Source: an uncultured Verrucomicrobiota bacterium (GTDB taxonomy: Bacteria > Verrucomicrobiota > Kiritimatiellia > PWTM01). Taken from it: DNA of 64,000 nt. Both the position numbers and the translations under genes were made by a program. The first letter of the stretch is position 1. Every line of letters starts with the position of its first letter. The stretch spans positions 2,125 to 66,124 of the forward strand of contig CAYODK010000006.1 in NCBI GenBank assembly GCA_964402695.1, read 5' to 3'. The notes below the pieces were generated by a model. It saw nothing but the letters and a program-made list of their open reading frames with translations. It was not told the DNA's origin and did no database searches. Of this stretch, positions 1 to 64,000 are shown one piece after another.

Positions 1-20
1 CGCGTAGAACGTAGACCAGG
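1..20. repeat. Direct repeat, left copy (cgcgtagaacgtagaccagg), upstream of the Phd-VapC cassette
   Basis: A 20-mer at the window edge recurs at 721-750 with one extra gtagaac unit. Confidence 0.6.
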
Positions 21-73
21 CCCCTCTCCCCTTGCCGGCTTGACTTAGTCCGCGGCTTAGTCAGAATCGCGAC

Positions 74-310
74 ATGAGCTCCATCGTGAACGTCCACGAC
101 GCGAAGACGCACCTCTCTCGCCTCCTGGAGCGGGTGCAGCGCGGCGAAGAGGTCGTCATCGGGAAGGGCGGGCGCCCCGTGGCTCGCCTCGTTCCCGTGG
201 AAGGAGCGGCGGAGCCCCGCGTCCCGGGGAGCGCTCGCGGCCGCTTCCAAGTCTCCCGCACCTTCGACACTCCGCTTCCGAAGAAGGTCCTCGACTCGTT
301 CGAGAAGTGA
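74..310 (+). CDS. Type II antitoxin, Phd/YefM family
   Basis: 78 aa with N-terminus MSSIVNVHDAKTHLSRLLERVQRGEEVVI, typical of Phd/YefM. Overlaps the downstream PIN gene by 4 nt (ATGA). Confidence 0.8.
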   Translation: MSSIVNVHDAKTHLSRLLERVQRGEEVVIGKGGRPVARLVPVEGAAEPRVPGSARGRFQVSRTFDTPLPKKVLDSFEK

Positions 311-693
311 AGCTCCTCCTCGACACGCACGCCTTCCTCTGGTGGGTCGGAGACGACGCCCGCCTCTCCGCTCCGGCGCGCGCGGCCATTGCGGATACGG
401 GCAGCGAGGTCTGGTTCAGCGCGGCGAGCGCCTGGGAGCTCGCGATCAAGGCCGGGCTGGGCCGGTTCGAGACGGACGCGCCGCTCCCTCAGTTTCTCGA
501 GGAGCAGACGAGGCGAAACGGCTTCCGCGTCCTGCCGGTCCACGTCTCGCACGCGGCTGCCGTCGCGACGCTGCCGCCGCTCCACCGGGACCCGTTCGAT
601 CGGCTTCTCGTTGCTCAGGCGCAGATGGAGAAGCTGATCCTGGTCTCCCGAGATCGCCTGGTCTCCAGGTACGACGTCGAAATCCTCTGGTGA
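307..693 (+). CDS. vapC: PIN-domain toxin VapC
   Basis: 128 aa, MKLLLDTHAFLWW with conserved acidic residues. Translationally coupled to the Phd gene. Confidence 0.85.
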   Translation: MKLLLDTHAFLWWVGDDARLSAPARAAIADTGSEVWFSAASAWELAIKAGLGRFETDAPLPQFLEEQTRRNGFRVLPVHVSHAAAVATLPPLHRDPFDRLLVAQAQMEKLILVSRDRLVSRYDVEILW

Positions 694-720
694 CGCGCGT
701 TCAGCGCCGCCAGTACCCTC

Positions 721-750
721 CGCGTAGAACGTAGAACGTAGACCAGACCC
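721..750. repeat. Direct repeat, right copy (cgcgtagaacgtagaacgtagaccagaccc)
   Basis: Matches 1-20 and contains a tandem gtagaac unit. Confidence 0.6.
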
Positions 751-780
751 CATCTTCGTCCCCCTCGATTCCCCTCCCCC

Positions 781-2688
781 ATGAAGCCCCTCCTCCTCGC
801 CGTCCCGTTCCTCGCCGCCGCGGCGCTCGCGCTCGGGCTCACGCCCCTCGCGAAGCGGCTCGCCGTGCGCCTCGGGGCGGTGGACGTGCCGAACGAGCGG
901 AAGGTCCACAAGACGCCGATCCCGCGGCTCGGGGGCGTCGCGGTCGTCCTCTCGTTCGCGGCGGTCTGCTCGGCGATGCTCTGGGGCCTCCTCCCCGTGC
1001 CGCGGCCGCTCCTGCCGTCCGTCGTCAACGGCCTCTGCCTCGGCCTCCTCCCGGTCTTCCTCGTCTCCCTCCTCGACGACGTCAAGCCCCAGCGCGCCCT
1101 CCTCCGCCTCGCGGCGCACTCGGCGGGGGCCGTCGTCGTTCTGGCGAGCGGGTTCGTCCTCAACGAGCACGTCCACCTTTTCGGCTCCAGCATCTACCTC
1201 GGCGTCTTCGCCTGGCCCCTCTCCTTCCTCTGGATCGTCGGCCTCACGAACGCCTTCAACCTCATCGACGGCCTCGACGGCCTCTCCGCCGGCCTCGCCT
1301 TCATCTCCTCCGTCAGCCTCGCCGGCGTCTTCCTCATCGCGGGGCGCATCGACATCGCCGTCGTCCCGCTCGCCCTCGCCGGGGCGCTCCTCGGCTTCCT
1401 CCGCTACAACCTCCACCCGGCGTCGGTCTTCCTCGGCGACTCCGGCGCCTGCTCGGTCGGCTTCGTCCTCGCGTGCCTCTGCCTCAAGGGGGGCACGCTC
1501 CTCTCGGCCGGCCTCGCCGTCCTCGTCCCGGTCCTCATCGTCGGCGTCCCGCTCGCCGACACCCTCCTCTCCATCGTCCGGCGCGTCCTCAAGCGGGTCG
1601 ACTCCACCACCGGCCTCGGCGTCATGGACGCCGACCGGGGCCACATCCACCACAAGCTCCTCGGCCTCGGCGTCACCCAGCGCCGGGCCGTCCTCGTCCT
1701 CTACGCCTGCGCCCTCGCCGGCGTGGCCGTCGCCTTCGGCTCCCTCTTCCTCTCGGCCACCGGCTCGGCCCTCTTCCTCCTCGCGCTCCTCGGCGCGGCC
1801 TTCGTCGGCATCTCCCGCCTCGGGTACGACGAGCTCTCCGTCATCCGCAAGGGGACGGTCCTCCGCCTCTACGACCTCCCCGCGCTGAAGACCGGCTTCT
1901 TCGTCGTCTTCGCCGACCTCCTCATGGCCGTCACGGCGCTCTACCTCGCCATCGGCCTCAAGTGGGACGACTGGGGCCTCACCACGCACCGCCGCCTCGC
2001 CCTCGAGCTCGGCGCGGCCGTCCCGGCGCTCGTCTTCGCCACCTTCCACCTCTTCGGCCTCTACAAGGGACGCTGGCGCCACGCCACCATCGAGGACTTC
2101 CTCCGCCCCACGGCCGCGGCGCTCCTCACCGGCCTCGGCGCCGCCCTCGTCGACGCCTTCGCCATCGGCTCGAACGCCCCCTTCTCCTTCTTCGTCGTCT
2201 TCACCCTCCTCCTCCTCATCCTCGCGAACGGAAGCCGCAGCTCGTACCGCCTCCTCGCCTACTGGCGCGCGAAGGTCTCCACCCCCGGCGTCCCCGTCCT
2301 CCTCTACGGCGCCGGCCGGCGCGGCTCCATGGCCGTCCGCGAGTTGACGGCCTACGCGAACGCCCCTCTCCGCCCCGTCGGCTTCCTCGACGACGACCCC
2401 GACAAGGCGGGCCTCTTCCTGAACGGCGTCCCCGTCGTCGGCACCCTCGCCGACCTCGAGGCCCTCGTCGAGCGCTACGGCGCCCGCGGCGTCGTCGTCA
2501 CGAGCCCCAAGATCCCGCCCGAGGTCGTCGACCTCGTGGAAGAGGCCTGCGCCGTCGCGGGCATCTCCTTCTTCCACTTCAACGTCTCCTTCGAGGGGAC
2601 GCTCCTCGCGCGGCGCACCGAGACCTCCTCGACCCCCGCCGCCGGCCCGGTCCACTCCGCAAGGCCATTCGCGCCGCCGCCGCGCTGA
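781..2688 (+). CDS. MraY/WecA-type polyprenyl-phosphate hexosamine-1-phosphate transferase (Pfam Glycos_transf_4), fused to extra TM helices and a C-terminal Rossmann/CoA-binding-like domain
   Basis: Contains the motifs LLDDVKP and NAFNLIDGLDGL with multiple TM segments. The C-terminal LLYGAGRRG...VGFLDDDP resembles the N-terminal CoA_binding_3 region of WbaP-like transferases. Confidence 0.75.
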   Translation: MKPLLLAVPFLAAAALALGLTPLAKRLAVRLGAVDVPNERKVHKTPIPRLGGVAVVLSFAAVCSAMLWGLLPVPRPLLPSVVNGLCLGLLPVFLVSLLDDVKPQRALLRLAAHSAGAVVVLASGFVLNEHVHLFGSSIYLGVFAWPLSFLWIVGLTNAFNLIDGLDGLSAGLAFISSVSLAGVFLIAGRIDIAVVPLALAGALLGFLRYNLHPASVFLGDSGACSVGFVLACLCLKGGTLLSAGLAVLVPVLIVGVPLADTLLSIVRRVLKRVDSTTGLGVMDADRGHIHHKLLGLGVTQRRAVLVLYACALAGVAVAFGSLFLSATGSALFLLALLGAAFVGISRLGYDELSVIRKGTVLRLYDLPALKTGFFVVFADLLMAVTALYLAIGLKWDDWGLTTHRRLALELGAAVPALVFATFHLFGLYKGRWRHATIEDFLRPTAAALLTGLGAALVDAFAIGSNAPFSFFVVFTLLLLILANGSRSSYRLLAYWRAKVSTPGVPVLLYGAGRRGSMAVRELTAYANAPLRPVGFLDDDPDKAGLFLNGVPVVGTLADLEALVERYGARGVVVTSPKIPPEVVDLVEEACAVAGISFFHFNVSFEGTLLARRTETSSTPAAGPVHSARPFAPPPR

Positions 2689-2751
2689 AGCGGGCGCTCC
2701 CCGGCTGGCCCCGCCCTGAACGATAATCAGCTCCCCTAAGGAGGAAGACAG

Positions 2752-3417
2752 ATGAAGCGGTCTCCGGTCCTCGTCCTCGTGGCCCTCTTTGCGCTCGCCG
2801 CGGCCCTCCCGGCCGCCGCCCAGGAAGGCCTCTGGATCGGTGTCAAGGCGGGCTACGGCGCTCCCAGCCCGAGCGTCTCGACCGACCTCCAGATCCTGAA
2901 GGGGACGGACAACTCCGGCGGCTTCGTCGGCGGCCTCGCCGTCGAGGGGGGCTGGTGGAAGAACCTCACCGTCGAGGGCGAGGTCCTCTACGTCCGCCGC
3001 GAGGCCGAGAACACCTACTTCGGCGACTACAGCGACCACGGCGTCTACCAGGGCGACGTGAGGGCCGACTACACCTTCACGACGCTCGAGATCCCCCTGC
3101 ACCTGAAGTACGCCTTCTCCGCCGGCGCGACGACCCCGTTCGTCACCGCGGGCTTCGTCACGACCGTCCCGCTCGACATCGAGTCGAAGAACTACGCCGG
3201 CTCCTCCACGATGACGGAGGACGCGAAGGACCAGTTCAAGGACGCGTGGTTCTCCCTCGAGGTCGGCGCCGGCCTCGAGCACAAGCTCTCCGGCGACGTC
3301 GGCCTCTCCCTCGACCTCCGCTACCTCTTCGCCGTCACGGACTCGGCCGCCGTGGGCGGGGACGACTGGAAGATGCGGGACCTGAGGGTACTGGCCGGGA
3401 TGAAGTTCGGGCTGTAG
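2752..3417 (+). CDS. Outer-membrane beta-barrel protein (OmpA-like/porin family)
   Basis: Signal peptide MKRSPVLVLVALFALAAALPAAAQ and alternating beta-strand pattern. The strong SD aaggagga lies 8 nt upstream. Confidence 0.65.
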   Translation: MKRSPVLVLVALFALAAALPAAAQEGLWIGVKAGYGAPSPSVSTDLQILKGTDNSGGFVGGLAVEGGWWKNLTVEGEVLYVRREAENTYFGDYSDHGVYQGDVRADYTFTTLEIPLHLKYAFSAGATTPFVTAGFVTTVPLDIESKNYAGSSTMTEDAKDQFKDAWFSLEVGAGLEHKLSGDVGLSLDLRYLFAVTDSAAVGGDDWKMRDLRVLAGMKFGL

Positions 3418-3430
3418 GGGGGGGAGAGCT

Positions 3431-3826
3431 TTGAGAACAGCGTACGGCCCCGAGCGCCGATTCGGCCTGGCGGTAGGCGGGATCTTCGCGCTCCTCGGCT
3501 GCTGGTGGCTCTTTCGCCAGAAGTTCGGCCTGATCGGTCCGGCTCTCGCTGTGTGCGGCGGACTCCTCGTATTCTTAGGAGGTTTTTCGCCCCGTTTCCT
3601 CGTTCGCCCAAATCAGTGCTGGATGAGGTTCGCCGAAGCGCTTTCCTTCGCCATGACGAGGATCGTCCTGTTTCTCGTCTTCATTCTCGCTGTGACGCCC
3701 ATCGGTTTCCTTCGTCGGCTTTTCGGCGGTGACCCCTTGCGTCGCAGGTCCGCTCCCGCGGGGAGCCACTGGCACCAGTATCCCGAACGGATCCGCGACT
3801 CCCGCCACTACGAGAAAATGTATTGA
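3431..3826 (+). CDS. SxtJ-family small membrane protein
   Basis: 131 aa with two TM helices. The sequence pattern and genomic context (DUF5989 and carbamoyltransferase next to it) fit the SxtJ family. Confidence 0.65.
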   Translation: MRTAYGPERRFGLAVGGIFALLGCWWLFRQKFGLIGPALAVCGGLLVFLGGFSPRFLVRPNQCWMRFAEALSFAMTRIVLFLVFILAVTPIGFLRRLFGGDPLRRRSAPAGSHWHQYPERIRDSRHYEKMY

Positions 3827-3832
3827 GGAGCA

Positions 3833-3991
3833 ATGTCGAAGCTGCGAGTCGCGTCCGAGTTCTGGGAGTTCCTGCGGCATAACAAGAAGTACTGGTTGGC
3901 GCCGATCTTCATCGTCCTCCTCCTCGTCGGTCTCCTTCTCGTCATGGCGAAAGGCTCGGCGGTCGCCCCGTTCATCTACACCCTCTTCTAG
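3833..3991 (+). CDS. DUF5989 small membrane protein
   Basis: 52 aa, MSKLRVASEFWEFLRHNKKYWLAPIFIVLLLVGLLLVMAKGSAVAPFIYTLF. It falls below the 60-aa cutoff of the ORF track. It matches the DUF5989 consensus closely. Confidence 0.7.
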   Translation: MSKLRVASEFWEFLRHNKKYWLAPIFIVLLLVGLLLVMAKGSAVAPFIYTLF

Positions 3992-3992
3992 T

Positions 3993-5917
3993 CTGACGAG
4001 CGTCCTCGGCCTCTCGGCCTACTACCACGACTCTGCGGCATACCTCGTCGTCGATGGCGAGATCGTCGCCGCGACGCAGGAAGAGCGCTTCAGCCGCGTC
4101 AAACACGACCATCGCTTCCCGGCACACGCCGTCGCGTACTGCCTGAAGGAGGCGAGACTTCGCCCTGGCCGGCTCGACCTCGTCGGCTTCTACGACAAGC
4201 CTCTCGTGAAGTTCGAGCGGCTCCTGAAGACCTACCTCGACTACGGACCGCGCGGCTTTTCCTCCTTCGTCAGGGCGATGCCGCTCTGGATGAAGGAGAA
4301 GCTCTGGCTGCCGGATCTCGTTCCGCAGGAGATCGCCCTGGCGTACGGCGCGACGGACGAGCGGGAAGCGAAGAAGGCAGCCCGGAACTACCCGTGGAAG
4401 GTCTCCTTCGGAGACCATCACGAAAGCCATGCCGCCTCGGCGTTCTACCCGTCCCCCTTCGAGGAGGCGGCCATCGTGACGATGGACGGCGTCGGCGAGT
4501 GGGCCACCTCGTCCATCGGCGTCGGCCGCGGATCTGACCTCACCCTCCTCGAGGAGCTGCGCTTCCCGGACAGTCTCGGCCTGCTCTACAGCGCGTTCAC
4601 CTATTACGCAGGTCTCAAGGTCAACAGCGGCGAGTACAAGGTTATGGGGCTCGCGCCCTACGGTGAGCCGAAGTACGTCGGCCTCATCCGGGAAGAGCTC
4701 CTTGACGTCGCGGACGACGGCTCCGTGAAGCTGAACCAGGAGTACTTCGGCTACGCCGACGGTCTCCGGATGACGAACACCGCCTTCGAGCGGCTCTTCG
4801 GGGGGCCGGCGCGCGAGCCGGAAACGAAGCTGACGCAGAAGGAGCTTGATCTGGCGCGCTCGATCCAGGACGTGACCGAGGAGGTCATGGTCCGGATGGC
4901 CCGATTCGCGCACCGGAAGACCGGTCTCCGCAAGCTCTGTATGGCGGGAGGTGTCGCGCTCAACTGTGTCGGAAACGGCAAGATCCTTCGCGACGGCACG
5001 TTCACCGACATCTGGGTCCAGCCGGCTGCCGGCGACGCGGGGGGCGCCGTGGGCATCGCCCTCGCGCTCTGGCACCGCTCTGCCTCGGGAAGCCGCGGAC
5101 GAGCCCTGAGCGGGCTGGGACCTGGGAATCGGCCTCCGCGGCCGACGGAAGGCTTCCGAAGTACGCCGACGGCATGCGGGGCGCCTCTCTCGGCCCGCGG
5201 CACACCGAGAAGGAGATCGAGGCCTTCCTGAAGGGCCGGAACCTCCCCTACCGGCGAGTGCCGCGGGAGGAGCTGGCCTGTCACGTCGCAGGCCTTCTCG
5301 CGGCAGAGAAGGTCGTCGGCCTGCACCAGGGCCGCATGGAGTTCGGTCCGCGGGCCCTCGGCGGCCGAAGCATCCTCGGAGACGCCCGGTCTCCGCGAAT
5401 GCAGGCCGTCATGAACCTGAAGGTCAAGTTCCGCGAGAGCTTCGGCCCGTTCGCCCCGACGGTGATGCGTGAGCACGTCGCCGACTGGTTCGAGCTGGAT
5501 GTCGAGAGTCCCTAAATGCTCCTCGTGGCCGGCATCGCGCGGTCCCGCCGAAGGGAGATGACGCCGGAGGAGGACGCGCTCTGGGGCATCGAGAAGCTCA
5601 ACGTCGTGCGGAGCGAGGTTCCTGCCGTGACGCACGTCGACTACTCCGCGCGAGTCCAAACGGTGCGGCGGGACGTGAACCCGCTCTACTGGGACATCCT
5701 CGAGGCCTTTCGGCGGGAGACCGGGTGCCCCGTGATCGTGAACACGAGCTTCAACGTGCGGGGAGAGCCGATCGTCTGCACCCCGGAAGACAGCTGGCGC
5801 TGCTTCATGCGCACCCGGATGGACGCGCTCGTCCTCGAGAACTACGTCCTCGACAAGGAAGCGCAAACCGAGTACGCCGAGACGGAGGACTGGGCGCGGA
5901 CGTTCAAGCTCGATTGA
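3993..5917 (+). pseudogene. Carbamoyltransferase (NodU/CmcH family) pseudogene
   Basis: The conserved N-terminus begins at CTG (LTSVLGLSAYYHDSAA) with no in-frame ATG, GTG or TTG. There is a -1 frameshift near 5080 and an in-frame TAA at 5513-5515, where the intact paralog (32839-34599) has Phe. The three pieces at 3993-5100, 5174-5515 and 5516-5917 align collinearly to the paralog. Confidence 0.75.
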
Positions 5918-5976
5918 GCGGACGCAGACGCGGTCGTCCCAAGCCAGGTAGACCAGGCACCCAGTGAGAGCCTGAG

Positions 5977-7098
5977 ATGGACAGTTCGGTGCCGCCGGCA
6001 CGGGCGAGGGATGGCGATCGGCTGTCGACAGCCGAAAGGAGGGGGCTGTCCTCCCAATGGAGGGTTCTCGTCGGCGTAGCGCTTGCGCTCCTCGCGGGTG
6101 AGGCTCTCAGTCGGGGCACCGTGCACTTCCAGTACGCGTGGGACGCGGACCTCGGCCACATCGCCGAGCCGGGTACCCGCTTCAGGAAGTGGGGCGAGGG
6201 GAGCGGATCTGGCGAGATTTCGCGGCACGGTACCCGCGCCTCCGAGGGCGCGTCGGCCGCGGTCGCGAGTCGAACCCAGGTTCTCGTTCTCGGGGACTCC
6301 TTCTCCGAGGCCTACCAGGTCCGCGACGATGAGCTCTTCAGCAACCGGCTCGCTGGTCTGCTCGAAGGCCACGGCGTGCACGTCCAGGTCACGAACGCGG
6401 GGCGCTCCGGGTACTCGATGGCGGACTACGTTTGCAGGACGCCGGTCTTTCGTCGCCTCTTCTCCCCCTCGTGGGTCGTCGTCCAGCTCAACGAGTGGGA
6501 CTTTGACGGGGATGCGTTCGACGAGAATACCCGGCTCGCCCGCTTCCGGCGGAACGGCGAAGAGATCGCTTGCGTTCCGCCGGCCCTCGGGCCGGCCCCG
6601 CGGCGACGCGGCGGCCCGCGAGAGCTCGCGCACGCGCTTCGTTCGCGATTCACTTTGCCCGACAGGCTCCTCGAGAGCCTCCGCGCCCGCATTGCCGCCG
6701 ACAGGTCGGGGCAGCCGCTCTTCTTGGCGGGACAGATGCCCCGCGACAGTCCCGAGGAGGCGCCGAAGCATGCGGTCCCGATCCGGGAAGAGCTCGCCCT
6801 CTTACGTTCGGCGTGGGGCTCCCGCCTGACGCTGCTCTATCTTCCCGCGGTCGATCCGGCCCGTCCGCTAACCCGCGAATCGCTCGAGGTCCGGGTCGAA
6901 GCCGCCGCGCGCGAGCTAGGGATCCGGTATCGCTCGCTCCGTGAGGAGCTCCCCGCTCTCCTGGCGGAACGGAAGCTGCCGTACGGCTTCTCCAATACTC
7001 GCCTGAACGTCGGCCACATGAACCGGGACGGGCATGCGGCCGCGGCTCGCGTCCTCCACCGGGAGTTCCTAGAGCTCCGCGCGAATGGTCTTCTCTAG
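5977..7098 (+). CDS. Membrane-anchored SGNH-hydrolase-fold protein (AlgX/AlgJ/PatB-like polysaccharide O-acetyltransferase partner)
   Basis: Has the GDS block LVLGDSFSEAY, a Gly block NAGRSGYS and a DxxH-like NRDGH block. It lies immediately upstream of the MBOAT gene. Confidence 0.65.
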   Translation: MDSSVPPARARDGDRLSTAERRGLSSQWRVLVGVALALLAGEALSRGTVHFQYAWDADLGHIAEPGTRFRKWGEGSGSGEISRHGTRASEGASAAVASRTQVLVLGDSFSEAYQVRDDELFSNRLAGLLEGHGVHVQVTNAGRSGYSMADYVCRTPVFRRLFSPSWVVVQLNEWDFDGDAFDENTRLARFRRNGEEIACVPPALGPAPRRRGGPRELAHALRSRFTLPDRLLESLRARIAADRSGQPLFLAGQMPRDSPEEAPKHAVPIREELALLRSAWGSRLTLLYLPAVDPARPLTRESLEVRVEAAARELGIRYRSLREELPALLAERKLPYGFSNTRLNVGHMNRDGHAAAARVLHREFLELRANGLL

Positions 7099-8563
7099 CC
7101 CGCGGTTCATTCTCTTCCTGGTAGCCGTGCTCGTCGTCCTCTCGCTCCTGCGAGGGGTCGGCGCGAAGAAGCACTTCCTGGCCGTCGCCTCGTCCGTCTT
7201 CTACGCCGCCTGGGACTGGAGATACCTGGGACTCCTCCTGGGCATAAGCGTGATCGACTACTGGGCGGCGGACCGCATCTCGAGCACCGATCGTCCCGGA
7301 GCCCGCAAGGCGTGGCTTCTCGTCAGCGTCGTCTCGAACCTCGGGACGCTCGCCTACTTCAAGTATTGCAACTTCTTCATCGAGAACGTGAACGCGTTGC
7401 TCGGCCCCTTGGGCGTGTCGCTGCCGGTCCTGAACATCCTCCTGCCGGCCGGGATCAGCTTCTACACGTTCAAGACGATGAGCTACACGATCGACGTCTA
7501 TCGGCGGGAGCTCGCACCTTGCCGGTCATGGCTCGACTACGCGACGTTCGTCACCTTCTTCCCGGAGCTGATCGCGGGACCGATCGTGCGGGCGTCGATC
7601 TTCCTCCCGCAGATGGGCCGGGACGTCGGGCCGACTCGGAAGCGTCTGTCCGTGGGCGTGACGATCTTCCTGCAGGGACTGTTCAAGAAGCTCGTCCTCG
7701 CCGATCGGCTCGCCTCAGTGGCGGATCCCGTCTTCGCGGATCCCGCCATGCACTCTCCGGCCGCGGTCTGGTTCGGTCTCCTCGCCTACTCCCTGCAGAT
7801 CTACTGCGACTTCTCGGCGTACTCGGACATGGCCATTGGCACGGCGAAGATGATCGGGTACGACCTCCCCGAGAACTTCAACATGCCGTATCTCGCCACG
7901 AACATCACCGACTTCTGGCGACGCTGGCACATGACGCTCAGCAGCTGGCTGCGCGACTACCTCTACATCCCGCTCGGTGGCAATCGACACGGTACTGCGC
8001 GGACATACGTGAACCTCACCGCGACGATGCTGCTCGGCGGTCTCTGGCATGGAGCGAGCTGGAACTTCGTCCTCTGGGGCGGACTGCACGGGGCGGGCCT
8101 CGCCTTCCACAAGTGGCTCGTGAGCCATAGACGAGGTCAACGGGCCCTTCCGACCTGGGCAGGCCGCGTCGTGACCCTTCTCTTTGTCGTCGTGGCCTGG
8201 GTGCCTTTCCGGTCGACGTCGTGGGCCTCGACTCGCATGATTTTCGCCCGCCTCGTCGGGCTCGACGCCGGGGGCTTCGCGTGGTGGCCGTTCTGGCTCT
8301 TCGCCTGCGGGCTCGTCGTCGCAGCCGGTCACGTCTTCGGGGCGATCGTCCTGGAACGCTGGCGGCAGGCAGGGGGGCTGCCGGCCCACCCCGGCCTCCT
8401 CGCCCGATTGGGCTTCGGCCTCAGCGATCAGGGTGTTTCGGGGCCGTATCTCCTCGCCACGCGGTCGGGCGTCTCGTCGGCGTTCGTCCTCGCGTTCCTC
8501 GTCATCGTCCTCCTCCTCTTCGGCGAGACGAAGACCAACCCGTTCATCTACTTCCAGTTCTGA
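7085..8563 (+). CDS. MBOAT family O-acyltransferase (AlgI/PatA/DltB-like)
   Basis: 492 aa, multi-TM. The conserved WRRWHMTLSSWLRDYLYIPLGGNR motif contains the catalytic His. Confidence 0.85.
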   Translation: MVFSSPRFILFLVAVLVVLSLLRGVGAKKHFLAVASSVFYAAWDWRYLGLLLGISVIDYWAADRISSTDRPGARKAWLLVSVVSNLGTLAYFKYCNFFIENVNALLGPLGVSLPVLNILLPAGISFYTFKTMSYTIDVYRRELAPCRSWLDYATFVTFFPELIAGPIVRASIFLPQMGRDVGPTRKRLSVGVTIFLQGLFKKLVLADRLASVADPVFADPAMHSPAAVWFGLLAYSLQIYCDFSAYSDMAIGTAKMIGYDLPENFNMPYLATNITDFWRRWHMTLSSWLRDYLYIPLGGNRHGTARTYVNLTATMLLGGLWHGASWNFVLWGGLHGAGLAFHKWLVSHRRGQRALPTWAGRVVTLLFVVVAWVPFRSTSWASTRMIFARLVGLDAGGFAWWPFWLFACGLVVAAGHVFGAIVLERWRQAGGLPAHPGLLARLGFGLSDQGVSGPYLLATRSGVSSAFVLAFLVIVLLLFGETKTNPFIYFQF

Positions 8564-9756
8564 TGCGTCTCAACATCGCTGTCGTCGTGGCGCAGGCGGG
8601 TCGGCCCGGTGCGGTCGCGGTCGTCGCGCTCAAGCAGGCCGCGCAACTCGCGAAGCGCCATGCGGTGACCCTGTTCTCGGACAGCCTGCCGAGCGAACCG
8701 CTGAAGGACGTGGCCTGCGAGCGACTGCGCGCGCGATCGTTCTCGATCCTCCGACGGTTCGCCCACGTCCCGAACGAGCTGAGCCTCTGCCTTGCCGCCC
8801 GTCGGGGGCTCGCCAGGCTGAACGACGAGCGGCCGATCGACCTCGTACTCTGCCACGGACACCCGGTGGCCGCTCTTGCCGCCTCATGGTTGAAGCGGGG
8901 AACGAACGCGAAGGTTGGCCTGGTGATGCACGGGGACGTCCGCTACCGACCCCGGGGAACGTACGATTGGCGCCTCACGGCGCTCTACCGCGCAACAACG
9001 CGTCCAGCCTACCGGGCGGCTGACTTGGTCGTCGCCCTCTCGCCGGCCATGGTGGGGCGCGCCGTAAATGGCGGAGCCAACCCGAACGTCGTACGCCTGA
9101 TTCCGAACGGTATCGACCCGGCTGACTTCGGGCTGGAAGACGATGCGCCGATCTCTCTCCCGGCGCCATTCGACGCGCCGGGGAGGCCGCTTCGCGTCCT
9201 CTTCGTGGGTCGCCTCGCCGTCGAGAAGGGAGTCGACACGCTCCTGTCGGCGGTTTCGCTCCTCACGGAGGAGCGGAGAGGGATCCGTGTCACGGTCGCG
9301 GGAGATGGACCCCTGAGGGCGAACCTCGAGCGAATGGCTGCGCGCGAAAGCCTGATCAGCTGCATCGAGTTCGCGGGGTCGATCCCGAGGAACCGCCTCG
9401 CGACGCTCTACCGGACCGCGGACGTCGTTTGCGTCCCTTCTCTGGACGAGTCTCTTCCCACCGTCGTCCTGGAAGCCCTCTCGTGTGGAACGCCCGTCGT
9501 CGGAAGTGACGTGGGCGGAATCCCATTCCTCGTCCGGAACGGGAAGGACGGCCTGATCGTAAGGCCAGGGGACGCTCCCGATCTGGCGGCCGCCCTGCGG
9601 AGAATCGCGGGAGATCCCGAGCTACTCCGGAACCTGCGTGAGGCGACGAGAGCCGCGGCGCCCGCCTTCCGGGAACGGCACTCCTGGGAGAACGCGGGTA
9701 AGCGGCTGAGCGAGGCGATCGCGGCAGCCGTTGGAGCGGAAGGATCGGGAAGATGA
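8563..9756 (+). CDS. GT-B glycosyltransferase (Glycos_transf_1, CAZy GT4)
   Basis: C-terminal motif EGLPTVVLEALSCGTPVVGSDVGG. The start overlaps the MBOAT stop (TGATG). Confidence 0.8.
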   Translation: MRLNIAVVVAQAGRPGAVAVVALKQAAQLAKRHAVTLFSDSLPSEPLKDVACERLRARSFSILRRFAHVPNELSLCLAARRGLARLNDERPIDLVLCHGHPVAALAASWLKRGTNAKVGLVMHGDVRYRPRGTYDWRLTALYRATTRPAYRAADLVVALSPAMVGRAVNGGANPNVVRLIPNGIDPADFGLEDDAPISLPAPFDAPGRPLRVLFVGRLAVEKGVDTLLSAVSLLTEERRGIRVTVAGDGPLRANLERMAARESLISCIEFAGSIPRNRLATLYRTADVVCVPSLDESLPTVVLEALSCGTPVVGSDVGGIPFLVRNGKDGLIVRPGDAPDLAAALRRIAGDPELLRNLREATRAAAPAFRERHSWENAGKRLSEAIAAAVGAEGSGR

Positions 9757-10742
9757 CGCCGGTTCTGTCGAGCCTCGGGATTTGCGTCGTCTCCCTCGAA
9801 AGGAGCCGACTGACCAGGCGCTGTATCGACTCGCTCAAGGAGACGACGACGGGTCCGTACCGAATCTACGTCGTCGACAACGGGAGCACCGGACAGGAAG
9901 CGAAGGCCCTGCTCGAAATTCTCGACGAGGACCGATCGTTGCGAGTCATCCGTCTCGATTCGAACCGGGGCCCCGCACATGCCCGGAACAGGGTCGTCGA
10001 GGAGACCCTCGGCGATCATCACGCCTACGCAATGCTTGATAACGACATGGCCGGTCTGCCGGGATGGTCGGAAGCGGCGCGCGCGGCGATCGCCGGCGGG
10101 GCCGACGTCGTCCAGCCGAAGCTTCTGAAAGCGGACCTGAAGACGGTCGAACGTGGCCCGAACGTGGCCCGGGATCTCGCCTGGGTCGCGAACCCCCGCT
10201 TCATCGGCGTGGGAGCAGCGCGGGACGATCCGGAAGTGAGCCGGCGGATGGAGGTCGCGATCGCGGGCGCTGGGATTTACAGCCGGAGGTTGTTCGAGAC
10301 GGTCGGCGTCTACGACGAGCGGCTCTTCGTGGCCGAGGACTTCGATCTCTCGTTCCGGGCGAAGGCTGCGGGACTGAGGATCGAGTACGAGCCGCGGTGC
10401 GAGCTAGTGCACGACCATCCCTTCGACCCGGAGTACGACGAGCTTCGGATCGACGTGGAGCGGATCCTCTGGGCGAACGATCTGATGCTCGAGAAACACG
10501 GAAAGGTCCTGCTGTCGCCGGAGTACCTCATGTGGTATTCGTGGCTCCTCGACCGCGGCGAACCGGTCTTCCCGAGGAAGGACCGGAGCCCTCTGGGCCT
10601 CTTTCGACGTGCGAGACGGCGAGCGACGAGGGAGTGGTTTCGTGTGGCATATGGCAAGCACTGGGCGGCGCTCAGCGAAGCACTTGAGATGACCGCCCGA
10701 CGTCGAATCCTCAGCCAAACCATCTCATCGCGATCTACATAA
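9753..10742 (+). CDS. GT-A glycosyltransferase family 2
   Basis: YRIYVVDNGS near the N-terminus and a DxD-like motif. ATGA overlap with the upstream gene. Confidence 0.7.
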   Translation: MTPVLSSLGICVVSLERSRLTRRCIDSLKETTTGPYRIYVVDNGSTGQEAKALLEILDEDRSLRVIRLDSNRGPAHARNRVVEETLGDHHAYAMLDNDMAGLPGWSEAARAAIAGGADVVQPKLLKADLKTVERGPNVARDLAWVANPRFIGVGAARDDPEVSRRMEVAIAGAGIYSRRLFETVGVYDERLFVAEDFDLSFRAKAAGLRIEYEPRCELVHDHPFDPEYDELRIDVERILWANDLMLEKHGKVLLSPEYLMWYSWLLDRGEPVFPRKDRSPLGLFRRARRRATREWFRVAYGKHWAALSEALEMTARRRILSQTISSRST

Positions 10743-10777
10743 CGAGGTGCCGTCTGCGCGCCGAAGGGTCGAATGAT

Positions 10778-11542
10778 ATGAACGTCAGGACGCTCCGTGT
10801 TGCTCTCGGCCGAGCGTTCGGCCACCTCGAGGGTAAGTTCACGGGAACGACCGATCCGGTAAGGGCATTCCACTCGAATCACTACCTTCGTCACAACGCT
10901 CGCCGCCTGGAGCATCTCGCGAGCCTGCGGATTCGAGTTGCGGAACTATCCGTCCTGGAGGTGGGTGCAGGCGCGGGCGACCACACGCACTACTACCTGG
11001 ACCGCGGCTGCCGTGTCACCGTGACAGAAGCGCGCACGGAGAACCTCGAGTACCTGAAAAAGCGTTACCCCGCATGCTGTGTTCAGCACCTCGATCTTGA
11101 CCGGCCTGCGCCGGTTGATGGCAGTCCATTTGACGTTGTTCACTGTTACGGTCTTCTCTATCATTTGCAAAGCCCGGGGGCGGCCCTCGCCTATCTCGCA
11201 TCGAACACGATGAAGTACCTGTTCCTGGAGACGTGCGTGTCGTTCGGGCAGGAGGCGGAAGTGAACAACGTGTCTGAGCGTAGGTCTGATCTCACCCAGG
11301 CCTGCTCGGGAACGGGATGTCGGCCTACCAGGAACTGGGTCTTCGGGAGACTCCAGGAACTCTTTGAGTTCGTGTACGTGCCGCTATCGCAGCCGAATCA
11401 CGAGGAGTTCCCCGTCGACTGGACGAAGCCGGAGAGGCACGTGGCGCCTCTGCAGCGGGCGATCTTCATCGGTTCGCGTGAGCCGATTGAGAACGGCTCG
11501 CTCATGAGGGGGCTTCCGGATCTCCAGCACAGACATGACTAG
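10778..11542 (+). CDS. Class I SAM-dependent methyltransferase
   Basis: Motif I VLEVGAGAGDHT. GC content is visibly lower than in neighbouring genes. Confidence 0.65.
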   Translation: MNVRTLRVALGRAFGHLEGKFTGTTDPVRAFHSNHYLRHNARRLEHLASLRIRVAELSVLEVGAGAGDHTHYYLDRGCRVTVTEARTENLEYLKKRYPACCVQHLDLDRPAPVDGSPFDVVHCYGLLYHLQSPGAALAYLASNTMKYLFLETCVSFGQEAEVNNVSERRSDLTQACSGTGCRPTRNWVFGRLQELFEFVYVPLSQPNHEEFPVDWTKPERHVAPLQRAIFIGSREPIENGSLMRGLPDLQHRHD

Positions 11543-11702
11543 CGACGCAGGGCGCCGTGCCCCGTCGTCCGCCAAAGCGCGCGGCCGTGGCGACGTAGCG
11601 CACGAGAGTCGAATCGTCGGCGAGAAGCCGAGCCGAAGAAGGAGCGGGAGTGAACCAAGTAACGGTACTCGAATCGGGTAACGGCTGCAGCGTCCTTAGA
11701 CG

Positions 11703-12620
11703 ATGAGCGGCGTTGCACGCGTCCTTCGAGCCTTTCGTTACCTTCGAGAGGGGCGCCTGCTGGCAAGGCTGGCAGAGCAGCCCCGAAGGGTCCGGGGTGC
11801 CAGCCGCACCAGATGGTGGGCATCGCGACGCTCGGACGGGCGTGGTCCGATCGTCGAATTGCAGTCTGGCTGTCGACTGCAGCTATACCTCGACTCGAAG
11901 CTCTGCGAGGCGCTCTATTGCTGGGGCTTTGAAGAGGAGGAGCAGGACTTCGTGACGAGGTTCCTTCGTCCCGGAGACGTCTTCGTCGACGTGGGCGCGA
12001 ACATCGGGCTCTTCTCGGTAATTGCTTCGAGCCGCGTCGGGTCCAATGGTCGGGTCATCAGTTTCGAGCCTGCAAGCTCCCTTCGCGAGCGCCTGTCGGA
12101 AAATCTTTGCCTGAACTCGTGCAGCAATGTCTCGGTGCTCTCCTACGCGCTATCTGACACGCAGGAGTCCCGTGCGCTTTCTGTGTGCGGCGCGGGTTTC
12201 GATGCCTGGAGCACGCTGGCCAGCGGGGGAACAGGCGATCGTCCGTCGAAGACGGAGATGGTTCGATGCCGGACCCTCTCTGACGTGGCGAAGGAAACGC
12301 CCGAAGTCCTCGAAGCGTGCTTCCTGAAGATCGACGTGGAAGGGTGGGAGACCAGGGTTCTCCGTGGAGCGGCCGAGGTCCTTCGGAACCATGTACCACG
12401 AGTCCTGCTGATCGAGTTTTCAAGAGCGCCACAGCAGCAGGCTGGGTCGTCCTACGAAGAGCTGTGGAACGAGCTCAGGAAACAGGGCTTCGAGGTCTTT
12501 CGTGTGCCGCGGCGAGGCGGGAGCCTAGAGTCTCTCGGAGCGGTGCCGGAGGCGGACTACATCAACGTAATTGCCACTCGCTTCCCGGCCTATCTACTTG
12601 AGCGGATCAGTGGGTCGTGA
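11703..12620 (+). CDS. FkbM-family methyltransferase
   Basis: VFVDVGANIG...KIDVEGWE, typical of FkbM. Confidence 0.75.
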   Translation: MSGVARVLRAFRYLREGRLLARLAEQPRRVRGASRTRWWASRRSDGRGPIVELQSGCRLQLYLDSKLCEALYCWGFEEEEQDFVTRFLRPGDVFVDVGANIGLFSVIASSRVGSNGRVISFEPASSLRERLSENLCLNSCSNVSVLSYALSDTQESRALSVCGAGFDAWSTLASGGTGDRPSKTEMVRCRTLSDVAKETPEVLEACFLKIDVEGWETRVLRGAAEVLRNHVPRVLLIEFSRAPQQQAGSSYEELWNELRKQGFEVFRVPRRGGSLESLGAVPEADYINVIATRFPAYLLERISGS

Positions 12621-13663
12621 CGATGGTGAGGCCAGACGCGACGCGAGCTCAGAAGCCGTTGCCTCCGCCGATTTGCATGACGCGTCATGGATGGCCCTGG
12701 GAGCTGCCTCCGTCGAGGGCGCGAGTCGACGATTCAAAAGGAGCGCTCCCGAGAGTCTCAATTGTAACTCCGAGTTACAACCAGGCTTCCTTCCTAGAGG
12801 AAACCATCCGTTCGGTAATCGCACAGGACTATCCGGGACTTGAGTACTTCGTGGTCGACGGCGGGAGTACGGACGGTAGCGTCGCCGTCATGGAGTACTA
12901 CAGGCCGTGGCTCACGGGTGTAGTCGTCGAAAGAGATCGCGGCCAAAGTGACGCAATCAACAAGGGCTGGCGGATGGCGACCGGCGACCTCTTCGGTTGG
13001 CTCAACTCGGATGACGTCTTCCTGCCGAACGCGATCCGCATCGCGGCTCGGGGGTGCGCCGAGGCAGAACGCCCGGTTGCTGTGATCGCTGGCAGCGGCA
13101 TGATCATCGATGAAGCGGGCAATCGCGTTGGCGAGACAGTGCCGCATCACCTCGATGGGGATCACCTGGTTCGGTTTTGGAAGGGCGGTTTCGCTTTCCT
13201 CCAGGCGGCGATGCTCTTCCGGCGCGACGAGAGGAATCGGAACGCGAACCTGGTGGATGAATCGCTGCGGTACGTGATGGATTATGACCTGCTTTGCAGG
13301 GCCCTTCGGTATGGTGAGGTTCTGTACGTGAGTGAGGCTCTGGCCGCCTATCGCATTCACGCAACGGCCAAGAGCATCGCAGAGACAGTCCCGATGTTTC
13401 AGGAGCTCAGCGCAACATCGCGACGGTATTGGAAGTCGTACGGGCTCAGTGAGGCAGACCATGCGGATCATGACCGGTACGTGGCGGAGACCCTGACCCA
13501 GGGAGTGTTATCGATGGTCCGCCGGGGTCGCGTGCGAGAAGCCACGCGCGTCGCAAGGCACTTGGCGGACTGTAGCAAGTGGGACGTCGGAAAGGCGTTG
13601 CTCGGTCGAGTCTGCCGCGGCGTCAGGGACGCGAACGGAGGACGCGGTGTTGATCCCCACTGA
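12617..13663 (+). CDS. GT-A glycosyltransferase family 2
   Basis: VSIVTPSYNQASFLEETIRSV...DGGSTDGS. GTGA overlap with the upstream gene. Confidence 0.8.
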   Translation: MTMVRPDATRAQKPLPPPICMTRHGWPWELPPSRARVDDSKGALPRVSIVTPSYNQASFLEETIRSVIAQDYPGLEYFVVDGGSTDGSVAVMEYYRPWLTGVVVERDRGQSDAINKGWRMATGDLFGWLNSDDVFLPNAIRIAARGCAEAERPVAVIAGSGMIIDEAGNRVGETVPHHLDGDHLVRFWKGGFAFLQAAMLFRRDERNRNANLVDESLRYVMDYDLLCRALRYGEVLYVSEALAAYRIHATAKSIAETVPMFQELSATSRRYWKSYGLSEADHADHDRYVAETLTQGVLSMVRRGRVREATRVARHLADCSKWDVGKALLGRVCRGVRDANGGRGVDPH

Positions 13664-13813
13664 GGGCGAGAAGCTCGAGGAACGGACGGGCTATTCAACA
13701 GACGCAGGGGGCCGCCTTTGAGTCGCTGGGGAGGACGGACAACTGCGATGAGCCGTGCGACCAAGCGGGCTGACGTGAAGCGTGAACGGCGAGTGCGGGA
13801 GGACTGACCAGTC

Positions 13814-15718
13814 GTGTGCGGCATCTTTGGGGCGGTTGGTAGGGCGGCGTGGGTCACGCACCTGCGGGTGGATCCGGCCGTGGCCTCGATGTCTCACCGC
13901 GGTCCCGACGGCGAGGGCCTCTGGCCTAGCTCAGCGCGCGGAGCGTGCGGAGATGTAGATGACCCCGCCTGCATCCTCGGGCACCGACGCCTCTCGATCA
14001 TCGACCTTTCGGAGGCGGGGCGCCAGCCGATGGTGAGTGGCGACGGCCGGTACGCGCTCGTCTACAACGGTGAGGTCTACAACTTCCGCGAGATTCGTCG
14101 GGAACTCGAGTCGTTCGGCGAGACGTTCTCTTCTGCGGGAGACAGCGAAGTAGTACTCAAGGCCTGCGTGCGGTGGGGCGAGGGGGCGATCGAGCGCTTC
14201 CGCGGGATGTTCGCCCTCGGTCTCTGGGACGAACGGGAGCGGACGCTGCTCCTGGCGCGCGACCGTCTTGGCGTGAAGCCGCTCTACGTGGTCTCCGGCC
14301 CCGAGGGCCTCGCCTTCGCTTCGGAGGTTCGAGCGCTTCTGGAGGCAGGCGCCGCGCGGCGCTTGCTCTCCCTCCGGGGTCTGCTCGGGTACATGCGGTT
14401 CGGCTCCGTGCAGGAGCCGGACACCCTCGTCGAGGGAATCCGGTCGGTAACGCCCGGGACGCTGCTCGTCTATGACGGTCTCGAGGCACGGGAGCGAACG
14501 TACTGGAGTCTGGCCTCCGGCCGCCCGACGCAGGTCCCGCGGGCAGAGGCGGTAGCGACAATTCGGAATCTGCTCCACGAGTCCGTCCGGCTCCGGCTCG
14601 TTTCCGATGTGCCGTTCGGCGTCTTCCTCTCGGGCGGCGGAGACAGCTCGGCCCTGGCCGCTCTGGCTTCGGCCGAATCGGGTCGGCCGGTCCAGACATT
14701 CACCGTGGTCTTCGACGAGAAGGCGTTCTCGGAAGAAAGGTGGGCCCGGGAGATCGCGCTGCGGTTCGGCTGCGATCACCGTTCCGTCCGGGTCACGGGC
14801 CACGAGGCAGCCGCAGACCTCACGGAGGCCTTCCGCGGGCAAGACCAGCCCTCGGGCGACGGGCTGAACACCTGGCTCGTCTCGCGCGCCGCGCGGCGCA
14901 CGGGCCTGGCGATGGCGCTCTCCGGTCTCGGCGGCGACGAGGTCTTCGCGGGGTACCCGAGCTTCCGGTGGTTCGCGCGGCTCGTGAGGGCGTCGCGGGC
15001 GGCAGCAATGGTTCCCGACAAATGTCACGCGACGGTCGAAAGGTGGGCGGCGCGACCTGGCTTTCCGAACCGCTTCCGAAAGGGCGCTGCAATCGCACGG
15101 GCGGCCGGTCGGCCTGGATTGGTGTACGCGGCGCTGCGCACGCTTTTCACAGACAGTCAGGTCGAGGCGCTCCTGCCGGAATCGGCGATCCAGGGGATCG
15201 CTCGGGATGCGGGACCCTCCCCGGAAGCAGAGTCGAGCGGCGATTTCGTCATGGACCTTTCTCGCTTCGAACTGGCCGGTTACCTGAGGAACACCCTGCT
15301 TCGAGATGCCGATTCCATGTCGATGGCGAGCTCGCTTGAGGTGAGGGTGCCGTTTCTCGACCACAGGCTCGTGGAGTACGTGCTGTCCCTTCCGGGAGGA
15401 ATGAAGCTCGACGGTGCGGGGAACAAGCCCCTCCTCTTCGAGGCTGTCCCGGAACTGCCGACGTCCGTCGGCCTGCGGCGCAAGATGGGCTTCGTCCTGC
15501 CGCTCGGCGATTGGTTCCGTGGCCCGATGAGTCAGACGATCGAAGGCCACCTGCTCGGGCGCCCCGGCCAGTCGCCGAAGGTCCTGCAACGGCAGGCTAC
15601 CGAGGACACATGGAAGTCCTTCCTCTCGGGCGACGAAGGCGTTTCCGCGTCCCGCATCGTCGCTCTGGCATCGCTCTCGGCCTGGCTCGCCGAGCATCAG
15701 CTGGAGATGCCTTGGTGA
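13814..15718 (+). CDS. Asparagine synthase (glutamine-hydrolysing) family amidotransferase (AsnB/WbpS-like)
   Basis: N-terminal MCGIFG (Ntn Cys), SGGLDSS-like PP-loop (SGGGDSS). 634 aa. Confidence 0.85.
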   Translation: MCGIFGAVGRAAWVTHLRVDPAVASMSHRGPDGEGLWPSSARGACGDVDDPACILGHRRLSIIDLSEAGRQPMVSGDGRYALVYNGEVYNFREIRRELESFGETFSSAGDSEVVLKACVRWGEGAIERFRGMFALGLWDERERTLLLARDRLGVKPLYVVSGPEGLAFASEVRALLEAGAARRLLSLRGLLGYMRFGSVQEPDTLVEGIRSVTPGTLLVYDGLEARERTYWSLASGRPTQVPRAEAVATIRNLLHESVRLRLVSDVPFGVFLSGGGDSSALAALASAESGRPVQTFTVVFDEKAFSEERWAREIALRFGCDHRSVRVTGHEAAADLTEAFRGQDQPSGDGLNTWLVSRAARRTGLAMALSGLGGDEVFAGYPSFRWFARLVRASRAAAMVPDKCHATVERWAARPGFPNRFRKGAAIARAAGRPGLVYAALRTLFTDSQVEALLPESAIQGIARDAGPSPEAESSGDFVMDLSRFELAGYLRNTLLRDADSMSMASSLEVRVPFLDHRLVEYVLSLPGGMKLDGAGNKPLLFEAVPELPTSVGLRRKMGFVLPLGDWFRGPMSQTIEGHLLGRPGQSPKVLQRQATEDTWKSFLSGDEGVSASRIVALASLSAWLAEHQLEMPW

Positions 15719-15851
15719 GACGAATTCGGAACGTCCGGCGATCGGCGACCTCGCCCGTCGGAGGAGCCGGTCTCCCCGGGGACCGCGACGTCCGGTTCCT
15801 CGACGGATCAGCACCAGGGCCAGCGGCAGGCGGCGGAGCTGAGGACCGCCC

Positions 15852-16676
15852 TTGAAGCTCGGTCTCGTCTACGCGCAGCACCCGAACTTCGGCGACATGC
15901 TGAACGAGGACCTGTTCGCGTACTTGGGATTCGAGGTCGGATGGGCGGGTTCGGCTTCCGCGGAGGCGAGCGGCATCGGGTCGATCCTGGGCTGGCAGGT
16001 CAAGGCGCGGGACTTCGAGGGGCTGGTCCTCGGCAGCGGCATGATTTCCGCCGAGGACGCCTTCGACTGCCCGCGGGCGGACTTTCGGCTCATTCGCGGG
16101 CCCCTGACGAAGAGCCGCATCGGCGCCGGCGCGCCCTGTGCGTTCGGCGATCCGGGGCTTCTGCTTTCCCGGGTCTTCCCGCCGTCGAGCAAACGAGGCG
16201 GCGTCGGCTTCGCGCCGCATTACCAGGATCAGTCGGAGCCCGCCGCCCGTGAGCTCGCCGCGGATCCCCGTGTCAAGTTCATCGACGTGACGCGTTCCCC
16301 GCGCGAAGTGGCTGCCGAGATCTCCTCCTGCGAACACCTGGTCGCCTCGTCGCTCCACGCCGTAATCGCAGCCGATAGCTACCAGGTCCCGTCGACCTGG
16401 GTCGTCGTCTCGGCTCTCAGAGGTGGAGAGTTCAAGTTCCATGACTACTTCCAGGCGCTCGGCTACGACAGAGCCCCGGTCCCCGTCACAGCGGGGCCGC
16501 GCGTCCGCGAGCTGATCCGGGCTGGCGATCTCGTCCCGGGAAGCCGGCTTCGGGTGCACGCGGACGAAGTTCTGGACGTGCTCTTGCGTGCGAAGACGAC
16601 GATCCTGGCGAACAAGGTGCGGAGGAAAGTCCGGCGCTTCTTCGGGGCCGGATCGCGGGCGGCAGCGAACCCGTGA
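15852..16676 (+). CDS. Polysaccharide pyruvyl transferase family protein (CsaB/WcaK-like)
   Basis: The N-terminus MKLGLVYAQHPNFGDMLNEDLF is like the PS_pyruv_trans Gly-rich start. 274 aa. Confidence 0.55.
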   Translation: MKLGLVYAQHPNFGDMLNEDLFAYLGFEVGWAGSASAEASGIGSILGWQVKARDFEGLVLGSGMISAEDAFDCPRADFRLIRGPLTKSRIGAGAPCAFGDPGLLLSRVFPPSSKRGGVGFAPHYQDQSEPAARELAADPRVKFIDVTRSPREVAAEISSCEHLVASSLHAVIAADSYQVPSTWVVVSALRGGEFKFHDYFQALGYDRAPVPVTAGPRVRELIRAGDLVPGSRLRVHADEVLDVLLRAKTTILANKVRRKVRRFFGAGSRAAANP

Positions 16677-17812
16677 GGACCGTCCTCCTCCTCTTACCGG
16701 GAGCCTTCTCGAGCCTCGGCGGCATCGAGATGTACAACAGGCAGCTCATCCGTGCCTTCCTCGAGGCGGGCCTGGAACGAGGAATCGACGTAAGGGCGCT
16801 CGTGCTGAACGACCGAACCGAGGACGCGGATGGACGCTACATTCCCAGCGGCGCGGCAGCACCGACCGGGTTTCGGTGCCGGAAGGCGCCCTTCATCGTG
16901 GAGAGCCTCCGAAGTGCCCGCAGCGCCCGTCCCGACCTCATCGTCTTCGGCCACATCCACTTCGCGAGGATGGCGCGCGCTGTCCGGTGGGCTTCCCCCG
17001 CATCCAGGCACTGGTACGTCGCCTACGGGATCGAGGCATGGAGCCCCCAGCCGGGGGCAATCCGTCGAGGGCTCGCGGACGCTGAGAGAGTCCTCGCGAT
17101 CAGCGACCACACCCGCAGACTGCTCTCGAGAAGCGGGGGGGTGCCGCCGGGGCGCATCGACCTCCTTCCCTGCGCCCTCGACCCGTGCTGGGAGCAGCTC
17201 TATGCGCCCGGGCCTCACGATGGACCGAGTGGAGACGACACGAAGCCGACGCTGCTGACGGTCGCTCGGCTCGACGCCTCGGAGCGCTACAAGGGTGTCG
17301 ACGCGATCATTCGGGCGCTGCCGGCAGTGGCCGCGAAGGTCGGCGACGTTCGCTACGAGGTCGTCGGCGACGGCGACGACAGGCCCCGCCTGGAGGCGCT
17401 CGCCCGCGAGGTGGGCCTGTCGGAGCGCGTCACCTTCCGCGGGCGGCTGAATCCGAACGAGCTCGCCGCCGCATACCGACGTTGCGCTCTCTACGTGATG
17501 CCGTCGAGCCACGAAGGGTTCGGAATCGTCTTCCTCGAAGCCGCGCTCTTCGGGAAGGCCTCCATCGGCGGCAGGCACGGAGGCACCCCGGAGGTGATCG
17601 AGGAAGGGGTGACAGGCTGCCTCGCGGACCGCGAAGACGTACCGGCCCTGGCCGCAACGCTCGTGCGGCTGCTGGCCGATTCCCGGCTCAGGGAGGACAT
17701 GGGAAGGGCCGCGCAAAGCCGGCTGCGCGAGAAATTCACCTATGCGACGCTCAAGTCGAGGGTCGCGGCGTATCTCGACGGGACGCCGCAGGGGTCGAAG
17801 AAGGACGGATGA
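16673..17812 (+). CDS. GT-B glycosyltransferase (GT4)
   Basis: EGFGIVFLEAALFGKASIGGRHGGTPEVI. ATGA overlap with the upstream gene. Confidence 0.8.
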   Translation: MRTVLLLLPGAFSSLGGIEMYNRQLIRAFLEAGLERGIDVRALVLNDRTEDADGRYIPSGAAAPTGFRCRKAPFIVESLRSARSARPDLIVFGHIHFARMARAVRWASPASRHWYVAYGIEAWSPQPGAIRRGLADAERVLAISDHTRRLLSRSGGVPPGRIDLLPCALDPCWEQLYAPGPHDGPSGDDTKPTLLTVARLDASERYKGVDAIIRALPAVAAKVGDVRYEVVGDGDDRPRLEALAREVGLSERVTFRGRLNPNELAAAYRRCALYVMPSSHEGFGIVFLEAALFGKASIGGRHGGTPEVIEEGVTGCLADREDVPALAATLVRLLADSRLREDMGRAAQSRLREKFTYATLKSRVAAYLDGTPQGSKKDG

Positions 17813-18639
17813 ACACAGAAGGTGAACTCCTCACGATCGAGCCGTCCTCGGGATGGCGCGCCCTGAACCTCGCCGAGGTCTGGCGCTACCGCGAGCTCCT
17901 CTACTTCCTCGTCTGGCGGGACGTGAAGGTCCGCTACAAGCAGACGATTCTGGGGGTCCTCTGGGTCGTCCTGCGCCCGCTCCTCACGGTGACCATCTTC
18001 AGCGTCGTCTTCGGGCGGCTCGCGAGGATCCCGTCGGACGAGCTCCCGTATCCGGTCTTCGTCCTCGCCGCTATGGTGCCGTGGACCTTCTTCTCCGGGG
18101 CCCTCTCCGCAGGGACGACGAGCCTGGTCGGAAGCTCTCACCTCATCACGAAGGTGTTCTTCCCCCGGGTGATCATCCCGCTCGCTTCCGTCCTCTCGAC
18201 TCTCGTGGAAGTGGGCATCAACTCCGTGCTCGTCCTCGCGCTGATGGCGTGGTACGGCGGGCTGCCTCCGGCCAGCGCGCTGGTCACCGTGCCGGCGCTC
18301 TTCCTCGTGACCCTGGTGATCTCACTCGGCACGGGGCTGTGGCTCGGGGCCCTGAACGTGACCTATCGGGACGTCGGGAACGCGGTGCCCTTCCTCGTCC
18401 AGGTGTGGATGTACGCGACGCCGGTCGTCTACCCGCTCAGCCTCGTGCCGGAGCGATGGCGCTGGGTCGCGTCGCTGAACCCGATGGCCGGCGTGACGGA
18501 GGGGTTCCGAAGCGCCCTCTTCGGGCGGCCCTGGGACTTCCAGTCCCTCAACGTCGCGATCGGCTTCGGCGTCGTCATGCTGACCTCCGGGCTCTTCTAC
18601 TTCCGCCGGGCAGAGCGGACTTTTGCGGACACGGTCTGA
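17809..18639 (+). CDS. wzm: ABC-2 type polysaccharide exporter permease (Wzm/KpsM-like)
   Basis: 276 aa with six TM helices and an ABC-2 motif region. The ATG overlaps the GT4 stop. Confidence 0.85.
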   Translation: MNTEGELLTIEPSSGWRALNLAEVWRYRELLYFLVWRDVKVRYKQTILGVLWVVLRPLLTVTIFSVVFGRLARIPSDELPYPVFVLAAMVPWTFFSGALSAGTTSLVGSSHLITKVFFPRVIIPLASVLSTLVEVGINSVLVLALMAWYGGLPPASALVTVPALFLVTLVISLGTGLWLGALNVTYRDVGNAVPFLVQVWMYATPVVYPLSLVPERWRWVASLNPMAGVTEGFRSALFGRPWDFQSLNVAIGFGVVMLTSGLFYFRRAERTFADTV

Positions 18640-18643
18640 GGCG

Positions 18644-19972
18644 ATGAAACCGATCATCGAGGTCGAGCACCTCTCGAAGCGATACCGAATCGGTGCGGCG
18701 AGGCGCCGGGGAATGAGTCTTCGCGAGACGTTGTCGGAGCTCGGAACGGATCTCGGCAAGAGGCTCCGGGGTCGAACCGCGCGGGCGACCGGGCCGGACG
18801 AGACGGAGCTGTGGGCGCTCAAGGACGTTTCTTTCTCCGTGGAGACGGGCGACACGCTCGGGATCATCGGGGGGAACGGTGCCGGGAAGTCGACGCTGCT
18901 GAAGGTCCTCTCCAGGATCACGGAGCCGACCGAGGGGCGTGCGCTCCTTCGCGGGAGGGTGGCGAGCCTGCTCGAGGTCGGAACGGGTTTTCACGGAGAC
19001 CTGACCGGCCGCGAGAACGTCTTCCTCAACGGTGCCATCCTGGGCATGCGAGCCCCCGAGATCCGCAGGAAGTTCGACGAGATCGTGGAGTTCTCCGAGA
19101 TCGGGCGACAGATCGACACGCCGGTGAAGCGTTTCTCGAGCGGGATGTACATGCGCCTGGCCTTCGCGGTCGCCGCCCATCTCGAGCCCGAGATCCTGGT
19201 TGTGGACGAGGTGCTTGCGGTGGGGGACGAGGCCTTCCAGAGGAAGTGCCTCGGCAAGATGGAGAGCGTCGCCGGGGAAGGCCGGACGGTGTTGTTCGTG
19301 AGCCACAACATGTCGGCAGTCGAGAAACTGTGCCGAAAGGCGATCTGGCTGAAGGGCGGCCGGATCGAGGCCCAGGGGAAGGACGTTCGGGGAATCCTCA
19401 ACGCGTATCACGAAGCGTCGTCCGGCGGCGCGAGCGGAGCGGCGGAGTCGACGGCCAGCGTGGACTCGCCATGGCTGACGCTGAATGCCTTTCGTCTTGT
19501 CGACGGGGAGGGCCGCACCTTCCGGGGACCGGTGGCGAACGACGAGCCGGCGTTCGTAGAAATCGACCTGACAGTGAAGGACGCAGACCGCCGGCTCGAG
19601 GCGGGCTACACCCTCTACGACGATGAAAGCGCCCCCTTATGGGTGTCGGGGACCATGGATACTGCAGAGGATTCGTGGCCGACGTGGCGGGTGGGACGCC
19701 TGCGTTTCCGGTCCCCCTTACCGCGAAGGCTCCTCAACGAAGGCGGCTATAGGGTGTCGAGCTACGTGGCACTTAGAAACAGCCACTACATTATTCCACC
19801 GGGAGACGGCGCTCCCTCCTTCCGCTTCAGCGTCCGAGGCGGGCTGAACGACTCCCCGGTCTGGAATGGCGCGCGCGCTGGGAGGCTCGCGCCAGTTATT
19901 CGATGGGAGCTGAAGACCGAATCGTTAGGTGGTCCGTGGCTGAGCGGCGAGGCCCGAAAGGGCGAGACATGA
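18644..19972 (+). CDS. wzt: Polysaccharide ABC exporter ATPase (Wzt/KpsT-like) with a roughly 180-aa C-terminal extension (putative glycan-binding domain)
   Basis: Walker A GGNGAGKST, signature FSSGMYMRL and Walker B ILVVDE. The extra C-terminal beta-rich domain is as in O9a-type Wzt. Confidence 0.85.
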   Translation: MKPIIEVEHLSKRYRIGAARRRGMSLRETLSELGTDLGKRLRGRTARATGPDETELWALKDVSFSVETGDTLGIIGGNGAGKSTLLKVLSRITEPTEGRALLRGRVASLLEVGTGFHGDLTGRENVFLNGAILGMRAPEIRRKFDEIVEFSEIGRQIDTPVKRFSSGMYMRLAFAVAAHLEPEILVVDEVLAVGDEAFQRKCLGKMESVAGEGRTVLFVSHNMSAVEKLCRKAIWLKGGRIEAQGKDVRGILNAYHEASSGGASGAAESTASVDSPWLTLNAFRLVDGEGRTFRGPVANDEPAFVEIDLTVKDADRRLEAGYTLYDDESAPLWVSGTMDTAEDSWPTWRVGRLRFRSPLPRRLLNEGGYRVSSYVALRNSHYIIPPGDGAPSFRFSVRGGLNDSPVWNGARAGRLAPVIRWELKTESLGGPWLSGEARKGET

Positions 19973-20156
19973 CACTCGCTCTACCTCGGTCTCGCAGTTG
20001 CAGCCTCGAAGGTCCTGACTGTTCAAAGCCCATCATCGGATCAGGGGCAGATGCTTGGGCGGGGCGGGCAGCCGGTAGGGGCATTCGCGGAATGCAGTGG
20101 GCCGAATTGTACGCTCCGAGCTCCATAACCGGGCGTTCGTCTGAAGGATCACGTTC

Positions 20157-20873
20157 TTGCCGAATGAAGAGTCGGGGGCAGCCGTGAACAGCGAGCAGCA
20201 AGCCGATGGTTCGTTGAGCCCCCGTCGAAGGCTCGGCCGAAGGCTCTTGCGAGCCTTGTCACTGGAGTTTAGGCGTCTTCGCACCGTCGCCCTTGGAAGG
20301 GCAGGAGTCTCGGACATGCGAAGATGGAGCAATATGGCAAATCTCGCCACGGATTGGGACTCTCGGACGAGGCAGATGGCCGGTCTGGTCCGACCGGGGA
20401 CCTCGGTTGTTGAGTTCGGAGCGGGTCGTCAAGTCCTGAAGGACTGCCTGCCGGAGTCCTGCTCGTACACTGCGACGGACTTGATAGAACGAGAGGCAGG
20501 TATGCTTGTCTGTGACCTCAACGGTAAGACCTTGCCGAGTCTGGGCGACTTCGATGTGGCCGTACTGAGCGGAGTGTTGGAGTACGTCAGGGACGTTCCT
20601 CGTCTCGCGACCTACCTTTCTACCTGTGTTGACGAGGTCCTGGTGTCATATGCAGTGGCCGAGAAGACCACGCGTGGACGTCGAGGCCACGGATGGGTGA
20701 ATGACTACGATACGGAGCAGCTGCGGGCGGTCTTTGAAACAGCCGGTTTCCGATGTGGTCTGGTCGAGGACTGGACGAATCAGAAGATCTTCAGATTCAC
20801 GAGGGAGCGGGGAACGGCGCGCGAGCAGGAGGGCGCTCGGACAGGAGTGCACAGGCGGCCTCCGAATTCGTAG
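20157..20873 (+). CDS. Putative SAM-dependent methyltransferase-like protein
   Basis: VVEFGAGRQVL glycine motif. The start is uncertain and the true start may be at an internal Met. The region has lower GC. Confidence 0.45.
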   Translation: MPNEESGAAVNSEQQADGSLSPRRRLGRRLLRALSLEFRRLRTVALGRAGVSDMRRWSNMANLATDWDSRTRQMAGLVRPGTSVVEFGAGRQVLKDCLPESCSYTATDLIEREAGMLVCDLNGKTLPSLGDFDVAVLSGVLEYVRDVPRLATYLSTCVDEVLVSYAVAEKTTRGRRGHGWVNDYDTEQLRAVFETAGFRCGLVEDWTNQKIFRFTRERGTAREQEGARTGVHRRPPNS

Positions 20874-20998
20874 GAAGGACTGTGGAATCAACGGTGCGCT
20901 GGAGCATTCAAGAAGTGCGGTCGGAATGGAGAGAATGGTCCGGCCGGGGGCCAAGTGTCGCTGTTCCGAGAGGTCAAGGGGAGAGGAGCGTCGCTGCA

Positions 20999-22450
20999 AT
21001 GGGAGCCAAGGCGAGAGTGGTCCGCACAGCTGATCCGGTGGGAGACAGCGGCGGAATCCTGAAGCGATCTGGACCCGGGTGCCAGCCCTCGGGCCGGAAG
21101 GCGACTGCTCTCTTCGTTGCCCCGTCTGCCTACATTTTGAGCGGGTTAGCGACGTGGCTCGACTATCTCGTCCCCGGGCTCGAGGAGCGCGGCTGGAATG
21201 TGGTGCTGGGACTCGTGACGGGTACCGGGCACGACTTCGGTGCGTATCGCAGCGTTCATTCCCGTGGGACGGCCATTCCCATCTCGAACCGGACCGGGAG
21301 CCACGAGGGGAGGGTCCGGGCGATTCAGTCGGCCATTCGCGAAGTCGGCGCCGACATCGCGATCAGCGTGAACATCCCGGACACGTTCAAGGCCGTGGCG
21401 CGAGTTCGGCGCGAAGGGGGAGGGACGAAGGCGGTTCAATCGATCCATTCCATCGACGAATGGACGGTCGACGATGCGAAGCGCTGGTCGGCGGTCCTGG
21501 ACGGCATCGTCTCGACGAACGCGCTCCCTTGCCGACTCGTCCGGGAGGTCTGCGGTCTTCATTCGCCCGCGGTCTTTCACGCGCCCTGCGGGGTGGAGGT
21601 CGGTCCTTTGAGAGCGGCGAGGGAGCTGGAGGGCGGATCGCTTCGCATCGCTTTCGTTGGGCGGCTCGTGGTCGAACAGAAGAGGGCGCTCGACTTGCTC
21701 GAGATCGCTGCGGAGATGGACAGGCGATCGTTCGGCTGGCACGTGACGATCGCCGGAGCTGGCGAGGCGGAGGAAACGCTGAGGCGGGAGCTCTCGAGGA
21801 AGTGGAAGAACGGGGCGGTGGAGTTCCTGGGGTTCGTGGCGCCAGGCGACCTCCCCGCGTCGGTCTACTCGAGGGCGGACGTGCTCCTGGTGACGTCCTC
21901 GTGGGAGACGGGACCGATCGTGATCTGGGAGGCGATGGGAAACGGGCTGGCGGTCCTGAGCAGCAGGTACGTCGGTTCCGGTGCCGAAGGGAGCCTCAGG
22001 GAGGATGAGAACTGCCTGATGTTCCCTGTGGGCGACGCGAGGGAGGCGGCGAATCAGCTCGAGCGGCTGACTGACGCTGCGCTGAGAGAGAGGCTCTCCA
22101 GGGGCGGAAGGGCGCTCGTGGAGCGGAACTACACCCGGGAAGCGTCGATCGTCCGTTGGGATGAGGCTCTCCGGTCCATTCTCGCCGGGCCGCCGCGTGG
22201 CCCGGTGCCGGACGCGCTCTTGAGGGTCCCGCCAGCTGGCCGGCTCGACCGGTGGCTCGGCCCGGGTCTGGGCGAGCGGGTCCGTCGCGCGATCGGCTGC
22301 CGCTTTCCGCACACGTCGCCGGGATCCGAATGGCCGCACACCTATAGCGGTGCGGCGGGCGGTGGGACCTTCGAGAGGTGGGCAAGGTCGTTGGATGTGA
22401 CCCCGCCACGACGTGCCCAGAGTACTTGCCTGGAGGCAGAGCCGTCTTGA
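20999..22450 (+). CDS. GT-B glycosyltransferase (GT4)
   Basis: WETGPIVIWEAMGNGLAVLSS. The first in-frame ATG that follows the low-GC intergenic region. Confidence 0.7.
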   Translation: MGAKARVVRTADPVGDSGGILKRSGPGCQPSGRKATALFVAPSAYILSGLATWLDYLVPGLEERGWNVVLGLVTGTGHDFGAYRSVHSRGTAIPISNRTGSHEGRVRAIQSAIREVGADIAISVNIPDTFKAVARVRREGGGTKAVQSIHSIDEWTVDDAKRWSAVLDGIVSTNALPCRLVREVCGLHSPAVFHAPCGVEVGPLRAARELEGGSLRIAFVGRLVVEQKRALDLLEIAAEMDRRSFGWHVTIAGAGEAEETLRRELSRKWKNGAVEFLGFVAPGDLPASVYSRADVLLVTSSWETGPIVIWEAMGNGLAVLSSRYVGSGAEGSLREDENCLMFPVGDAREAANQLERLTDAALRERLSRGGRALVERNYTREASIVRWDEALRSILAGPPRGPVPDALLRVPPAGRLDRWLGPGLGERVRRAIGCRFPHTSPGSEWPHTYSGAAGGGTFERWARSLDVTPPRRAQSTCLEAEPS

Positions 22451-22500
22451 GGGATGGAAACCGGACCGTTCGTACCGGCACCGGGTCCGGCCCCCCGAAG

Positions 22501-23457
22501 GTGTCGGTCGTAATGCCGGCCTATTCGGCGGAACAGTTTCTCGACACCGCGGTCGAGAGCGTGGTCCATCAAAGCCTCGCGGACTGGGAGCTCGTCGCCG
22601 TCGACGACAACAGCCCCGACGGAACGGCTTCGAAGCTGAATGGCTGGGCCGATCGTGACGACCGGATTCGGGTCCACGCGAACCCGCTCCGCCGGGGCGT
22701 GACGGGGAACTGGAACGAGTGCCTCCGCCGCGCGACTGGTGAGTACGTCGTCAAGCTGGACGCGGACGACGCCTTCCGGCCGCGTGCACTCGAGTTGCTC
22801 GTCGATGCGGCGTCGCCCGACGGACGGGTCGGAGCCGGAATCCGCGCGCTCGTCTGCGACGGCGCCCTGGAGCCGCTCGGCGGCTACCCGTCGGACGAGC
22901 CGTTGCGTCGGGCGGGTCTCGACCCGTACGCCGACCACGTCCTGTCCTGCCGTCGCTGGTACGAGCTCGCAATAGAGGGGATCCAGCTCTGGAACGGAGA
23001 CGCATTCATGGCGAGGCGGTCCCTGCTCCTCGAGATGGGCGGCCTCGACGAGACCTTCGGTTGCCCGTCGGACACCGACCTCCTCATTCGGCTGCTCGAG
23101 CGTGATGGGTCGTTCGCCCACGTGGGGTATCCCGGGCTCCTCTATCGGAGGCACGAAGGCTCGACGAGCGACGTAGCGCGAAGGACCGAGGGGCTGGCTT
23201 GGGAGGGGCAGGTCCTGCTGCTCGCGTCGCTGGCCCGAGCGCGGCGAGGCCGACGACTCACCCGATCTGAGGCACGGCGGTACGTCCGACTCTGGGACGG
23301 GTGGCAGCGCTACGGCGAGATAGCGGAGGGGAAGCGAGCCATTCCCGGTGAGCGTTTCGAGAAGCTCTCGACCCTCTTCGCCGGGATCGAGCCGCCGCCG
23401 CTCACCGACAGAATCCTCGTCAGGGGGCGCGACTGGCTCTCCTCTCGAATGGGATGA
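22501..23457 (+). CDS. GT-A glycosyltransferase family 2
   Basis: (V/M)SVVMPAYSAEQFLDTAVESV...VDDNSPDGT. Probable GTG start at 22501 or ATG at 22513. Confidence 0.75.
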   Translation: MSVVMPAYSAEQFLDTAVESVVHQSLADWELVAVDDNSPDGTASKLNGWADRDDRIRVHANPLRRGVTGNWNECLRRATGEYVVKLDADDAFRPRALELLVDAASPDGRVGAGIRALVCDGALEPLGGYPSDEPLRRAGLDPYADHVLSCRRWYELAIEGIQLWNGDAFMARRSLLLEMGGLDETFGCPSDTDLLIRLLERDGSFAHVGYPGLLYRRHEGSTSDVARRTEGLAWEGQVLLLASLARARRGRRLTRSEARRYVRLWDGWQRYGEIAEGKRAIPGERFEKLSTLFAGIEPPPLTDRILVRGRDWLSSRMG

Positions 23458-24467
23458 CGAAGGCCATGGAAGGCGAGGTCGTTCCAGGCCTCGTGTCCGT
23501 CATCATCCCGGTGTTCAACCGGACGGAGATGCTCCGCGAGGCGGTTGCCTGCGTAGAGGCCCAGGTCTACCGCCCTCTCGAGATCATCCTGGTCGATGAC
23601 GGCTCGACGGACGGCACCGGGGGCTTCTGCGACGAGCTGGCCCGCAACAGCCCGGACATGGTGAGAGCGATCCATCGCCCGAATGGCGGGCCCGGTGCGG
23701 CGAGGGAGTCGGGCCGACGAGCTGCGCGGGGTGAGTTCGTCCAGTACCTCGACAGCGATGACTGGCTCGACCCCAGGAAGCTCGAGCTGCAGGTGGCCGC
23801 CCTCAGACGCGACGCCGCGGCGGATCTCGCGTACTGCGCGAGCCAGGTCCGGCACCTGGCGGCAGGTCCCGACGCCAGGCCTCGGGTGGAGACGACCGGC
23901 CCGCTGAAGGCGATCTTCCCGCGGTTCCTCTCCGGGAGGCTCTGGAGGACGATGACGCCGCTCTACCGGCGTGAGTTCTCGGACCGAATGGGCCCGTGGA
24001 CGGACCTGCGGCAGGAGGAAGACCTGGAGTACGACGCCCGGGCAGGGGCGCTCGGGGCGCGACTGGTCTACTGCGACGAGGTGCTCGCCGAGAACCGGCA
24101 CCACCTCGGCGCCAGGGCGGGAGGGGCCTCGCAGATAGACGAGCGGCGGATGAGGGCGCGGTGCGAGTCGCACCGGATGGTCTATGCGCACGCGCGGGCG
24201 GCGGGCGTCGACCCCTCCTCGCCCGACATGCAGCGGTACGCGCGCGAGCTGTTCCACCTCGCGAGGCTCAGCGGCGCAGCCGGATTCGTGGGCGAATCGC
24301 GAGAGCTGTTCCGGCTCGCACGCGAGGCCTCCGGGCCTCGGCGTGCCGCGGGGCCCGACTTCCTCTTCTACCGGGCGGCAGCGGCCGTCTCGGGGTGGAG
24401 GTCCGCGGGGCGGCTTGCAGGGGCCGTTGAGTCGCTCCGCGCACGAATGGCGAAGGGGTCGGATTGA
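23454..24467 (+). CDS. GT-A glycosyltransferase family 2
   Basis: VSVIIPVFNRTEMLREAV...VDDGSTDGT and DSDD motifs. Confidence 0.8.
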   Translation: MTKAMEGEVVPGLVSVIIPVFNRTEMLREAVACVEAQVYRPLEIILVDDGSTDGTGGFCDELARNSPDMVRAIHRPNGGPGAARESGRRAARGEFVQYLDSDDWLDPRKLELQVAALRRDAAADLAYCASQVRHLAAGPDARPRVETTGPLKAIFPRFLSGRLWRTMTPLYRREFSDRMGPWTDLRQEEDLEYDARAGALGARLVYCDEVLAENRHHLGARAGGASQIDERRMRARCESHRMVYAHARAAGVDPSSPDMQRYARELFHLARLSGAAGFVGESRELFRLAREASGPRRAAGPDFLFYRAAAAVSGWRSAGRLAGAVESLRARMAKGSD

Positions 24468-25411
24468 GCGTGACGCCGCTGGTCTCCGTCGTCGTTTCGG
24501 TCTACAACGGTGAGCGCTACCTCCGGGTTTCGCTCGAGAGCGTCCTGGCGCAGGAAGGTGTTGACCTCGAGGTGCTCGTCGTGGACGACGGGTCCTCCGA
24601 CGCGACGCCGAAGATCGCCGCGGAGTACGAGAAGCGGGATGCCCGAGTGAGGTGCATCCGGCAGGACAACACTGGGCTGACTCGGGCCCTCGCCCGGGGA
24701 TGCGCGGAGGCGCGGGGTACCTACATCGCGCGGCAGGACGACGACGACGTCTCGGCCCCCGGCCGGCTGGTGAAGCTCGCGTCCACGCTCGACGCGAGCC
24801 CCGGCGTCGCCGTCGTGGCGAGCTGGGTGGACGTGATCGGGCCGGGGGGAGAGTTCCTGCACACGATCGAGTACCCCGAAGGGGCCGTGGCGGGCACGGA
24901 GGCTGTGCTCGTTCACGGGCGAAATCCCGTCCATGGGGCGACGATGTTCCGGAAGGCTGATTACGAGTCGGTGGGCGGCTACCGGCCGGAGTTCTACTTC
25001 GCCCAGGACGCGGACCTCTGGCTTCGGCTCGCTGGCCGGGGAGAGTTCCTTTTCGTACCGGAGGTTCTCTACCGCTTCCGCGTCCAGGACGGGAGCATCT
25101 CGACTCACCACCGCGAGGCGCAGCGCCGGCTTCATGCACTCGCGCAGAGCTGCCGGGATGCGAGAGAGGCCGGAGCGCCGGAGGACGCTCTGCTCGCGGA
25201 GGCGGCCGGCATTCGGCCGGTCCAGAGGGAGGCGGCGCGTTCCGGAAAGGGCTCGTCGTCGTACTTCATAGGGCGCACGCTCTACAGGAACGGCGATGCA
25301 CGGGCCCTTCCCTACCTGAAGGCCTTCGTTCGCCAGCAACCCCTCAGCGCGAAGGGCTGGGTAAGCCTCGCACTCGCCGCGGTCCTCCTCCGCGGGTCCG
25401 AAACCCGATGA
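24464..25411 (+). CDS. GT-A glycosyltransferase family 2
   Basis: VSVVVSVYNGERYLRVSLESV...VDDGSSDAT, QDDDD. Confidence 0.8.
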   Translation: MSVTPLVSVVVSVYNGERYLRVSLESVLAQEGVDLEVLVVDDGSSDATPKIAAEYEKRDARVRCIRQDNTGLTRALARGCAEARGTYIARQDDDDVSAPGRLVKLASTLDASPGVAVVASWVDVIGPGGEFLHTIEYPEGAVAGTEAVLVHGRNPVHGATMFRKADYESVGGYRPEFYFAQDADLWLRLAGRGEFLFVPEVLYRFRVQDGSISTHHREAQRRLHALAQSCRDAREAGAPEDALLAEAAGIRPVQREAARSGKGSSSYFIGRTLYRNGDARALPYLKAFVRQQPLSAKGWVSLALAAVLLRGSETR

Positions 25412-26631
25412 GAGGCTCGTTGGAGGACGGTCGGCCGAGGCTCGCGGTCGTCGTAAGCCATCCTATCCAGCACTTCGCCCCCCTCTACCGCGAGCTGGCC
25501 GCGCAAGGCCGGGTCGACTTGCGCGTCCTTTTCTGCTGCGACTGGGGAGTGAGGGCCTACCACGACCCCGCGTTCGACCGCGTCGTCGAGTGGGACGTGC
25601 CGCTCCTCGAAGGGTACGACCACGAGTTCCTTCCCATCGTCCGCAGACCCCGGGAGATCTCGTTTCTCGAGGTCGACAATCCCGGCGTAGGAGCCCGCCT
25701 CGAGGCCTTCGCGCCCGACGTCGTACTCGTCCACGGCTACGGCTGCCGTACGATGTGGAGGGCCGTCTCGTGGGCACGCCGCAACGGCGCCCTGGCCCTC
25801 CTCAGCTCCGATTCGCACGCGGGGCGACCGACGGCGACCTGGAAGCGGCTCCTGAAGCGCGCCATCGTCGGATTGTTCTACCGAAGGCTCGACGGCGCAC
25901 TCGCCGTCGGGGCGAGCAACCGGGCTTACCACGAGCGTTTCGGCCTCCCCGCAGGCCGGATCTTCCCCGCCGTGCTCCCGGTGGACGGAGGGCGGCTCCT
26001 TTCGAGAACGGGTGATCGGGCTCAGGCGAGGAAAGCCGTTCGGGAGAGCCTGGGGGTCCCGGAGGGGGCGGTCGTTGCCCTGTTCTGCGGGAACCTCACC
26101 CCGTGGAAACGCCCGGGAGACTTCGCGGAAGCGATCGACCGCGGAGCGAAGGTTGAACCGCGCCTCCGGGGCCTCGTTGTCGGTGACGGGCCGGAAAGGC
26201 CCGCGGTCGAGAGCATCGCTCGCCGAGCCGATCGTCGCAGTCTCCACCTCGCCGGATTCGTGAACCAGTCCGAGATCGGGCGGTACTACGCAGCGGCAGA
26301 CCTCCTCGTCCTGACCTCCGAGAGAGACGCCCATCCCCTTGTCGTGACGGAGGCGCTCTTCTTCGGCCTGCCGGTCGTCCTCAGCGACCGGATCGGGTGC
26401 ATAGGGCCGGAGGACACGGCGCGGCCGGGCACCAACGCGCTCGTCTTCCCCTGTGGGGACGTGGCGCGGCTCTCCGCGCTACTCGTCGACCTGACGCGTG
26501 ACCCGGAGCGGCGCAACGGTCTCGGCGAGGGATCGCGCTCGATCGCGCCGCTTCACGACGCCGGGGAGGCGGCCCGGCTCCTCTCGAACGCCGTGAGCAC
26601 GTCGCTGGATCGGGGCTGCAGGATTGACTGA
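25408..26631 (+). CDS. GT-B glycosyltransferase (GT4)
   Basis: The E..E motif region EALFFGLPVVLSDRIG fits a GT-B enzyme. Confidence 0.75.
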   Translation: MRGSLEDGRPRLAVVVSHPIQHFAPLYRELAAQGRVDLRVLFCCDWGVRAYHDPAFDRVVEWDVPLLEGYDHEFLPIVRRPREISFLEVDNPGVGARLEAFAPDVVLVHGYGCRTMWRAVSWARRNGALALLSSDSHAGRPTATWKRLLKRAIVGLFYRRLDGALAVGASNRAYHERFGLPAGRIFPAVLPVDGGRLLSRTGDRAQARKAVRESLGVPEGAVVALFCGNLTPWKRPGDFAEAIDRGAKVEPRLRGLVVGDGPERPAVESIARRADRRSLHLAGFVNQSEIGRYYAAADLLVLTSERDAHPLVVTEALFFGLPVVLSDRIGCIGPEDTARPGTNALVFPCGDVARLSALLVDLTRDPERRNGLGEGSRSIAPLHDAGEAARLLSNAVSTSLDRGCRID

Positions 26632-27610
26632 GGAGGAGGCCGGCACGCGCGTCCCCTTCGCGGCCGGGGCCGTCGCGATCTCCGTCGTCATCCCTTCCTA
26701 CCAGCGGGAGGAGGTACTCGTCGGGACGCTCCACTCGGTCCTTTCCCAGTGCCGGCCGGGCGACGAAGTGATCGTGGTGGACCAGACGCCTCGGCACGAA
26801 CCCGTCACGGAGGCGGCGCTCTCCGAGCTGGATCGGCGTGGGGCGATCCGCTGGGTGCGGAAGTCCAAGCCGAGCATCTGCGAGGCGATGAACCTCGGCG
26901 CGGCTCTCGCGGGTGGCGAACTCGTCGTCTTCCTGGACGACGATGCCCGGCCCATCGAGGGTTTCCTGGAGGTCTACCGGCGTGAGTTCGGTTCCTCCGG
27001 AGCGCCCCTGGCGGCGTGCGGGCAGATCCTTCAGCCATGGGACGACGGGCCGTCCGACGACCCGGGAGACGTCGAGGGGGCCTTCAACTTCGCCTACCGA
27101 GATCGGACAGAGATCGTCGGCGTGATGGCGGGCAACTTCGCGGTCCGCCGGGACGTCTTCCTCGAGGTCGGGGGGATGGACGAGAGCTTCCGTGGCGGTG
27201 CCTACCGTTGCGACTCGGAGGTTGGCTACCGCTTGCTGTCGCGAACCGGCAAGAAGACCCGGTTCCTCCCGGAGGCCGGAGTCAGACACCTGCAGGCGGA
27301 TGGCGGGACACGGGCACACGGCCACAAGGACACCTGGAAGGCGATCGAGTCCGCGATCGGCGACTACTACTTCGGGATGCGGTGCCTTCCGCCTGCTCGG
27401 GCATTTCGGCACTCCGTCCAGCGCATGTGCCGGGCTCCGATCAACAGGAACACGCTCAAGCGTCCGTGGCTCATCGGCTCCGTCCTGGTGCGCGAGGTGG
27501 TCGCGTGGTGCCGTGCCCTGGGGCGCGCGGGATCCGGTCCGGGAGCGTTCATCCGACCGGTCTCTTCCTACGACGACGTCGTAGTGGGGCGAGACGGGCC
27601 GCGGCCGTGA
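26624..27610 (+). CDS. GT-A glycosyltransferase family 2
   Basis: ISVVIPSYQREEVL...VVDQTP...FLDDD. Confidence 0.7.
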   Translation: MTEEEAGTRVPFAAGAVAISVVIPSYQREEVLVGTLHSVLSQCRPGDEVIVVDQTPRHEPVTEAALSELDRRGAIRWVRKSKPSICEAMNLGAALAGGELVVFLDDDARPIEGFLEVYRREFGSSGAPLAACGQILQPWDDGPSDDPGDVEGAFNFAYRDRTEIVGVMAGNFAVRRDVFLEVGGMDESFRGGAYRCDSEVGYRLLSRTGKKTRFLPEAGVRHLQADGGTRAHGHKDTWKAIESAIGDYYFGMRCLPPARAFRHSVQRMCRAPINRNTLKRPWLIGSVLVREVVAWCRALGRAGSGPGAFIRPVSSYDDVVVGRDGPRP

Positions 27611-27624
27611 AGAGAGCCTGAACG

Positions 27625-29031
27625 GTGGCGTTGCTCGTCCTTGCCATCGCGGTACTGGCGACGGTCTGCTTCGCGAACGCGGGCCTCGGGATGATCCTCG
27701 TCGTCGTCGCGGGGTACGTCCAGGATCCGCTGCGGAAGCTGGCTCCGGGGGCGCCGGTTGCCTTCGTCCTCATCGTCCTCGTGCTCTACGGCGCGGTCGT
27801 CGCGGGCCTCCTCTTCGGCGGCGGGTTCAGGCCACTGCAGTTGTCGTCGGTTTTCCGGAAGCTCCAAAGTCCCTTCAGCCTGTTCCTCCTCGTCGTCGCC
27901 GTCCAGAGCGTGAACTCGTACTTCCGGAGCGGCAGCCCTGCTCTCTCCGCGATCGGGTTCGTCAGCTACGTGGCGCCCGCGTTGGCGGGCAGCGTCGGCT
28001 TCGTGATGGCCTTGAAGCCCGAACGCTTCCTGAGGATCCTGCGGGTCTACACCTGGTGGGGTCTCGCTGCGGCGGCGACCGTGCTGGTCGCCCGCTTCAT
28101 CCCGGACGCGAGGATCCTCCAGCCCCTCGGCACCGGAGTGATGGTCTACGGCGAGAACCTGGGGGTCAGGCTGGCGACCGGGATCCTCCGGACCTCCGAG
28201 GTCGCTGCGTGGCATGCGGCCACGACGGGCTGCGTGCTGATGATCCTGCTCACCTTGGGACGGAAGGAGCGACGGACGAGGCTCCCGCTCGCGATAGGCG
28301 CTGCGGGGATCCCGATCGTCATTCTGGCCGTTCTCTGGACGGGGCGACGAAAGGCGCTCGTCGAGGTCGCCATCTTCGTCATCATCTTCGGCATTCTCCT
28401 GTTGCGTCTCCGCGGCGCGAACCGGCGTCTCCTCGGCGCCCTGGCGATCGGGGGAGGCATCCTCGCCTATCAGGTGATCGAAGGCGCATGGTCCGCGGAC
28501 TCTTCACGAGAGGCGAGCTACCTGCTCGAAAGGGGAAGGGGAACGACCTCGGAGGGCAGTACCCGTCTACGCGGCGCCATCTCTTCCGTTTCGATCGCGC
28601 TTCAGCGGAACGGCGTATTCGGAGTGGGCGCTGGCGCCGCAGCGCAGGGGACGCAGTACTTCGGGGGCTCGGGTCAGGCCGGGTGGGAGGCCGAGTACGG
28701 AATCGGCCGGCTCGTAACGGAGCTGGGGCTCCCGGGGCTGGCCGCCCTAGGGTGGATGCTCATACGACTTCTGGTGGTCGTCCGGCAGGGTCTCCGGGTG
28801 CTCGCGCGCTACAGCCCGGAGAAGGCGAAAATCGCCTTCGGGCTCGCCGCCCTTCTCGGCGCAAATGCGGCGGTCTTCGTCACCGCTGCTCAGATCTTCG
28901 GCGACCCATTCGTGTACCTCTTCCTCGGTACGGTGGCTGGGGGACTGGGAGGTCTGATCGAACAGGCCGGCCGGGTCGTTGGGGAGGCCCCGGTCGTGAT
29001 CACGGTCGGCCAGGGCGCGCTTTCGAGATGA
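27625..29031 (+). CDS. O-antigen ligase/polymerase-like (Wzy_C-type) integral membrane protein
   Basis: About 10-12 TM helices. The loop motif EAEYGIGRLVTELGLPG resembles the Wzy_C periplasmic loop. Confidence 0.55.
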   Translation: MALLVLAIAVLATVCFANAGLGMILVVVAGYVQDPLRKLAPGAPVAFVLIVLVLYGAVVAGLLFGGGFRPLQLSSVFRKLQSPFSLFLLVVAVQSVNSYFRSGSPALSAIGFVSYVAPALAGSVGFVMALKPERFLRILRVYTWWGLAAAATVLVARFIPDARILQPLGTGVMVYGENLGVRLATGILRTSEVAAWHAATTGCVLMILLTLGRKERRTRLPLAIGAAGIPIVILAVLWTGRRKALVEVAIFVIIFGILLLRLRGANRRLLGALAIGGGILAYQVIEGAWSADSSREASYLLERGRGTTSEGSTRLRGAISSVSIALQRNGVFGVGAGAAAQGTQYFGGSGQAGWEAEYGIGRLVTELGLPGLAALGWMLIRLLVVVRQGLRVLARYSPEKAKIAFGLAALLGANAAVFVTAAQIFGDPFVYLFLGTVAGGLGGLIEQAGRVVGEAPVVITVGQGALSR

Positions 29032-29089
29032 AACGGGCGGACACCGGACCCGTCGACACGCCCGATGGCGTTGCCACAGGTGACGGACC

Positions 29090-30208
29090 GTGATGGAGAA
29101 CGCCAGCCGGGTGCGCGCTCTCGACGGGGTGCGTGGCATCGCGATCCTAGCGGTCATGCTGCGGCATTTCGTCCAGGGTATGGATCTCACGACCCCGGCC
29201 GACCGTGTCGTCTTCTCTTTAGGCCGGCTCGGCTCGAACGGGGTGGACCTCTTCTTCGTCCTTTCCGGGTTCCTCATCACGGGCATCCTGCTCGACGCGA
29301 GGGACCGGCCCGACTACTACCGCCGCTTCTACATCCGGCGGACGCTCCGGATCTTCCCGCTCTACTACTTCGCGCTGTGTCTCGCGTTCTGGATCTGGCC
29401 TCGCATCTTTCCCGGGCCGTCGAGCCTCCTCTACGCCGTGGATGCCAATCAGCCCTGGTACTGGCTGTACGCCTCGAACTGGCTCTTCGTGAAGGAGGGA
29501 ACGTACCTCGGTCTCGCGCACTTCTGGTCGCTGGCCATCGAGGAGCAGTTCTACCTCCTCTGGCCCGCCGTGGTGGCGCTGGTCCCCCGCGAGAGACTCG
29601 CGGCGGTCTGCGCCTGGTGCTTCGGGGCCTCGCTCTTCCTGCGAGCGGCGCTGGCGTACGGAGGCGTGGACGTGATGATCGTCTACGTCCTCACGCCGGC
29701 CAGGTTCGACAGCCTCGCGCTCGGTGCGCTCGTGGCTGCAACGCTGCGGCAGTCAGGCGGCCAGGAGCGGTTGCGACGGGCAGCGGCCTGGTTGGGCCCG
29801 TTGTCGTTGGGGTCGCTGGTGGCGATGGTCGTGCTGGGCGGTGATAGCGGGAGGACGCACCTCCTGATGACGGTGGGCGTGAGCCTGGTCGGCGTCATGA
29901 GCGCGGCCTTCGTGATCTGGGCTGTGTTGCAGCCACAAGGTGGCCTTGCGAGGAGGGTCTTCGAGCTGGCGCCACTCCGGTGGCTCGGCTTCTACGCCTA
30001 TGCGCTCTACGTCTTCCACCCCTTCGTGCAGGACGCCCTGGAGCGAGTCTGGGCGGACTCGTTCCTGCCGAGAGTGGCGGGCTCGCTGCTCCCGGGACGG
30101 ATCGCTTTCGTCCTGACCTCGTTGGCGGCGTCGTGTGCCGTGGCCTGGTTGAGCTGGCACGGGTACGAGAAGCGGTGGCTCGCGCTCAAGGACAGGTGGG
30201 CCGCTTGA
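29090..30208 (+). CDS. Acyltransferase family 3 (OafA/OatA-like) membrane O-acyltransferase
   Basis: LDGVRGIAILAVMLRHF...DLFFVLSGFLITGILL, the typical Acyl_transf_3 N-terminus. 10 TM helices. Confidence 0.8.
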   Translation: MMENASRVRALDGVRGIAILAVMLRHFVQGMDLTTPADRVVFSLGRLGSNGVDLFFVLSGFLITGILLDARDRPDYYRRFYIRRTLRIFPLYYFALCLAFWIWPRIFPGPSSLLYAVDANQPWYWLYASNWLFVKEGTYLGLAHFWSLAIEEQFYLLWPAVVALVPRERLAAVCAWCFGASLFLRAALAYGGVDVMIVYVLTPARFDSLALGALVAATLRQSGGQERLRRAAAWLGPLSLGSLVAMVVLGGDSGRTHLLMTVGVSLVGVMSAAFVIWAVLQPQGGLARRVFELAPLRWLGFYAYALYVFHPFVQDALERVWADSFLPRVAGSLLPGRIAFVLTSLAASCAVAWLSWHGYEKRWLALKDRWAA

Positions 30209-31356
30209 GAGTCCTTCACGTCGTTCCTGCGGTGGCGCCCCGTTACGGCGGGCCCAGCGAGGTTGCCTCACGGATGACAGCGGCCCTGTCGTCCGAGGGC
30301 GTGGAGGCCCTGCTCGCGACCACGGACGCCGACGGGCCGGGGCGGCTTCGGGTGGAGACGGAGGCGGTGGTCGAGCATCAGGGTGCACGAACGATCTTCT
30401 TCCCGAGGCTGCCGGGGGAGTCGCTGAAGCCCTCTCCCCAGATGGCCCGCTGGCTGCGTGAGAACGCGACGGCGTTCGACCTCGTCCACGTGCATTCTGT
30501 TTTCTCGCACCCGTCGCTCGCCGCCGGGGCGGCGGCCCGCGCTGCCGGCACCCCCTATGTCGTGCGGCCCCTTGGCCAGCTGGATTCATGGAGTCTCGCC
30601 CAACATGTTTTCCGGAAGCGGCTGTTCCTCGCGGCCGGGGGGCGGCGCCTGCTCGAGGGGGCAGCCGCGCTGCACTGGACGGACGAGTCGGAAAGGGCGG
30701 CCGTGCCGCCGCTCGGATGCAGCTGCCCCGGCTTCGTCGTCCCGCTCGGGGTGCATGACGCCCTGTTTGACGAAACGCACGGCGTCCCGCGAAAGAAGAC
30801 CGTCCTGTTCCTCTCACGGCTGCACCCGAAGAAGAACGTGGAGAGCCTCCTCGAGGCCTTTCGCGACGCGGCCGCGACGGCTGCGGGTTGGACCCTCGTG
30901 ATCGCGGGCGACGGTGAGGAACGGTACGTGAGGGGGCTGCGACAACGGGCCGGCGAAGGCGCAGGCGAGGGACGGGTCGAGTTCGCGGGGTGGCTCGATG
31001 GCGAGGCCAAACTCAGGGCGCTCCGGGAGGCGGCGGTCCTCGCCCTCCCCTCGAGGCAGGAGAACTTCGGCATTGTCGTCGCGGAGGCGATGGCGACGGG
31101 CATGCCGGTCGTCGTCACGGAAGCCGTGGCGCTCGCACGGGAGGTTACGCGAGCCGGCGCTGGGTGGGTCGTGAATGGCGGAGCCGGGGGGCTGGTGGGC
31201 GCGCTCGGCGCGGCGATGGCGTCGGAGGAGGAGCGTGTCCGGCGCGGCAACGCTGCTCGCGCGCTTGCCCAGCGCCGGTTCCGCTGGTCGGCTGTCGCGG
31301 GAGAGCTGGTAAGAGAGTACGAGAAGATTCTCGGCCCAAATGGCGCGGGGGATTGA
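30205..31356 (+). CDS. GT-B glycosyltransferase (GT4)
   Basis: The probable TTG start overlaps the upstream stop (TTGA). QENFGIVVAEAMATGMPVVVT. Confidence 0.7.
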   Translation: MRVLHVVPAVAPRYGGPSEVASRMTAALSSEGVEALLATTDADGPGRLRVETEAVVEHQGARTIFFPRLPGESLKPSPQMARWLRENATAFDLVHVHSVFSHPSLAAGAAARAAGTPYVVRPLGQLDSWSLAQHVFRKRLFLAAGGRRLLEGAAALHWTDESERAAVPPLGCSCPGFVVPLGVHDALFDETHGVPRKKTVLFLSRLHPKKNVESLLEAFRDAAATAAGWTLVIAGDGEERYVRGLRQRAGEGAGEGRVEFAGWLDGEAKLRALREAAVLALPSRQENFGIVVAEAMATGMPVVVTEAVALAREVTRAGAGWVVNGGAGGLVGALGAAMASEEERVRRGNAARALAQRRFRWSAVAGELVREYEKILGPNGAGD

Positions 31357-32151
31357 GTGGCGCTCGCCGACGTGACTCCTGTCATCCTGACGTTCAACGA
31401 AGAGGAGAACATCGGACGGACGCTCGAAAGCCTCCGCCGATTTGCGCGCGTCGTGGTCGTGGACTCAGGCTCGACGGACGGTACCGAGGCGATCGCCAGG
31501 GCCCTCCCGAACGTCTCCTGGTACTCGAACGCCTGGTCCGGCTTCCGCGAACAGTGGCAGTTCGCATTTCGCGGGACGGAGATCTCGACGCCGTTCGTCC
31601 TCGCTCTCGACGCGGATATGCAAGTAACGGCGGCGCTGGAGGCAGAGGTCGCCGCGACGGTGGAGCGCGAGCTCGTAAATGGCGGGACAGTAGCGTTCGA
31701 GTACCGAATCCGGGGGGTCGCGCTCGCAGGCTCGCTCTACCCGCGACAGCTTAGACTCCTCCGTCTCGACAGGGCGAGGACCGGTGAGCGAGGGCACGCG
31801 CACCTGCTCGAAGTGGACGGCCGCGTCGTGGAGCTCGCTGCCCGCCTCGTCCACGACGACAGGAAGCCCCTCGAGATGTTCGTCCGGGCCCAGCTCGGCT
31901 ACTCAGCCAGTGAGCTGCCGCGCCTCTTCGCTCCGGAGGGCAGAGGCATCGCGGCCCGAGTCCGGCGCGCCTTGCCGTTCACGCCGATCGCCGTCTGGCT
32001 CTGGGCGTGGGTGCGCGCCGGTGGTCCGTTTCGGGGCGCAGCCGCGCGGCGATACGCTCTCGAACGGCTTCTCTACGAGGCGATGCTGCGATGGCGGGTC
32101 GAGGACAGGTGCCTCGACAACGAGAGCAGGCGAGAGGGCGAAAGCCGTTGA
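31357..32151 (+). CDS. GT-A glycosyltransferase family 2
   Basis: VILTFNEEENIGRTLESL...VVDSGSTDGT, a WcaA-like N-terminus. Confidence 0.7.
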   Translation: MALADVTPVILTFNEEENIGRTLESLRRFARVVVVDSGSTDGTEAIARALPNVSWYSNAWSGFREQWQFAFRGTEISTPFVLALDADMQVTAALEAEVAATVERELVNGGTVAFEYRIRGVALAGSLYPRQLRLLRLDRARTGERGHAHLLEVDGRVVELAARLVHDDRKPLEMFVRAQLGYSASELPRLFAPEGRGIAARVRRALPFTPIAVWLWAWVRAGGPFRGAAARRYALERLLYEAMLRWRVEDRCLDNESRREGESR

Positions 32152-32783
32152 GTGGTTCCATTTCGACTCCCGACTACGGGTACAGGTCCGCAGAGCGGTC
32201 GGCCGCGAACGAAGTGTTGCGGCCGGTGCTGATCGGGATCCTCAAGATGCGGGCACCTGCACCGAGACGTCTCGTCGACCTGGGCTGCGGCAATGGGGCA
32301 ATGGCGAGCGTAATGCACTCCGTCGGCTACGACGTCCTCGGTATCGATGCATCCCAAAGCGGTATTCAGGTGGCGCAGGGCGCGTATCCCGAGTGCAGAT
32401 TTGCGGTGGGGTCAGCCTACGACGACCTCGTCGCCGTGCACGGGAGGTTCCCGCTCGTCGTGAGCCTCGAGGTAATCGAGCACCTTTACTCACCGAGGAG
32501 GTACTGTGAGACGCTTTGGGGCCTTCTGGAACCGGGTGGTCTCGGGGTGATCTCAACTCCCTTTCACGGGTACTGGAAGAATCTGGCGCTCGCCGTAACG
32601 AACCGCTTCGACGCTCACTTTTCACCAACGTGGGAGGGGGGGCATATCAAGTTCTGGTCACGCCAGTCGTTGGGAGCGCTGCTGATACAACAGGGCTTCC
32701 GAGACCTGGCGTTCTTTCGAGTGGGCCGGATCCCTCCGTTAGCCAAGTCACTGATCGTGGCCTTTCGGCGTCCTGCCAAGTAG
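32148..32783 (+). CDS. Class I SAM-dependent methyltransferase
   Basis: VDLGCGNG motif I. The probable TTG start overlaps the upstream TGA. Confidence 0.65.
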   Translation: MSGSISTPDYGYRSAERSAANEVLRPVLIGILKMRAPAPRRLVDLGCGNGAMASVMHSVGYDVLGIDASQSGIQVAQGAYPECRFAVGSAYDDLVAVHGRFPLVVSLEVIEHLYSPRRYCETLWGLLEPGGLGVISTPFHGYWKNLALAVTNRFDAHFSPTWEGGHIKFWSRQSLGALLIQQGFRDLAFFRVGRIPPLAKSLIVAFRRPAK

Positions 32784-32838
32784 GCATCGTTTGGTGCGAG
32801 GAGTGCGTGGATGGGCGAACGTCCATCCCGGAGATTGA

Positions 32839-34599
32839 ATGAGCGAAGTTATCCTCGGTCTGAACGCCTTCCACGGCGACTCGGCGGCCTGCCTCGTCGT
32901 GGACGGCAATCTCGTCGCCGCGGCGGAGGAGGAGCGGTTCCGCCGACTGAAGCACTGGGCGGGGTTCCCGTCGGAGGCGGCGAAGTACTGCCTGTCGGCT
33001 GCGGGATTGACGTTGGCCGACGTGGACCACGTCGCCGTGAACCGCGACCCGAGCGCGAACCTTCTCTCGAAGGTGCTCTTCTCGCTGTCGAAGCGGCCGA
33101 GCCTCGAGGCGATCAAGGGGCGCCTCTCCAACGCCTCGAAGGTAAGGGACATCGGGGCGCTGCTTCGGGAGCAGGTGGGCGACGGGCGGCCGGCGCGGTT
33201 CAAGGTGCACAACGTGGAGCACCACCGGGCGCACATGGCGTCGTCGTTCTACGTCTCGCCGTTCGAGACGGCGGCCGTCGTCTCGGTGGACGGCTTCGGC
33301 GACTTCGTGAGCGGGATGTGGGGCTCGGGGAAGGGGACGTCGATCTCGATGGACGACGAGGTCACCTTCCCGCACTCGCTCGGGCTCTTCTACCTCGCGA
33401 TGACGCAGTACCTCGGCTTCCCCTACTACGGCGACGAGTACAAGGTGATGGGCCTCGCGCCGTACGGGCAGCCGGAGCTGATGGAGGAGATGCGGACAAT
33501 CGTCCGGCTGAAGGCCGACGGGAAGTACGAGCTGGACCTTGACTGCTTCCTCCACCACTCGGAGGGGGTGTCGATGGTGTGGGACGACGGGATGCCCACC
33601 ATCGGGACGGTCTTCTCCGACGAGCTGCCGAAGCGGCTCGGGCCGGCGCGGGGTAAGGACGAGCCGATCACCGACAGGCACAAGGCGATCGCCGCCTCGA
33701 TGCAGGCGATGTACGAGGAGGCGTTCTTCCACGTCCTCGCGCACGTGGGGAAGAAGACCGGGGAGAAGAACCTCGCCCTCGCCGGCGGCTGCGCGATGAA
33801 CTCCGTCGCGAACGGCAAGGTCTTCGAGCGGTCGGACTTCCGCGAGATGTGGATCCAGTCGGCCGCGGGGGACGCGGGCGGGGCCATCGGGGCGGCGTTC
33901 CACGTCCAGCACGCCGAGCTGGGGCGGCCGCGGGGCTTCGTGATGGAGCACGCCTACCTCGGGCCGGAGTTCCCCGCGAGCGAGCTGAAGGCGCTCGTCG
34001 AGGCGAAGAGGGACGAGCTGGAGGCCGCCGGGTGCGTGGTGGAGGAGCCGGCCGACGAGGCGGCCCTCTGCAGGAGGACGGCCGGGGCCGTGGCCGAGGG
34101 GAAGGTCGTGGGCTGGTTCCAGGGGCGGATGGAGTGGGGGCCGAGAGCCCTCGGGAACCGCTCCATCGTCTGCGACCCGCGGCGGGCCGACATGAAGGCG
34201 ATCCTGAACGCGAAGATCAAGCGGCGGGAGTCGTTCCGGCCGTTCGCCCCGTCCATCGCCCGCGAGGCGACGGGGGCGTGGTTCGAGACGGACTACGACG
34301 TGCCGTTCATGCTGCAGGTCTACCAGATCCGCCCCGATAAGCGGGCCGTCATTCCGGCCGTGACGCACGTGAACGGCTCGGGTCGCCTGCAGACGGTGAC
34401 GGAGGCCCAGAATCCCCGCTACTACCGGCTCATCCGGGCGTTCGAGGCCGAGACCGGGGTGCCGCTCGTGCTGAATACGTCGTTCAACGAGAACGAACCG
34501 GTGGTCTGCCGGCCGGAGGAGGCGATGGACTGCTTCCTGAGGACGAAGATGGACGTGCTGGTGCTGGGGGACGTCGTCGTCGAGAGGGTGGAGCGGTGA
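32839..34599 (+). CDS. Carbamoyltransferase (NodU/CmcH family), intact
   Basis: 586 aa, full-length: MSEVILGLNAFHGDSAA...GRMEWGPRALGNRSI...NTSFNENEPVV. Confidence 0.9.
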   Translation: MSEVILGLNAFHGDSAACLVVDGNLVAAAEEERFRRLKHWAGFPSEAAKYCLSAAGLTLADVDHVAVNRDPSANLLSKVLFSLSKRPSLEAIKGRLSNASKVRDIGALLREQVGDGRPARFKVHNVEHHRAHMASSFYVSPFETAAVVSVDGFGDFVSGMWGSGKGTSISMDDEVTFPHSLGLFYLAMTQYLGFPYYGDEYKVMGLAPYGQPELMEEMRTIVRLKADGKYELDLDCFLHHSEGVSMVWDDGMPTIGTVFSDELPKRLGPARGKDEPITDRHKAIAASMQAMYEEAFFHVLAHVGKKTGEKNLALAGGCAMNSVANGKVFERSDFREMWIQSAAGDAGGAIGAAFHVQHAELGRPRGFVMEHAYLGPEFPASELKALVEAKRDELEAAGCVVEEPADEAALCRRTAGAVAEGKVVGWFQGRMEWGPRALGNRSIVCDPRRADMKAILNAKIKRRESFRPFAPSIAREATGAWFETDYDVPFMLQVYQIRPDKRAVIPAVTHVNGSGRLQTVTEAQNPRYYRLIRAFEAETGVPLVLNTSFNENEPVVCRPEEAMDCFLRTKMDVLVLGDVVVERVER

Positions 34600-34609
34600 G
34601 GGTGCAGGC
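34469..34609. repeat. Direct repeat copy A (3' end of the carbamoyltransferase gene, the stop codon and 10 nt)
   Basis: Near-identical to 35563-35702 (5 substitutions plus a 2-bp indel). Confidence 0.8.
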
Positions 34610-34635
34610 CCTCACGACGTAGGCCGCGAAGGGAT

Positions 34636-34890
34636 TCAGGCTGGCTTGGTCCGACTACGGCGGGGAGCGGGAACAGCGGACCGTGCCGCTGCTACGAGGG
34701 TTCGAAGGGCCTCGTTTACGGACTCGGAGGTCGGGAAGACCTTCGAAAGGTCGCTGTCGAGGAGCACGATGCTCGCGCTGGCCCGGGCACGCTGAAGGTA
34801 CTTGCCTCGGACGCCGCCTTTCAGCTGCGAGAAGTCGTACTCGGGACGCAGGTCGTCGGAAGAACGCTTACGAGCCTTCTGTGTAGCCAT
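34636..34890 (-). CDS. brnA: BrnA-like antitoxin (COG3514/DUF4415-type, RHH-like C-terminus)
   Basis: EYDFSQLKGGVRGKY motif, downstream of and overlapping brnT. The start is taken at the internal Met (MATQKARK). Confidence 0.55.
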   Translation of the reverse strand: MATQKARKRSSDDLRPEYDFSQLKGGVRGKYLQRARASASIVLLDSDLSKVFPTSESVNEALRTLVAAARSAVPAPRRSRTKPA

Positions 34891-35140
34891 GTTTTTCTCG
34901 TTTCGTGGCCCGACGGGCGCTGATGATGCGGACCTCGGCTCCGACATCTGCATGGGCAACGACCAGTACGCGGCCACGAGCTGACATGCCGAATGTGAGG
35001 AAGCGCTGCTCGAGAACAGAGTGGTCAGGGTCTGTGAAGGTCAGGTGGAGTGGGTCGTGGAAGACGGTTGCAGCCTCCTGAAAGCCGACACGGTGCTTCC
35101 GAAGGTTCGAGGCGGCCTTTCGCGGATCCCACTGATACAC
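34868..35140 (-). CDS. brnT: BrnT toxin (DUF497, RelE-fold ribonuclease)
   Basis: MYQWDPRKAASNLRKHRVGFQEAATVF...RIISARRATKREK. Confidence 0.8.
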   Translation of the reverse strand: MYQWDPRKAASNLRKHRVGFQEAATVFHDPLHLTFTDPDHSVLEQRFLTFGMSARGRVLVVAHADVGAEVRIISARRATKREKHGYTEGS

Positions 35141-35217
35141 GACCCCAGTCTAGCGGATGGGGAGCCGGCCTGAGGTTGAGTAGTCTGCCGGCCGAACGAG
35201 GCGACCGACTGCCCCTT

Positions 35218-35277
35218 AAAGACGAAGGTGGATGTGCTGGTGCCAGGAGACGTCTTCGTGGACAGGACGGGGCGATA
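35218..35277. repeat. Direct repeat copy B (partial, about 60 bp, of the carbamoyltransferase 3' end)
   Basis: Encodes in frame KTKVDVLVPGDVFVDRTGR-stop. Closer to copy C than to copy A. Confidence 0.65.
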
Positions 35278-35291
35278 GAATCGCCGAAGGA

Positions 35292-35534
35292 ATGAATCGT
35301 AGCGGCGTCTCGGGCATGTGGGGCATCTGCGTCGCGAACGGCGGATACGCGGCGTCGCTGGAGCCGCACAAGGTCTATCGGCTTCTGCCGACTCCGGCCG
35401 GCACGCCGGAGTCGCTGGTGCGCGTCGTGGACGAGTCGGGCGAGGATTACCTGTACCCCCGCTCGCTCTTCCTGCCGCTCGTGCTTCCCGCACGAGTGCG
35501 ACGCGCCCTGGAGCATCGATCGGCTGACTCGTAG
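35292..35534 (+). CDS. Hypothetical small protein (cassette cargo)
   Basis: 80-aa ORF with codon usage like the host's. No recognisable family. Confidence 0.3.
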   Translation: MNRSGVSGMWGICVANGGYAASLEPHKVYRLLPTPAGTPESLVRVVDESGEDYLYPRSLFLPLVLPARVRRALEHRSADS

Positions 35535-35562
35535 CTGTCGCCGGGGGGCGGGAGTTTCAATG

Positions 35563-35702
35563 GTGCTGAACACGTCGTATCGAGAACGAGCCGGTGGTCT
35601 GCCGGCCCGAGGAGGCGATGGACTGCTTCCTGAGGACGAAGATGGACGTGCTGGTGCTGGGGGACGTCTTCGTGGAGAGGGCCGAGCGGTGAGCGTGCAG
35701 GC
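35563..35702. repeat. Direct repeat copy C (displaced ancestral 3' end of the carbamoyltransferase, frame broken by a 2-bp indel)
   Basis: Its stop TGA overlaps the GTG start of the OMP gene (GTGA), as expected for the pre-insertion arrangement. Confidence 0.8.
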
Positions 35703-37059
35703 GCGCTTGCCGAGGCTCGTCGCGGCGGCGCTCGCCGCGCTCGGGCTCCTCTTCGCGGCGGAGGCGGCGCGAGGGCAGGAGGGTGGAACGGGCGGGCTGC
35801 GGCCGGCGGTGATGCAGGGAGCGACGGGCGGGACGGGGGGCGGGACGTTCGAGTCTTCCGTGACGCCGCTGCCGGAGCGGGAGTCGCTCGAGAGCGAGGC
35901 AGCCGACGCGAGGATTCGCCTCGGGCCGCTTCGGCTTCGCCCGACGCTTTCCATCGGGAACTTCGGCTACACGAACAACTTCTTCGGCGAGACGGACGAG
36001 GAGAGGGAGGGGGACTTCACTGCGACCGTGCAAGGGGGCGTCCGCGCGATCGTCCCGGTGGGGAGCCGGCTCTTCCTCAAGGGGAGCGTTCTCCCCACGT
36101 ACAGCTGGTACTCGAAGAACGCCGACCGGCGGCAGTTCGGCGGGACGTACGACGCGTCGGCGCTCTTCTACCTCTCGCGCTTCGCGCTCCAGGTGCAGGG
36201 GGCGAGCGGTGCCGAGAACGTGGACCTCAGCTCCGAGGTCGAGCAGCCGGTGGAGCAGAAAATCCTCTCGGGGGTCTTCCGCGGGCAATACGAGCTGGGG
36301 AGCCGGACGGCGATCGTCGGCGACCTGAGGCTCTCGCGGCGGCGGTACGGCGGCGCGGGGTTCGACGAGGAGGAGCTTTCGACGTTCCGGCGGCTCGACG
36401 GGACGGACACGATCTGGAGCGTCGGGGTGCGGCGAAAGGTCGGCGCTCGCCTGCAGGTTGGGGTGAGCTACGAGCGGGGCGACCTCTCCTTCGCGAACGA
36501 GGGGGAGCTGCGCGACGCACGGAGCACCGGCATCCTCGCCTCGGCGTTCCTCGACCGGAGCCGGCTCGACGTGAACGTCTACGCCGGCTACCGGAAGCTC
36601 GAGCCGAAGGCCGGCTCGTCGTTCGAGCCGTACGACGGCCCCTCCGGCGGGGCACAGGTGACGTACGCGGCCACGCGGCTCGTCTCCCTCGGCGCCTTCG
36701 CCCGCAGCTCGTTCGTCTCGTCGCTCTACGGCGAGAACGCGTTCTACGACGAACGGCGCGCGGGGGCGACGATCGGGATCGCCCCCCGATGGGCGTCGCT
36801 CATGGTCGCCTTCGAGGTGGGGTCGAACAAGTATCCCGACTTGACGGTCTTCGCCGACGGCACGTCCGCGAAGCGGAACGACGACGTGACGACGCTCCGG
36901 GGGCAGGTGACCACGCGCCTCGGGCGCCTCCTCAACCTCGGGGTCGACGTCTCGCAGAGCAAGTACGACTCGAACCTCCCCGGCCTCGACCGCTCCGTCT
37001 TCCGCATCGGGACGACGATCGGCCTCGGCCTCTCCGGGAGCATCGACATCATCAAGTGA
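35689..37059 (+). CDS. Putative outer-membrane beta-barrel protein of the polysaccharide export locus
   Basis: GTG start, signal peptide MSVQARLPRLVAAALAALGLLFAAEAARGQ, Gly/Thr-rich low-complexity segment, amphipathic beta-strand pattern. Confidence 0.55.
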   Translation: MSVQARLPRLVAAALAALGLLFAAEAARGQEGGTGGLRPAVMQGATGGTGGGTFESSVTPLPERESLESEAADARIRLGPLRLRPTLSIGNFGYTNNFFGETDEEREGDFTATVQGGVRAIVPVGSRLFLKGSVLPTYSWYSKNADRRQFGGTYDASALFYLSRFALQVQGASGAENVDLSSEVEQPVEQKILSGVFRGQYELGSRTAIVGDLRLSRRRYGGAGFDEEELSTFRRLDGTDTIWSVGVRRKVGARLQVGVSYERGDLSFANEGELRDARSTGILASAFLDRSRLDVNVYAGYRKLEPKAGSSFEPYDGPSGGAQVTYAATRLVSLGAFARSSFVSSLYGENAFYDERRAGATIGIAPRWASLMVAFEVGSNKYPDLTVFADGTSAKRNDDVTTLRGQVTTRLGRLLNLGVDVSQSKYDSNLPGLDRSVFRIGTTIGLGLSGSIDIIK

Positions 37060-37093
37060 CGGATCCGGGCGTCGGGCCGGGTCGGAGCAGGGC

Positions 37094-37510
37094 TCAGCGC
37101 GAGATCCACTCCACGCGGACCTCGCCGGCCTTCTCGACAGCGCGGATCTCCGGATCCCCCGTGACGAGCGCGACGTCTTTCTCGCGGGCGACCTGCACGG
37201 CGAAGGCGTCGGCGAGCGCGATGGGGAAACGCGCCTCGAGCCGGGCGGCTTCGAGGACCCGCGGCCGGGTGGCATCCACGACCGAAACCGGGACGTCGCC
37301 GCGCAGGGCTCCCTTCCAGAAGTCGTTCGCCGCGTCGGCACCCAGGATGCGGTGCATCCGGTAGTAGACCTCGGCGAGGTTGACGACGGAGATCCAGCAC
37401 CGGGTGTCCGGCGCCGTCGAGGCGGCCGCGAGGTAGTCCTCGACGATCGGCGCTCCCTGCTCCCTCTGGAGCCACGAGAGAAGCGCGAAGGAGTCGAGGC
37501 AGACGCTCAC
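37094..37510 (-). CDS. vapC: PIN-domain toxin VapC
   Basis: The GTG start overlaps the vapB stop (GTGA). Acidic PIN residues are present. Confidence 0.8.
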   Translation of the reverse strand: MSVCLDSFALLSWLQREQGAPIVEDYLAAASTAPDTRCWISVVNLAEVYYRMHRILGADAANDFWKGALRGDVPVSVVDATRPRVLEAARLEARFPIALADAFAVQVAREKDVALVTGDPEIRAVEKAGEVRVEWISR

Positions 37511-37746
37511 CGCCTGGCCTCCTTGCGATGCTCCTTCCGGTGCTCCGCGAGGGCGTTGGACCCCGAGAGCGCCCCGGCCCACGCTCTCCAGGGGCGTCGG
37601 CCCGCACGGGTGCGAACCCGCGTGAGCACGATGGCGTCGGCCTTCGAGGCGACCTCGAGCTGCTCCCCTTCTCGCAGGCCGAGCTCCTTCCGGAGGTCGA
37701 GCGGAATGACGATCTGGCCTTTCGACGAAACCGTGACGGTGGGCAT
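37507..37746 (-). CDS. vapB: AbrB/MazE/SpoVT-type antitoxin VapB
   Basis: MPTVTVSSKGQIVIPLDLRKELGLREGEQLEV swapped-hairpin motif. Confidence 0.8.
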   Translation of the reverse strand: MPTVTVSSKGQIVIPLDLRKELGLREGEQLEVASKADAIVLTRVRTRAGRRPWRAWAGALSGSNALAEHRKEHRKEARR

Positions 37747-37838
37747 GAGTCGACCTCCAGCCCCTATCTTACTCCGGTGGTAAGCATTCCCGGTTTCCGG
37801 CCGGTCGGCGGGGTTCCGGGGAAAGGTAGACTGACTCC

Positions 37839-38708
37839 ATGATTTGCGGTTGCCTCAGAGGCCGCGTCGGGAAGGGGCTGCGCGTCGTCGCCGGCCTCCT
37901 CGTCGCTCTCTTCTTCGCTCTTCCGACGACGGCCCAGACGCCGACGGCGAACTACCTCATCGGGCCGAAGGACCTCCTGGAGATCAAGGTGCAGGAGATT
38001 CCCGAGCTGAACGTCGAGCGGCGGGTGCAGGACGACGGGACGATCGACCTGCCGCTCCTCGGGATGGTCCCCGTCTCGGGCGACTCGGCGCTCGCGTTCC
38101 GCGACCGGCTCGCGGCGATGCTCACCGCGAAGTACGTGAACCAGGCGTACGTCACGGTGAACGTGAAGGAGTACGCGAACCGGCCGATCCTCATCCTCGG
38201 GGGGGTCGCGCGGCCCGGGGCGCTGAACCTCGCCGGGCGCTGGACGCTCCAGCAGGCGATCCTGAACGCAGGGGGGCTCGCGGCGGGGGCGGGGCGGAAG
38301 ATCTCGATCCTGAGGACGGCCGAGAACGGCCTGACGGACCGGATCGAGATCGACTCCGACGAGCTCTTCGTGAACCTGAACCCGGTCTGGAACGTGCCGA
38401 TCTACCCGGGCGACGTCGTGAACGTCGGGACGCGGCGGGAGATCGTCATCTACTTCGTCGGCGAGTTCAAGACGACGGGCGCCGTGAAGGCGATGAGCGA
38501 CGAGAGGGTGACCCTCCTCCGGATGATCGCCCGCGGCGGCGGCTTCACGGACCGCGCGTCGAAGGGGAGCCTGCGGATCAAGCGGACGGGGGCGGACGGG
38601 AAGATGACCGAGATCGAGGCGAACTACTCCCGCATCCTCGCCGGGAAGGACCCCGACGTGGAGCTGATGCACGACGACGTCGTCGTGGCGAAGGAGTCGC
38701 TCTTCTGA
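37839..38708 (+). CDS. wza: Polysaccharide export outer-membrane protein Wza (Poly_export plus SLBB)
   Basis: Signal peptide, PKDLLEIKVQEIPELN...IYPGDVVNV motifs. Confidence 0.85.
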   Translation: MICGCLRGRVGKGLRVVAGLLVALFFALPTTAQTPTANYLIGPKDLLEIKVQEIPELNVERRVQDDGTIDLPLLGMVPVSGDSALAFRDRLAAMLTAKYVNQAYVTVNVKEYANRPILILGGVARPGALNLAGRWTLQQAILNAGGLAAGAGRKISILRTAENGLTDRIEIDSDELFVNLNPVWNVPIYPGDVVNVGTRREIVIYFVGEFKTTGAVKAMSDERVTLLRMIARGGGFTDRASKGSLRIKRTGADGKMTEIEANYSRILAGKDPDVELMHDDVVVAKESLF

Positions 38709-41128
38709 TGGCCTCTCTCGACGATCTCGCCCCGCGGCGCGACGACGAGGAAGAGGGCGGGATCGACTTCCGCCGCTACCTCGACCTCTTCCTCCGCCAC
38801 TGGAAGCTCATCGTCGTCGTCGTCGCGGCCGTCTGCGGCGCGACGCTCGTGAAGACCTACATGACCCCTCCGGTTTATCGGTCGGCGGCGGTCATCTCGG
38901 TGGAGCGCGACCAGATCGCCATGCAGGACCTCGGCCTTGGGCAGGGGATGGTCGCGATGCGCGACCCCGACTTCATCCCGACGCAGATCCGGATGATCAA
39001 GGGGCGCGACGTCCTCGAGCACGTCGTGACGGCCCGGATGGCCCCGGAGGCCGAGGCGGCGAAGGGGCCCGACGCGGAGGCCGCCCGCGAGCTGCAGATG
39101 GGGCGGATGATCCGGGCCATCGGCGGGGGGCTCGACGTGACGCCCGTGCAGGGGACGACGCTCATCGAGATCGCCTACCGCTCGGGCTCGCCCAAGGAAG
39201 CCGCCGAGATGGCGAACGCCGTCGTCGACGGCTTCGTCGCGTGGTCGCGCGAGTCGCGGATCGACCAGGCGACGCAGGTCTCGAAGTTCCTCGAGGCGCA
39301 GATCGAGCAGCTGAAGAGGGACGTGCAGGAGAAGGAGAAGAAGCTCGCCGACTTCGGCCGCTCGCGGGACATCGTCTCGATGGACCCGGGGACGAACGTC
39401 TCGATGCAGAAGCTGGAGACGTTCAACAAGGACTACGCCGCGGCCGTCGCGGAGCGGGTGAACAAGGAGGCCCGACTCCAGCAGGTGACGGCGATGAGCG
39501 CGGAGGCGATCGCCGACCAGGACCCGACGGTCGCCGCGGCGCGCGCCGAGCAGCAGAAGCTGGAGCGCGAGTACGCGGAGAAGCTCTCGATCTGGAAGCC
39601 CGACTTCCCGGCGATGAAGCAGCTGAAGGCGCGCATCCAGAAGGGGCAGGCCTTCCTCGAGACGACGGCGAAGGAGGCGGCCGGGAAGGCGCGCGAGCAG
39701 GCGCGCATCGACCTCGACGCGGCCCGCAAGCGCGAGGAGGTGCTCAAGGGGGTCCTGAGGAACCAGACCTCGGAGACGCTCGGGCAGAGCGTGAACGCCG
39801 TGGAGTTCGCGAACCTGCGGGTGGAGAGCTCGGCCTCTCGGACGCTCCTCGACACGATGCTGAAGCGGCAGGCCGAGATGGAGGTCGCCGCCCGGATGGC
39901 GGGGACGCGGCAGTCGACGGCGCGCGTCGTCGAGCGGGCCTCGCTCCCCGAGTACCGCTGGTACCCGTCGTACCGGAAGAACCTCGAGAAGGGGCTCGTC
40001 CTCGGGCTCTTCCTCGGCGCGGGCCTCGTCCTCCTCATCGACTTCCTCGATCGGAGCGTGAGGACGCAGGACCAGGTGGAGAAGGTGCTGAAGCTGCCCG
40101 CCCTCGGCGTCATCCCGGCGCTCGGGGCGGGGACGGGGAAGGGCTACGGCTACGGGTACGGCTACGGGTACCTCTACGGTTACGGCGCGCGCCGGAAGGC
40201 GGCGGCCGCGGCGAAGGAGAAGGGGGCGGCGAGCGGGGCCGCGGAGGTCGTCGAGCTGATCCCGCACACGAACCCGCGCTCCGTCGTGACGGAGGCCTAC
40301 CGGGCGTTCCGCACGCTCCTCCTCCTCTCGCGGGCGGGCGGCCTGAAGAGCGTCGTCGTGACGTCGGCGGTGCCGGGCGAGGGGAAGACGACGACGGCGA
40401 TCAACCTCGCGGTGACGCTCGCGCAGCTCGGGAAGCGGACGATCCTCTTCGACGCCGACCTCCACAAGCCGCGCGTCCACACGGTGCTGAAGATCTCGAA
40501 CCGGAGGGGGCTCGTCTCGCTCCTCGCCGAAGGGCTGAAGCTGGAGGACGTCCTCCAGCCGACGCCCGTCCCGAACCTCTGGGTCGTGCCGGCCGGACCG
40601 CTCACCCCGAACCCCTCCGGCCTCCTCGCCTCCGACGCGATGGCGCACCTCCTCGAGGAGGTGCACGCGGCGTTCGACTACATCGTCTTCGACTCGCCCC
40701 CGGTGCAGCCGGTGGCCGACGCGCTTCTCCTCGGGGCGGCGACGGACGGCGTGGTGATGGCTGTGAAGGGGGGGAAGACGTCGCGCGAGGTCGTCGCGAA
40801 GGCGAAGCTGAAGCTGCAGCGCGCGAACGTGAGGATCCTCGGGGTCCTCATCAACAACCTGCGGATCGGCGGGAAGGGGCTCGGCGGCTACTCGCCGTAC
40901 GCGAAGTACGAGTACGGCTACGGATACGGCTACGGCGAGGGGCGCGAGCCGGAGAAGACGCCGAGCGGCGCCTTCCCGATGGTGAAGGCCCCGGCGCCGG
41001 CGGAGCCGAAGGCGGCGGCGCCGACGCCGCCGACGGCGCCACGGACGGCCGCCTCCGCGCCGACGAGCCCGGCGCCGGCTGCGCACCCGAGGCCGGCGCC
41101 GAGGCGGGCCGGAGGGAAGACGGCATGA
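38708..41128 (+). CDS. wzc: Polysaccharide co-polymerase/tyrosine autokinase Wzc (Wzz domain plus BY-kinase)
   Basis: N-terminal TM plus periplasmic coiled coil, Walker A SAVPGEGKTTT, DxD, C-terminal Y-cluster YAKYEYGYGYGYGEG. 806 aa. Confidence 0.9.
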   Translation: MASLDDLAPRRDDEEEGGIDFRRYLDLFLRHWKLIVVVVAAVCGATLVKTYMTPPVYRSAAVISVERDQIAMQDLGLGQGMVAMRDPDFIPTQIRMIKGRDVLEHVVTARMAPEAEAAKGPDAEAARELQMGRMIRAIGGGLDVTPVQGTTLIEIAYRSGSPKEAAEMANAVVDGFVAWSRESRIDQATQVSKFLEAQIEQLKRDVQEKEKKLADFGRSRDIVSMDPGTNVSMQKLETFNKDYAAAVAERVNKEARLQQVTAMSAEAIADQDPTVAAARAEQQKLEREYAEKLSIWKPDFPAMKQLKARIQKGQAFLETTAKEAAGKAREQARIDLDAARKREEVLKGVLRNQTSETLGQSVNAVEFANLRVESSASRTLLDTMLKRQAEMEVAARMAGTRQSTARVVERASLPEYRWYPSYRKNLEKGLVLGLFLGAGLVLLIDFLDRSVRTQDQVEKVLKLPALGVIPALGAGTGKGYGYGYGYGYLYGYGARRKAAAAAKEKGAASGAAEVVELIPHTNPRSVVTEAYRAFRTLLLLSRAGGLKSVVVTSAVPGEGKTTTAINLAVTLAQLGKRTILFDADLHKPRVHTVLKISNRRGLVSLLAEGLKLEDVLQPTPVPNLWVVPAGPLTPNPSGLLASDAMAHLLEEVHAAFDYIVFDSPPVQPVADALLLGAATDGVVMAVKGGKTSREVVAKAKLKLQRANVRILGVLINNLRIGGKGLGGYSPYAKYEYGYGYGYGEGREPEKTPSGAFPMVKAPAPAEPKAAAPTPPTAPRTAASAPTSPAPAAHPRPAPRRAGGKTA

Positions 41129-42843
41129 GCGGCGAGGCCCGGCCCGCCACGTGGCCGCGCCTCGCCCTCGCCGGGGCCTCGGGGGCCCTCCTCCTCCTCG
41201 CGGCTCTCCACCAGCGGGCGGACGCCCGCGGCCGCGAGGCGGTCGAGCGCTTCTTCACGACGTACACGCTCGACGTGCGCCGGCCGGAGCTGGTGGAGAC
41301 GGCGCGCGTGGAGGCGGCCGCCGACCTCGCCAAGCAGGTCGCCGTGCGGGCCGCGACGCTCGACGTGGCGGGGCGTACGCCCCTCGCGAAGCTGGAGCCC
41401 GGGTTGCGCGAGCTGTGGCTCCGCTCGGTGCGCGAGCTGCCGGAGGAGGTCGCCGCGGCACGCGGGCTCGCCCTCCAGGCGCTCGCGGCGCGGCCGGCGT
41501 GGGCCTTCCACGCGCTCGGGCTCGCCGAGCTCGTCCTCGCGGACGAGTGGCGCGAGCCGGAGGCGGAGCGGACGGCGGCCCGCTGGCGCGAGGCGGCGAA
41601 GCTCGGCGCGGCCTGGGCCCCGAACGCCCCCGGGGTGTGGGCGGCGTGGGCCGCGGCCTCGCTGGAGCGGTGGCCTGTGCTGGGTGAGGCGGAGAGGCAC
41701 GAGGCGCAGCCGGTGCTGAAGGCGGCCCTGCGCGAGGAGTGGTTCCAGCGCGTCGCGCTCGGTCCGGCCGTCGCGGCGCTCGGGGCCGACGGCGCGCTCT
41801 CGCTGCTGCCCGAGACGCCCGGGGCGCTCGCGGTGGCGCGCGGGGTCCTCTCGGGGGCGCCGGGGTTCGGGTTCGAGGAGCGGGTCGCGCTCGAGGAGCG
41901 CTGGACGCGAGCCGAGCGGGCCGCGCGACGCGCCGCCGTGGAGGAGATCGAGGCGTGGCGGGAGCGGGGGCGCGCCGAGCGCGCGGTGCCGCTCGCGCGC
42001 GACTACCTGAGGCTCCACCCGGTGGAGGCGTTCGACGACGCGGAGGGGCGGGCGCAGGCGCGCGCGGTGCTCGCCGCGGTCGGAGACGGGCGGCCCGGCG
42101 GCTGGCGGAGCGACCCGCGCGGGGCGCTCGTGAGCTGGTTCCTCGCGGCGCCGGAGCGGATCGGCGAGGCGGGGGCCGACCTCGCGCGCGCGACGCGCGG
42201 GATGCAGGACCTGCCCGACGGGACGCGCGCGCTCGTGGCGCTCCACGCCGGGGACGAGGCGGGGTGGCGGACCGTCGTCGACCGGACGGACACGGGGGGC
42301 TCGTCGGAGTGGACGCCGTTCTGGACGGAGCTCGCCCGGAGGAACCTCGCCGAGGGGCTCGTCGCGGAGGCGGCCGAGGCGCTCGCCAGGGTCTCGCGCT
42401 TCGACGCGGGGCGGTGCGAGGTCGTCCTCGCGCGGCGCGCGGTGGCGCGGTCGCGTGGCGGCGTGGCGGCCCTCCTCGAGGGGGGCGAGGGCGAGAGGCC
42501 CGCGGCGCCGGGGGCGGCGCTCGACGTCTCGGTCTGGCCCGCCAAGGGGGCCGGGGCGATCCCGCTCTGCGTCGACCCGGAGACGGCGGAGACGTCGGTC
42601 CTCGCCGTCTCGGCGGTCTCGCCGGAGGCGGCGTTCGCCTGGTGGGGCTGGAACGGCGGGCGGCAGGGGACGTGGCGGCTCGAGGCGGGCCGCGAGACGA
42701 CGCTGAAGGTGCCGCTCGCGGGGCTCGGCGGGGCGCGGACGTTCTCGCTCGGGCCGGTGCTCGGCGGCCCCGTCAGGCCGACTCGGGCTCGGGTCGAGAC
42801 CGGTGGCGGCGATGCCGCCGGGGCTCCCCTCCCGCCGTCGTAG
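41125..42843 (+). CDS. Hypothetical Ala/Arg/Glu-rich exported protein, translationally coupled to wzc
   Basis: ATGA overlap with wzc, N-terminal hydrophobic segment, no recognisable domain. 572 aa. Confidence 0.45.
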   Translation: MSGEARPATWPRLALAGASGALLLLAALHQRADARGREAVERFFTTYTLDVRRPELVETARVEAAADLAKQVAVRAATLDVAGRTPLAKLEPGLRELWLRSVRELPEEVAAARGLALQALAARPAWAFHALGLAELVLADEWREPEAERTAARWREAAKLGAAWAPNAPGVWAAWAAASLERWPVLGEAERHEAQPVLKAALREEWFQRVALGPAVAALGADGALSLLPETPGALAVARGVLSGAPGFGFEERVALEERWTRAERAARRAAVEEIEAWRERGRAERAVPLARDYLRLHPVEAFDDAEGRAQARAVLAAVGDGRPGGWRSDPRGALVSWFLAAPERIGEAGADLARATRGMQDLPDGTRALVALHAGDEAGWRTVVDRTDTGGSSEWTPFWTELARRNLAEGLVAEAAEALARVSRFDAGRCEVVLARRAVARSRGGVAALLEGGEGERPAAPGAALDVSVWPAKGAGAIPLCVDPETAETSVLAVSAVSPEAAFAWWGWNGGRQGTWRLEAGRETTLKVPLAGLGGARTFSLGPVLGGPVRPTRARVETGGGDAAGAPLPPS

Positions 42844-44326
42844 GCGACGGGACGAGGTCGAGCCCCGGCTCGTCGGCCCGTTTCCAGCGGAGCGCCGCCC
42901 AGGCGCACCCGAGGCAGGCGGCGAGCGTCGCGGGGATGGCCGGGATCGAGAAGTTGAACTCGGCCATTCCGTGGAGGAGGAGCATGGCGAGGGCCCCGAT
43001 GCCGGCGAGCCCCCAGGCGGCCTCCTCGCGGTGGCGCTGGTGGAAGAAGCCGCGGAGGAGGGCGCGCGCGCCGGCGACGATCGCCGTGAGCGCGAGCGCC
43101 GCCCCGGCGACGCCGCCCGTCACGAGGATCTGCAGGTACTCGTTGTGCGCCTGCTCGACGAGGCCGCGCACCTCGGGACTCTGGACGCGGCGGATCGCCT
43201 CGCGGAACGTGCCGAGGCCCGAGCCGAGGGCCGGAAAGAGGCCGAAGGCCTCGAGCGAGTCGCGCCAGACGAGGACGCGGTAGTCGGCGGCGAGGTCGGC
43301 GGAATCGGGGAGGACGAAGCGGAGAAAGGCGACAGTGCCGGCCCCCGCGATGGCGAAGGCAGTGCCCGCGACGACGAGGACGCCGAGGACGGAGGCGACG
43401 ACGTGGCGCCCGCCCTGCGGGGCGACGGTGCGCGCCTCCCAGGCGAGCGCGCCGAGGAGGACGGTGGTGCCCGCGGCCGCGAGGAGGCCGCCGCGCGACT
43501 GGGTGACGACGACGCCCGCGGCGAGGAAGGCCCAGAGGAGGAACGAGAGGAAGAAGCGCGGGACGAGGCGGACGAGCCAGTCGGCCCGCTCGTCGATGCC
43601 CGAGATCGCGGCGAAGTCGCGGACGGCGCTCCGGGCGCGGTACCAGAGGAAGCCGAAGGCGCAGGCGAGGGAAATCTCGAGGTAGCCCGCGAGGTTGTTC
43701 GGGTTGACGAAGGAGCCGTGGAGGCGGAGGAGGCGGTCCTCGGTGGCGAGCGCCCGGGCGACCTGGAAGACGCCTGAGGCGAGGACGACGAGGCCGAAGA
43801 GGCGGCGCGGGGCGCGGCGCGCGAGGAGGACGGAGGCCGAGAGGAAGAGGCCGACGAAGGCGAGGGCGAGGAGGGCGGTGCCGGCCGTCTCCCAGGGGGC
43901 GAGCGAGACGCGGGCGGCGGGGGCGGGCTCGCCGAACGAGGCGAAGACGCGCCCGGCGCCGGCCCAGGCCTCGGCGCTCGCGGGGGAGACGAGGGCGACG
44001 AGACCCGCGGGGAGAGGGAGGAGCTGGAGGAGGCCGAGGAGGCCGAGGCCGGCGACGGCGGCGAGCGGGAGGCGGATGCCGTGGAGGTGCGGGCGGGCGT
44101 CGGGAGCAAGGAACGTGACGAGCGTCACGAGGAATGCGCCGAGGACGATCTTTCCGGTGCCGGTGAGCCCGGGCTGGACGCTGCCCCACGGGAAAGGGGC
44201 CGCGACGACGTACGCGAGGAGGAGGCCGTAGGCGACGCGGCGCGGCCAGGAGCCGGAGAAGGCCTCGGCGAGCAGCCGGGAAACGGCGTTCGGCGCGCTG
44301 TCTGACATGGAGGAGCCCATCATACC
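42773..44326 (-). CDS. O-antigen ligase family protein (Wzy_C domain)
   Basis: Multi-TM with a periplasmic loop containing HNEYLQILVTGG. Confidence 0.75.
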   Translation of the reverse strand, partial: GMMGSSMSDSAPNAVSRLLAEAFSGSWPRRVAYGLLLAYVVAAPFPWGSVQPGLTGTGKIVLGAFLVTLVTFLAPDARPHLHGIRLPLAAVAGLGLLGLLQLLPLPAGLVALVSPASAEAWAGAGRVFASFGEPAPAARVSLAPWETAGTALLALAFVGLFLSASVLLARRAPRRLFGLVVLASGVFQVARALATEDRLLRLHGSFVNPNNLAGYLEISLACAFGFLWYRARSAVRDFAAISGIDERADWLVRLVPRFFLSFLLWAFLAAGVVVTQSRGGLLAAAGTTVLLGALAWEARTVAPQGGRHVVASVLGVLVVAGTAFAIAGAGTVAFLRFVLPDSADLAADYRVLVWRDSLEAFGLFPALGSGLGTFREAIRRVQSPEVRGLVEQAHNEYLQILVTGGVAGAALALTAIVAGARALLRGFFHQRHREEAAWGLAGIGALAMLLLHGMAEFNFSIPAIPATLAACLGCAWAALRWKRADEPGLDLVPSPTTAGGEPRRHRRHRSRPEPESA

Positions 44327-44412
44327 CACGCAGGTCGGCGGCGAGAGGACGGCGCGGGGCGAAGCAACCGGACGGGAGGAGGTCGGAAAGAGGACGACTC
44401 GGGGGCTCCTGG

Positions 44413-44441
44413 TTGACGCAGGGCAGGCGGCTCGCTATCGT
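44413..44441 (+). promoter_or_regulatory. Candidate sigma70-like promoter (TTGACG-17 nt-TATCGT)
   Basis: Hexamers with 17-nt spacing about 30 nt upstream of the 44471 start, at a divergent intergenic region. Confidence 0.3.
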
Positions 44442-44470
44442 CAGCTTGGTATCTTGCGGAGGCTCCAGCC

Positions 44471-45127
44471 ATGAGGTCTCAGATTCGGGTTGTCTCGGCC
44501 GTCCTCTCGGCGCTGCTCGTCGCGCCCCACGCGGGGCTCGCGGAGCCGATGCAGGTCACGTCCGAGCGGATCCCGGGGGTCCCCAAGGGCGGGAACGCCC
44601 GCATCACGGCGTCGGTCCCGCCGCAGACGTCGGTCTCGGCGGCGCGCGTCTACTTCAACGCCGAGGGGAAGACCCCCGAGTACTACCTCGAGATGGTCCG
44701 CGGCGACGCGGGGAGCTTCTGGGCCGTCCTCCCGATCCCGAAGTCGGAGACGAAGAAGGTGCAGTACCGGATCCTCTTCCGCGACGCGGAGGGGAAAGAC
44801 ACCTGGCTCCCGCGCGAGACGGTGCCGGTGGACGACACGAAGTTCGACCTGACCGATACGGAGATCCGCTACGCGAAGAACCTCGTCATCGGCGTGACCG
44901 ACCCGGACGTCGAGCTGCTGCCCGACGGCTGGGAGTGCTATGGCGTCGTCAGCTCGATCAACGTCGTCGGCGAGCTGAAGCCGAACGAGGTCTGCCGCTC
45001 GGTGATCATCCCGCCCGCGCTCTGGGTGGCCGGCGGGACGGCGCTGACGGCGGTGGGGGCCGTGATCCTCACCGACGACGACGAGCCGAAGAAGCCCGTC
45101 TCTCCCTCGCGCCCGGGCCCGCGGTAG
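44471..45127 (+). CDS. Hypothetical exported protein with a C-terminal TM anchor
   Basis: Signal peptide, beta-rich, C-terminal hydrophobic helix then a charged tail. Confidence 0.45.
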   Translation: MRSQIRVVSAVLSALLVAPHAGLAEPMQVTSERIPGVPKGGNARITASVPPQTSVSAARVYFNAEGKTPEYYLEMVRGDAGSFWAVLPIPKSETKKVQYRILFRDAEGKDTWLPRETVPVDDTKFDLTDTEIRYAKNLVIGVTDPDVELLPDGWECYGVVSSINVVGELKPNEVCRSVIIPPALWVAGGTALTAVGAVILTDDDEPKKPVSPSRPGPR

Positions 45128-45164
45128 AGCCGCGGCGCGCCCGGCACGGACCGGGGCGTCGGAC

Positions 45165-45902
45165 GTGATCGACCTCCACTTCCACTGTCTTCCCGGTGTC
45201 GACGACGGGCCCGCCGACTGGGCCGAGGCGCTCGAGCTCTGCCGGCTCGCGGCCGCGGACGGCGTGACGATGATCGTCGCGACGCCGCACGTGCTGCGCG
45301 ACCCGTGGTGGAACGAGGACCGCGCGGCGCGGCAGGCGCTCATCGACGAGCTGAACGGGAAGCTCGGCGGGAAGCCGGAGGTCGTCGCCGGGGCGGAGGT
45401 GTGGTTCACCGACGCGCTCGTGGAGCACGCCGAGGCGGGGGAGCGCGGGCCGTTCTCGACGCTCGCCGGGTCGCGGTACCTCCTCGTGGAGTTCCCGCCC
45501 GGGTACGTCGCGCCGGGGGCCGCGGCGGCGTTCCACGAGCTCTCGGTGATGGGGATCGTGCCCGTGGTCGCGCACCCCGAGCGGAACCTCGTCTTCGCGC
45601 GCGAGCCGGCGCGGCTCGCGGAGCTCGTGGAGGCCGGCGCGATCGGGCAGGTGACGGCCGGGTCGCTCGTGGGAGAGTTCGGCCGCTCGGCGCGGGCCGC
45701 GGCGGAGGGGATGATCGGGGACGGCCTCGCGCACTTCGTCGCGTCGGACGCGCACGACCCGAAGCGAAGGCCGCCGAGGATGGCCGCGGCGCGGGAGCGC
45801 GCGCGGAAGCTCTGGGGGGCCGAGGTCGAGGCGGGGCTCTTCGACGCGAACCCGGCGGCGGTCGTCGCCGACCGCGAGCTGCCCTGGGTCTTCGGCGGCT
45901 GA
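45165..45902 (+). CDS. CpsB/YwqE-type PHP-domain tyrosine-protein phosphatase
   Basis: N-terminal MIDLHFHCLPGVDDGP and the HPERN motif, typical of CpsB. Cognate of the BY-kinase. Confidence 0.85.
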   Translation: MIDLHFHCLPGVDDGPADWAEALELCRLAAADGVTMIVATPHVLRDPWWNEDRAARQALIDELNGKLGGKPEVVAGAEVWFTDALVEHAEAGERGPFSTLAGSRYLLVEFPPGYVAPGAAAAFHELSVMGIVPVVAHPERNLVFAREPARLAELVEAGAIGQVTAGSLVGEFGRSARAAAEGMIGDGLAHFVASDAHDPKRRPPRMAAARERARKLWGAEVEAGLFDANPAAVVADRELPWVFGG

Positions 45903-45914
45903 GGAAGGACTACG

Positions 45915-47384
45915 ATGCCGGACATGAGAAAGAGGATGCTCGCCGCCGCGCTCGCGATCGCCGCGGCGCTGCCCGCCGGGGCGCAGGCCGCGGACGACTT
46001 CTACAAGGCGCGGCTCCAGGAAGGGCGGATCGCCTACGAGACGGGGAACGCGGCGGAGGCCGCGGACCTCCTCCGGATAGGCTGCTTCGGCCTGATGGAC
46101 CACCCCGCGCTTCTCTCGGAGGGGCTCGCGTGGCTCGCGCTCGCGCAGGTGAAGGCGGGGCGCGCGGCCGACGTGGACGGGACGGTGCGGCGCTTCCTCG
46201 AGGTTGAGAAGCGGTTCGGGGTGTGGGCGAAGGCGGCCGTGTCGGACGGCGCGCGGAAGGAGTTCGAGGCGCTCCTCGCGCGGCGGCTGCCGCCCGAGGC
46301 GCTCGCCTCGGTGCCGGCGCTCGCGGGGCTCGTGGAGACCGACGAGCAGAAGATCGCGAAGCTCGCGCCGCGGGAGCGGCGGCGGGCGCTCGAGGCGAAG
46401 GCGGCCGCGGAGCCGGCCGAGAAGAAGTGGGTGCTCGCCCTCGCGCGGCTCGCGGCCGAGGCGGGGGAGCCGAAGGAGACGATCCGCCAGGCCGGGAAGG
46501 CGATCGAGCTCGACCCGCAGGACCTCGAGGCGCGGCGCCTCAGGGCCGCGGCGCTCATGGCGCGGAAGAGCTGGGCCGAGGCGCTCGCCGACCTCGACGC
46601 GCTGCCGCCCGCGCTCCTCGCGTCGCAGCCCGCGCTCAGGGCCGACCGGTTCGTCTGCCTCGCGGCGGGGAAGCAGTGGGACCTCGCGCGCGAAGCGGCG
46701 GCGGGGCTGCCGGAGGACCAGCTCGCGCGGGCGGACGTCGCCGCGGCGATGAGGAAGGTGCCGGCGGCGCCGCAGGCGCCCGCGGCGGAGGAGGCAGCGG
46801 GCGCGACGGGAGCGCAGGGGGCGCCCGCGGCGGCGCCTGCGGTGGCGGAAGGGGCCCGGGCCGCGACGGTCGAGAGCGTTCCGGCCGCGCGGGCCGAGGC
46901 CGCTGCGGCACCGCCCGCGACGCCGCCGGCGGCCCCTCCGGGAAGCCGGACGGCAGCTGTGCCGGGCGCGGCGGCGCCGGCGGCGGGCGCCGGGGGCCCG
47001 GGGGCTCCGCAGGCGGCGGCCTCGATCGACGCGCTCAAGGTCCAGATTCGCGACGCGCTGAAGGCGGGGGCTCCCGACAAGGCGAAGGGGATCGCGATGG
47101 GAGCCGTCGCGGCGCGCCCGGACGACCGGGAGGCCCGCAAGCTCCTCCTCGAGGCGGCCTGCATGTCGCGCGACTGGAAGACGGTGGCCGCGCAGGCGCG
47201 GCTCCTCGCGCCGTTCCGCGACGGCGAGGAGCCGTCGATGTTCTACGGCGCCGTCGGGCTCTACGAGACGGGGGCCGTCGAGGAGGCCCGGCCGCTCATG
47301 CAGCGGGCGCGTCCCCGCGTCGCGCAGACGCCGTTCGTGAACTACTACGCCGATCGTCTGCTCCGCGACGGGACGCCGCAGTGA
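45915..47384 (+). CDS. Secreted TPR-like repeat protein
   Basis: Signal peptide, Ala-rich helical repeats, a low-complexity AP-rich middle. Confidence 0.45.
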   Translation: MPDMRKRMLAAALAIAAALPAGAQAADDFYKARLQEGRIAYETGNAAEAADLLRIGCFGLMDHPALLSEGLAWLALAQVKAGRAADVDGTVRRFLEVEKRFGVWAKAAVSDGARKEFEALLARRLPPEALASVPALAGLVETDEQKIAKLAPRERRRALEAKAAAEPAEKKWVLALARLAAEAGEPKETIRQAGKAIELDPQDLEARRLRAAALMARKSWAEALADLDALPPALLASQPALRADRFVCLAAGKQWDLAREAAAGLPEDQLARADVAAAMRKVPAAPQAPAAEEAAGATGAQGAPAAAPAVAEGARAATVESVPAARAEAAAAPPATPPAAPPGSRTAAVPGAAAPAAGAGGPGAPQAAASIDALKVQIRDALKAGAPDKAKGIAMGAVAARPDDREARKLLLEAACMSRDWKTVAAQARLLAPFRDGEEPSMFYGAVGLYETGAVEEARPLMQRARPRVAQTPFVNYYADRLLRDGTPQ

Positions 47385-47516
47385 CGGTCGCGGGCTCGCC
47401 GGCAGCAGCGTCTGCCGCGGCGGTCGCAGCGGCGGCAACGCGCGGAACTGTCGGTTCGGAAACGTTGACCGGGCGCTGTCGCGCCGACTAAAGTCCGGGA
47501 AAAGGGAGGAATCCGT

Positions 47517-48464
47517 ATGCAGTCCTGGAGGCGGTTCGGATCCCGGTGGCCGGTGCGCCGGGGCGCCGGCGCCCTGGTCGTGGCGGCTCTCCTCGTCGCG
47601 CTCGCCCCGGGGTGCGTGACGACGAACGAGGTCGCGAAGTCGTACCCGAACGACGAGCGGTACACGAAGCTCCTCGACGACGTCGCGAAGATCTACGAGA
47701 CGCGGGACACCTCGAAGATCATGGACCTCTACGTCCAGGACACGTACTCCCTCTCGTTCGACCAGACGACGGCGTTCGACTCCGGCGCGGCCGACCACAA
47801 GGGGACGATTGCGCGGCTCTTCGACGGCGTCGAGGACCTGAAGGTGGAGTGGAGCCCCGACGTGACCGTCGACAAGACTTCGGAGAAGGTCTGGACGACG
47901 CGCCACTTCAAGGCGACCGCGCTGATGGCGAACGGCGAGAAGCGCGAGATCTCGGGCTGGCACAGCGCCATCTGGGTGGAGCGCGACGGCAAGGACCTGA
48001 TCGAGTACGAGCACTTCCGCGCCGACACGCGGATCACCGCGATGCCGCCTCCGCCCCCGCCGCCGGCCGGGCCGCCGCCGCTGACGCCGGAGGCGATCGA
48101 GGCGCAGGCGCGCGACTCGATCCGCGACATCTTCTTCGACTACGACAAGTGGGACATCCGCGACTCCGAGCTCCCGAGCATCAACGTCGTCCTCGACTAC
48201 CTGAAGAAGTACCCGACGACGGAGATCACGATCGAGGGGCACTGCGACGAGCGCGGCTCGACCCGCTACAACATCCGCCTCGGCCAGAAGCGCGCCGACG
48301 AGACGAAGAAGTGGCTCGTCGCGCAGGGCATCGCGCCGGAGCGGCTCCGGACGATCTCCTTCGGCAAGAGCCGGCCGTTCGAGGTCGGGCGCTCGGAAGA
48401 CGCCTGGCAGTCGAACCGCCGCTCCCACTTCGTCGTCACCAAGGGCCCGACCTTCGACAAGTAG
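47517..48464 (+). CDS. OmpA-family lipoprotein with an N-terminal NTF2-like (SnoaL/DUF4440) domain
   Basis: Lipobox LAPGC, poly-Pro linker, C-terminal OmpA_C (GHCDERGSTRYNIRLGQKRA). Track start 47518 is inconsistent with its own length; the ATG is at 47517. Confidence 0.8.
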   Translation: MQSWRRFGSRWPVRRGAGALVVAALLVALAPGCVTTNEVAKSYPNDERYTKLLDDVAKIYETRDTSKIMDLYVQDTYSLSFDQTTAFDSGAADHKGTIARLFDGVEDLKVEWSPDVTVDKTSEKVWTTRHFKATALMANGEKREISGWHSAIWVERDGKDLIEYEHFRADTRITAMPPPPPPPAGPPPLTPEAIEAQARDSIRDIFFDYDKWDIRDSELPSINVVLDYLKKYPTTEITIEGHCDERGSTRYNIRLGQKRADETKKWLVAQGIAPERLRTISFGKSRPFEVGRSEDAWQSNRRSHFVVTKGPTFDK

Positions 48465-48490
48465 CCCTCCCGACCCCCGTGGGGAGAAAA

Positions 48491-48526
48491 GGGCCGGCGT
48501 TCCGCCGGCCCTTTTCTCCGCGGGCC
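48491..48526 (+). terminator. Rho-independent terminator-like hairpin (gggccggcg-ttc-cgccggccc followed by ttttctcc)
   Basis: Perfect 9-bp GC stem plus a T-tract 27 nt after the stop. The outer arms extend to a 15-bp palindrome. Confidence 0.65.
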
Positions 48527-48671
48527 GGTCGGAGGCACCGGACCGCCGGCGACAGTCGTGCCTCGTTCGACGAAGACGGCACGAAATCCGGGGAATTCGC
48601 CTGCAGACAAAGCTGTTGGCCAGTCTTTCGTGGCGACCGCTTCGCGACAGGCGGTATCATCAGCGAACCCG

Positions 48672-50282
48672 ATGAGCGGGTTCAGTTCCATCCAGATAGA
48701 TCGTTTCGATCGGGCGCTGCGCGAGCTCGATCCGAGGGTAAAGGTCTGGGTGACTCGGGGCCTCGTCGTCGCCGGCGTGGGTCCTCTGGCCATCTACGCC
48801 TCCTGGTGGCTGGAGGGGGGACGGTTCCTCGCGCTGCCGTTGTTGCCGGCCTTCGTGCTTGCGGCCGCGTACCTCGCGTTCCAGGTCGTGGCAGCCTGGT
48901 ACGTGTATTGGCGGATCGAGATACCCGAGGATCGGGTTCCCCGCCCTGGCCTCACGGTGGACGTCTTCGTACCCGTCCTGGACGAGGATCCCCTCCTCGC
49001 CGGGCAGGCGCTTTCGGCGGTCCGGGCGTTGACGTACCCGCACCGGGCGTTCGTCCTGGACGATGGTCCGCGCCCCGAGATCCGAGCTCTCGCCCTCGAG
49101 TACGGGGCGACCTACCTCGTGAGGCCGGAGAGGCTCGACAACAAGGCCGGAAACGTGAATCACGCACTGGCGGCCTCGAGCGGCGAGTTCGTGGCGATCT
49201 TCGACGTGGACCATCTCCCGGAGCCGGGGTACCTGGACGCGGCCCTCGGGCACTTCGACGACGGCCGAGTCGGCTTCGTGCAGCTCATGGTCGGATACCG
49301 GAATCAGGCAGAGAGCTTCATCGCGCGCGCGGCGAGCGGTCAGGCGGACGACGTGTTCGGACCGACCTCCATGGGATTCCACGGCTGCGGCGCGGCGCTG
49401 GTCTGGGGCGCGCACACGGTATTCCGGCGCCAGGCGCTAGAATCCATCGGAGGGTACAGGCCCGGGCTCGCGGAAGACTTGAACACTTCACTCGCCCTCC
49501 ACGCCGCAGGGTGGCGGTCCGTGTACGTGCCGAGGCTCCTTGCCCGAGGCCTGGCTCCTGTCGACCTGCACGGGCACATGACGCAGCACCTGAAGTGGTC
49601 TCGCGGCGTGCTCGGGACGCTCTTGGGGATGGCGCCTGCGCAGTTGGCCCGCCTGACTCCGTCGCAGACCCTCGCCTATCTCGTGCGGATGACGTACTAC
49701 CTCGTCGGCCTCGTCTCCGTCGCTCACATGATTCTCCTGGCCTGGGCCCTCTTCAGTGACGCGGACGTGAATGAATACCTGTACCGGTGCCTGATGCTCG
49801 CCGGGACGCTCGTAGTCGTTCGCAAGGTCGTGGGAGCGATGTGGGAGCGCGATCCGCGTTCGGGTTGGCAGGTCACGGGAACGGCTCTCGCGGTCGTAGC
49901 GTGGCCCACCTACGTCGCGTCGCTCCTCGCGGCGCTCATCGGCGTCCGTTTCCGGCATCGACCGACACCGAAGCAGCGAGCGGGGGTACTTTGCCTTCCC
50001 GCTCTGCTCCCGCAGCTCGCCATGCTCTTGGCCTTGGTCGGAGGTCTCCTCGTCGCCGCCGGGCGCCACGGCCGTCCGTTCCCGGTCCTGGCGGGCGTCC
50101 TCGCCGCGATGACCATCGCAGGACACTGGGTGCTCGTGAGGGGGGGCCTGGACGACTGGAGGGCGAGGCGGGCGACGGCTCCTCCGCCCGGAATCGAACA
50201 GGACGCCTTCCGGGGGACGCGACCTTCTCCCGCGGTCCTGTCGGCGTCCGCGGCGCCGGGCGGCTCCTCCTGCGAGTCCTGA
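48672..50282 (+). CDS. Processive GT2 glycosyltransferase, cellulose-synthase-like (BcsA/PgaC-like catalytic core, no PilZ)
   Basis: DDG, DVDH (DxD) and QHLKWSRG (QxxRW) motifs, N- and C-terminal TM clusters. Confidence 0.75.
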   Translation: MSGFSSIQIDRFDRALRELDPRVKVWVTRGLVVAGVGPLAIYASWWLEGGRFLALPLLPAFVLAAAYLAFQVVAAWYVYWRIEIPEDRVPRPGLTVDVFVPVLDEDPLLAGQALSAVRALTYPHRAFVLDDGPRPEIRALALEYGATYLVRPERLDNKAGNVNHALAASSGEFVAIFDVDHLPEPGYLDAALGHFDDGRVGFVQLMVGYRNQAESFIARAASGQADDVFGPTSMGFHGCGAALVWGAHTVFRRQALESIGGYRPGLAEDLNTSLALHAAGWRSVYVPRLLARGLAPVDLHGHMTQHLKWSRGVLGTLLGMAPAQLARLTPSQTLAYLVRMTYYLVGLVSVAHMILLAWALFSDADVNEYLYRCLMLAGTLVVVRKVVGAMWERDPRSGWQVTGTALAVVAWPTYVASLLAALIGVRFRHRPTPKQRAGVLCLPALLPQLAMLLALVGGLLVAAGRHGRPFPVLAGVLAAMTIAGHWVLVRGGLDDWRARRATAPPPGIEQDAFRGTRPSPAVLSASAAPGGSSCES

Positions 50283-51661
50283 AGGTCGTCCACGACTCGC
50301 TGCCGTTCTCGGTCGGCGGGGTTGAGGTGTACGTCCAGCGCCTCTCCGAGGCGCTTGCGGACAGGGGAGTCGAAGTCGGCGTCTTCTCGGCGGTGGACTG
50401 TGCCGGAAGGCGTCCGTACGAGGCGGCGCTCGTCGAGGGGCGCGTGCCCGTGTACTCCGTGGCTCATCGTCTCGGCAGCCACGGGCAGGGCCTTGGGCAG
50501 GTCCTGCTCGACTCCAGCAGGTTCTACCTGGATCCCGCGGTCGACGCGGCATGCGCCGTGGTCGTGGAGACGTTTCGTCCGGATGTGATCCACATCCACC
50601 ACCTGGTGCATCTGTCGGGCTCTCTCATCGGGATGTTGAAGAGAATGGGGCTTCCGGTCGTCGTGACACTTCACGATTACTGGTACCTCTGCATCACGGG
50701 ACAGCTCCTGAATGACGGGGGCGCCCACTTCCCCGATCGGTGCGGAGCCCCCTGCATCGCATACGTCCTGCACAACCGCTACAAGGCTACGGGATGGCTC
50801 CGGTGGGGCCTTCGTCGCGCGATCGGCCTGGCACCGCTCGCCTTCGAGGGGCTTCACCGAAGACGCCGGGATCGCCTCCTGGCGGAGCTGAACTCGGCTG
50901 ACCGAGTCCTCGCCCCATCCCGGTTCATCGCCGAGGTGTACTGCGCGGCCGGACTCTCGGCTTCCCTGGTCTCCCATTCTCCCTACGGTGTTCCTTCCTC
51001 GTCGATCCCGAGGCGCGACGAGACCCGGACGGCAGGTGCGGGGCTTCGTGTGGGCTTCCTCGGGCGCATCGTCCCCGAGAAGGGACTTCACGTGCTTCTC
51101 GAGGCCTTCGACAGGCTCGACGACTCGTTCGAGCTGCACGTTCACGGGGTCGAATCGCGATCGTCGGGCTATGCCAGCCGCCTGTCGGGACGAATGAAGT
51201 CATCGAGGGTCCAGCGGCATGGACCCTACGATCACGAATGCGTCGGGGAGGTCTTGTCGGGCCTCGACGTCCTCGTGGTGCCCTCGGTGTGGTGGGAGAA
51301 CGCTCCCCTCGTGATTCTCGAGGCCTTCGCGGCGGGCGTCCCCGTCGTCGCTTCGAATCTGGGTGGGATGAGAGAGCTCGTCCGACATGGCGAGAACGGC
51401 CTCCTGTTCGAGGTGGGAGACTCCGACGCCCTCGCAGAGGCGCTTCTCCGGCTCAGGCACGAACCCGGGCTGCTCGCGTGCCTGCGGCGGGACCCGGTTC
51501 TGACGAGGAGCCTGGCCGAGAACGCTGACGAGCTGGAAGGGCTCTATTGCTCGCTCGTGGCGGAGCGGTCACCGGTCGAGGGCCGAGCCACGGGCGCCCC
51601 GAGGCTCGGGCTGCGAGAGAAGGGCACGAGATTCGGGCCGGCCGGCATCCGGCAGCCGTGA
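50279..51661 (+). CDS. GT-B glycosyltransferase (GT4), non-canonical start
   Basis: The conserved N-terminus (L)KVVHDSLPFSVGGVEVYV begins at a CTG overlapping the upstream TGA (CTGA). No in-frame ATG, GTG or TTG nearby. Confidence 0.6.
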   Translation: MKVVHDSLPFSVGGVEVYVQRLSEALADRGVEVGVFSAVDCAGRRPYEAALVEGRVPVYSVAHRLGSHGQGLGQVLLDSSRFYLDPAVDAACAVVVETFRPDVIHIHHLVHLSGSLIGMLKRMGLPVVVTLHDYWYLCITGQLLNDGGAHFPDRCGAPCIAYVLHNRYKATGWLRWGLRRAIGLAPLAFEGLHRRRRDRLLAELNSADRVLAPSRFIAEVYCAAGLSASLVSHSPYGVPSSSIPRRDETRTAGAGLRVGFLGRIVPEKGLHVLLEAFDRLDDSFELHVHGVESRSSGYASRLSGRMKSSRVQRHGPYDHECVGEVLSGLDVLVVPSVWWENAPLVILEAFAAGVPVVASNLGGMRELVRHGENGLLFEVGDSDALAEALLRLRHEPGLLACLRRDPVLTRSLAENADELEGLYCSLVAERSPVEGRATGAPRLGLREKGTRFGPAGIRQP

Positions 51662-53220
51662 GCTGCGAGCTGGGACAGGACTCGTCGGAGCTGGTCCGTG
51701 TATCGGGGTATCTCGGCGACGCGGGCGAGTCGTCGGCATCCGTCCTCGGCCCTCCCGTCGGCGAAGTCCATGCCCGCCAGGTCTTCGAGTGAGGGCGTGT
51801 GGTCCGGCAGGACTTCGATCATCTTCTCGAGGAGCGCCCGCTTCCGACCCTGGTCCATCGTCTCGGACGAGAGCGCGTGCCACGGAGCGGCGTACCGCGG
51901 ACGCAGCGCGAGGAGCGAATTCAGAACGCGGGTGGCGTCCTCGTGGCGGTCGCACCTGGCGTACGAATCGGCGAGCAGGAAAGCCGTCCACGCATCGCCT
52001 GGGTGAAGTGCCAGGACGCGCTCGTGGAACGCCGTACGGCCCTTCGGGTCCGCCGCGAGCTCGTTCCGGCGAGAAGCAGCTTCGTGGCGGAGGGCCAGCT
52101 CGTCGGCGTAGCCGGGGTCCGGCGAACGCGATCGTCCGCGCAGGAGCCCTGCCCGACCGAGGAACGCTACCGTGTCGCGGGCCGCGAGTTCGTGTGCAAA
52201 GGCGTTGGGGTGAAGGTCGGCCTCGGAGACGACGAGCACCGTGTTCTGTCCTTCGCGTTGGAGCGTCCCAGAGAGGTCAATCACCGGCAGGCGTAAGGAC
52301 TGAAGCGAGGCGACGAGCTGCCTGTAGGGCTTGTCGGCCTTGATGCCGAGTGCGCGCGTCTCAGCGCTCACGGGACCGTGCATGAGGTTGGGGAAGACGA
52401 CCGCTGCAAGGGGGACCCCTGCAGCCCGGCGAAACGATTCCATCTGCCGGAACGTCTCCTCCGCGACACGCCATTCGGCTGATCCGGGGCGATAGGCATT
52501 CTCGAAAGCCTCGAGAGCCGCGTCGATCCTCGAAGACTCGTCGGCGATTCTGGTGGCTGTCAGAGACCGGCCGAGACGGCCCGCGAGGGTGGGGGCCGCC
52601 TCGGCCCAGGCCTGGCCGACGCTCCACGGGTCCACGAGCGCGATGTCGTTCCAGAAGATCTGCCAGAGGACGAGGTCGGGCTTCAGGTCGGCTCCGTGGA
52701 CGAGAAGCTTGATGAGGTTGTCCGCGTGCCTGTGGCCGCAGACGCCGAGGTTGATGACCTCGGGTGTCAGGCCGTTCGGAAGCCGACCGTCGCCCAGAAG
52801 CGTCTCGAGACGGGAGGCCCACGTCTCCTCCATCGCCACGCCCTGGCCCCAGCTGAACGAATCGCCGACGACGACGATCCGGAAGGTCCCGGGCCTCCGC
52901 GAGATGGTGTACTCGGGGGTCCTGAAGCCGTTCGAGTTGTGAAGCGCACGCGCGTCGGGCTGCGAGCTGAACGGTATCGTCGTGGCCAGGAGGTCCGTCG
53001 GGGATGCCTCGAACGGGAAGTACCACGGCGTGGCCATGTACGCACTCGCGCCCGCGGGGCCGGTATCGGCCGACTCGGCAGGCCTCGGGAGGGAAGACAG
53101 TCGGGGCCTGTGGAAGGCCCGCAGGAACGCCTCGGCCGCGACCAGGGCAGCGACCGTCCCCAGCAGGATCGCCGCGAGCTTGAACACGGTTACCCGGCGT
53201 GGACGGGGGTAGCCGGTCAC
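51544..53220 (-). CDS. Membrane-anchored SGNH/GDSL hydrolase-fold protein with a C-terminal TPR-like domain
   Basis: IVVVGDSFSWGQG block I, N-terminal TM. Overlaps the 3' end of the convergent GT4 by about 118 bp. Confidence 0.55.
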   Translation of the reverse strand: MTGYPRPRRVTVFKLAAILLGTVAALVAAEAFLRAFHRPRLSSLPRPAESADTGPAGASAYMATPWYFPFEASPTDLLATTIPFSSQPDARALHNSNGFRTPEYTISRRPGTFRIVVVGDSFSWGQGVAMEETWASRLETLLGDGRLPNGLTPEVINLGVCGHRHADNLIKLLVHGADLKPDLVLWQIFWNDIALVDPWSVGQAWAEAAPTLAGRLGRSLTATRIADESSRIDAALEAFENAYRPGSAEWRVAEETFRQMESFRRAAGVPLAAVVFPNLMHGPVSAETRALGIKADKPYRQLVASLQSLRLPVIDLSGTLQREGQNTVLVVSEADLHPNAFAHELAARDTVAFLGRAGLLRGRSRSPDPGYADELALRHEAASRRNELAADPKGRTAFHERVLALHPGDAWTAFLLADSYARCDRHEDATRVLNSLLALRPRYAAPWHALSSETMDQGRKRALLEKMIEVLPDHTPSLEDLAGMDFADGRAEDGCRRLARVAEIPRYTDQLRRVLSQLAAHGCRMPAGPNLVPFSRSPSLGAPVARPSTGDRSATSEQ

Positions 53221-56200
53221 CGTCCGCTCCGGAGCCAGGCGGACCTAAGTCCGGCGAGGCGATGGACGCACCGCTTCAGGATGGGCGTTTCGAGAGCGTG
53301 GCGAATGGCGCGCTCGGAGGACGGAGCTGCCCTTCCGACTCGCGCCAGAAGGCGCTCTCCCAGGTAGGTTGCGGCCTCGAAGGACGGATGCCTCGGGAAG
53401 CGCCCGAGACCGCGCACCTCGACACACTCGACCGGGAAGAGGCTGACCCCGGCAACGGTTGCGGGCGGAGGTGCGAGAGGTCCTTGCCTCCGCCGGAAGA
53501 CGCCTCGGCGGGAGTCGTCGAGGACCTGCTGGAACAGCTTCACGTAAGCGTCGACCATGTTCTCGATCCGGAAGCTCCCGCTGAGAAGCCTCTCCTGTGC
53601 GCGCTGGGACATTCTGCTTCTCAGGTCGGCGTCGCCCGCGAGGCGCACGATCCGGTCGGCGAACTGGTCGATGTCCCCGACGGGAACGATGAAACCCTCC
53701 TCTCCGTCGCGGACGAGCTCGGGAATACCGCTCCGGATGGCCGAGACGACGGGTATGCAGCCCCGGCCCATGGCCTCCAGGAGGGCGTTCGGCAAACCCT
53801 CGAACGACGAGGTCATCAGGTACACGTCCTGGCTTTCGAGTACGCGGAGCGCATCTTCGTTCGACAGGACTCCGAGCATCCGAATGGCGCCGCGATCGGC
53901 GAGCTCTCGGGCAGCGCTGCGGAACGCGTCTTCGTCCGGCCCGGCTCCAATCACGGTCAGGACAGCGTCCACTCCCCGGTTCAGAACGGCGCGAACGATC
54001 TCCGGGAGGTCGAGGATGCGCTTCTGCCGGACGTTGAGGACGCCGTGATAGACGAGCCGGAGCTGTCCGCCCGCTTCGCGGGCGGGTTTCGGAGCTTCTC
54101 CGGGAAGGCAGATTCCGTACGGGATCGTGTGAAGACGCGCAGCGCACCCCGGGTCGATCCCCACGGCCTTCTCGGCGATCTCCTGACTCACGGCCACCAC
54201 CGCATCCCAGTACCTCCCTTGTCGGGCGAGGTGGTCGTAATGGAGGGGATCGTCCCCGTGGAGGATCCCCACTACCGAGACCCGTCGCGGCAATCGCGGG
54301 GCGACGCACGACTGCCGCCAGTCGTAGTTCGGAAGGTAGACGCACGGTGCGCTCTCCTCGAGGAGGCGCTGCATCGCGGCCCAGCGCTTCCCCCATCCGT
54401 CGGTCCGACCGACGGGCAGGTACCGGACAGGCAGATCCGGTGGAAGGGGCATGGGAGGGTCGGGAATCGAGATCAGGTCCGTCCGCTCCTCCGTGAGGAG
54501 GATCTCCGCCTCGGTCCCCTGTGCGCGAAGCCCTCGCACGAGATTCGCTGCGAAAACCGTCACCCCCGTGAGGGTCCAGTAGGGCAGCGCCACGACGACC
54601 CGAAAGTCACGGATCTCGGCGCGCCGGGCCGCCGTCACGGCGGCCTGCTGCACCTCCCGCGGCGTTGGGCTGCGCCGCATCTCGTCGAAGTCGATCCTGT
54701 CCCGGCGACTCGGGAAAGCGCCGAGCCCGGGGACGACGTGCGAGCACGGAATGGGGAAGATGCCGAGGCCGTCGATCTCCGGGGGGGGGGGAGAGATAGC
54801 TCCCGCAGCCCTGACGAAACGTCCCTCGCGAGCGTCTTCAGCGACCCGCTCGCACAGCTCGCCCCAGCGGCGGGACATCTCCTGGACGCTGTGCGGACCG
54901 CCGGCGACGATCTCGAAGGAGCGGCGGGCCATCCTCGACCGGAGGGCCGGATCGGAGGCGAGTTCCTGCAGCCGGCGCGCGAAATGGTCGAGGTCGCCGA
55001 TGGGTGCGGTGAAGCCGCTCTCACCGTCGCGAACGAGCTCCTGGAGCGCGCTTCGGGTCCGCGAGACGACGGGGACACAGCCCCGCCCCATCGCTTCGAG
55101 GAGAGCATTCGGCATTCCCTCGAACTCCGAGGTCATCAGGAAGGCGTCGTGCTCCTCGAGCATGCGCAGGACGCCTCGATTGGGGAGGACCCCCGCGAAC
55201 CGGACCCGTCCACGCTCCGCGTGGTGGTCCAGCAGGTCCCGCAGCTCGGGTTCCTGGCTTCCACCTCCCGCGAGGGTCAGCACGAACGGAACGCCAAGCG
55301 ACTCGAGACGGTCGAGAATCCCGACGAGGTCGAGGATCCGTTTCTGTCGCTGGTTCAGAAGGCCGTGGTAGACGATTCGGAGGGCGCCCCCGGGGTCCGT
55401 GGCGTGCTGCGGCAGGCTCTCCGGAACCTCGACGCCGATCGGGATCGTCAGGAGCCGAGGCCGGAAGGACGGGTCGATCGCCGCGGTCTGGTCCTCGACG
55501 GCACGGCTGACGGCGACGATGGCGTTCCAGCTTCGTCCGAGGCGTGCGACATGGTCGTAGTGCAGGGGGTCGTCGCTGTGGACGACGCCGGCGACGGCGA
55601 CACTCCCGCTGAGCAGGGGGGAGATGCAGGAGTGCCTCCAGTCCGCGTTCGGCACGTAAACGCAAGGCGAGCGCTCTTCCAGATAGCGAATCATGGCGCC
55701 CCAGTGCGCGCCCCAGCTCGCCTGGGGACTCACGGGAAGGTAGGAAACCGGGAGGTCGTCCGGGAGCGGGAGGCGTGGGTCCTCGACGCTCACGAGGTGC
55801 GTTCGCTCCTCCGTCAGCAGGAGCTCGGCGTCGAAGCCGATGCTCCGGAGGCCGCGGACGAGGTTCGCCGAGAAGATGTTGACTCCGTTCAGAGTCCAGT
55901 AGCTCGCAGCGACGACGACCCTTGGTCGCACGTTCTTCCTCCATGTCTCCCGAGTCAGATCGCTCGTCCGCGCTGGCCGGGAGTCCTTTCGCAATCCGAA
56001 ACGTCCCGCCCGGGTTCCGAGCGAGAGCGCATCCACGAAGAGCCTTGCGCATTCCGCAGCGCGGACTCGGATTTCGGAGTAGAAGAGAACGAGGTGGCCT
56101 GCCGCTACGAGGAGGTAGCTCGTGTCTCTCCAGGCGAGCGAGCCAAGGAGTACCAGCGACAGCCAGGCCTGGTAGAAGCCGGCCGGGAGCACGTAGGCCC

Positions 56201-57044
56201 CGTGCGAAGCCGGGGCCGGGTCTGGGCGCACGCCCCAGACTCTCCAGCGGACGGCGTCTACGCCCGCACTTACAGCAAGGGCTGCGAAAGGCGCGACACC
56301 TGGCGAACCCTGAGAGGCGAACCACGCGGCGAGGACGAGGGCTTCGGCCGGGAAGACGACGCGGTGGATGACTCGGCGAACTCGATCGGGCCGCTGTCCG
56401 GCAACGAAGGTCCGCACGCCGCCCGCCTTGTCCGCTTCCCGGTCCCAGAGCTGGTGGAGGAGGATGCCCCGGGTTCCAGTGAGGAAGGACCACGCGATTG
56501 CGAGTGCGGCCGGTACGCCGAGGCTGCCCTCGCCGAGAACCCACGACGCAGTCGCCGCCGGGAAGGTGTGGACGGCCAGCGAGTCCGCGAGTACCCCAAG
56601 GAGGGACCGTTCCTTCAGCCGGACGGGAGGGGCCGAATAGGCGCCCGCAAGGGCGAGATTCGCGATCACCAGCGCGACGCCCATGGACCCCGCGCCGGCC
56701 AGGAATACCGGCAGGACGCTCACCACCGCGAGGAACAGGAGGGCGCCGGCGACTGCTTCCCTGCGTACCGTCCGTATTCGGGTGGGCCGTCCGGCTCGCC
56801 GATCCGCATCCGAGTCGAAGAAGTCGTTCGCCAGATATCCGAAAGCGCCCAGCGCCGACGTCGAGATCAGGATCGCCAGAAGGCGGGGGCCCGAGGACGA
56901 AGACGGTGACCGGCAGACGAGCGCCTGCGCGTAGCCGACCGCGAGCGCCATCGGGACCTTCGACGAGAACCACTCGCCGGCCCGCACGCTCGCGACGACG
57001 GTCCGGACATCGAGAACGGCACGGCTGAGAGCACGTCGTTTCAC
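53217..57044 (-). CDS. Tri-domain fusion: UbiA-superfamily prenyltransferase-like membrane domain plus two tandem GT4 glycosyltransferase domains
   Basis: UbiA motifs NDFFDSDADRRAGRP and WDREADKAGGVRT in a roughly 330-aa TM domain. There are two roughly 400-aa GT-B repeats, each ending EGMPNALLEAMGRGC(V/I)PVVS. 1275 aa. Confidence 0.65.
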   Translation of the reverse strand: MKRRALSRAVLDVRTVVASVRAGEWFSSKVPMALAVGYAQALVCRSPSSSSGPRLLAILISTSALGAFGYLANDFFDSDADRRAGRPTRIRTVRREAVAGALLFLAVVSVLPVFLAGAGSMGVALVIANLALAGAYSAPPVRLKERSLLGVLADSLAVHTFPAATASWVLGEGSLGVPAALAIAWSFLTGTRGILLHQLWDREADKAGGVRTFVAGQRPDRVRRVIHRVVFPAEALVLAAWFASQGSPGVAPFAALAVSAGVDAVRWRVWGVRPDPAPASHGAYVLPAGFYQAWLSLVLLGSLAWRDTSYLLVAAGHLVLFYSEIRVRAAECARLFVDALSLGTRAGRFGLRKDSRPARTSDLTRETWRKNVRPRVVVAASYWTLNGVNIFSANLVRGLRSIGFDAELLLTEERTHLVSVEDPRLPLPDDLPVSYLPVSPQASWGAHWGAMIRYLEERSPCVYVPNADWRHSCISPLLSGSVAVAGVVHSDDPLHYDHVARLGRSWNAIVAVSRAVEDQTAAIDPSFRPRLLTIPIGVEVPESLPQHATDPGGALRIVYHGLLNQRQKRILDLVGILDRLESLGVPFVLTLAGGGSQEPELRDLLDHHAERGRVRFAGVLPNRGVLRMLEEHDAFLMTSEFEGMPNALLEAMGRGCVPVVSRTRSALQELVRDGESGFTAPIGDLDHFARRLQELASDPALRSRMARRSFEIVAGGPHSVQEMSRRWGELCERVAEDAREGRFVRAAGAISPPPPEIDGLGIFPIPCSHVVPGLGAFPSRRDRIDFDEMRRSPTPREVQQAAVTAARRAEIRDFRVVVALPYWTLTGVTVFAANLVRGLRAQGTEAEILLTEERTDLISIPDPPMPLPPDLPVRYLPVGRTDGWGKRWAAMQRLLEESAPCVYLPNYDWRQSCVAPRLPRRVSVVGILHGDDPLHYDHLARQGRYWDAVVAVSQEIAEKAVGIDPGCAARLHTIPYGICLPGEAPKPAREAGGQLRLVYHGVLNVRQKRILDLPEIVRAVLNRGVDAVLTVIGAGPDEDAFRSAARELADRGAIRMLGVLSNEDALRVLESQDVYLMTSSFEGLPNALLEAMGRGCIPVVSAIRSGIPELVRDGEEGFIVPVGDIDQFADRIVRLAGDADLRSRMSQRAQERLLSGSFRIENMVDAYVKLFQQVLDDSRRGVFRRRQGPLAPPPATVAGVSLFPVECVEVRGLGRFPRHPSFEAATYLGERLLARVGRAAPSSERAIRHALETPILKRCVHRLAGLRSAWLRSGR
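54781..54791. repeat. G11/C11 homopolymeric tract inside the UbiA-GT4-GT4 coding sequence
   Basis: 11 consecutive G on the + strand, encoding PPPP at the linker between the GT4 repeats. Confidence 0.9.
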
Positions 57045-58378
57045 GAAGGCGGGCCCGAACTGCTCCTTCGCCGAAAGCCGAGCCGCCCGAAGTACCGCCG
57101 CGCGTGTCCCGACAGGAGCGATCGGACCGGCGGGAGGTGGTCGAGCCAGGGAGGAGGAAGCCCGAGCGGGGAGCGGACGGTCCCGGGCGGCCGCCGGAAG
57201 GAACCCGTCGAAAGGTCGTGCCAGACCTGATCGAATAGCGCCGTGTAGGCGTCGACCATTCCATCGAGGTTGAATCTGTCGGCGACGGTGCGGTGAGCCG
57301 CCGCGCCCATCGCGGCTCGTCGAACCGGGTCGGACTGCAGGACTTCGAGCCGGGCAGCGAAGGTTCTCACGTCACCAACACGGACTCGGAAGCCGTTCTC
57401 GCCGTCGGCGACGAGCTCCGGGATGCCGCTTCTGATGTCGGAAACGACCGGCACGCAACCTCGGCTCATCGCCTCCAGGAGCGCGAGGGGCAGCCCTTCG
57501 AACTCGGACGCGAGGACGAAGGCGTCGGCCCGTTCGAGCTCGAGGAGGATGTCGTCGTTGGAGAGCGTGCCCAGGAGACTGGCCTGGCCACGACCGACGA
57601 GGTCTCCGAGGGCCCGTTCGAGATTCGTCCGATCCGCTCCGTTCCCCGCGATTCGCAGCTCGAAGGGGACGCCCTGGAGCGCCAGATGTCGAGCGATGGC
57701 GGCGACGTCGAGGACACGCTTCTGGTGCTGGACGATCCGGCCCGCGTAGACGATTCTGAGGGGGGCACCCGGGCGGGAGACGCGCTCGGGGAAGGCCTCC
57801 GGGCATGGAATCCCGTACGGGATCGTTCGCATCCGAGGGACCAGGCGGGGCGTCTGTTTCGCGATTGCCGCGGACACGGCGTCGCTGACCGCGACGATGC
57901 CGTTCCAGGAGGCGCCGAGTCTCGCAACGTGTTCGTAGTGGTCCGGGTCGTCGCTGTGGGCTATGCCGACGACGGCGACGGAATCCGGGAGGACCGGGCT
58001 GACCCCGGAATACGCGTAATCGTAGTTGGGGATGTAGACGCACGGCGAGAGCTCGGCAAGGTAGCGCCCGAGAGTGCTCCACCGCTCGTTCCATCGATGG
58101 TGAAGACGGACCGGGAGTCGATCGAAGCGGAGATCGGCAGGGAGGGGAATGGGGTTCGTCCGGCGTGTCGACGGCCTCGTGAACAACAGGCGGGCATCGA
58201 AACCGCGCGATCCCAGCGCACGCGCCATGTGGAACGAGAACGTGTCTACACCGCTCAGCTCCCCGGAAGTCAACCCGATCACGACCCGGTATTCCGGGCC
58301 GTCCTTACGGGCAGAGCCATTTCGCGGTTGGGCCGGTTCCGCGAATCGACGGTTCATGACGTCTGTCCCCATTATCAT
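57041..58378 (-). CDS. GT-B glycosyltransferase (GT4), third paralog of the tandem repeats in the upstream fusion
   Basis: Same subfamily signatures (EFEGLPLALLEAMSRGCVPVVSDIRSGIPELV). ATGA-coupled to the fusion gene. Confidence 0.8.
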   Translation of the reverse strand: MIMGTDVMNRRFAEPAQPRNGSARKDGPEYRVVIGLTSGELSGVDTFSFHMARALGSRGFDARLLFTRPSTRRTNPIPLPADLRFDRLPVRLHHRWNERWSTLGRYLAELSPCVYIPNYDYAYSGVSPVLPDSVAVVGIAHSDDPDHYEHVARLGASWNGIVAVSDAVSAAIAKQTPRLVPRMRTIPYGIPCPEAFPERVSRPGAPLRIVYAGRIVQHQKRVLDVAAIARHLALQGVPFELRIAGNGADRTNLERALGDLVGRGQASLLGTLSNDDILLELERADAFVLASEFEGLPLALLEAMSRGCVPVVSDIRSGIPELVADGENGFRVRVGDVRTFAARLEVLQSDPVRRAAMGAAAHRTVADRFNLDGMVDAYTALFDQVWHDLSTGSFRRPPGTVRSPLGLPPPWLDHLPPVRSLLSGHARRYFGRLGFRRRSSSGPPS

Positions 58379-58390
58379 ATCGCCTGCCGA

Positions 58391-61300
58391 ATGAAACGAG
58401 CGCTCTTGTTCGTGTTGACGCTTCTCTGCGGGGCGAACGTCGCAGGAGCACCGGCAGGCACCGTTCCGTCGGCGGAGTTTCTTCGCGAGTTGCAGAAACG
58501 ATCCTTCGCGACGTGGACCTCCAGGTCAGAGCAGGAAATCCTCGAACTGTACGACCCGGGCGCGGATGTCGTCCTCTACGGCCCGCAGCTTGCTCGTTTC
58601 GTCGGTGCGCAGGGGCACGTCTCCTTCCTGCTGAGCCTGGTGCGGGACTGGCAGTTCTGCGAGTTCGTCCCGACCGGAGAGCCTTTCGTCGTCGCGGGGC
58701 GCGATCTGGCCTCGACGGCCACAACCTGGAGGTTGGAAGGGGTCACGAGGGATGGGCGTCCGGTCACATACGAAGGACGATGGACGAATGTCTGGGTTCG
58801 GAAAGGCGGCCGCTGGCTGATCGCGCACGAGCACGTCTCTTTCACCAGCTTTCCTGCGGTAGCCTCCTCTGCCATTCAGGGGACTCCCGTGCCCCGCCTT
58901 CCCGGTCTCCCCGAGCCGTCCCGCCTTCCCCTCCTCGAGCAGGAAGGATCTCCGTCGTCGACGGGCCGGCTCTCGAGCGCGCCTCTGATCGGCCTGGTCC
59001 TTTCGGTAGTGGCGATACTGCTCTGCGGATGGGCCGTCATGGCCGTTCGGAAGCAGGCGCGTGGCTCGCTGCTCGGCATGGCTGCTGCGCGGTCCCGTGG
59101 GAGGCTCGTCGGGCTCCTCTTGCGGATTGGACTACGGGTCGAATCGGTGGACGGCCTCGGGCGGACGCCCCTGATGATGGCCGCGAAAGCCGGGAAGGTC
59201 GACATCTGCCAGAGACTGCTCGCAGCGGGCGCGAGGGTGGATGCGCAGGACGAGTACGGAGCGACAGCCTTGCACCATGCGGCGGTCGGCGGAGACCTCG
59301 CAACGGTCGCGCTACTCCTCGAGAGCGGGGCAGACCCCCTGACCGAGACGCCCATGGGAAGGACCGCTGCCGACATCGCGGCTCTTCTCCATCAGGAGCG
59401 CATCTCAGATCTGCTTGCGTCGGCCACAGCGGCGGCAGGAGGCTCTCAGCCCCGTCCGGCCCTGGATCGCCCGCGCAGTCCCGGGCCTCAGCGAATCCGC
59501 GGCGCCTCTTGTCCGCGCTGCTCGGAGTCGCACAGGCTCGTGCTGTCCAGAAGCTACCGTCGCTGGGAAGTCCTCGTTCGGCGCGTCCTGCCCCTCGAGT
59601 TCGTACGCTGTCCCTCCTGCCTGTGGAGAGGCGCCCTCTCGAAGCGGTCGTTCTCTCTCGAGAGCCCTCCGCCAGGGGGTGTCGAGAGCGTACCTTCGAG
59701 CGACGTCGCCCCCTCCGATCGGCCGGAGCCGATGCCGGCGCCGGCGCCGCGGCCTGCAGAGGGTGGCAAGCTCCATCCACGGATCGACGGGGTCTCTTGC
59801 CCGAAGTGCGGCGCCGCGGGTGGGCTCGTTCTCTCGAGAAGCAGACGTTCGTGGGAAAACGCCGTGCGCAGCCTCCTCCCCTTGCAGTTCGTTCGGTGCC
59901 ACCGCTGCCGCTGGCGTGGCCCTGTTCACATGCATCGTCGCGGCGTGTCAGCCCCCGCGAGCCTCGGCGAGTCCGCCACTCCGGGTGGCTCGCGGCCAGA
60001 ACGAACGTCGTGGCCGGGCAGCCTCATCGTCGTCCTCGTCGCGCTCGCCCTGGTGGACCTCTTTCTCCTGGTGCGCCTGTTCCCGCCCTTGACGACGGAC
60101 GAGGTCTACTTCAAGGGAACGGCGTATCACCTGGCGACCACCGGGCGATGGGCGAACCCGTTTGTGGGACTGGCCGGGAACGGACCGGGTGATGGGCTCG
60201 TCCCGTATCCGCCCCTGTTCATGGTCGCTCTTGCCGGATGGTTCAAATTGTTCGGCCTGGGAGGCTATCAGAACCATGCGTTCGTCCTCCTGCTTCACTG
60301 GATGACCGCTCTTCTCGCTGGCGTCCTGACGCTCCGGCTCGTGGAGACGCGTCGAGGTCTCTGGGCTTCGATGGCCGCGATCGGAGCCTTCTGCTATTAC
60401 CGGCTGGATCGGACCGACGTCCTCGCCGGCGTCCTCGTCCTTGCCAGCGTCCTCCTCCTGCTAGAGTCGCTCGATGGCTCGGCCGGGCACGGCTCGCGGG
60501 CACGGCCCGTGCTCCTGCTCGGGCTCCTCGCGACGTTTCTGGTCGGCCCCGCGGCGACGCTTCTCTATGGCGCGGTCCTGTCCGTCTTCGTGATCCGCAG
60601 CGGGCTAGCTTGGGTGAGCGTTCGATCGCTGCTGCTGCAGCTCGCCTCGTGTGCCCTCCTCGCTGTCGCGAGCTCGTGGGCGCTTTCTGCGGAGACATTC
60701 AGCACGCTCGCCCGGCAGATCCTTGGTGCCGTCGCCACGGGACTTCGTCATCCGTTCCGTCTGACCGGAGCCTTCTCCTGGTCGGACGCCGTGTTCGTGC
60801 CGTGGTTCGTCGCGCTCGGGATCGCGCTCCTCCTTTCCCGCAGAACGCCTGCGGGAGCAGACCGCTCCAGACGAGCCGTCGCTCTCGCCGAAGCGACGAT
60901 CTTCGGTGTGCTCGTCTGGCTCTTGTTGACCCCCAAGGCCGGCACCTATTTGCACCTGCTCTTACCCCTGGCGGTCGTCGCGGTCGTGGCGATCACAGCG
61001 GGGCTGTTCCCCCGGGCCAGGCTGGCGCCGGTGGCGATCGCTCTGGGATGCCTGCTGCCCGGCCTCCTGCTCGCACTGCTCACCCTTGCACGCGCGACGA
61101 CGATCGATGACAGGGAGCGCTACTCGAGTGCGGCGAAGGCGGTGGAGAAGTACGTGCCAGCGGGGGAGCTCGTTGCCGGCGACGGGTGCCTCTGGACGGT
61201 CTTCGCTGGACGAAACCCCTTCGTCGACGCGGGCTGGGCGCCTCACGCGGCAAGGGACGCCCGGTGGATCGTCTCGACGGGAATCGGGACGGGCCGGGCG

Positions 61301-61507
61301 GGCCTGAGCGTCGTCGAGGCGCGCCCGGGAGTTCTTCGTGGCGGGGAGGAGGTCGTTTTCGACGGGATACTCAGGGAGCCGCAGCGCATTTCCGGCATCC
61401 CTCTCGGCCGCAGCCGGCTCGGATACGGAATTCGGATCTACCGTTCGCCGGCGGCACCGGACCTGCAGCGCGGCTCGGCCGCTCGAGCCGAAGGAACCGT
61501 GCGATGA
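58391..61507 (+). CDS. Multi-domain membrane protein: NTF2-like (DUF4440) exported domain, TM, ankyrin repeats, two CxxC...CxxC zinc-ribbon-like repeats, C-terminal GT-C-like (ArnT/PMT-type) polytopic glycosyltransferase domain
   Basis: Signal peptide MKRALLFVLTLLCGANVAGA. ANK motifs GRTPLMMAAKAGKVDICQRLLAAGA and GATALHHAAVGGDLATVALLL. Duplicated CPRCSESHRLVLSRSYRRWE...CPSCLWRG and CPKCGAAGGLVLSRSRRSWE...CHRCRWRG. About 11 C-terminal TM helices with YFKGTAYHLATTGRWANPF. A single uninterrupted 1038-aa frame. Confidence 0.6.
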   Translation: MKRALLFVLTLLCGANVAGAPAGTVPSAEFLRELQKRSFATWTSRSEQEILELYDPGADVVLYGPQLARFVGAQGHVSFLLSLVRDWQFCEFVPTGEPFVVAGRDLASTATTWRLEGVTRDGRPVTYEGRWTNVWVRKGGRWLIAHEHVSFTSFPAVASSAIQGTPVPRLPGLPEPSRLPLLEQEGSPSSTGRLSSAPLIGLVLSVVAILLCGWAVMAVRKQARGSLLGMAAARSRGRLVGLLLRIGLRVESVDGLGRTPLMMAAKAGKVDICQRLLAAGARVDAQDEYGATALHHAAVGGDLATVALLLESGADPLTETPMGRTAADIAALLHQERISDLLASATAAAGGSQPRPALDRPRSPGPQRIRGASCPRCSESHRLVLSRSYRRWEVLVRRVLPLEFVRCPSCLWRGALSKRSFSLESPPPGGVESVPSSDVAPSDRPEPMPAPAPRPAEGGKLHPRIDGVSCPKCGAAGGLVLSRSRRSWENAVRSLLPLQFVRCHRCRWRGPVHMHRRGVSAPASLGESATPGGSRPERTSWPGSLIVVLVALALVDLFLLVRLFPPLTTDEVYFKGTAYHLATTGRWANPFVGLAGNGPGDGLVPYPPLFMVALAGWFKLFGLGGYQNHAFVLLLHWMTALLAGVLTLRLVETRRGLWASMAAIGAFCYYRLDRTDVLAGVLVLASVLLLLESLDGSAGHGSRARPVLLLGLLATFLVGPAATLLYGAVLSVFVIRSGLAWVSVRSLLLQLASCALLAVASSWALSAETFSTLARQILGAVATGLRHPFRLTGAFSWSDAVFVPWFVALGIALLLSRRTPAGADRSRRAVALAEATIFGVLVWLLLTPKAGTYLHLLLPLAVVAVVAITAGLFPRARLAPVAIALGCLLPGLLLALLTLARATTIDDRERYSSAAKAVEKYVPAGELVAGDGCLWTVFAGRNPFVDAGWAPHAARDARWIVSTGIGTGRAGLSVVEARPGVLRGGEEVVFDGILREPQRISGIPLGRSRLGYGIRIYRSPAAPDLQRGSAARAEGTVR

Positions 61508-62613
61508 GCGTCGCGCTCGCCGAGCTCGAGGAGAAGGCGGAGGGCCTCGTCTCTTACCTGGAGTCGAGGCTTCGGAAACAGGGTCGGTTCCGCACGCTTC
61601 GTCGGTTCCTCGGCGACGTGGGGAGCTACGCGAGGCCCACTGAGTACGACGGCTGGTACGAGTTCGGGGACTGCCCGTTTGCGGCGGCGAGCATCGCCAT
61701 CCACTTGCCCTTCCTCGGGGACGAGCGCCTCGCCGAACTCGGTCGACAGGTCTGCGAATACCTCGTCCCGGCGCTCGAAAATGGGATCGCGCGGTACGCG
61801 ATGCGGAGAGACGGGCCGATTCCATTCCCGGCAGACGTTGAGGACACGTGCCTCGTCGGCGCCGCGCTTCGGGCCAATGGCTTTCCGGTCGCCTTGAACG
61901 TGAACATGATCGCGGCCAACGTCGATTCGCGCGGACGCTTCTACACCTGGCTTGTGCCCCGGCTGCGCCATTTGCGCCATCCTCGCAACTTCCTCTGGCT
62001 CTGCCGGGACCAGAGGCGTTGCCGAGCGCTCATGAAGTCATACGGGACTTCGCGCGGCCGTCTCTCACAGATGGCGAACGAGTATCGAATCAGCCGCGAG
62101 CCGGCGGTCGCTGCGAATGTGCTTCTCTGTCCCGAGGTTCGCGGACGGTGTCCGGCGGCCGTCACGGCTCTGGTGGAGCAGGTCCTCGATGGAGACATGC
62201 CGCAGCAGTACTACGGAAGTCGGCTTGCTGCCTGGTTTCACCTGGCGCGGCTGTCTGCGGCTCGCGTCGAGCCGATCGGTGCCATCAAGGCCATCGCTGC
62301 GAAGGAGCTTGCGTTGGCCCAGAGGGAGGATGGCTCCTGGGGTACTCCGTTTCAAACGGCCATGGGTTTGCTGGCCTCGATGTACCTCGGTATCGGGAGC
62401 GCTGAGTCGCGCGAGCGAGGGGTCCGGAATCTCCTGAGACTCGAATGGCACGAGAAGGGCTGGGTCCCCTTTCCGTACTACAACGACCTCTACGACGTCT
62501 TCGAGGACGGAAGTGCCGAGCTCACAGCCGTTCTGGTCCTGGAAGCTCTCCTGCGCTGGCGATCGTCCCGTGGGGAACGAGGAGACCCCGTCGCGACCTT
62601 CACCGCTCTATAG
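61504..62613 (+). CDS. Hypothetical protein, possibly alpha/alpha-toroid (prenyltransferase/terpene-cyclase-like, QxxDGSW motif)
   Basis: ATGA-coupled to the upstream gene. QREDGSWGTPF resembles QW motifs. Weak. Confidence 0.35.
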   Translation: MSVALAELEEKAEGLVSYLESRLRKQGRFRTLRRFLGDVGSYARPTEYDGWYEFGDCPFAAASIAIHLPFLGDERLAELGRQVCEYLVPALENGIARYAMRRDGPIPFPADVEDTCLVGAALRANGFPVALNVNMIAANVDSRGRFYTWLVPRLRHLRHPRNFLWLCRDQRRCRALMKSYGTSRGRLSQMANEYRISREPAVAANVLLCPEVRGRCPAAVTALVEQVLDGDMPQQYYGSRLAAWFHLARLSAARVEPIGAIKAIAAKELALAQREDGSWGTPFQTAMGLLASMYLGIGSAESRERGVRNLLRLEWHEKGWVPFPYYNDLYDVFEDGSAELTAVLVLEALLRWRSSRGERGDPVATFTAL

Positions 62614-62789
62614 CGGTCCCGCTTGCGGCCGCGATCTCGCTCCGAGGGACACGGAGGCGACCGAGGCCACTGGAACGTCGGAGGCGGGAGCCGCCTGGCC
62701 GGCCTCTCCGGTGCTCCCGCCGAGCCAACCGACGGCGGGGGGCGAGGCACCGGCCCTGCTCGAGCGCACGGGATACGCGAAAAGAGGGC

Positions 62790-63815
62790 TCATCGAGGTG
62801 GGCCGAAGGAGGCGAGGTCGATGGTCACGTTCCGTTGCCCTTCGAAGAGGAGGGGACAGGACGAGCAGACCCCGCTGCCAGAGGCGAGCGCCCGCCGCAG
62901 GGCCTCAAATGGTTCCGAGCCCCATATTTCGTCGAGTCGTTGTCGTGAGAGGTCGCCCAGCTTCTCGGACGCTCGCCGCGGGTTGACCAGAGTGAACCAG
63001 CACGGGTAGACGCTTCCATCGATAGCGACATTCACCTGGTCCGTCGGAAAGCGACAGGGCCGGAACTCGTACTCTCTCGGGCCGGTGAACTGGACTTCTA
63101 TTCCCAGTCTTGCGGCCTCTTTCGTCGCAGCCGCGAGCACGGCGCGGAACGCGGGGCTCTCCAGGTCCACGCGCGGCCCATCGTAGTCGCTCAGGTAGTA
63201 GGTGCTCATGAAGTACACCCGGTACATCCCCAGCTTCGCGGCGAAGGCGACCGCTCCCGGCATGTCCGCGACGGTGTCGGACGTCACCACCCAGGCCACG
63301 CTGCAGGCAGGACGGGCCGAGGACCGAAGGCGCTTGACTTCGTTCAACTGTGCGATGCTCCCGAGCACCCTCCCGAAAGCGTCGCTCTGCCTGACTCGCC
63401 GGTAGCTCTCCGCGTCGAGGGTCTCGATCGAGACGATGACCTCGTCGACGCCGATCTCTACGAGCGTCGCGATGTCCGCGGGCGTCGGCAGAGAGAAGTT
63501 CGTGAAGAAGCTCATGTGCAGATCGGGATGCGTCTTCCGGGCATGCGAGAGAATCGCGGTGAACTCCGGGTTCGTGAAGGGCTCGCCCAGCCCGAAGAAG
63601 ACCAGCCCGGGAAGGAAGCCGCCTCCGAAACCCAGGTTCCCGAGGATTCTTTGGAAGACCTCGAGGGACATCGCGGTCCCCACCTGCTGAGGCAACTTCT
63701 GCCGAATGCAGTGAATGCACCGGAAGTTGCAGCGGGTAGTGATCTCCACATAGCAGACGGAAGGAAGCCCGGGCGCCGGGGTTTCGGAAGGAGGCGTTCG
63801 ATGCCCTTCACTCAT
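62790..63815 (-). CDS. Radical SAM enzyme with a C-terminal SPASM/twitch-like Cys cluster
   Basis: CNFRCIHC (CxxxCxxC) near the N-terminus, GLGEP, C-terminal CxxxxxxCxxC. 341 aa. Confidence 0.8.
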   Translation of the reverse strand: MSEGHRTPPSETPAPGLPSVCYVEITTRCNFRCIHCIRQKLPQQVGTAMSLEVFQRILGNLGFGGGFLPGLVFFGLGEPFTNPEFTAILSHARKTHPDLHMSFFTNFSLPTPADIATLVEIGVDEVIVSIETLDAESYRRVRQSDAFGRVLGSIAQLNEVKRLRSSARPACSVAWVVTSDTVADMPGAVAFAAKLGMYRVYFMSTYYLSDYDGPRVDLESPAFRAVLAAATKEAARLGIEVQFTGPREYEFRPCRFPTDQVNVAIDGSVYPCWFTLVNPRRASEKLGDLSRQRLDEIWGSEPFEALRRALASGSGVCSSCPLLFEGQRNVTIDLASFGPPR

Positions 63816-64000
63816 TCTCGACTCCTCGGCCCGGCGTGCCGGTGTGGACGGGGCAAGAGGCGAACACGGTGGGACTCGGGGGTAGGCGCGTTCATGGCGG
63901 GAGCCTCTCGGAACGAGGTGGCTCGGGCAGGGCCGGCACCGCGCATCCGTGGCTCAATCCTCCCATTCGACCGCGACCTCGACGAGGTCGCCTGCAAGCG
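63812..64000 (-). CDS. 3' end of an upstream gene truncated by the window edge (unknown product), translationally coupled (ATGA) to the radical SAM gene
   Basis: The ORF runs into the window end, so only about 61 C-terminal codons are visible. It is Arg/Pro-rich and could instead be a non-coding GC artefact. Confidence 0.2.
   Translation of the reverse strand, partial: RLQATSSRSRSNGRIEPRMRGAGPARATSFREAPAMNAPTPESHRVRLLPRPHRHAGPRSRE

Follow-up and report, generated by a model that had tools for sequence, protein, structure and literature searches.

A 953-bp insert (34610–35562) with three small ORFs, brnT, the gene of its partner, and an 80-aa ORF (orf80), lies at the junction of two genes that belong to a polysaccharide operon and overlap each other, those for a carbamoyltransferase (CT) and an outer-membrane porin (OMP), in the 64-kb stretch of DNA analyzed here (the window). 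The host belongs to the Thermoanaerobaculia (Acidobacteriota). The locus probably arose by an insertion with long target duplication where the two operon genes overlap. This mode of insertion is little known and, in the literature searched, has been described for restriction-modification genes only. The positions of the features are listed in Table 1.

Table 1. Features at and around the CT–OMP junction, with positions counted from the first nucleotide of the window
Feature	Position	Strand	Remarks
Intact CT (NodU/CmcH-type), 586 aa	32839..34599	+	Pfam Carbam_trans_N 4e-55, Carbam_trans_C 7.5e-71
Copy A, functional CT 3′ end + 10 nt past stop, left arm	34446..34609 (confident, 34469–34609)	+	
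84-aa putative antitoxin, BrnT partner ("BrnA" by position only)	34636..34890	-	23-nt overlap with brnT
BrnT toxin, DUF497 ribonuclease family, 90 aa	34868..35140	-	PF04365 E = 4e-28, 98 bits
Span homologous to a single L087 integron gene cassette	34638..35176	-	84.5% over 535 nt
Copy B, degenerate CT 3′ end, 98 nt, between brnT unit and orf80	35180..35279	+	
orf80, orphan member of a widespread ~75-aa family	35292..35534	+	571 homologs
Copy C, frameshifted CT 3′ remnant, right arm, abuts OMP	35547..35702 (confident, 35563–35702)	+	
OMP, outer-membrane beta-barrel porin, GTG start	35689..37059	+	PF10082 BBP2_2 1.6e-6
VapC PIN toxin and AbrB/MazE-type antitoxin, OMP–Wza spacer	37094..37746	-	PIN 3.4e-12, MazE_antitoxin 3e-10

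The CT 3′ end is present in three copies (A, B, and C), as the earlier note on this DNA had claimed, and the matches obtained by blastn and tblastn are far beyond chance. Copies A and C are direct repeats of more than 30 bp flanking the insert; their identity by blastn is 92% over 142 nt, with 12 differences in 142 aligned columns, and the repeat can be extended to approximately 165 nt. When the CT C-terminus was used as a tblastn query against 1.17 Mb, copies C and B were detected with E-values of 1.7e-18 and 2.6e-11, respectively. The stretch duplicated in A and C is approximately 150–170 bp long and, counted from the CT stop codon, runs from about −160 to +10. Because the repeat continues for 10 nt past the stop codon, it also takes in 14 nt from the start of the OMP ORF. 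The homology of copy C extends to the left as far as approximately 35547, and in L083 to approximately 155–160 nt upstream of the stop codon. A 2-nt deletion (TTCAAC to TATC) breaks the CT frame in copy C and is common to the C copies of L082, L083, L084, L085, and L086. Copies A and C have an identical core of 60 nt flanked by differences (permutation P = 0.012). Copy C is a mosaic, whose right part has the window-specific changes of A and whose left part has the old 2-nt deletion, and the core is attributed to gene conversion on these grounds. A 60-nt identical core between A and C is also predicted by crossover-based integration.

Copy B exists as described previously, but it is approximately 98 nt long (Table 1) and is not confined to 35218–35277. 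It ends in its own TAG codon, its identity to A and C is 73–79%, and the longest run identical to either of them, as read from the alignment, is 14 nt. The claim that B is closer to C than to A was not upheld, since the identities to C (73.6–79%) and to A (72.7–78%) show no meaningful difference; GTCTTCGTGGA, which is common to B and C, is the ancestral state and is present at empty sites too. The GC3 of B, counted from the sequence, is about 0.81, and the C-terminus encoded by it is allele-like. Copy B is kept at 93–96% identity in L082 and L086, while only its last 12 nt remain in L084 and L085. The boundaries of the repeats vary: B covers −98 to 0, A and C cover about −160 to +10, and c1 of L084 reaches +30. 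Copy B is not explained by one single event.

Strains free of the insert, which the earlier note had predicted, were found. In seven contigs from relatives (L088, L089, L090, L091–L093, and L094), the CT stop codon overlaps the OMP start codon by 4 nt, and the existence of these empty sites indicates that a true insertion event took place. Along their length, A and C can each be aligned to the junction that the empty-site genomes have in single copy. Such an alignment of both repeats to one copy of the target is a signature of target duplication, and a "replacement gene end" borne by the element, as supposed previously, is therefore unneeded. The ancestral state, judging from these junctions, is CT followed directly by OMP with the stop/start overlap GTGA, which is still extant in the relatives. 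In the window, this overlap is located at 35689–35692; copy C abuts OMP with the duplicated TGA overlapping the GTG codon, so that the ancestral arrangement is preserved, as at the empty sites. Copy C also holds the Shine-Dalgarno-like GAGAGGG of OMP and a mini-ORF in the CT frame, whose stop codon is the TGA overlapping the OMP GTG codon. In every OMP-proximal copy, GAGAGG(G/A) is found 9–15 nt upstream of the start codon and the CT-frame mini-ORF to the overlapping TGA is kept. This includes c2 of both L084 and L085, in which the mini-ORF is retained despite an internal deletion of ~85 nt.

The empty and occupied lineages are interleaved when they are arranged by OMP similarity. This suggests that some "empty" sites could be revertants and that some "occupied" sites could stem from homologous exchange. 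CT itself is a clear horizontal-exchange outlier in both composition and conservation. Its GC3 is 0.96 versus about 0.82 in most neighbor genes, its nucleotide identity to the relatives is 93% versus 70–83% for the flanking genes, and the block of high identity stops a few bases past the CT stop codon. The region of orf80 and copy C is 85–89% identical between lineages, as against about 72% in the adjacent 5′ parts of OMP.

The cargo is arranged in the order of the brnT unit, the decayed CT end B, and orf80. The assignment of the first unit as a brnT/brnA pair is correct for BrnT (PF04365), but the partner can be called an antitoxin by position only. The 84-aa partner showed no match to the Pfam model of the ribbon-helix-helix antitoxin BrnA (PF14384) and has the EYDFS motif alone in common with a true BrnA; its ORF is intact and conserved in L082, L086, and L087. 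Homologs of BrnT are 98% identical in L086 and 87% identical in the L087 integron cassette. The 80-aa ORF proved to be a real member of a widespread family (Table 1), though it had no match in Pfam, NCBIfam, PADLOC, or PHROGs. Genes of the family usually come second in a two-gene pair, after a gene for a 77-aa protein (orf77), and this partner gene was found in L081, in L083, and beside P0002. The conserved start codon of orf80 may be the ATG at 35316. The predicted structure (pLDDT 84.5) is an SH3-like barrel with a helix, with an E-value of only 0.025 for the best PDB match. orf80 is a leftover of a two-gene module. The cargo behaves as exchangeable units would, in line with the cassettes proposed earlier: relatives carry other modules at the same junction. 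BrnT and its partner are found in the window, L082, and L086, ParE and an Unstab_antitox antitoxin in L084 and L085, and orf77–orf80 in L083, where the C-terminus of orf77 is encoded upstream of orf80.

Analogous repeats of 85–420 nt, built from the ends of other genes, are found in other phyla. In L054, the 5′ end of a GT2 gene is present three times, delimiting a nucleotidyltransferase pair and a VapBC pair. Repeats of 180 nt in L008, which could not be assigned to a gene, surround a sugar-transferase gene, a DUF4258/MqsA-like pair, and a DUF2281/PIN pair, and 139-nt repeats of a TEN_NHL-like gene in L081 surround a HigBA-like pair, according to precomputed Pfam tags. CT is also used: its 3′ end is duplicated (416 nt, 88%) around MqsRA and RelB in L057, its 5′ end serves as a repeat in L025, and L025, L048, and L057 have 5′ or 3′ fragments of CT close to intact CT genes. 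The idea that the CT 3′ end is a dedicated att site is contradicted by the varying boundaries and by the use of other gene ends elsewhere.

The statement that the insert encodes no recombinase was confirmed and can be extended to the 37 window ORFs scanned, among which Pfam gave no match to an integrase, transposase, or tyrosine recombinase. Six of these ORFs have no Pfam match, four make up two toxin-antitoxin pairs, and the remaining Pfam-matched ORFs have polysaccharide-synthesis, transport, or other non-mobility domains. The description of the cassettes as integron-like is partly right, since the brnT unit matches a cassette of a true attC array, but no attC site is found in the window. 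L087 3597–4131 matches window 35171–34638 at 84.5% identity, and there the unit is a single cassette within a classical attC array. With a covariance model based on the seven attC sites of L087, the search gave eight attC sites (GCCTAAC...GTTAGGC) in L087 and none in the 64-kb window. The homology with L087 begins at the cassette edge (G↓TTAGGC) and stops at the antitoxin stop codon; the 5′ edge of the brnT unit is TCAGGC in the window, L082, and L086 versus TTAGGC in the cassette. A 34-nt candidate for an attC remnant at 34610–34643 was rejected, as it was no better than random segments of the window. Neither the integron integrase IntI nor attI was found within the window (37 ORFs scanned). 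The nearest DNA relative of the brnT unit is, judging from these alignments, a gene cassette of a true integron.

Several other explanations should be weighed against a target duplication. The window and all relatives are metagenome assemblies, and the contigs of L082 and L086 break inside the repeats, as might be expected if reads of strain variants had been mis-joined. The check for assembly duplication that the earlier note had called for is provided by these two independent assemblies of related populations, from other samples and assemblers, in which the structure is reproduced: L082 (Logan SRR22554216) is 96.5% identical to window 34633–35610, and L086 (JGI 3300048579) is 94.3% identical to window 32837–35607, the A junction included. 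Since the A, B, and C junctions recur there at 3.5–6% divergence, and since the orf80–C–OMP junction is found in more distant relatives and the copies are distinguished by substitutions and indels, the probability of an artefact is negligible. Another explanation is site-specific integration into the CT 3′ end by a tyrosine or serine recombinase acting in trans on elements with replacement ends, in which case two nested integrations would have left attL, a hybrid att, and attR as the three copies. Replacement of the 3′ end of the target gene by one that the element brings along is a feature of tRNA and tmRNA islands and of e14 or phage 21 in icd; such elements have their own integrase beside the att site and a fixed crossover core. 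The succession of a gene with a new end, cargo, and a displaced old end is the same here, with a functional target. The 60-nt core between differing flanks, the left-hand 2-nt deletion in all C copies, which resembles an element-borne arm, and the variation of cargo among relatives also agree with such integration. Contrarily, neither the insert nor the 37 ORFs scanned encode an integrase or transposase, the boundaries are inconstant, and the repeat runs into the next gene; since it includes the OMP start, the repeat is the target junction itself. Together with the use of other genes' ends at 85–420 nt in other genomes and the short identical runs (≤14 nt) between B and A or C, these observations make site-specific integration highly improbable.

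Copies B and C could also be scars of serial replacement of CT alleles by homology-facilitated illegitimate recombination, each replacement combining a homologous crossover at one end with illegitimate joining at the opposite end, with the old 3′ end left behind and donor DNA downstream of CT brought in. This is in line with the identity of CT (93% versus 70–83% in the flanks), its GC3 of 0.96, the end of the block just past the stop codon, the different composition and allele-like C-terminus of B, and the CT fragments seen beside intact copies of CT in L025, L048, and L057. However, the same exchange of CT is scarless in the empty-site relatives, the 10 nt of the OMP start on A fit a duplicated junction better, and analogous cases in which toxin-antitoxin cassettes lie between duplicated 5′ ends of other genes (L054) are left unexplained, so that we consider serial replacement unlikely. 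A somewhat better, though still doubtful, candidate is a recombinase-free cassette addressed by homology: RecA-mediated loop-out between A and C would give a circle of the cargo and one copy of the CT end, and its re-entry by a single crossover, wherever a genome has the conserved CT–OMP junction, would regenerate the duplication. This overlaps the target-duplication explanation and would account for spread between lineages but not for the first event. The interleaving of empty and occupied lineages, the mosaic nature of C, whose right part is like A, and the higher identity of orf80 and C than of the adjacent OMP 5′ part are consistent with it, though the OMP 5′ region may just evolve fast. 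The conservation of CT across divergent backgrounds means that the address sequence is shared, and for restriction-modification genes flanked by repeats, a similar cycle of invasion, amplification through the repeats, and release has been proposed. However, RecA acts poorly on 150 bp of about 90% identity, and an active toxin-antitoxin pair should counter-select the loop-out. For the brnT unit, it is conceivable, though only tentatively, that an excised integron cassette was delivered by an integron integrase in trans to a secondary, attG-type site in the A/B seam and that its attC has since decayed. The unit resembles integron cassettes and CALIN (attC clusters without integrase), which are small promoter-poor units, often toxin-antitoxin, moved in trans by an integrase whose gene lies elsewhere; an array homolog with a matching unit boundary exists in L087, identical at 84.5% over the full length and with the upstream limit of homology at the cassette point. 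Cassette insertion outside integrons is documented in Cury 2016 (PMC4889954) and, as cited in PMC12614218, in Loot 2024 (Nat Microbiol). On the other hand, attC, IntI, and attI were not detected in the window, the 34-nt remnant is at chance level, the flanking bases are unlike G↓TT or GNT, and the reverse direction, recruitment of a chromosomal unit into a cassette, is possible. Furthermore, the delimiting repeats here are copies of host gene ends, unlike attC hairpins, and recombination by the integrase makes no target duplications. Delivery of this kind covers that one step and is compatible with an insertion with target duplication.

The closest counterpart of an insertion with long target duplication is found among restriction-modification genes, the inserts of which have no mobility genes and are flanked by long target duplications of variable length (46–423 bp); the duplications often span a start or stop codon while the target gene stays intact, and insertion into operon-like structures has also been noted (Nobusato 2000 Gene 259:99; Furuta 2010 NAR PMC2853133). 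The kind of event is therefore not a new one, contrary to the earlier mention of a "hitherto undescribed small-cassette system": for restriction-modification systems, addiction genes that lack mobility genes have been reported between long duplications of the target. The locus resembles these inserts in its short addiction-type cargo, the absence of a mobility gene, an insert size below 20 kb (953 bp), repeat lengths of 95–165 bp (up to about 420 bp in L057), the alignment of both repeats to a single copy at a related empty site, and repeats spanning the stop/start with an intact target gene. By the criteria of Furuta 2010 (PMC2853133), the repeat, the empty site, and the lack of mobility genes are all seen here, but the cargo is not a restriction-modification system. 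It consists of type II toxin-antitoxin-type modules, mostly with RNase toxins, in place of the restriction enzymes of the published cases. The mechanism of DNA breakage proposed for restriction-modification cargo cannot be the common cause. The locus further differs in its three stacked copies, the turnover of cargo between relatives, and one cargo unit of integron-cassette type. In the literature searched, no report of insertion with long target duplication around classical toxin-antitoxin pairs was found.

The organization of the junction may explain why duplicating insertions are observed. As CT and OMP have no spacer between them, an insertion would leave both genes working only if it duplicated their junction, since CT would need its C-terminus, and OMP would need a ribosome site and a leader ORF inside CT. 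Copy A would preserve the C-terminus of CT, and copy C would preserve the ribosome-binding site of OMP and, for translational coupling, a short leader ORF. DNA lying between direct repeats would normally be deleted, and killing of cells upon loss would select for the cargo; given this tendency to loop out, cargo whose loss kills, that is, toxin-antitoxin, may be what persists. The repeats could then supply the homology by which gene conversion and loop-out take place and by which strains exchange cargo, and the CT end would be a passive duplicated target with no recombinase site. Candidates for the duplication step are staggered breaks that are filled in and then end-joined, a single crossover of a circularised fragment, and illegitimate joining beside a homologous anchor. 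Host recombination functions and short homology suffice for homology-facilitated illegitimate recombination and for Campbell single-crossover integration, and the latter duplicates the homologous stretch around the insert. Both are candidate mechanisms for this locus, not families to which it would belong.

The spacer between OMP and Wza also bears on this argument from the organization of the junction. This true intergenic spacer accepts toxin-antitoxin inserts (VapBC, HicAB) without duplication: no flanking repeats were found around the VapC/AbrB-MazE insert in the window, and the same spacer contains HicAB in L094 but consists of 20 nt with no insert in L091–L093.

The insert lies in a 64-kb exopolysaccharide locus. 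The Pfam scan took in 37 window ORFs, 31 of which matched a family and six of which did not. Four of the matched ORFs make up two toxin-antitoxin pairs, and the others carry glycosyltransferase, Wzy, CpsB, MBOAT, ABC-transporter, OmpA and further non-mobility domains; no integrase or transposase family was matched among the 37. In the protein search, the closest homologues of the carbamoyltransferase (CT) bear Thermoanaerobaculia (Acidobacteriota) names. Exact-sequence look-ups with the window CT and BrnT gave no match, nor did metagenome scans with the protein of the adjacent porin gene (OMP) and with a 28-mer of the frameshifted copy C.

Features of the insertion locus and of the comparison loci (positions without a locus handle are window positions)
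Feature or locus	Positions	Strand	Content
CT	32839-34599	+	both carbamoyltransferase domains (Pfam)
Copy A	34469-34609, traceable back to 34446	+	functional CT end + 10 nt
84-aa ORF	34636-34890	-	without family match
BrnT	34868-35140	-	PF04365, E=4e-28
Copy B	35180-35279	+	CT 3' end copy with its own terminal TAG
orf80	35292-35534	+	without family match
Copy C	35563-35702, traceable back to ~35547	+	CT 3' end copy, frame broken
OMP	GTG at 35689, to 37059	+	beta-barrel porin, BBP2_2
orf77-orf80 module	L081 5618-6083; L083 1-383; window 35292-35534		two genes, without family annotation
OMP-Wza spacer	37094-37746; L088 9195-9847		VapBC (PIN + AbrB/MazE type), in L089 and L090 too
OMP-Wza spacer	L094 9176-9579		HicAB
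OMP-Wza spacer	L091 7925-7947		empty in L091-L093
L088, L090			empty site; CT 96% aa
L089			empty site; NCBI assembly
L094			empty site; CT 95%
L091-L093			empty site; CT 89%
L087	1-5418 of GCA_009612875.1, WBZR01011531.1		classical integron cassette array
L057, Burkholderiales			duplicated 416 nt of CT 3' end, 88%; cargo MqsR-MqsA + RelB
L054, Thiobacillus			first ~150 nt of GT2 gene, three copies; nucleotidyltransferase pair + AbrB-PIN pair
L008, Thermodesulfobacteriota			180-nt repeats; sugar transferase, DUF4258/MqsA-like pair, DUF2281/PIN pair
L081, metagenome contig			139 nt of TEN_NHL-like gene; HigBA-like pair (Gp49 + HTH; precomputed Pfam tags)
L025, Nitrospirae			85 nt of CT 5' end; three biosynthetic genes

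The 3' end of CT occurs three times at the locus. The triplication described in the earlier note is confirmed, with corrections to its first description. Copies A and C are 92% identical over 142 nt and share an identical run of 60 nt (P=0.012), while B is 73-79% identical to A or C; the alignments do not support the claim that B is nearer to C than to A. The tblastn matches of the CT 3' end in 1.17 Mb (E=1.7e-18 for C and 2.6e-11 for B) are far past chance. The CT frame in C is disrupted by a 2-nt deletion in its left part, which is common to all C copies. Because of this deletion, an ATG at 35560 opens a frame through C into OMP, giving a 499-aa ORF (35560-37059); this reading would put 43 extra residues before the predicted signal peptide of OMP. 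The structure is not an assembly artefact, since two independent assemblies of related populations repeat it. From the 84-aa ORF through BrnT, B and orf80 to the start of C, the Logan relative (L082, SRR22554216) is 96.5% identical to the window. The JGI relative (L086, 3300048579) reaches back to CT and the A junction, and over these, the brnT unit (BrnT with the 84-aa ORF), B, orf80 and the first part of C it is 94.3% identical.

Insert-free relatives in which the CT stop overlaps the OMP start had been predicted, and such empty sites were seen in L088-L094. These contigs came from a protein search for CT homologues (80-96%, long contigs) with context look-ups. In all of them OMP directly follows CT with a 4-nt stop/start overlap and no insert, and this overlap bears out the proposal that C keeps the ancestral GTGA arrangement. 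In a multiple alignment, A and C each match the single-copy empty-site junction over the full length of the copy. The duplicated target covers ~160 nt ahead of the CT stop and 10 nt past it, and the repeat takes in the first 14 nt of OMP. A genome scan with CT gave no relative closer than 72% aa and recovered analogous loci instead. One of the fetched loci, L001, was rejected as an empty site: it has the sole distant OMP homologue near CT, but two genes lie in between.

The locus had been interpreted as an integrase-less array of att-site cassettes inserted at the CT 3' end. What stands of this interpretation is the true insertion, as seen from the empty sites, the cassette-like cargo and a link to integrons, but not the dedicated att site. 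The repeats consist of the target junction, and their boundaries vary: B spans -98 to 0, A and C span ~-160 to +10, and the C-type copy in L084, a relative with other cargo, reaches +30. No recombinase was found nearby among the 37 window ORFs scanned, and no attC was detectable in the window with a covariance model. The variable lengths, together with the unrelated targets in the other loci of the table, argue against a dedicated recombination site. Judged from the alignments, the repeats are duplicated target, not att sites, and the best description of the locus is that toxin-antitoxin-type cassettes entered an operon at the junction of overlapping genes by insertion with long target duplication. 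For copy B, a scar left by an earlier event is one candidate origin; another is a fragment of a foreign CT locus brought in along with orf80.

The integron link concerns the brnT unit, whose closest DNA relative outside the lineage is one cassette of the L087 array (84.5% over 535 nt). This array has eight attC sites (GCCTAAC...GTTAGGC) of 58-67 nt, detected with a covariance model. Among its cassettes are a MazE-PemK pair, two different BrnT pairs and several ORFs of unknown kind; the 5.4-kb contig has no integrase. The homology begins exactly at the cassette edge between G and TTAGGC, where the window, L082 and L086 have TCAGGC, and stops at the antitoxin stop, where the L087 attC begins. 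Because of this match with matching edges, the brnT unit is, by its sequence, of the integron-cassette type. A candidate 34-nt attC remnant beside copy A was rejected, since 42% of random window segments align equally well. Delivery of the unit by an integrase in trans is plausible, and cassette insertion outside integrons is known (Cury et al. 2016, PMC4889954; Loot et al. 2024, as cited in PMC12614218). Such delivery would leave the duplication unexplained.

Insertion with long target duplication has been described for restriction-modification genes, where the repeats are 46-423 bp long, mobility genes are lacking, and both repeats align to the empty site of a relative (Furuta et al. 2010, PMC2853133; Nobusato et al. 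2000). The window locus shares every event-level feature of these cases; the sole difference is the class of the cargo, which is of toxin-antitoxin type in the window. No report of long target duplication for classical toxin-antitoxin pairs was found in the literature searched, and broad searches for toxin-antitoxin insertions with duplications gave nothing specific. For the restriction-modification case, DNA breakage by the restriction enzyme has been proposed as the mechanism (PMC2853133). Since RNases make up most of the toxins seen here, this mechanism cannot hold in general. Our observations suggest that this mode of insertion also extends to toxin-antitoxin-type modules, and that it therefore cannot depend on cargo that cleaves DNA. 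Events of this kind are known but obscure; the insertion in the window is a variant of them, and the kind recurs across phyla.

This recurrence was found in an unbiased self-comparison of all fetched loci (1.17 Mb), which gave the same architecture built from other sequences. In L054 (12054-14433), the start of a GT2 glycosyltransferase gene is triplicated from the start codon, and the copies delimit both cargo pairs. This is the closest structural twin of the three-copy array in the window, though the L054 copies come from the 5' end of the gene. With five further loci from other phyla showing this architecture, a systematic survey looks worthwhile, and short gene-end pseudogenes within polysaccharide operons can serve in annotation as flags for such insertions. 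Separately, another fetched locus (L048, 7438-12875) has a 3.25-kb tandem duplication 3' of an intact CT gene. Each unit has a CT 3' fragment with a frameshift (aa 482-584) as well as a DUF2887/DUF4351 gene, which we take to be of a nuclease-like family.

The cargo behaves like cassettes. In the relatives L084 and L085, ParE and an Unstab_antitox antitoxin stand in place of the brnT unit of the window, and the last 12 nt are all that is kept of B. In the relative L083, orf80 is immediately preceded by the C-terminus of a 77-aa partner gene (orf77), and C and OMP come after it. orf80 belongs to a widespread unannotated family of ~75 aa (571 matches), the members of which normally stand after the 77-aa gene, so that the two genes form a conserved module. 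The orf77 product ends in ...EIHWYEA.GVGRKE.KIKR, and the DESGEDYLYP motif of orf80 is invariant. The orf80 product is modelled as a small SH3-like barrel plus a C-terminal helix, and its structural matches are weak; PADLOC and PHROGs gave no match for orf80, orf77 or the BrnT partner. The module is found in islands rich in toxin-antitoxin genes, and may itself be a toxin-antitoxin-like pair that has yet to be described. L084 (906-937) and L085 (859-906) carry the tandem heptads CGTAGAACGTAGAACGTAGACCAGACCCCA in the gap from the antitoxin gene to orf80. The window has a single occurrence, at 722-751, with the first polysaccharide gene (ATG 782) starting ~40 nt further on, and shuffled sequences have none. 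The element could be a promoter/operator copied to restart transcription past the opposite-strand insert.

The overlap of CT and OMP should be noted, because it leaves no neutral insertion point. Copy A preserves the last 46 codons of CT. On the other side, every OMP-proximal copy (window, L083, L084, L085) has GAGAGG(G/A) 9-15 nt upstream of the OMP start and keeps a CT-frame mini-ORF with ATG/GTG starts that ends at the TGA overlapping the OMP start. In L084 and L085, a 16-codon mini-ORF remains despite an internal deletion of ~85 nt. These features would fit translational coupling of OMP to the upstream frame, and suggest that overlapping gene junctions filter for duplicating insertions. 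The OMP-Wza spacer, 1.4 kb downstream, serves as a contrast: it is a true intergenic region of 20 nt and a second toxin-antitoxin hotspot. The inserts there fall in the stretch from the OMP stop to the conserved GGAAAGGTAGACTGA, which lies just ahead of the start codon of the Wza-like gene. None of them (window, L088-L090, L094) shows a target duplication, and the VapBC insert of the window has no flanking repeats. Direct repeats promote deletion of the intervening DNA, and cargo that is toxic when lost should persist between them. By this argument, which is not a measurement, toxin-antitoxin pairs would dominate between such repeats because their loss is toxic, and addiction may be the reason why such cargo survives there.

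Copy C has a mosaic sequence, with the old 2-nt deletion on the left and, on the right, window-specific changes in common with A (GGGGACGTC, GAGCGGTGA). Together with the 60-nt run, we read this as gene conversion between the repeats. CT is 93% identical in nucleotides to relatives whose flanking genes are 70-83% identical, and its GC3 is 0.96, that of most neighbouring genes ~0.82. High identity extends from the CT start codon to a few bases past the stop (32839-34606), and the upstream neighbour of CT varies between lineages. CT is an outlier of horizontal exchange and resembles a unit exchanged recently. Empty and occupied lineages are interleaved by OMP similarity; homologous spread of the insert or loop-out reversion has probably occurred. 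It is conceivable, though in our judgement unlikely, that toxin-antitoxin and similar selfish cassettes have a mobility system that is recombinase-free and homology-addressed, with the long gene-end duplications as its working parts. After a first duplicating insertion, the cargo would loop out with one conserved, horizontally circulating gene end, that of CT, and could re-enter any genome carrying that gene by host recombination only. Repetition would build arrays, and integron cassettes would feed the pool. If true, this would be a general answer to how toxin-antitoxin modules without mobility genes spread into chromosomal operons. Chromosomal toxin-antitoxin modules lack mobility genes, which makes the way they move a standing question. 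The locus makes it testable, and offers an unusually complete natural series of empty sites, occupied sites with three different cargos, a cargo unit traceable to an integron cassette and a neighbouring spacer with duplication-free toxin-antitoxin inserts.

Two other observations were made in the window. A second, distant paralogue of CT (37-42% aa) falls into two frames, at 4002-5021 and 5174-5857, and is either a pseudogene or an assembly frameshift. Long, diverged internal repeats (~65% over 700-960 nt) are found at 53659-58066, both within and beside a minus-strand gene for a 1384-aa multi-domain glycosyltransferase.

Follow-up and report, generated by a model that had tools for sequence, protein, structure and literature searches.

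The window analyzed in this study, a stretch of 64,000 nucleotides, represents a 60-kb island that mixes Wza/Wzc/Wzy-type, ABC-type, and cellulose-synthase-like GT2 polysaccharide systems. We set the gene boundaries in the region of interest by using GC3 frame analysis and ORF calls, and the resulting model of gene D was identical to the public gene call (Table 1). The clustered genes that an earlier note had described, encoding an SGNH enzyme, a UbiA domain, three GT4 domains, an alpha-toroid protein, and a radical SAM/SPASM enzyme, were real and mostly as described. That note had also reported ATGA overlaps at three positions; those at 61504 (D/E) and 63812 (G/F) were confirmed, whereas the overlap of the C stop and the B start at 57041-57044 reads GTGA, and a second GTGA joins the B stop and the A start at 53217-53220. 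The radical SAM/SPASM gene F, previously considered an accessory gene, had no homologue in the 15 comparison loci described below. Because F overlaps G and is convergent with E, it is coupled to G in a convergent operon and not to the glycosylation genes. The related cassettes repeatedly contain radical SAM genes of other types.

Table 1. Positions of the genes, domains, and motifs in the window.
Feature	Position	Strand	Description or basis
Wzm	17809-18639	+	Pfam ABC2_membrane
Wzt	18644-19972	+	Pfam ABC_tran
Gene A	51544-53220	-	558 aa; N-terminal TM helix, SGNH/GDSL, TPR (Pfam)
GDS of SGNH/GDSL domain in A	52858-52866		
Gene B	53217-57044	-	1275 aa; UbiA (aa 1-345) and two GT4 modules (Pfam)
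GT4 module 2 of B	53355..54602	-	Pfam; HGDDPLHYDH at 54231-54260, EX7E at 53775-53801
GT4 module 1 of B	54675..55922	-	Pfam; HSDDPLHYDH at 55551-55580, EX7E at 55095-55121
UbiA-type prenyltransferase domain of B	56010..57044	-	Invariant Asp motifs, profile matches
UbiA Asp-rich motif 2 of B, DREADKAGGVRT	56409-56444		
UbiA Asp-rich motif 1 of B, NDFFDSDAD	56802-56828		
Gene C	57041-58378	-	445 aa; single GT4 (Pfam)
Gene D	58391-61507	+	1038 aa; membrane protein
Gene E	61504-62613	+	369 aa; alpha-toroid, monodomain class II terpene-cyclase-like alpha/alpha barrel
DxDD-type motif of E, DVEDTC	61834-61851	+	
QW-like motif of E, QREDGSW	62320-62340	+	
Gene F	62790-63815	-	341 aa; Radical_SAM and SPASM (Pfam)
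Gene G	63812 to beyond 64000	-	Partial gene

The UbiA domain of B scored 62.5 bits against a Pfam cut-off of 34.2, and the other Pfam matches in B were two to Glycos_transf_1 and one to Glyco_transf_4. The earlier count of three GT4 domains (two in B and one in C) agreed with the Pfam matches, and the EX7E motif was kept in all three. The GT4 domain of C belongs to the same subfamily as the modules of B and shared 42-50% identity with GT4 modules in related loci. The UbiA-GT4-GT4 architecture of B was found in approximately 20 homologous clusters (36-50% identity, approximately 95% coverage), and the UbiA residues N73, D74, D77, D81, D201, and D205 exhibited no variation across 19 aligned relatives. 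A profile built from this domain matched chlorophyll synthase, DGGGP synthase, and AfUbiA, with the best solved UbiA enzyme scoring 38 bits; none of the solved chains matched at E<=10 was named as a phosphoribosyltransferase. By these matches, the domain is similar to enzymes that use prenyl diphosphates, not to phosphoribosyl-donor synthases.

Gene E scored under every Pfam and NCBIfam threshold. Its AF2 model was of moderate confidence overall (pLDDT 74.5, pTM 0.80), with a pLDDT below 50 at residues 93-110, directly before the DxDD-type motif. Foldseek matches of the model at E<=1e-5 were class II cyclases only (probability 1.0, TM approximately 0.6), including the 345-aa Cystobacter cyclase 8pak, drimenol synthase, MstE, ent-copalyl diphosphate synthase (5bp8), and SHC. 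The QxxDGSW motif claimed previously for this protein was present as QREDGSW. The E family comprises approximately 1000 clusters and keeps a catalytic PPDxDDTA motif. Scoring 154 family members gave the consensus P-P-D-x-D-D-T-[ACS], in which D111 occurred in 151/151, position 113 was D in 147 and E in 3, and D114 occurred in 138. In the present genome, Glu replaces the central Asp (DVED), a variant found in only 3 of the 154 relatives, and this copy of E may be less active.

Fusions of E-type domains to UbiA domains of the B subfamily occurred in either order; the UbiA-E or E-UbiA fusions P0096, P0106, P0110, P0119, and P0129 scored 232-326 bits on the B UbiA profile. P0164 is a GT4-E fusion, and P0072 joins a B-type UbiA domain to a P450. 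The further fusion partners of E were P450, PhyH dioxygenase, B12 radical SAM, methyltransferase, acyltransferase, and SGNH domains, which are typical terpenoid tailoring enzymes. Judged by its predicted fold and its motifs, E belongs to the class II terpene-cyclase type and is a core partner, not the accessory that it had been taken for. This assignment and the repeated fusion of E to B-type UbiA domains point to prenyl-chain chemistry, not to sugar-donor synthesis.

The co-occurrence analysis proposed in the earlier note was run on 15 distinct loci, which represent at least six phyla, and revealed that the UbiA, GT4, alpha-toroid, and SGNH proteins are co-conserved as a functional unit. The recurring cassette consists of a Wzm/Wzt exporter, a B-type UbiA, E, the distinctive GT4 subfamily, and an SGNH protein, and in 11 of the 15 loci Wzm/Wzt lay next to E or a B-type UbiA. 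Wzm, Wzt, UbiA, and E are contiguous in that order in L015, whereas L006 has a contiguous Wzt-UbiA-E run with Wzm approximately 6 kb upstream in the same operon; the order is B-Wzm-Wzt-E in Massilia and Wzm-Wzt-B in L002, and comparable arrangements occur in Gemmatimonadaceae, Hymenobacter, Allosphingosinicella, and metagenomic loci. SGNH homologues adjoin B or E homologues in L002, L003, L004, L006, and L014. E was absent from L002, which carries an SQHop_cyclase-FAD fusion instead, and from within 10 kb of the B homologues in L013 and L014; L003 carries an amine-oxidase/desaturase-type flavoprotein. No polyprenyl synthase gene was found in the loci. Within the window, the Wzm/Wzt pair approximately 35 kb from the module is the sole ABC-2 glycan exporter and, by analogy with the related cassettes, the probable export partner of the module. 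Since such cassettes nearly always contain Wzm/Wzt, the earlier idea of a self-contained module is not supported. We found no description in the literature of a UbiA/GT4 fusion partnered with a terpene-cyclase-like protein beside polysaccharide exporters.

MstE and E are both cyclase-like proteins of approximately 350 aa built as one alpha/alpha barrel; their acidic motifs occupy comparable positions (D109 in MstE, D111-E113-D114 in E), and both have a UbiA-family partner, the MstE pathway including a UbiA-type prenyltransferase. However, the E profile had no detectable sequence similarity to MstE in the PDB search, the E family has a canonical DxDDTA where MstE has DxD, and the partners of E are glycosyltransferases and a Wzm/Wzt exporter instead of a natural-product cluster. 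The predicted fold of E also matches SHC and the bacterial drimenyl/copalyl diphosphate synthases. HMMER aligned the general-acid motif of the E family, PDVDDT(A/C), with the catalytic PDVDDTA of SHC (residues 373-386), and a QW-like motif is present. In contrast to these enzymes, E is a single domain of 369 aa in a genomic context of glycan export.

Our best reading, from sequence and predicted structure, is that the region is part of an ABC-transporter-dependent pathway that would build a glycan on, or decorate a glycan with, a prenylated and cyclized terpenoid lipid, and is not a system of UbiA-made donor and GT-C transfer. We consider the chances about even that C-B-A and E form a local copy of a widespread, undescribed cassette coupling terpenoid chemistry to ABC-transporter-dependent glycan assembly. 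The UbiA domain of B would, through its two Asp-rich motifs, ionize a prenyl diphosphate and join the prenyl chain to an acceptor, and the two UbiA-fused GT4 modules and their paralogue C would add sugars from nucleotide-sugar donors at the cytoplasmic face. The SGNH-TPR protein A may add or remove ester substituents, and a Wzm/Wzt-type ABC-2 transporter, here probably the pair at 17.8-20.0 kb, would export the lipid-linked glycan. We infer the substrate, the order of prenylation and cyclization, and the export partner in the present genome; the terpenoid would serve as the lipid anchor or aglycone and not as a cap. The partnership of UbiA-GT and cyclase-like proteins beside exporters in many bacterial phyla suggests an unrecognized type of terpenoid-linked surface sugar molecule.

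The earlier note had instead raised the possibility of UbiA donor synthesis, GT4 elongation, and GT-C transfer. In such a model, UbiA would produce a sugar donor linked to polyprenyl phosphate, in the manner of DPPRS/PPPRS in pentofuranose systems, the GT4s would elaborate it, and D would be the GT-C enzyme transferring it outside the cytoplasm; we regard this model as improbable. Three-component systems of UbiA and GT-C do exist: in those for pentofuranose and for mycobacterial arabinan donors, PPPRS/DPPRS (UbiA family) is combined with a flippase and a GT-C (GT136, Emb/Aft, TfpW), and they share with the present region a UbiA-superfamily enzyme inside a surface-glycan locus, the analogy that the note had drawn (PMC11127046). 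The topology of D is GT-C-like, with an Asp-Glu pair in the 66-aa loop, which contains TTDEVYF, between a TM helix and approximately 10 more TM helices; D overlaps the start of E by ATGA and is thus translationally coupled to it, and a PMT_2 gene lies approximately 8 kb upstream of the L015 cassette. However, the GT-C likeness of D is one of topology only, and the Pfam, NCBIfam, and PDB searches linked D to no GT-C. The protein comprises a signal peptide, DUF4440, a TM helix, ankyrin repeats, two CxxC...CxxC repeats, a domain of approximately 10 TM helices, and a 139-aa tail (Pfam, topology). This multi-TM domain had no Pfam match at E<=10 and no PDB sequence match, the NCBIfam search returned ankyrin matches only, and the single-sequence model (pLDDT 40.8) was unusable. 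With no detectable homologue, including in any of the 15 loci, D is an orphan and a putative member of the module. Unlike the pentofuranose and mycobacterial arabinan donor systems, the window contains no phosphoribose phosphatase, epimerase, or MATE/SMR/GtrA flippase, which together with the profile matches argues against a donor synthase; the UbiA subfamily of B also differs, with Leloir GT4s as its fusion partners here and terpene-cyclase domains in other proteins. Moreover, GT-C enzymes are known to use single-sugar donors, not chains elongated by GT4s, and the UbiA-cyclase fusions would be left unexplained.

It is unlikely, though conceivable, that the product is an ordinary O-antigen-like polymer linked to undecaprenyl diphosphate, the usual carrier for long polymers of this type. 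The tandem GT4 modules would then be a WbdA-type polymerase, and UbiA and E would add a prenyl or cyclic-terpenoid group either to the non-reducing end or to a side chain, controlling chain length or being read by the Wzt carbohydrate-binding module. Wzt_C modules in L001, L013, L018, L019, and the P0076 locus, and faintly in L015, and Massilia genes of the GDP-mannose dehydratase/epimerase type, typical of polymer synthesis, suggest such a long polymer and count against the terpenoid-lipid reading. Sulfotransferase-TPR and methyltransferase genes also occur in the loci, and UbiA-E fusions end in TPR/coiled-coil segments (P0096, P0106, P0119) or carry Rod_CreS (P0110), known terminators being marked by a coiled-coil ruler (PMC11231755). 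WbdA of Escherichia coli O9a and Klebsiella O3 (with WbdD and Wzm/Wzt) has tandem GT4 modules in one polypeptide (PMC11231755), and the related loci share wzm/wzt, often a Wzt C-terminal binding module, extra adaptor-like GT4 genes, and modifying enzymes. However, the polymerase-like B carries a catalytic UbiA domain at its N terminus, the present cassette has a terpene-cyclase-type gene among its core members, and no coiled-coil terminator was found within the window. UbiA active sites are membrane-embedded, whereas a growing glycan end moves off from the membrane, and a direct UbiA-GT fusion is more in line with priming than with termination. No glycan terminus is known to be prenylated, and we know of no terpenoid role in O-antigen-like polymers. 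A coincidental neighborhood, in which UbiA and E would produce a membrane terpenoid of their own and cluster with unrelated glycan genes only through a shared envelope-biogenesis island, appears highly improbable. The mixture of polysaccharide systems in the window is consistent with it, but it is already disfavored by the covalent UbiA-GT4-GT4 and GT4-E fusions, and in several phyla the genes for Wzt-UbiA-E or B-E are adjoining or overlapping.

Gene models were derived from third-position GC content (GC3), frame analysis, and an ORF list; the window contains approximately 68% G+C, so most of the long ORFs in it are spurious. The resulting seven genes, designated A to G, are listed in the table below, and the public gene call yielded the same 1038-aa product for the membrane protein gene D. 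Four-base start/stop overlaps of the sequence GTGA (57041-57044 and 53217-53220) chain C, B, and A, whereas ATGA joins D with E and G with F. The ATGA overlaps reported in the earlier note were thus confirmed at 61504 and 63812, but that at 57041 proved to be GTGA. C and D are divergent, and their annotated starts are only 12 bp apart (58378-58391); thus, either each promoter lies inside the coding sequence of the other gene or C begins downstream at Met8. A and a GT4 gene (50327-51661, +) are convergent, and their 3' ends overlap by 118 bp.

Coordinates of the genes of the module and of other features in the window
Feature	Position	Strand	Basis or remark
Gene A (SGNH, TPR)	51544-53220	-	GC3/frame analysis and ORF list
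Gene B (UbiA-GT4-GT4)	53217-57044	-	GC3/frame analysis and ORF list
Gene C (GT4)	57041-58378	-	GC3/frame analysis and ORF list
Gene D (membrane protein)	58391-61507	+	GC3/frame analysis and ORF list
Gene E (alpha-toroid)	61504-62613	+	GC3/frame analysis and ORF list
Gene F (radical SAM/SPASM)	62790-63815	-	GC3/frame analysis and ORF list
Gene G (partial)	from 63812	-	GC3/frame analysis and ORF list
Wzm/Wzt	17809-19972		Only ABC-2 exporter of the window, 35 kb away
Methyltransferase-like ORF	10778-11542		In low-GC3 stretch
Methyltransferase-like ORF	11703-12620		FkbM-like motif; in low-GC3 stretch
GT2	12617-13663		In low-GC3 stretch

Searches of Pfam and NCBIfam bore out most of the domains proposed earlier from the sequence, placing SGNH in A, UbiA and two GT4 domains in B, GT4 in C, and radical SAM/SPASM in F. 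In addition to the SGNH/GDSL domain (GDS at aa 119), the product of A has a TPR according to Pfam and a single hydrophobic helix at its N terminus. GT4/GT1-group domains were identified by Pfam in both modules of B and in C, and all three have the features of GT4 enzymes, with EX7E at B 642-650, B 1082-1090, and C 294-302; they also share a distinctive HSDDPLHYDH motif. GT4 modules of this subfamily each end in a conserved tail (aa 743-780 and 1183-1220 in B), also seen in the homologues, with the consensus F-R-R-P-x-G-x-L-x-P-P-P-x-V-x-G-x-x-x-F-P-V...G-x-G-x-F-P-S.

We further analyzed the N-terminal domain of B. Judged by its sequence, B aa 1-345 is a member of the UbiA prenyltransferase superfamily: PF01040 of Pfam matched aa 41-270 with 62.5 bits against a cut-off of 34.2, and the motifs NDFFDSDAD (NDxxDxxxD) and DREAD (DxxxD) are present together with a YSxxPxxxK region. 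Residues N73, D74, D77, D81, Y136, S137, P140, K144, D201, and D205 are invariant among 19 aligned UbiA relatives with approximately 30% identity. The invariance of catalytic residues at this level of divergence indicates that the domain was selected as a catalyst and not only as an anchor, which renders the role of a mere membrane anchor unlikely. A profile of the domain matched chlorophyll synthase (9e-9), digeranylgeranylglyceryl-phosphate (DGGGP) synthase (2e-7), and the Archaeoglobus UbiA homologue AfUbiA (1e-5) in the PDB, and no chain named as a phosphoribosyltransferase was found there at E<=10. Homologues of B with the architecture UbiA-GT4-GT4 form approximately 20 clusters (36-50% identity, approximately 95% coverage), one of them from Massilia sp. 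DWR3-1-1; many tandem-GT4 relatives of B are devoid of UbiA, and one relative of the B-type UbiA domain (P0072) is fused to a cytochrome P450.

The 369-aa product of gene E exhibited no match in Pfam or NCBIfam, even at E<=10. An AlphaFold model of it, computed from an alignment of five sequences, is of moderate confidence only (pLDDT 74.5, pTM 0.80). A Foldseek search of the PDB revealed that all matches of this model at E<=1e-5 were class II terpene cyclases (E 4.5e-8 to 1e-5; query-normalised TM 0.50-0.66), including the 345-aa Cystobacter fuscus cyclase 8pak (E 4.5e-8), the class II domain of drimenol synthase, the monodomain meroterpenoid cyclase MstE, ent-copalyl diphosphate synthase (5bp8), and squalene-hopene cyclase (SHC). 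The model thus places E in the alpha/alpha-barrel cyclase fold. An exhaustive profile search collected 997 representative clusters of the E family, 520 of them at E<=1e-10. The motif P-P-D-x-D-D-T-[A/C/S] hardly varies among the best 154 of the 997: D111 was found in 151 of 151 and D114 in 138, and position 113 holds Asp in 147 and Glu in 3. HMMER aligned it to PDVDDTA within SHC residues 373-386, the general-acid DxDD motif of that enzyme, and the E family thus carries a DxDD(TA) motif. The E protein of the window reads DVEDTC; its central acid is an unusual Glu, which occurs in three copies among those best 154, including this one. The QxxDGSW motif noticed earlier in E is present as QREDGSW (aa 273-279). 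These findings lead us to predict that E is of the class II terpene-cyclase type. We rejected the alternatives of a toroid of the glycoside hydrolase, lyase, or LanC type because glycosidase toroids appeared only above a Foldseek E of 1e-3 and DxDDTA fits a cyclase. The likeness to MstE is structural only and does not extend to the sequence; a profile of E and four relatives matched neither MstE nor 8pak in the PDB at E<=10. A recent survey found monodomain MstE-like cyclases in many phyla, and a glycan-export context was not described for them (PMC12414744).

Several proteins of the E family are fused to a UbiA domain, with the architectures UbiA-E-TPR, UbiA-E-PhyH-TPR, UbiA-E-PhyH-coiled-coil, and E-UbiA. 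Their UbiA domains scored 232-326 bits on the B UbiA profile, on which the best solved UbiA enzyme scored 38 bits, and such scores place them with B in one UbiA subfamily. Further fusion partners of E were P450 (five), PhyH dioxygenase, B12-binding radical SAM, methyltransferase, Acyl_transf_1 (three), SGNH, and GT4. Taken with the UbiA-GT4-GT4 architecture of B, these fusions connect prenyl transfer, cyclisation, oxidative tailoring, and glycosyltransfer within a single pathway. The E-family domains fused to Acyl_transf_1 are those of P0124, P0197, and P0208, and in Hymenobacter an Acyl_transf_1-P450 fusion is located between wzm and wzt (locus L012, 6148-8427). The Acyl_transf_1 fusions hint that the product is acylated.

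Co-occurrence was scored by tblastn, all-against-all clustering, and HMMs in 15 distinct loci, with one further locus without DNA, all reached via homologues of B, E, and the fusions. The named sources were Massilia, a Melioribacteraceae MAG, Gemmatimonadaceae, Hymenobacter, Allosphingosinicella, and Chloroflexota, and the rest were metagenomes. A B-type UbiA domain, fused or stand-alone, was found in 12 of the 15 loci and E in 11, the two occurring together in 8; SGNH genes were present in at least 5, and Wzm and/or Wzt genes lay beside B or E homologues in 11. The gene order was Wzm-Wzt-UbiA-E in L015, Wzt-UbiA-E in L006 (Wzm lies approximately 6 kb upstream within that operon), B-Wzm-Wzt-E in Massilia, Wzm-Wzt-B in L002, and B-E in L004. 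L002 lacks E and has a SQHop_cyclase-FAD fusion. In this locus, which contains the closest homologue of B, the fusion (12033-14663, 876 aa) comprises a squalene-hopene-cyclase-like domain and an FAD monooxygenase-type domain, and it is possibly an epoxidase-cyclase replacement for E. L003 carries a desaturase-type flavoprotein. Recurrent genes in the loci encode sulfotransferases, B12 radical SAM enzymes, methyltransferases, and AMP-ligase/thioesterase pairs. The cassettes of L006 (Melioribacteraceae) and L015 (metagenomic) contain several sulfotransferases and B12-binding radical SAM enzymes, one of them fused, which suggests that their products are sulfated and C-methylated.

The co-conservation expected of the whole module thus held for UbiA, the GT4 modules, E, and SGNH, but not for D and F: tblastn searches of all the loci (E<=0.01) revealed no homologue of F or of either half of D, and to judge from these searches neither is a conserved member of the cassette. 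F has CxxxCxxC as CNFRCIHC (aa 29-36) and matches to PF04055 and PF13186, as expected of a radical SAM/SPASM protein, and scored far below the cut-offs of all NCBIfam equivalogs. It had been regarded as an accessory of the glycosylation genes; however, its ATGA overlap couples it to G, in an operon converging on E, and not to those genes. D, the proposed GT-C transferase, begins with a signal peptide and comprises a DUF4440 (NTF2-like) domain, one TM helix, ankyrin repeats, two duplicated CxxC...CxxC segments, approximately ten more hydrophobic helices, and a 139-aa tail. The CxxC segments (59510-59908, aa 374-506) are zinc-ribbon-like, approximately 48 aa each, and follow the ankyrins in the cytoplasmic part; their Pfam zinc-ribbon matches are weak only. 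The membrane domain (aa 541-1038) had no match in Pfam at E<=10, only ankyrin in NCBIfam, and none in a phmmer search of the PDB. BLASTP against the other window proteins and a PMT_2 fragment also gave no match, two metagenome scans with D returned ankyrin matches only, and a word-indexed protein-database search returned no homologue of the membrane domain, nor D itself. A single-sequence AlphaFold model of D (pLDDT 40.8) was unusable for a fold search. Only the topology of D, with approximately ten hydrophobic segments and a TTDEVYF sequence in a 66-aa, predicted periplasmic loop after the first of them, resembles that of GT-C enzymes; the proposed assignment was not upheld by a family match, a solved relative, or a detectable homologue.

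The best-supported reading of these sequence data is that C-B-A and E represent one copy of a conserved cassette. The UbiA prenyltransferase and the class II cyclase-type enzyme would make or remodel a terpenoid lipid moiety, which the UbiA-fused GT4 modules would glycosylate and a Wzm/Wzt transporter would export. All evidence for the cassette is computational, and substrate, product, and step order are inferred from it. The earlier proposal that UbiA synthesizes a sugar donor, GT4 enzymes elongate, and D transfers as a GT-C enzyme has its counterpart in three-component pentofuranose systems (PMC11127046). We disfavour it because its defining partners are absent, because D is neither conserved nor detectably similar to GT-C enzymes, and because it leaves the cyclase fusions unexplained; a Pfam scan of the window genes found no phosphoribose phosphatase, lipid-sugar flippase (MATE/SMR/GtrA), or epimerase. 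Xanthomonas LPS cassettes contain UbiA genes of the pentofuranose-donor type together with FAD/SDR oxidoreductases and GtrA, an arrangement that differs from the present one.

The position of the terpenoid in the product was also considered. Lipid-anchored glycans, such as O antigens, teichoic acids, group 2 capsules, and Nod factors, are the usual cargo of ABC-2 exporters. Because the UbiA active site lies in the membrane and is fused to glycosyltransferase modules, we favour a role at the reducing (lipid) end, where the terpenoid would serve as primer, anchor, or aglycone. In the principal alternative, the terpenoid would instead be a cap or side group on an ordinary undecaprenyl-linked polymer, as is suggested by the Wzt_C modules, the TPR and coiled-coil tails on the UbiA-E fusions, and the terminator paradigm (PMC11231755). 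In a comparison with WbdA-type polymerases, B has tandem GT4 modules, and the wzm/wzt genes, adjacent to B or E homologues in 11/15 loci, are 35 kb distant here. The cassette could represent a new class of surface glycoconjugates in many bacteria, a proposal that we advance tentatively and regard as rather doubtful: a prenylated, cyclised terpenoid from a dedicated UbiA/monodomain class II cyclase pair would serve as anchor or carrier, replacing or remodelling the universal linear undecaprenyl carrier, with elongation by UbiA-fused GT4 polymerases and export by Wzm/Wzt, from Proteobacteria to Bacteroidota, Ignavibacteriota, Gemmatimonadota, and Chloroflexota.

In the prevailing view, ABC-transporter-dependent glycan assembly relies on linear polyprenyl carriers with methyl, phosphate, or sugar caps, and terpene cyclases produce hopanoids, sterol-like lipids, and natural products. 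Our literature searches returned no paper linking terpene cyclases to Wzm/Wzt and none describing UbiA-GT4 fusions. A conserved cassette that combines such glycan assembly with a terpene cyclase would, if real, imply an envelope glycolipid or glycan modification of a new kind, on the scale of approximately 1000 clusters of a cyclase-like protein, with fusions to UbiA, GT4, P450, dioxygenase, and radical SAM domains. The cassette would also assign a function to a large family of hypothetical proteins without a Pfam model and offer new membrane-bound terpene cyclase/prenyltransferase pairs for biocatalysis.

The module had been proposed to be self-contained, but the sole ABC-2 exporter of the window is distant from it; by analogy with the related loci, this Wzm/Wzt pair is a candidate export partner. 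Outside the module, the Pfam scan showed the window to be a polysaccharide island with a PNPT-type initiating transferase, many GT2 and GT4 genes, a cellulose-synthase-like GT2, carbamoyltransferases, MBOAT and AT3 acyltransferases, and Wza, Wzc, and Wzy_C genes. GC3 is lower at 10778-13663, and the ORFs there were missed by the GC3-based gene finder. G+C is markedly higher (0.73-0.77) at 40000-48000, where Ala-rich proteins without a Pfam match (41125-42843, 44471-45127, and 45915-47384) are encoded among Wzc, Wzy_C, CpsB, and OmpA genes. One carbamoyltransferase gene (4206-5917, +) appears to be broken into three consecutive ORFs, the first (4206-5231) encoding the N-terminal domain and the other two (5174-5515 and 5516-5917) the C-terminal halves; this is possibly a pseudogene or the result of sequencing frameshifts, and an intact paralogue is located at 32839-34599. 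Two PIN-domain toxin genes lie inside the island (307-693, +; 37094-37746, -), the second paired with a MazE-type antitoxin.

Follow-up and report, generated by a model that had tools for sequence, protein, structure and literature searches.

In merosterolic acid biosynthesis in Scytonema, a UbiA-type prenyltransferase is paired with the single-domain cyclase MstE, and in platensimycin biosynthesis PtmT2, a class II cyclase, has PtmT1, a UbiA-like synthase, as its counterpart; in both systems, a membrane UbiA enzyme and a class II cyclase act on the same isoprenoid chain. On the glycan side, E. coli O9a employs the two-GT4 polymerase WbdA, beside which WbdD acts as a terminator, and terminator genes adjoin wzm-wzt in known O-antigen clusters. 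The UbiA fold also serves envelope glycan synthesis: Rv3806c, the decaprenyl-phosphate phosphoribosyltransferase (DPPRS) of M. tuberculosis, has nine helices (PMC10994848), and ORF15 of C. youngae O1 combines a UbiA domain with a HAD phosphatase within an O-antigen locus (PMC11127046).

Unlike in the MstE and PtmT systems, the UbiA domain found in the window (the whole 64,000-nucleotide stretch analysed here) is fused to glycosyltransferases. A gene on the minus strand (53217–57044; 1275 aa, GTG start), delineated by its reading frame and translation, Pfam, and AlphaFold2, encodes a UbiA domain (PF01040) followed by two complete GT4 modules, GT4a and GT4b. The first-pass annotation had read this ORF as a UbiA domain with both Asp-rich motifs plus two full GT-B repeats, and both the Pfam matches (UbiA, Glycos_transf_1, and Glyco_transf_4) and the motif positions bear this out. 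Codon-position GC content is coding-like (GC3 of 0.81 for the fusion and 0.79 for the GT4 gene upstream; GC2 of 0.51), while a 1236-aa ORF on the opposite (plus) strand yields a low-complexity translation rich in R, G, P, and E, which we take to be a GC-rich shadow ORF. The same architecture is present in about 20 homologous protein clusters (36–50% identity at 94–96% coverage) from Gemmatimonadota, Acidobacteriota, and Massilia, and the AlphaFold2 model of aa 1–1200 is confident (pLDDT 90.8, pTM 0.73). Given these clusters, the confident model, and the invariant motifs described below, the UbiA-GT4-GT4 fusion is, judged by its sequence, genuine and under selection rather than an artefact. A missed stop codon or frameshift joining separate genes, against which the first-pass annotation had cautioned, could draw on split versions of the same genes in one Gemmatimonadota genome (L011) and on a frameshift within the UbiA part of a homolog locus (L013). 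However, the frame of the fusion is unbroken and its GC3 of the coding type, the linker and the tenth helix are confidently modelled, and the continuous architecture recurs in these independent clusters, which differ in source and phylum, making an artefact of assembly or annotation exceedingly improbable.

The UbiA-superfamily membrane domain (aa 1–350; 55995–57044, minus strand) matches PF01040 at aa 41–270 (E = 4.8e-17; 62.5 bits versus a gathering score of 34.2). Its two Asp-rich motifs, NDFFDSDAD (aa 73–81; nt 56802–56828) and DREAD (aa 201–205; nt 56430–56444), both quoted correctly in the first-pass annotation, lie on K/R-rich loops after predicted helices 2 and 6, and a further UbiA-domain motif, YSAPPVRLK (nt 56613–56639; all three on the minus strand), follows the pattern YSxPPxRLK that is invariant across the fusion family. 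Across 19 homologs, ten positions never vary: N73, D74, D77, D81, Y136, S137, P140, K144, D201, and D205. The worry that the conserved UbiA Asp residues might be missing is thus dispelled, and the domain looks catalytically active from its sequence. AlphaFold2 and hydropathy predict the superfamily fold with ten helices, the tenth being extra (solved members, Rv3806c among them, have nine), and pLDDT exceeds 90 across most of aa 20–270. Both termini are predicted to be cytoplasmic, from the count of ten helices and because cytoplasmic GT-B domains are fused at either end—a modelled topology that fits cytoplasmic GT4 modules.

Comparison with known UbiA enzymes returned weak matches to the ChlG, MenA, EboC, HPT, and DGGGPS models of NCBIfam, and a profile search against PDB sequences retrieved only ChlG, DGGGPS, and AfUbiA (E 1e-7 to 3e-5), the nearest solved structures by sequence. 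These share the motifs NDxxDxxxD, YSxPPxxLK, and DxxxD with the fusion, and two of them have O-prenylating chemistry (forming an ester in ChlG and an ether in DGGGPS); the matches are distant, though, and fall largely within the first half of the domain. The subfamily of the fusion differs by its tenth helix and an extra C-terminal region with conserved motifs of its own (e.g., W..P.FEP...SRE.Y.PL.NNE.YEVWLP); it counts 1109 representative clusters at E ≤ 1e-30, none of them characterised.

Within the fusion, Pfam recognises Glycos_transf_1 and Glyco_trans_1_4, with two stretches of each, along with Glyco_transf_4. GT4a (aa 372–790; 54675–55931), assigned by Pfam and Foldseek and ending in a conserved Pro-rich tail, and GT4b (aa 812–1225; 53370–54611) are joined by an upstream GT4 paralog, Up (445 aa; 57041–58378; Pfam GT4), all on the minus strand. 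All three copies contain EGxPxALLEAM, which harbours the EX7E motif: E642–E650 in GT4a (nt 55095–55121, minus strand), with both Glu residues invariant in the family, E1082–E1090 in GT4b (nt 53775–53801, minus strand), and an intact E294–E302 in Up (nt 57473–57499, minus strand). By Foldseek, GT4a matched BshA, PimA, and MshA (target-normalised TM-scores 0.70–0.77), in line with a GT-B fold. Over some 390–400 aa, protein identity is 53% between GT4a and GT4b, 46% between GT4a and Up, and 45% between GT4b and Up. The first-pass annotation had spoken of an ancient triplication with a third paralog as the next gene. Three paralogs do exist, about 65% identical at the DNA level and hence inside the 60–70% range it gave, and the third does adjoin the fusion, albeit upstream in the direction of transcription. 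The triplication fares less well: the second module of most family members belongs to a divergent type in which the first Glu of EX7E is missing, whereas GT4b of the window groups with the first, or a-type, modules (mean identity of 50% to other a units versus 36% to other b units). GT4b is here a copy of the a-type module, as in the closest relative (P0002), and Up is likewise a-type; from sequence comparison, the extra a-type copies look like a lineage-specific amplification.

A tandem GT4 pair in one polypeptide together with a further single GT4 is reminiscent of WbdA from the E. coli O8/O9a polymannose systems, and the fusion likewise comes with a membrane-associated part that could set chain end or length. 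In contrast, WbdA lacks a membrane domain and relies on WbdD for recruitment, whereas the fusion carries a catalytic-looking UbiA domain, and the second GT4 module of most fusion-family members departs from WbdA in lacking EX7E.

Beyond the window, UbiA-GT4-GT4 is, by sequence comparison, one of many fusion forms in a large UbiA subfamily. A census of its top 150 representatives, 83 of which are standalone UbiA enzymes, included UbiA-GT4, GT4-UbiA, UbiA-GT4-GT4, and UbiA-GT4x3 arrangements. UbiA and GT4-GT4 are split into adjoining genes in the Gemmatimonadota locus L011, Azospirillum (L020 and L021) has GT4-UbiA alongside a GT4-GT4 protein encoded separately, and a standalone UbiA lies near GT4-GT4 in L016, L022, and L025; double-GT4 proteins without UbiA are also common in many genomes. 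Further fusion partners of the subfamily are P450, PhyH dioxygenase, and methyltransferase (MT) domains, which typically act on hydrophobic small molecules, and MT-UbiA-TPR and UbiA-TPR forms occur as well.

An operon divergent from the fusion encodes partner X (369 aa; 61504–62613, plus strand), recognised through AlphaFold2 and Foldseek as a single-domain class II terpene-cyclase-like protein. Pfam gave no match at E ≤ 1, the SQHop_cyclase and Prenyltrans families included, and phmmer reached only E = 0.64 against squalene-hopene cyclase. The AlphaFold2 model of X, built on only 5 sequences (pLDDT 74.5, pTM 0.80), has the alpha/alpha-toroid beta-domain fold, and its best 34 Foldseek matches in the PDB are all class II terpene cyclases (E 4.5e-8 to 9e-4; query-normalised TM-scores of about 0.46–0.66). 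Structures matched include the single-domain 8pak, MstE (6sbg and related entries), and PtmT2 (5bp8), as well as drimenol and drimenyl-diphosphate synthases, at sequence identities of only 13–18%. X of the window contains QxxDGSW and D111-V-E-D-T; the latter corresponds to the family motif D-x-(D/E)-(D/C)-T, begins helix 112–124 of the model, and represents the general-acid motif DxDD of the cyclases: its first Asp is present in all 13 sequences compared, its third position is Asp in 12 of them (the window protein having Glu, DVEDT), and its fourth is Asp in 11. By fold and motif, X is class II terpene-cyclase-like and a putative cyclase.

Of 19 distinct loci, 9 have X no more than 10 kb from the UbiA gene, a fraction biased by the collection of these loci with GT4, UbiA, or X queries. 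In L003, L025, and L090, X is the gene immediately 3′ of UbiA, and X-UbiA fusions are found in at least four clusters (P0169, P0194, P0197, and P0173), with two more, partial cases (P0170 and P0177). Roughly half of the loci with the UbiA subfamily have no X, among them the well-flanked fusion loci L002, L013, L091, and L092. Like MstE, X is a single-domain protein of about 370 aa, and its model matches both MstE and PtmT2. Its sequence, however, is remote from the matched cyclases and has no Pfam model, and it is found amid GT4 enzymes and Wzm/Wzt for glycan assembly rather than in a small-molecule cluster; no aromatic-acceptor genes were seen near the fusion.

Three genes—GT4, fusion, and SGNH-TPR—are linked through GTGA overlaps of stop and start codons: Up overlaps the start of the fusion by 4 bp (GTGA), and the stop of the fusion overlaps the start of a downstream gene for an SGNH/GDSL-like protein with TPR repeats (558 aa; 51544–53220, minus strand; Lipase_GDSL_2, TPR_19, and a faint ALGX match in Pfam). 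From its sequence, this protein is probably an acyl-modifying enzyme for the glycan, and GDSL genes also lie close to the fusion in L002 and L003. The wider context is rich in glycan-synthesis genes, including a conventional WecA-type initiating enzyme (781–2688); a polyprenyl diphosphate synthase gene was not seen in any of the neighbourhoods. As candidate exporter, judged by Pfam, the window encodes Wzm (ABC2_membrane; 17812–18639) and Wzt (ABC_tran; 18623–19972), both on the plus strand, about 33 kb from the fusion and within another glycosyltransferase operon. Linkage is tighter in relatives: at 11 of the 19 loci (a fraction subject to the same query bias), wzm and/or wzt are no further than about 12 kb from the UbiA gene, directly adjoining it in L001, L005, L020, L021, L022, L025, L090, and L091, with the operon order wzm-wzt-ubiA-X in L090 and fusion-wzm-wzt-X in Massilia. 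Wzt proteins of these loci carry Wzt_C, a domain undetected in Wzt of the window. This linkage is a further likeness to WbdA/WbdD, with the distance in the window as a reservation.

Taken together, we tentatively propose, at a probability of about 0.35, that the fusion is the membrane-anchored core enzyme of a pathway joining a terpenoid lipid to a sugar chain. Through Mg2+ at its two Asp-rich loops on the cytoplasmic side, the UbiA domain would bind an isoprenoid diphosphate; it would then transfer the chain, which X may cyclise before or after transfer. Next, both retaining GT4 modules of the fusion, together with the upstream paralog, would glycosylate the membrane-embedded terpenoid at the cytoplasmic face, using nucleotide sugars, and extend the chain. 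The SGNH/TPR protein may modify the glycan, and a Wzm/Wzt-type ABC-2 transporter, as suggested by gene linkage in the relatives, would carry the finished lipid-linked product over the inner membrane. Such a fusion would keep the first sugar-adding steps close to where the lipid acceptor is made. The first-pass annotation had envisaged a lipid-linked donor built and immediately elongated by one polypeptide; production and glycosylation of a lipid by a single protein is plausible, but a terpenoid derived from a prenyl diphosphate is more likely than a polyprenyl-phosphate sugar donor. The proposal rests on sequence and models, from which neither donor nor acceptor can be read, and the Glu in the DxDD motif of the window protein, the few sequences behind the X model, the absence of X from about half of the loci, and the lack of a polyprenyl diphosphate synthase gene in the neighbourhoods speak against a terpenoid. 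The fusion could instead act on an ordinary undecaprenyl-diphosphate-linked glycan, because the window has a WecA-type enzyme and its Wzm/Wzt genes lie 33 kb off in a different operon.

One such alternative places the terpenoid at the other end of the glycan. The GT4 modules would polymerise the chain on a conventional undecaprenyl-diphosphate primer, for which the WecA-type enzyme of the window and the frequency of double-GT4 proteins without UbiA would speak, and UbiA and X would add a terpenoid cap to the non-reducing end that stops elongation and serves as a signal for the carbohydrate-binding domain of Wzt, a role akin to that of WbdD beside WbdA in E. coli O9a. UbiA and X do hold the position of a terminator gene beside wzm-wzt in L090, L025, and L001, whose Wzt carries Wzt_C, and the MT-UbiA-TPR and UbiA-TPR forms recall the layout of WbdD, i.e., enzyme, ruler, and membrane anchor. 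Yet a membrane-embedded active site is better suited to a lipid acceptor than to a polymer end, the P450 and PhyH fusions better match an aglycone, and Wzt of the window has no detectable Wzt_C; nor do we know of prenylation of a sugar hydroxyl by the UbiA family. On balance, we regard this cap as unlikely. A UbiA domain acting mainly as an anchor for soluble glycan enzymes (GT4, methyltransferase, TPR, or CBM), or else as a holder gripping the diphosphate-polyprenyl end of a lipid-linked glycan without prenyl transfer, seems considerably less probable again. The extreme diversity of fusion partners and the existence of double-GT4 proteins in many genomes without UbiA would agree with it, and the Asp/Mg2+ site could conceivably bind undecaprenyl-diphosphate-linked intermediates, but the invariance of all catalytic residues at only about 30% identity goes beyond the needs of an anchor, standalone enzymes dominate the census, and the linkage to X is left unexplained.

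The first-pass annotation had pointed to DPPRS as an analogy, according to which the UbiA domain would make a polyprenyl-phosphate sugar, itself either elongated or serving as donor. Glycan-synthesis genes are plentiful around the fusion, ORF15 sets a precedent for a fused UbiA-type polyprenyl-phosphate phosphoribosyltransferase (PPPRS; HAD-UbiA) in an O-antigen cluster (PMC11127046), and the Mg2+ ligands N73 and D77 are common to Rv3806c, although they are shared by the whole superfamily (PMC10994848). The partners do not support the analogy, however: a conserved phosphatase, DprE-type epimerase, flippase, or GT-C was not found across the 19 loci (PMT_2 turned up in L002 and L090 alone), an ankyrin protein neighbouring the fusion has a polytopic C-terminal domain with neither a Pfam match nor a homolog in the other loci, and the partner found instead, cyclase-like X with its fusions, is not explained by such a scheme. 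No DPPRS model of NCBIfam matched the UbiA domain at E ≤ 1, which is weak negative evidence, and Rv3806c was absent from the PDB profile matches, a weak test that missed other UbiA structures too. Moreover, GT4 enzymes use cytoplasmic nucleotide sugars, while polyprenyl-phosphate pentoses feed periplasmic GT-C enzymes (PMC11127046). We therefore consider a DPPRS-like role improbable, only slightly less so than that of an anchor.

Returning to the terpenoid-lipid glycan, we suggest, just as tentatively, that UbiA, X, GT4, and Wzm/Wzt constitute a widespread, undescribed envelope-glycoconjugate pathway with a cyclised terpenoid as lipid anchor or terminal cap. If so, a terpenoid would take the place of undecaprenyl diphosphate, lipid A, or a methyl/phosphate cap. 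Should the cyclase act on regular polyprenyl chains, such pathways might, speculatively, be a biological origin of cyclic polyprenoid biomarkers that have no known producer. Occurrences span Acidobacteriota, Gemmatimonadota, Chloroflexota, Cyanobacteria, Proteobacteria, and Bacteroidota/Ignavibacteria-like lineages. The first-pass annotation had not recognised the UbiA-GT4 fusion as a described architecture, and we likewise found no description of it in the searchable literature; it is nonetheless neither rare nor unique, recurring across public data, where its copies are automatically annotated as 'glycosyltransferase'.

On the minus strand of the window, an uninterrupted ORF with a GTG start (53217..57044) encodes a 1275-aa protein, and a second minus-strand ORF (57041..58378) encodes a protein of 445 aa. 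Codon-position GC is of the coding type (GC3 0.81 for the 1275-aa ORF and 0.79 for the 445-aa ORF; GC2 0.51), and a 1236-aa plus-strand ORF over the fusion DNA was discarded as a GC-rich shadow ORF because of its low-complexity translation. Pfam placed a UbiA domain (PF01040) at aa 41–270 of the larger protein (E = 4.8e-17; 62.5 bits versus a gathering score of 34.2), whose GT4 part was matched by Glycos_transf_1 and Glyco_trans_1_4—two stretches each—as well as by Glyco_transf_4. Both Asp-rich motifs quoted in the first-pass annotation were recovered in the translation (NDFFDSDAD, aa 73–81; DREAD, aa 201–205), and its description of a UbiA domain fused to two GT4 modules stands. The 445-aa protein is likewise a GT4 enzyme by Pfam, as had been proposed for a third paralog; its gene, previously placed next after the fusion, actually lies upstream of it. 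The GT4 signature EX7E is intact in all three copies. GTGA start/stop overlaps join the upstream GT4 gene, the fusion and a downstream SGNH-TPR gene (51544–53220, minus strand), which therefore form one translationally coupled unit.

In a homolog search covering about 5.8 billion proteins, the fusion hit an identical entry and about 20 further clusters at 36–50% identity and 94–96% query coverage, nearly all with precomputed PF01040 and GT4 domains; the homolog in Massilia sp. DWR3-1-1 is annotated merely as 'glycosyltransferase'. Among one-genome-per-species contigs, continuous fusions occur in a Gemmatimonadaceae MAG (L009), Massilia (L012) and an Acidobacteriota MAG (L013). At L013 (9917–13649), the UbiA part is spread over two reading frames by a frameshift or assembly error, which accounts for the truncated cluster P0047. 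In Gemmatimonadota (L011) and Azospirillum (L020, L021), the full-length matches proved to be split or re-ordered genes: at L011 a UbiA gene adjoins a GT4-GT4 gene, in Azospirillum GT4-UbiA is followed by GT4-GT4, and L016, L022 and L025 have a standalone UbiA near GT4-GT4. Across 21 aligned full-length proteins, N73, D74, D77, D81, Y136, S137, P140, K144, D201 and D205 of the UbiA domain and the EX7E glutamates E642 and E650 of the first GT4 module (module a) are all invariant or almost so. AlphaFold2 modelled aa 1–1200 from 80 aligned sequences with a mean pLDDT of 90.8 and a pTM of 0.73. Given the conserved continuous architecture across these clusters, the invariant motifs and the confident model, a missed stop or frameshift—the artefact that the first-pass annotation had warned of—is excluded for practical purposes.

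The UbiA domain is part of a large subfamily without a characterised member: an exhaustive search by profile through 1.84 billion cluster representatives gave 1109 at E<=1e-30. Its NCBIfam matches all fell below threshold, the best being PRK12875 'prenyltransferase' (48.6 bits versus a cut-off of 205), followed by ChlG, MenA, EboC, HPT and DGGGPS; none was a model for DPPRS, the decaprenyl-phosphate phosphoribosyltransferase. Against PDB sequences, a 19-domain profile matched chlorophyll synthase (1e-7), DGGGP synthase (9e-7) and AfUbiA (3e-5). The profile did not match Rv3806c in this set, an absence that is weak evidence because other UbiA structures were missed too. These PDB sequence matches are remote and assign no substrate.

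We classified the architectures of the top 150 of the 1109 representatives with local HMMs. Standalone UbiA proteins of about 340–380 aa account for 83 and UbiA with other sequence for 31; the remaining forms are UbiA-GT4 (about 13), GT4-UbiA (7), UbiA-GT4-GT4 (about 9, including one with three GT4 modules), GT4-UbiA-GT4 (1) and UbiA fused to protein X (6), an unannotated partner of about 370 aa (369 aa in the window) described below. Pfam scans and precomputed Pfam lists added MT-UbiA-PhyH, MT-UbiA-TPR, UbiA-TPR and UbiA-P450, along with giants of 2000–3000 aa in which an N-terminal UbiA domain precedes many CBM_4_9 repeats (P0158, P0165, P0172, P0175). Cytoplasmic GT-B domains are thus fused at either end of the UbiA domain, so both of its termini must be cytoplasmic and its helix count even. 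Ten helices are predicted for the fusion's UbiA domain, whereas Rv3806c and archaeal UbiA structures have nine (PMC10994848). As modelled, the extra helix is what permits a C-terminal cytoplasmic fusion. Both Asp motifs and a YSxPPxRLK loop lie on K/R-rich loops of the model, in which the active site is intact and on the cytoplasmic face.

The three window GT4 copies share 53%, 46% and 45% protein identity and about 65% DNA identity, within the 60–70% estimated before. In most family members, module a is strongly conserved and the second module, b, is divergent and lacks the first Glu of EX7E; by sequence, the second module of most UbiA-GT4-GT4 homologs (P0003–P0062) may be inactive or altered in function. 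The second module of the window fusion and of its closest relative, P0002, is instead an a-type copy, with a mean identity of 50% to other a units versus 36% to other b units. The window's upstream GT4 gene is a-type as well, and in a neighbour-joining tree (computed without support values and read together with identity tables) the GT4 genes found upstream at other loci group in a clade of their own. One homolog, P0009, carries three GT4 modules fused behind its UbiA domain. The GT4 duplication is thus old, and the window's three intact a-type copies look like a lineage-specific amplification. Of the 'ancient triplication' proposed initially, the old duplication holds; tree and identity tables argue against three a-type copies ancestral to the whole family. 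A Pro-rich tail conserved across the family (F-R-R-P-x-G-x-L-x-P-P-P...G-x-x-(I/L)-F-P-(V/I)-x-C...G-L-G-x-F-P) closes each a-type unit, at aa 741–780 and 1180–1215 of the fusion and aa about 393–420 of the upstream GT4 protein (57041–58378, minus strand).

Protein X is encoded by the last gene (61504–62613, plus strand) of an operon divergent from the fusion operon, its start overlapping the stop of the preceding gene. It had no Pfam match, and phmmer linked it to squalene-hopene cyclase at E = 0.64 only, via a QxxDGSW repeat. In a Foldseek search of the PDB with an AlphaFold2 model of X (five sequences; pLDDT 74.5, pTM 0.80), the 34 best matches were all class II terpene cyclases. These include the single-domain 8pak (E = 4.5e-8; TM 0.60/0.63), drimenol synthase (TM 0.62–0.66), MstE, drimenyl-diphosphate and copalyl-diphosphate synthases, SHC and OSC; unrelated alpha/alpha toroids appeared only from E about 1e-3 onward. 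A P-x-D-(V/I/L)-(D/E)-(D/C)-T stretch, the DxDD signature of class II cyclases, is kept at a helix start in 13 X sequences and reads DVEDT in the window. A metagenome scan with the X alignment returned just three short contigs. Single-domain cyclases resembling MstE are spread over many bacterial phyla, MstE itself being the only one characterised (PMC12414744).

In 19 distinct loci—collected via GT4, UbiA or X queries, which biases co-occurrence counts—genes of the ABC-2 polysaccharide exporter Wzm/Wzt (either or both) lie within about 12 kb in 11, and X lies within 10 kb in 9, often directly after the UbiA gene. The cultured strain Massilia sp. DWR3-1-1 has fusion-wzm-wzt(Wzt_C)-X as one operon-like block; elsewhere we found wzm-wzt-ubiA-X (L090), wzt-ubiA-X (L025), wzm-wzt-ubiA (L022), divergent wzm-wzt (L020, L021), fusion-wzm (L091) and ABC-ubiA (L005). 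X is also fused to the UbiA domain, in either order (P0169, P0194, P0197, P0173). In the window, Wzm/Wzt (17.8–20.0 kb) lie 33 kb from the fusion, making the exporter link indirect there. The window Wzt (18623–19972, plus strand; 449 aa) matches ABC_tran at aa 66–197 only; its C-terminal extension of about 200 aa, not matched by Wzt_C, may be a divergent domain for glycan binding. At L005 (Chloroflexota), L006 (Tolypothrix sp. PCC 7910) and L090, UbiA and X sit beside sulfotransferases, often TPR-fused, together with P450s, APS kinase, radical SAM enzymes and Wzm/Wzt, a setting that points to sulfated variants of this class of product. The window (32839–34599, plus strand) and the fusion loci L001 (21350–23188) and L002 (16390–17364) each have a carbamoyltransferase (Carbam_trans_N/C), and the product may be carbamoylated. 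A radical SAM/SPASM gene adjoins the window X (62790–63815, minus strand), and radical SAM genes also occur near UbiA-X at L090 and near the fusion at L092.

We propose, at a probability of about 0.35, that these genes make a new class of terpenoid-linked glycoconjugates; functional statements on the fusion system are computational inferences. The UbiA domain would use an isoprenoid diphosphate, X would cyclise the isoprenoid chain before or after transfer, and the GT4 modules would glycosylate the resulting lipid and then extend the chain. The SGNH/TPR protein would modify the product and Wzm/Wzt, given the observed gene linkage to ABC-2 exporters, would export it. Pairing of a UbiA-type enzyme with a cyclase has precedents in the MstE pathway and in PtmT2 with PtmT1, and the P450, PhyH and methyltransferase fusions agree with a hydrophobic aglycone. 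A close rival by analogy is that the terpenoid would instead cap a conventional glycan linked to undecaprenyl diphosphate and terminate its chain, much as WbdD works with WbdA; such a cap is favoured by the siting of ubiA-X next to wzm-wzt, by the Wzt_C domains of these loci, by the MT-UbiA-TPR forms and by a WecA-type initiating transferase in the window (781–2688).

The analogy first drawn with decaprenyl-phosphate phosphoribosyltransferase, in which the UbiA domain would be of the Rv3806c type, fares worse: the domain showed no sequence affinity to these enzymes in the NCBIfam and PDB searches, the partners of the three-component system are missing (PMC11127046) and X would go unexplained. 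That the UbiA domain is a pure anchor is unlikely, since its catalytic residues are invariant and many members stand alone.

We found no description of the fusion, the UbiA subfamily or its coupling to cyclase-like X and ABC exporters in the searchable literature; the component domains are of known kinds. The uncharacterised UbiA subfamily and X-type proteins hereby gain a testable context, and gene fusions and neighbourhoods directly connect isoprenoid chemistry with ABC-transporter-dependent glycan assembly. If it exists, the proposed product would be a bacterial surface glycolipid, or a capped polysaccharide, of a new type and would occur in phyla that abound in soil and fresh water. It would also broaden the range of reactions known for UbiA enzymes and give terpene cyclases a role beyond secondary metabolites and hopanoids.

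By Pfam, the 64-kb window consists almost wholly of envelope-glycan genes. At 5977–8563 (plus strand), genes for an SGNH and an MBOAT protein follow each other in that order, as in AlgJ/AlgI-type polysaccharide O-acetylation systems. Further genes encode many GT2 and GT4 enzymes, a pyruvyl transferase, the carbamoyltransferase, Acyl_transf_3, a Wzz/tyrosine-kinase protein, Wzy_C, CpsB, OmpA and a cellulose-synthase-like GT2. The gene at 58391–61507 (plus strand) begins about 12 bp away from the divergent GT4 gene and encodes a signal-peptide-like N-terminus (MKRALLFVLTLLCGANVAG), DUF4440, ankyrin repeats, two Cys-rich repeats (SCPxC...CxxCxW) and a polytopic C-terminus of about 500 aa. This C-terminal domain was considered as a GT-C, an identity that would have spoken for a three-component pentofuranose system; the idea was dropped because the domain matched nothing in Pfam at E<=1 and had no homolog at any other locus. 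The stretch 40930–42773, which separates the Wzz/kinase gene from Wzy_C, may be non-coding or low-complexity; the minus-strand ORF at 40930–42246 has a GC1 of 0.95 and no Pfam match. GC content reaches 73–77% at 40000–48000, where ORFs (Wzy_C, CpsB, TPR, OmpA) have a GC3 of 0.95–0.99, and in most glycosyltransferase genes of the window, the fusion included, GC3 is about 0.8. These two levels of codon composition suggest that the genes differ in origin or in expression class.
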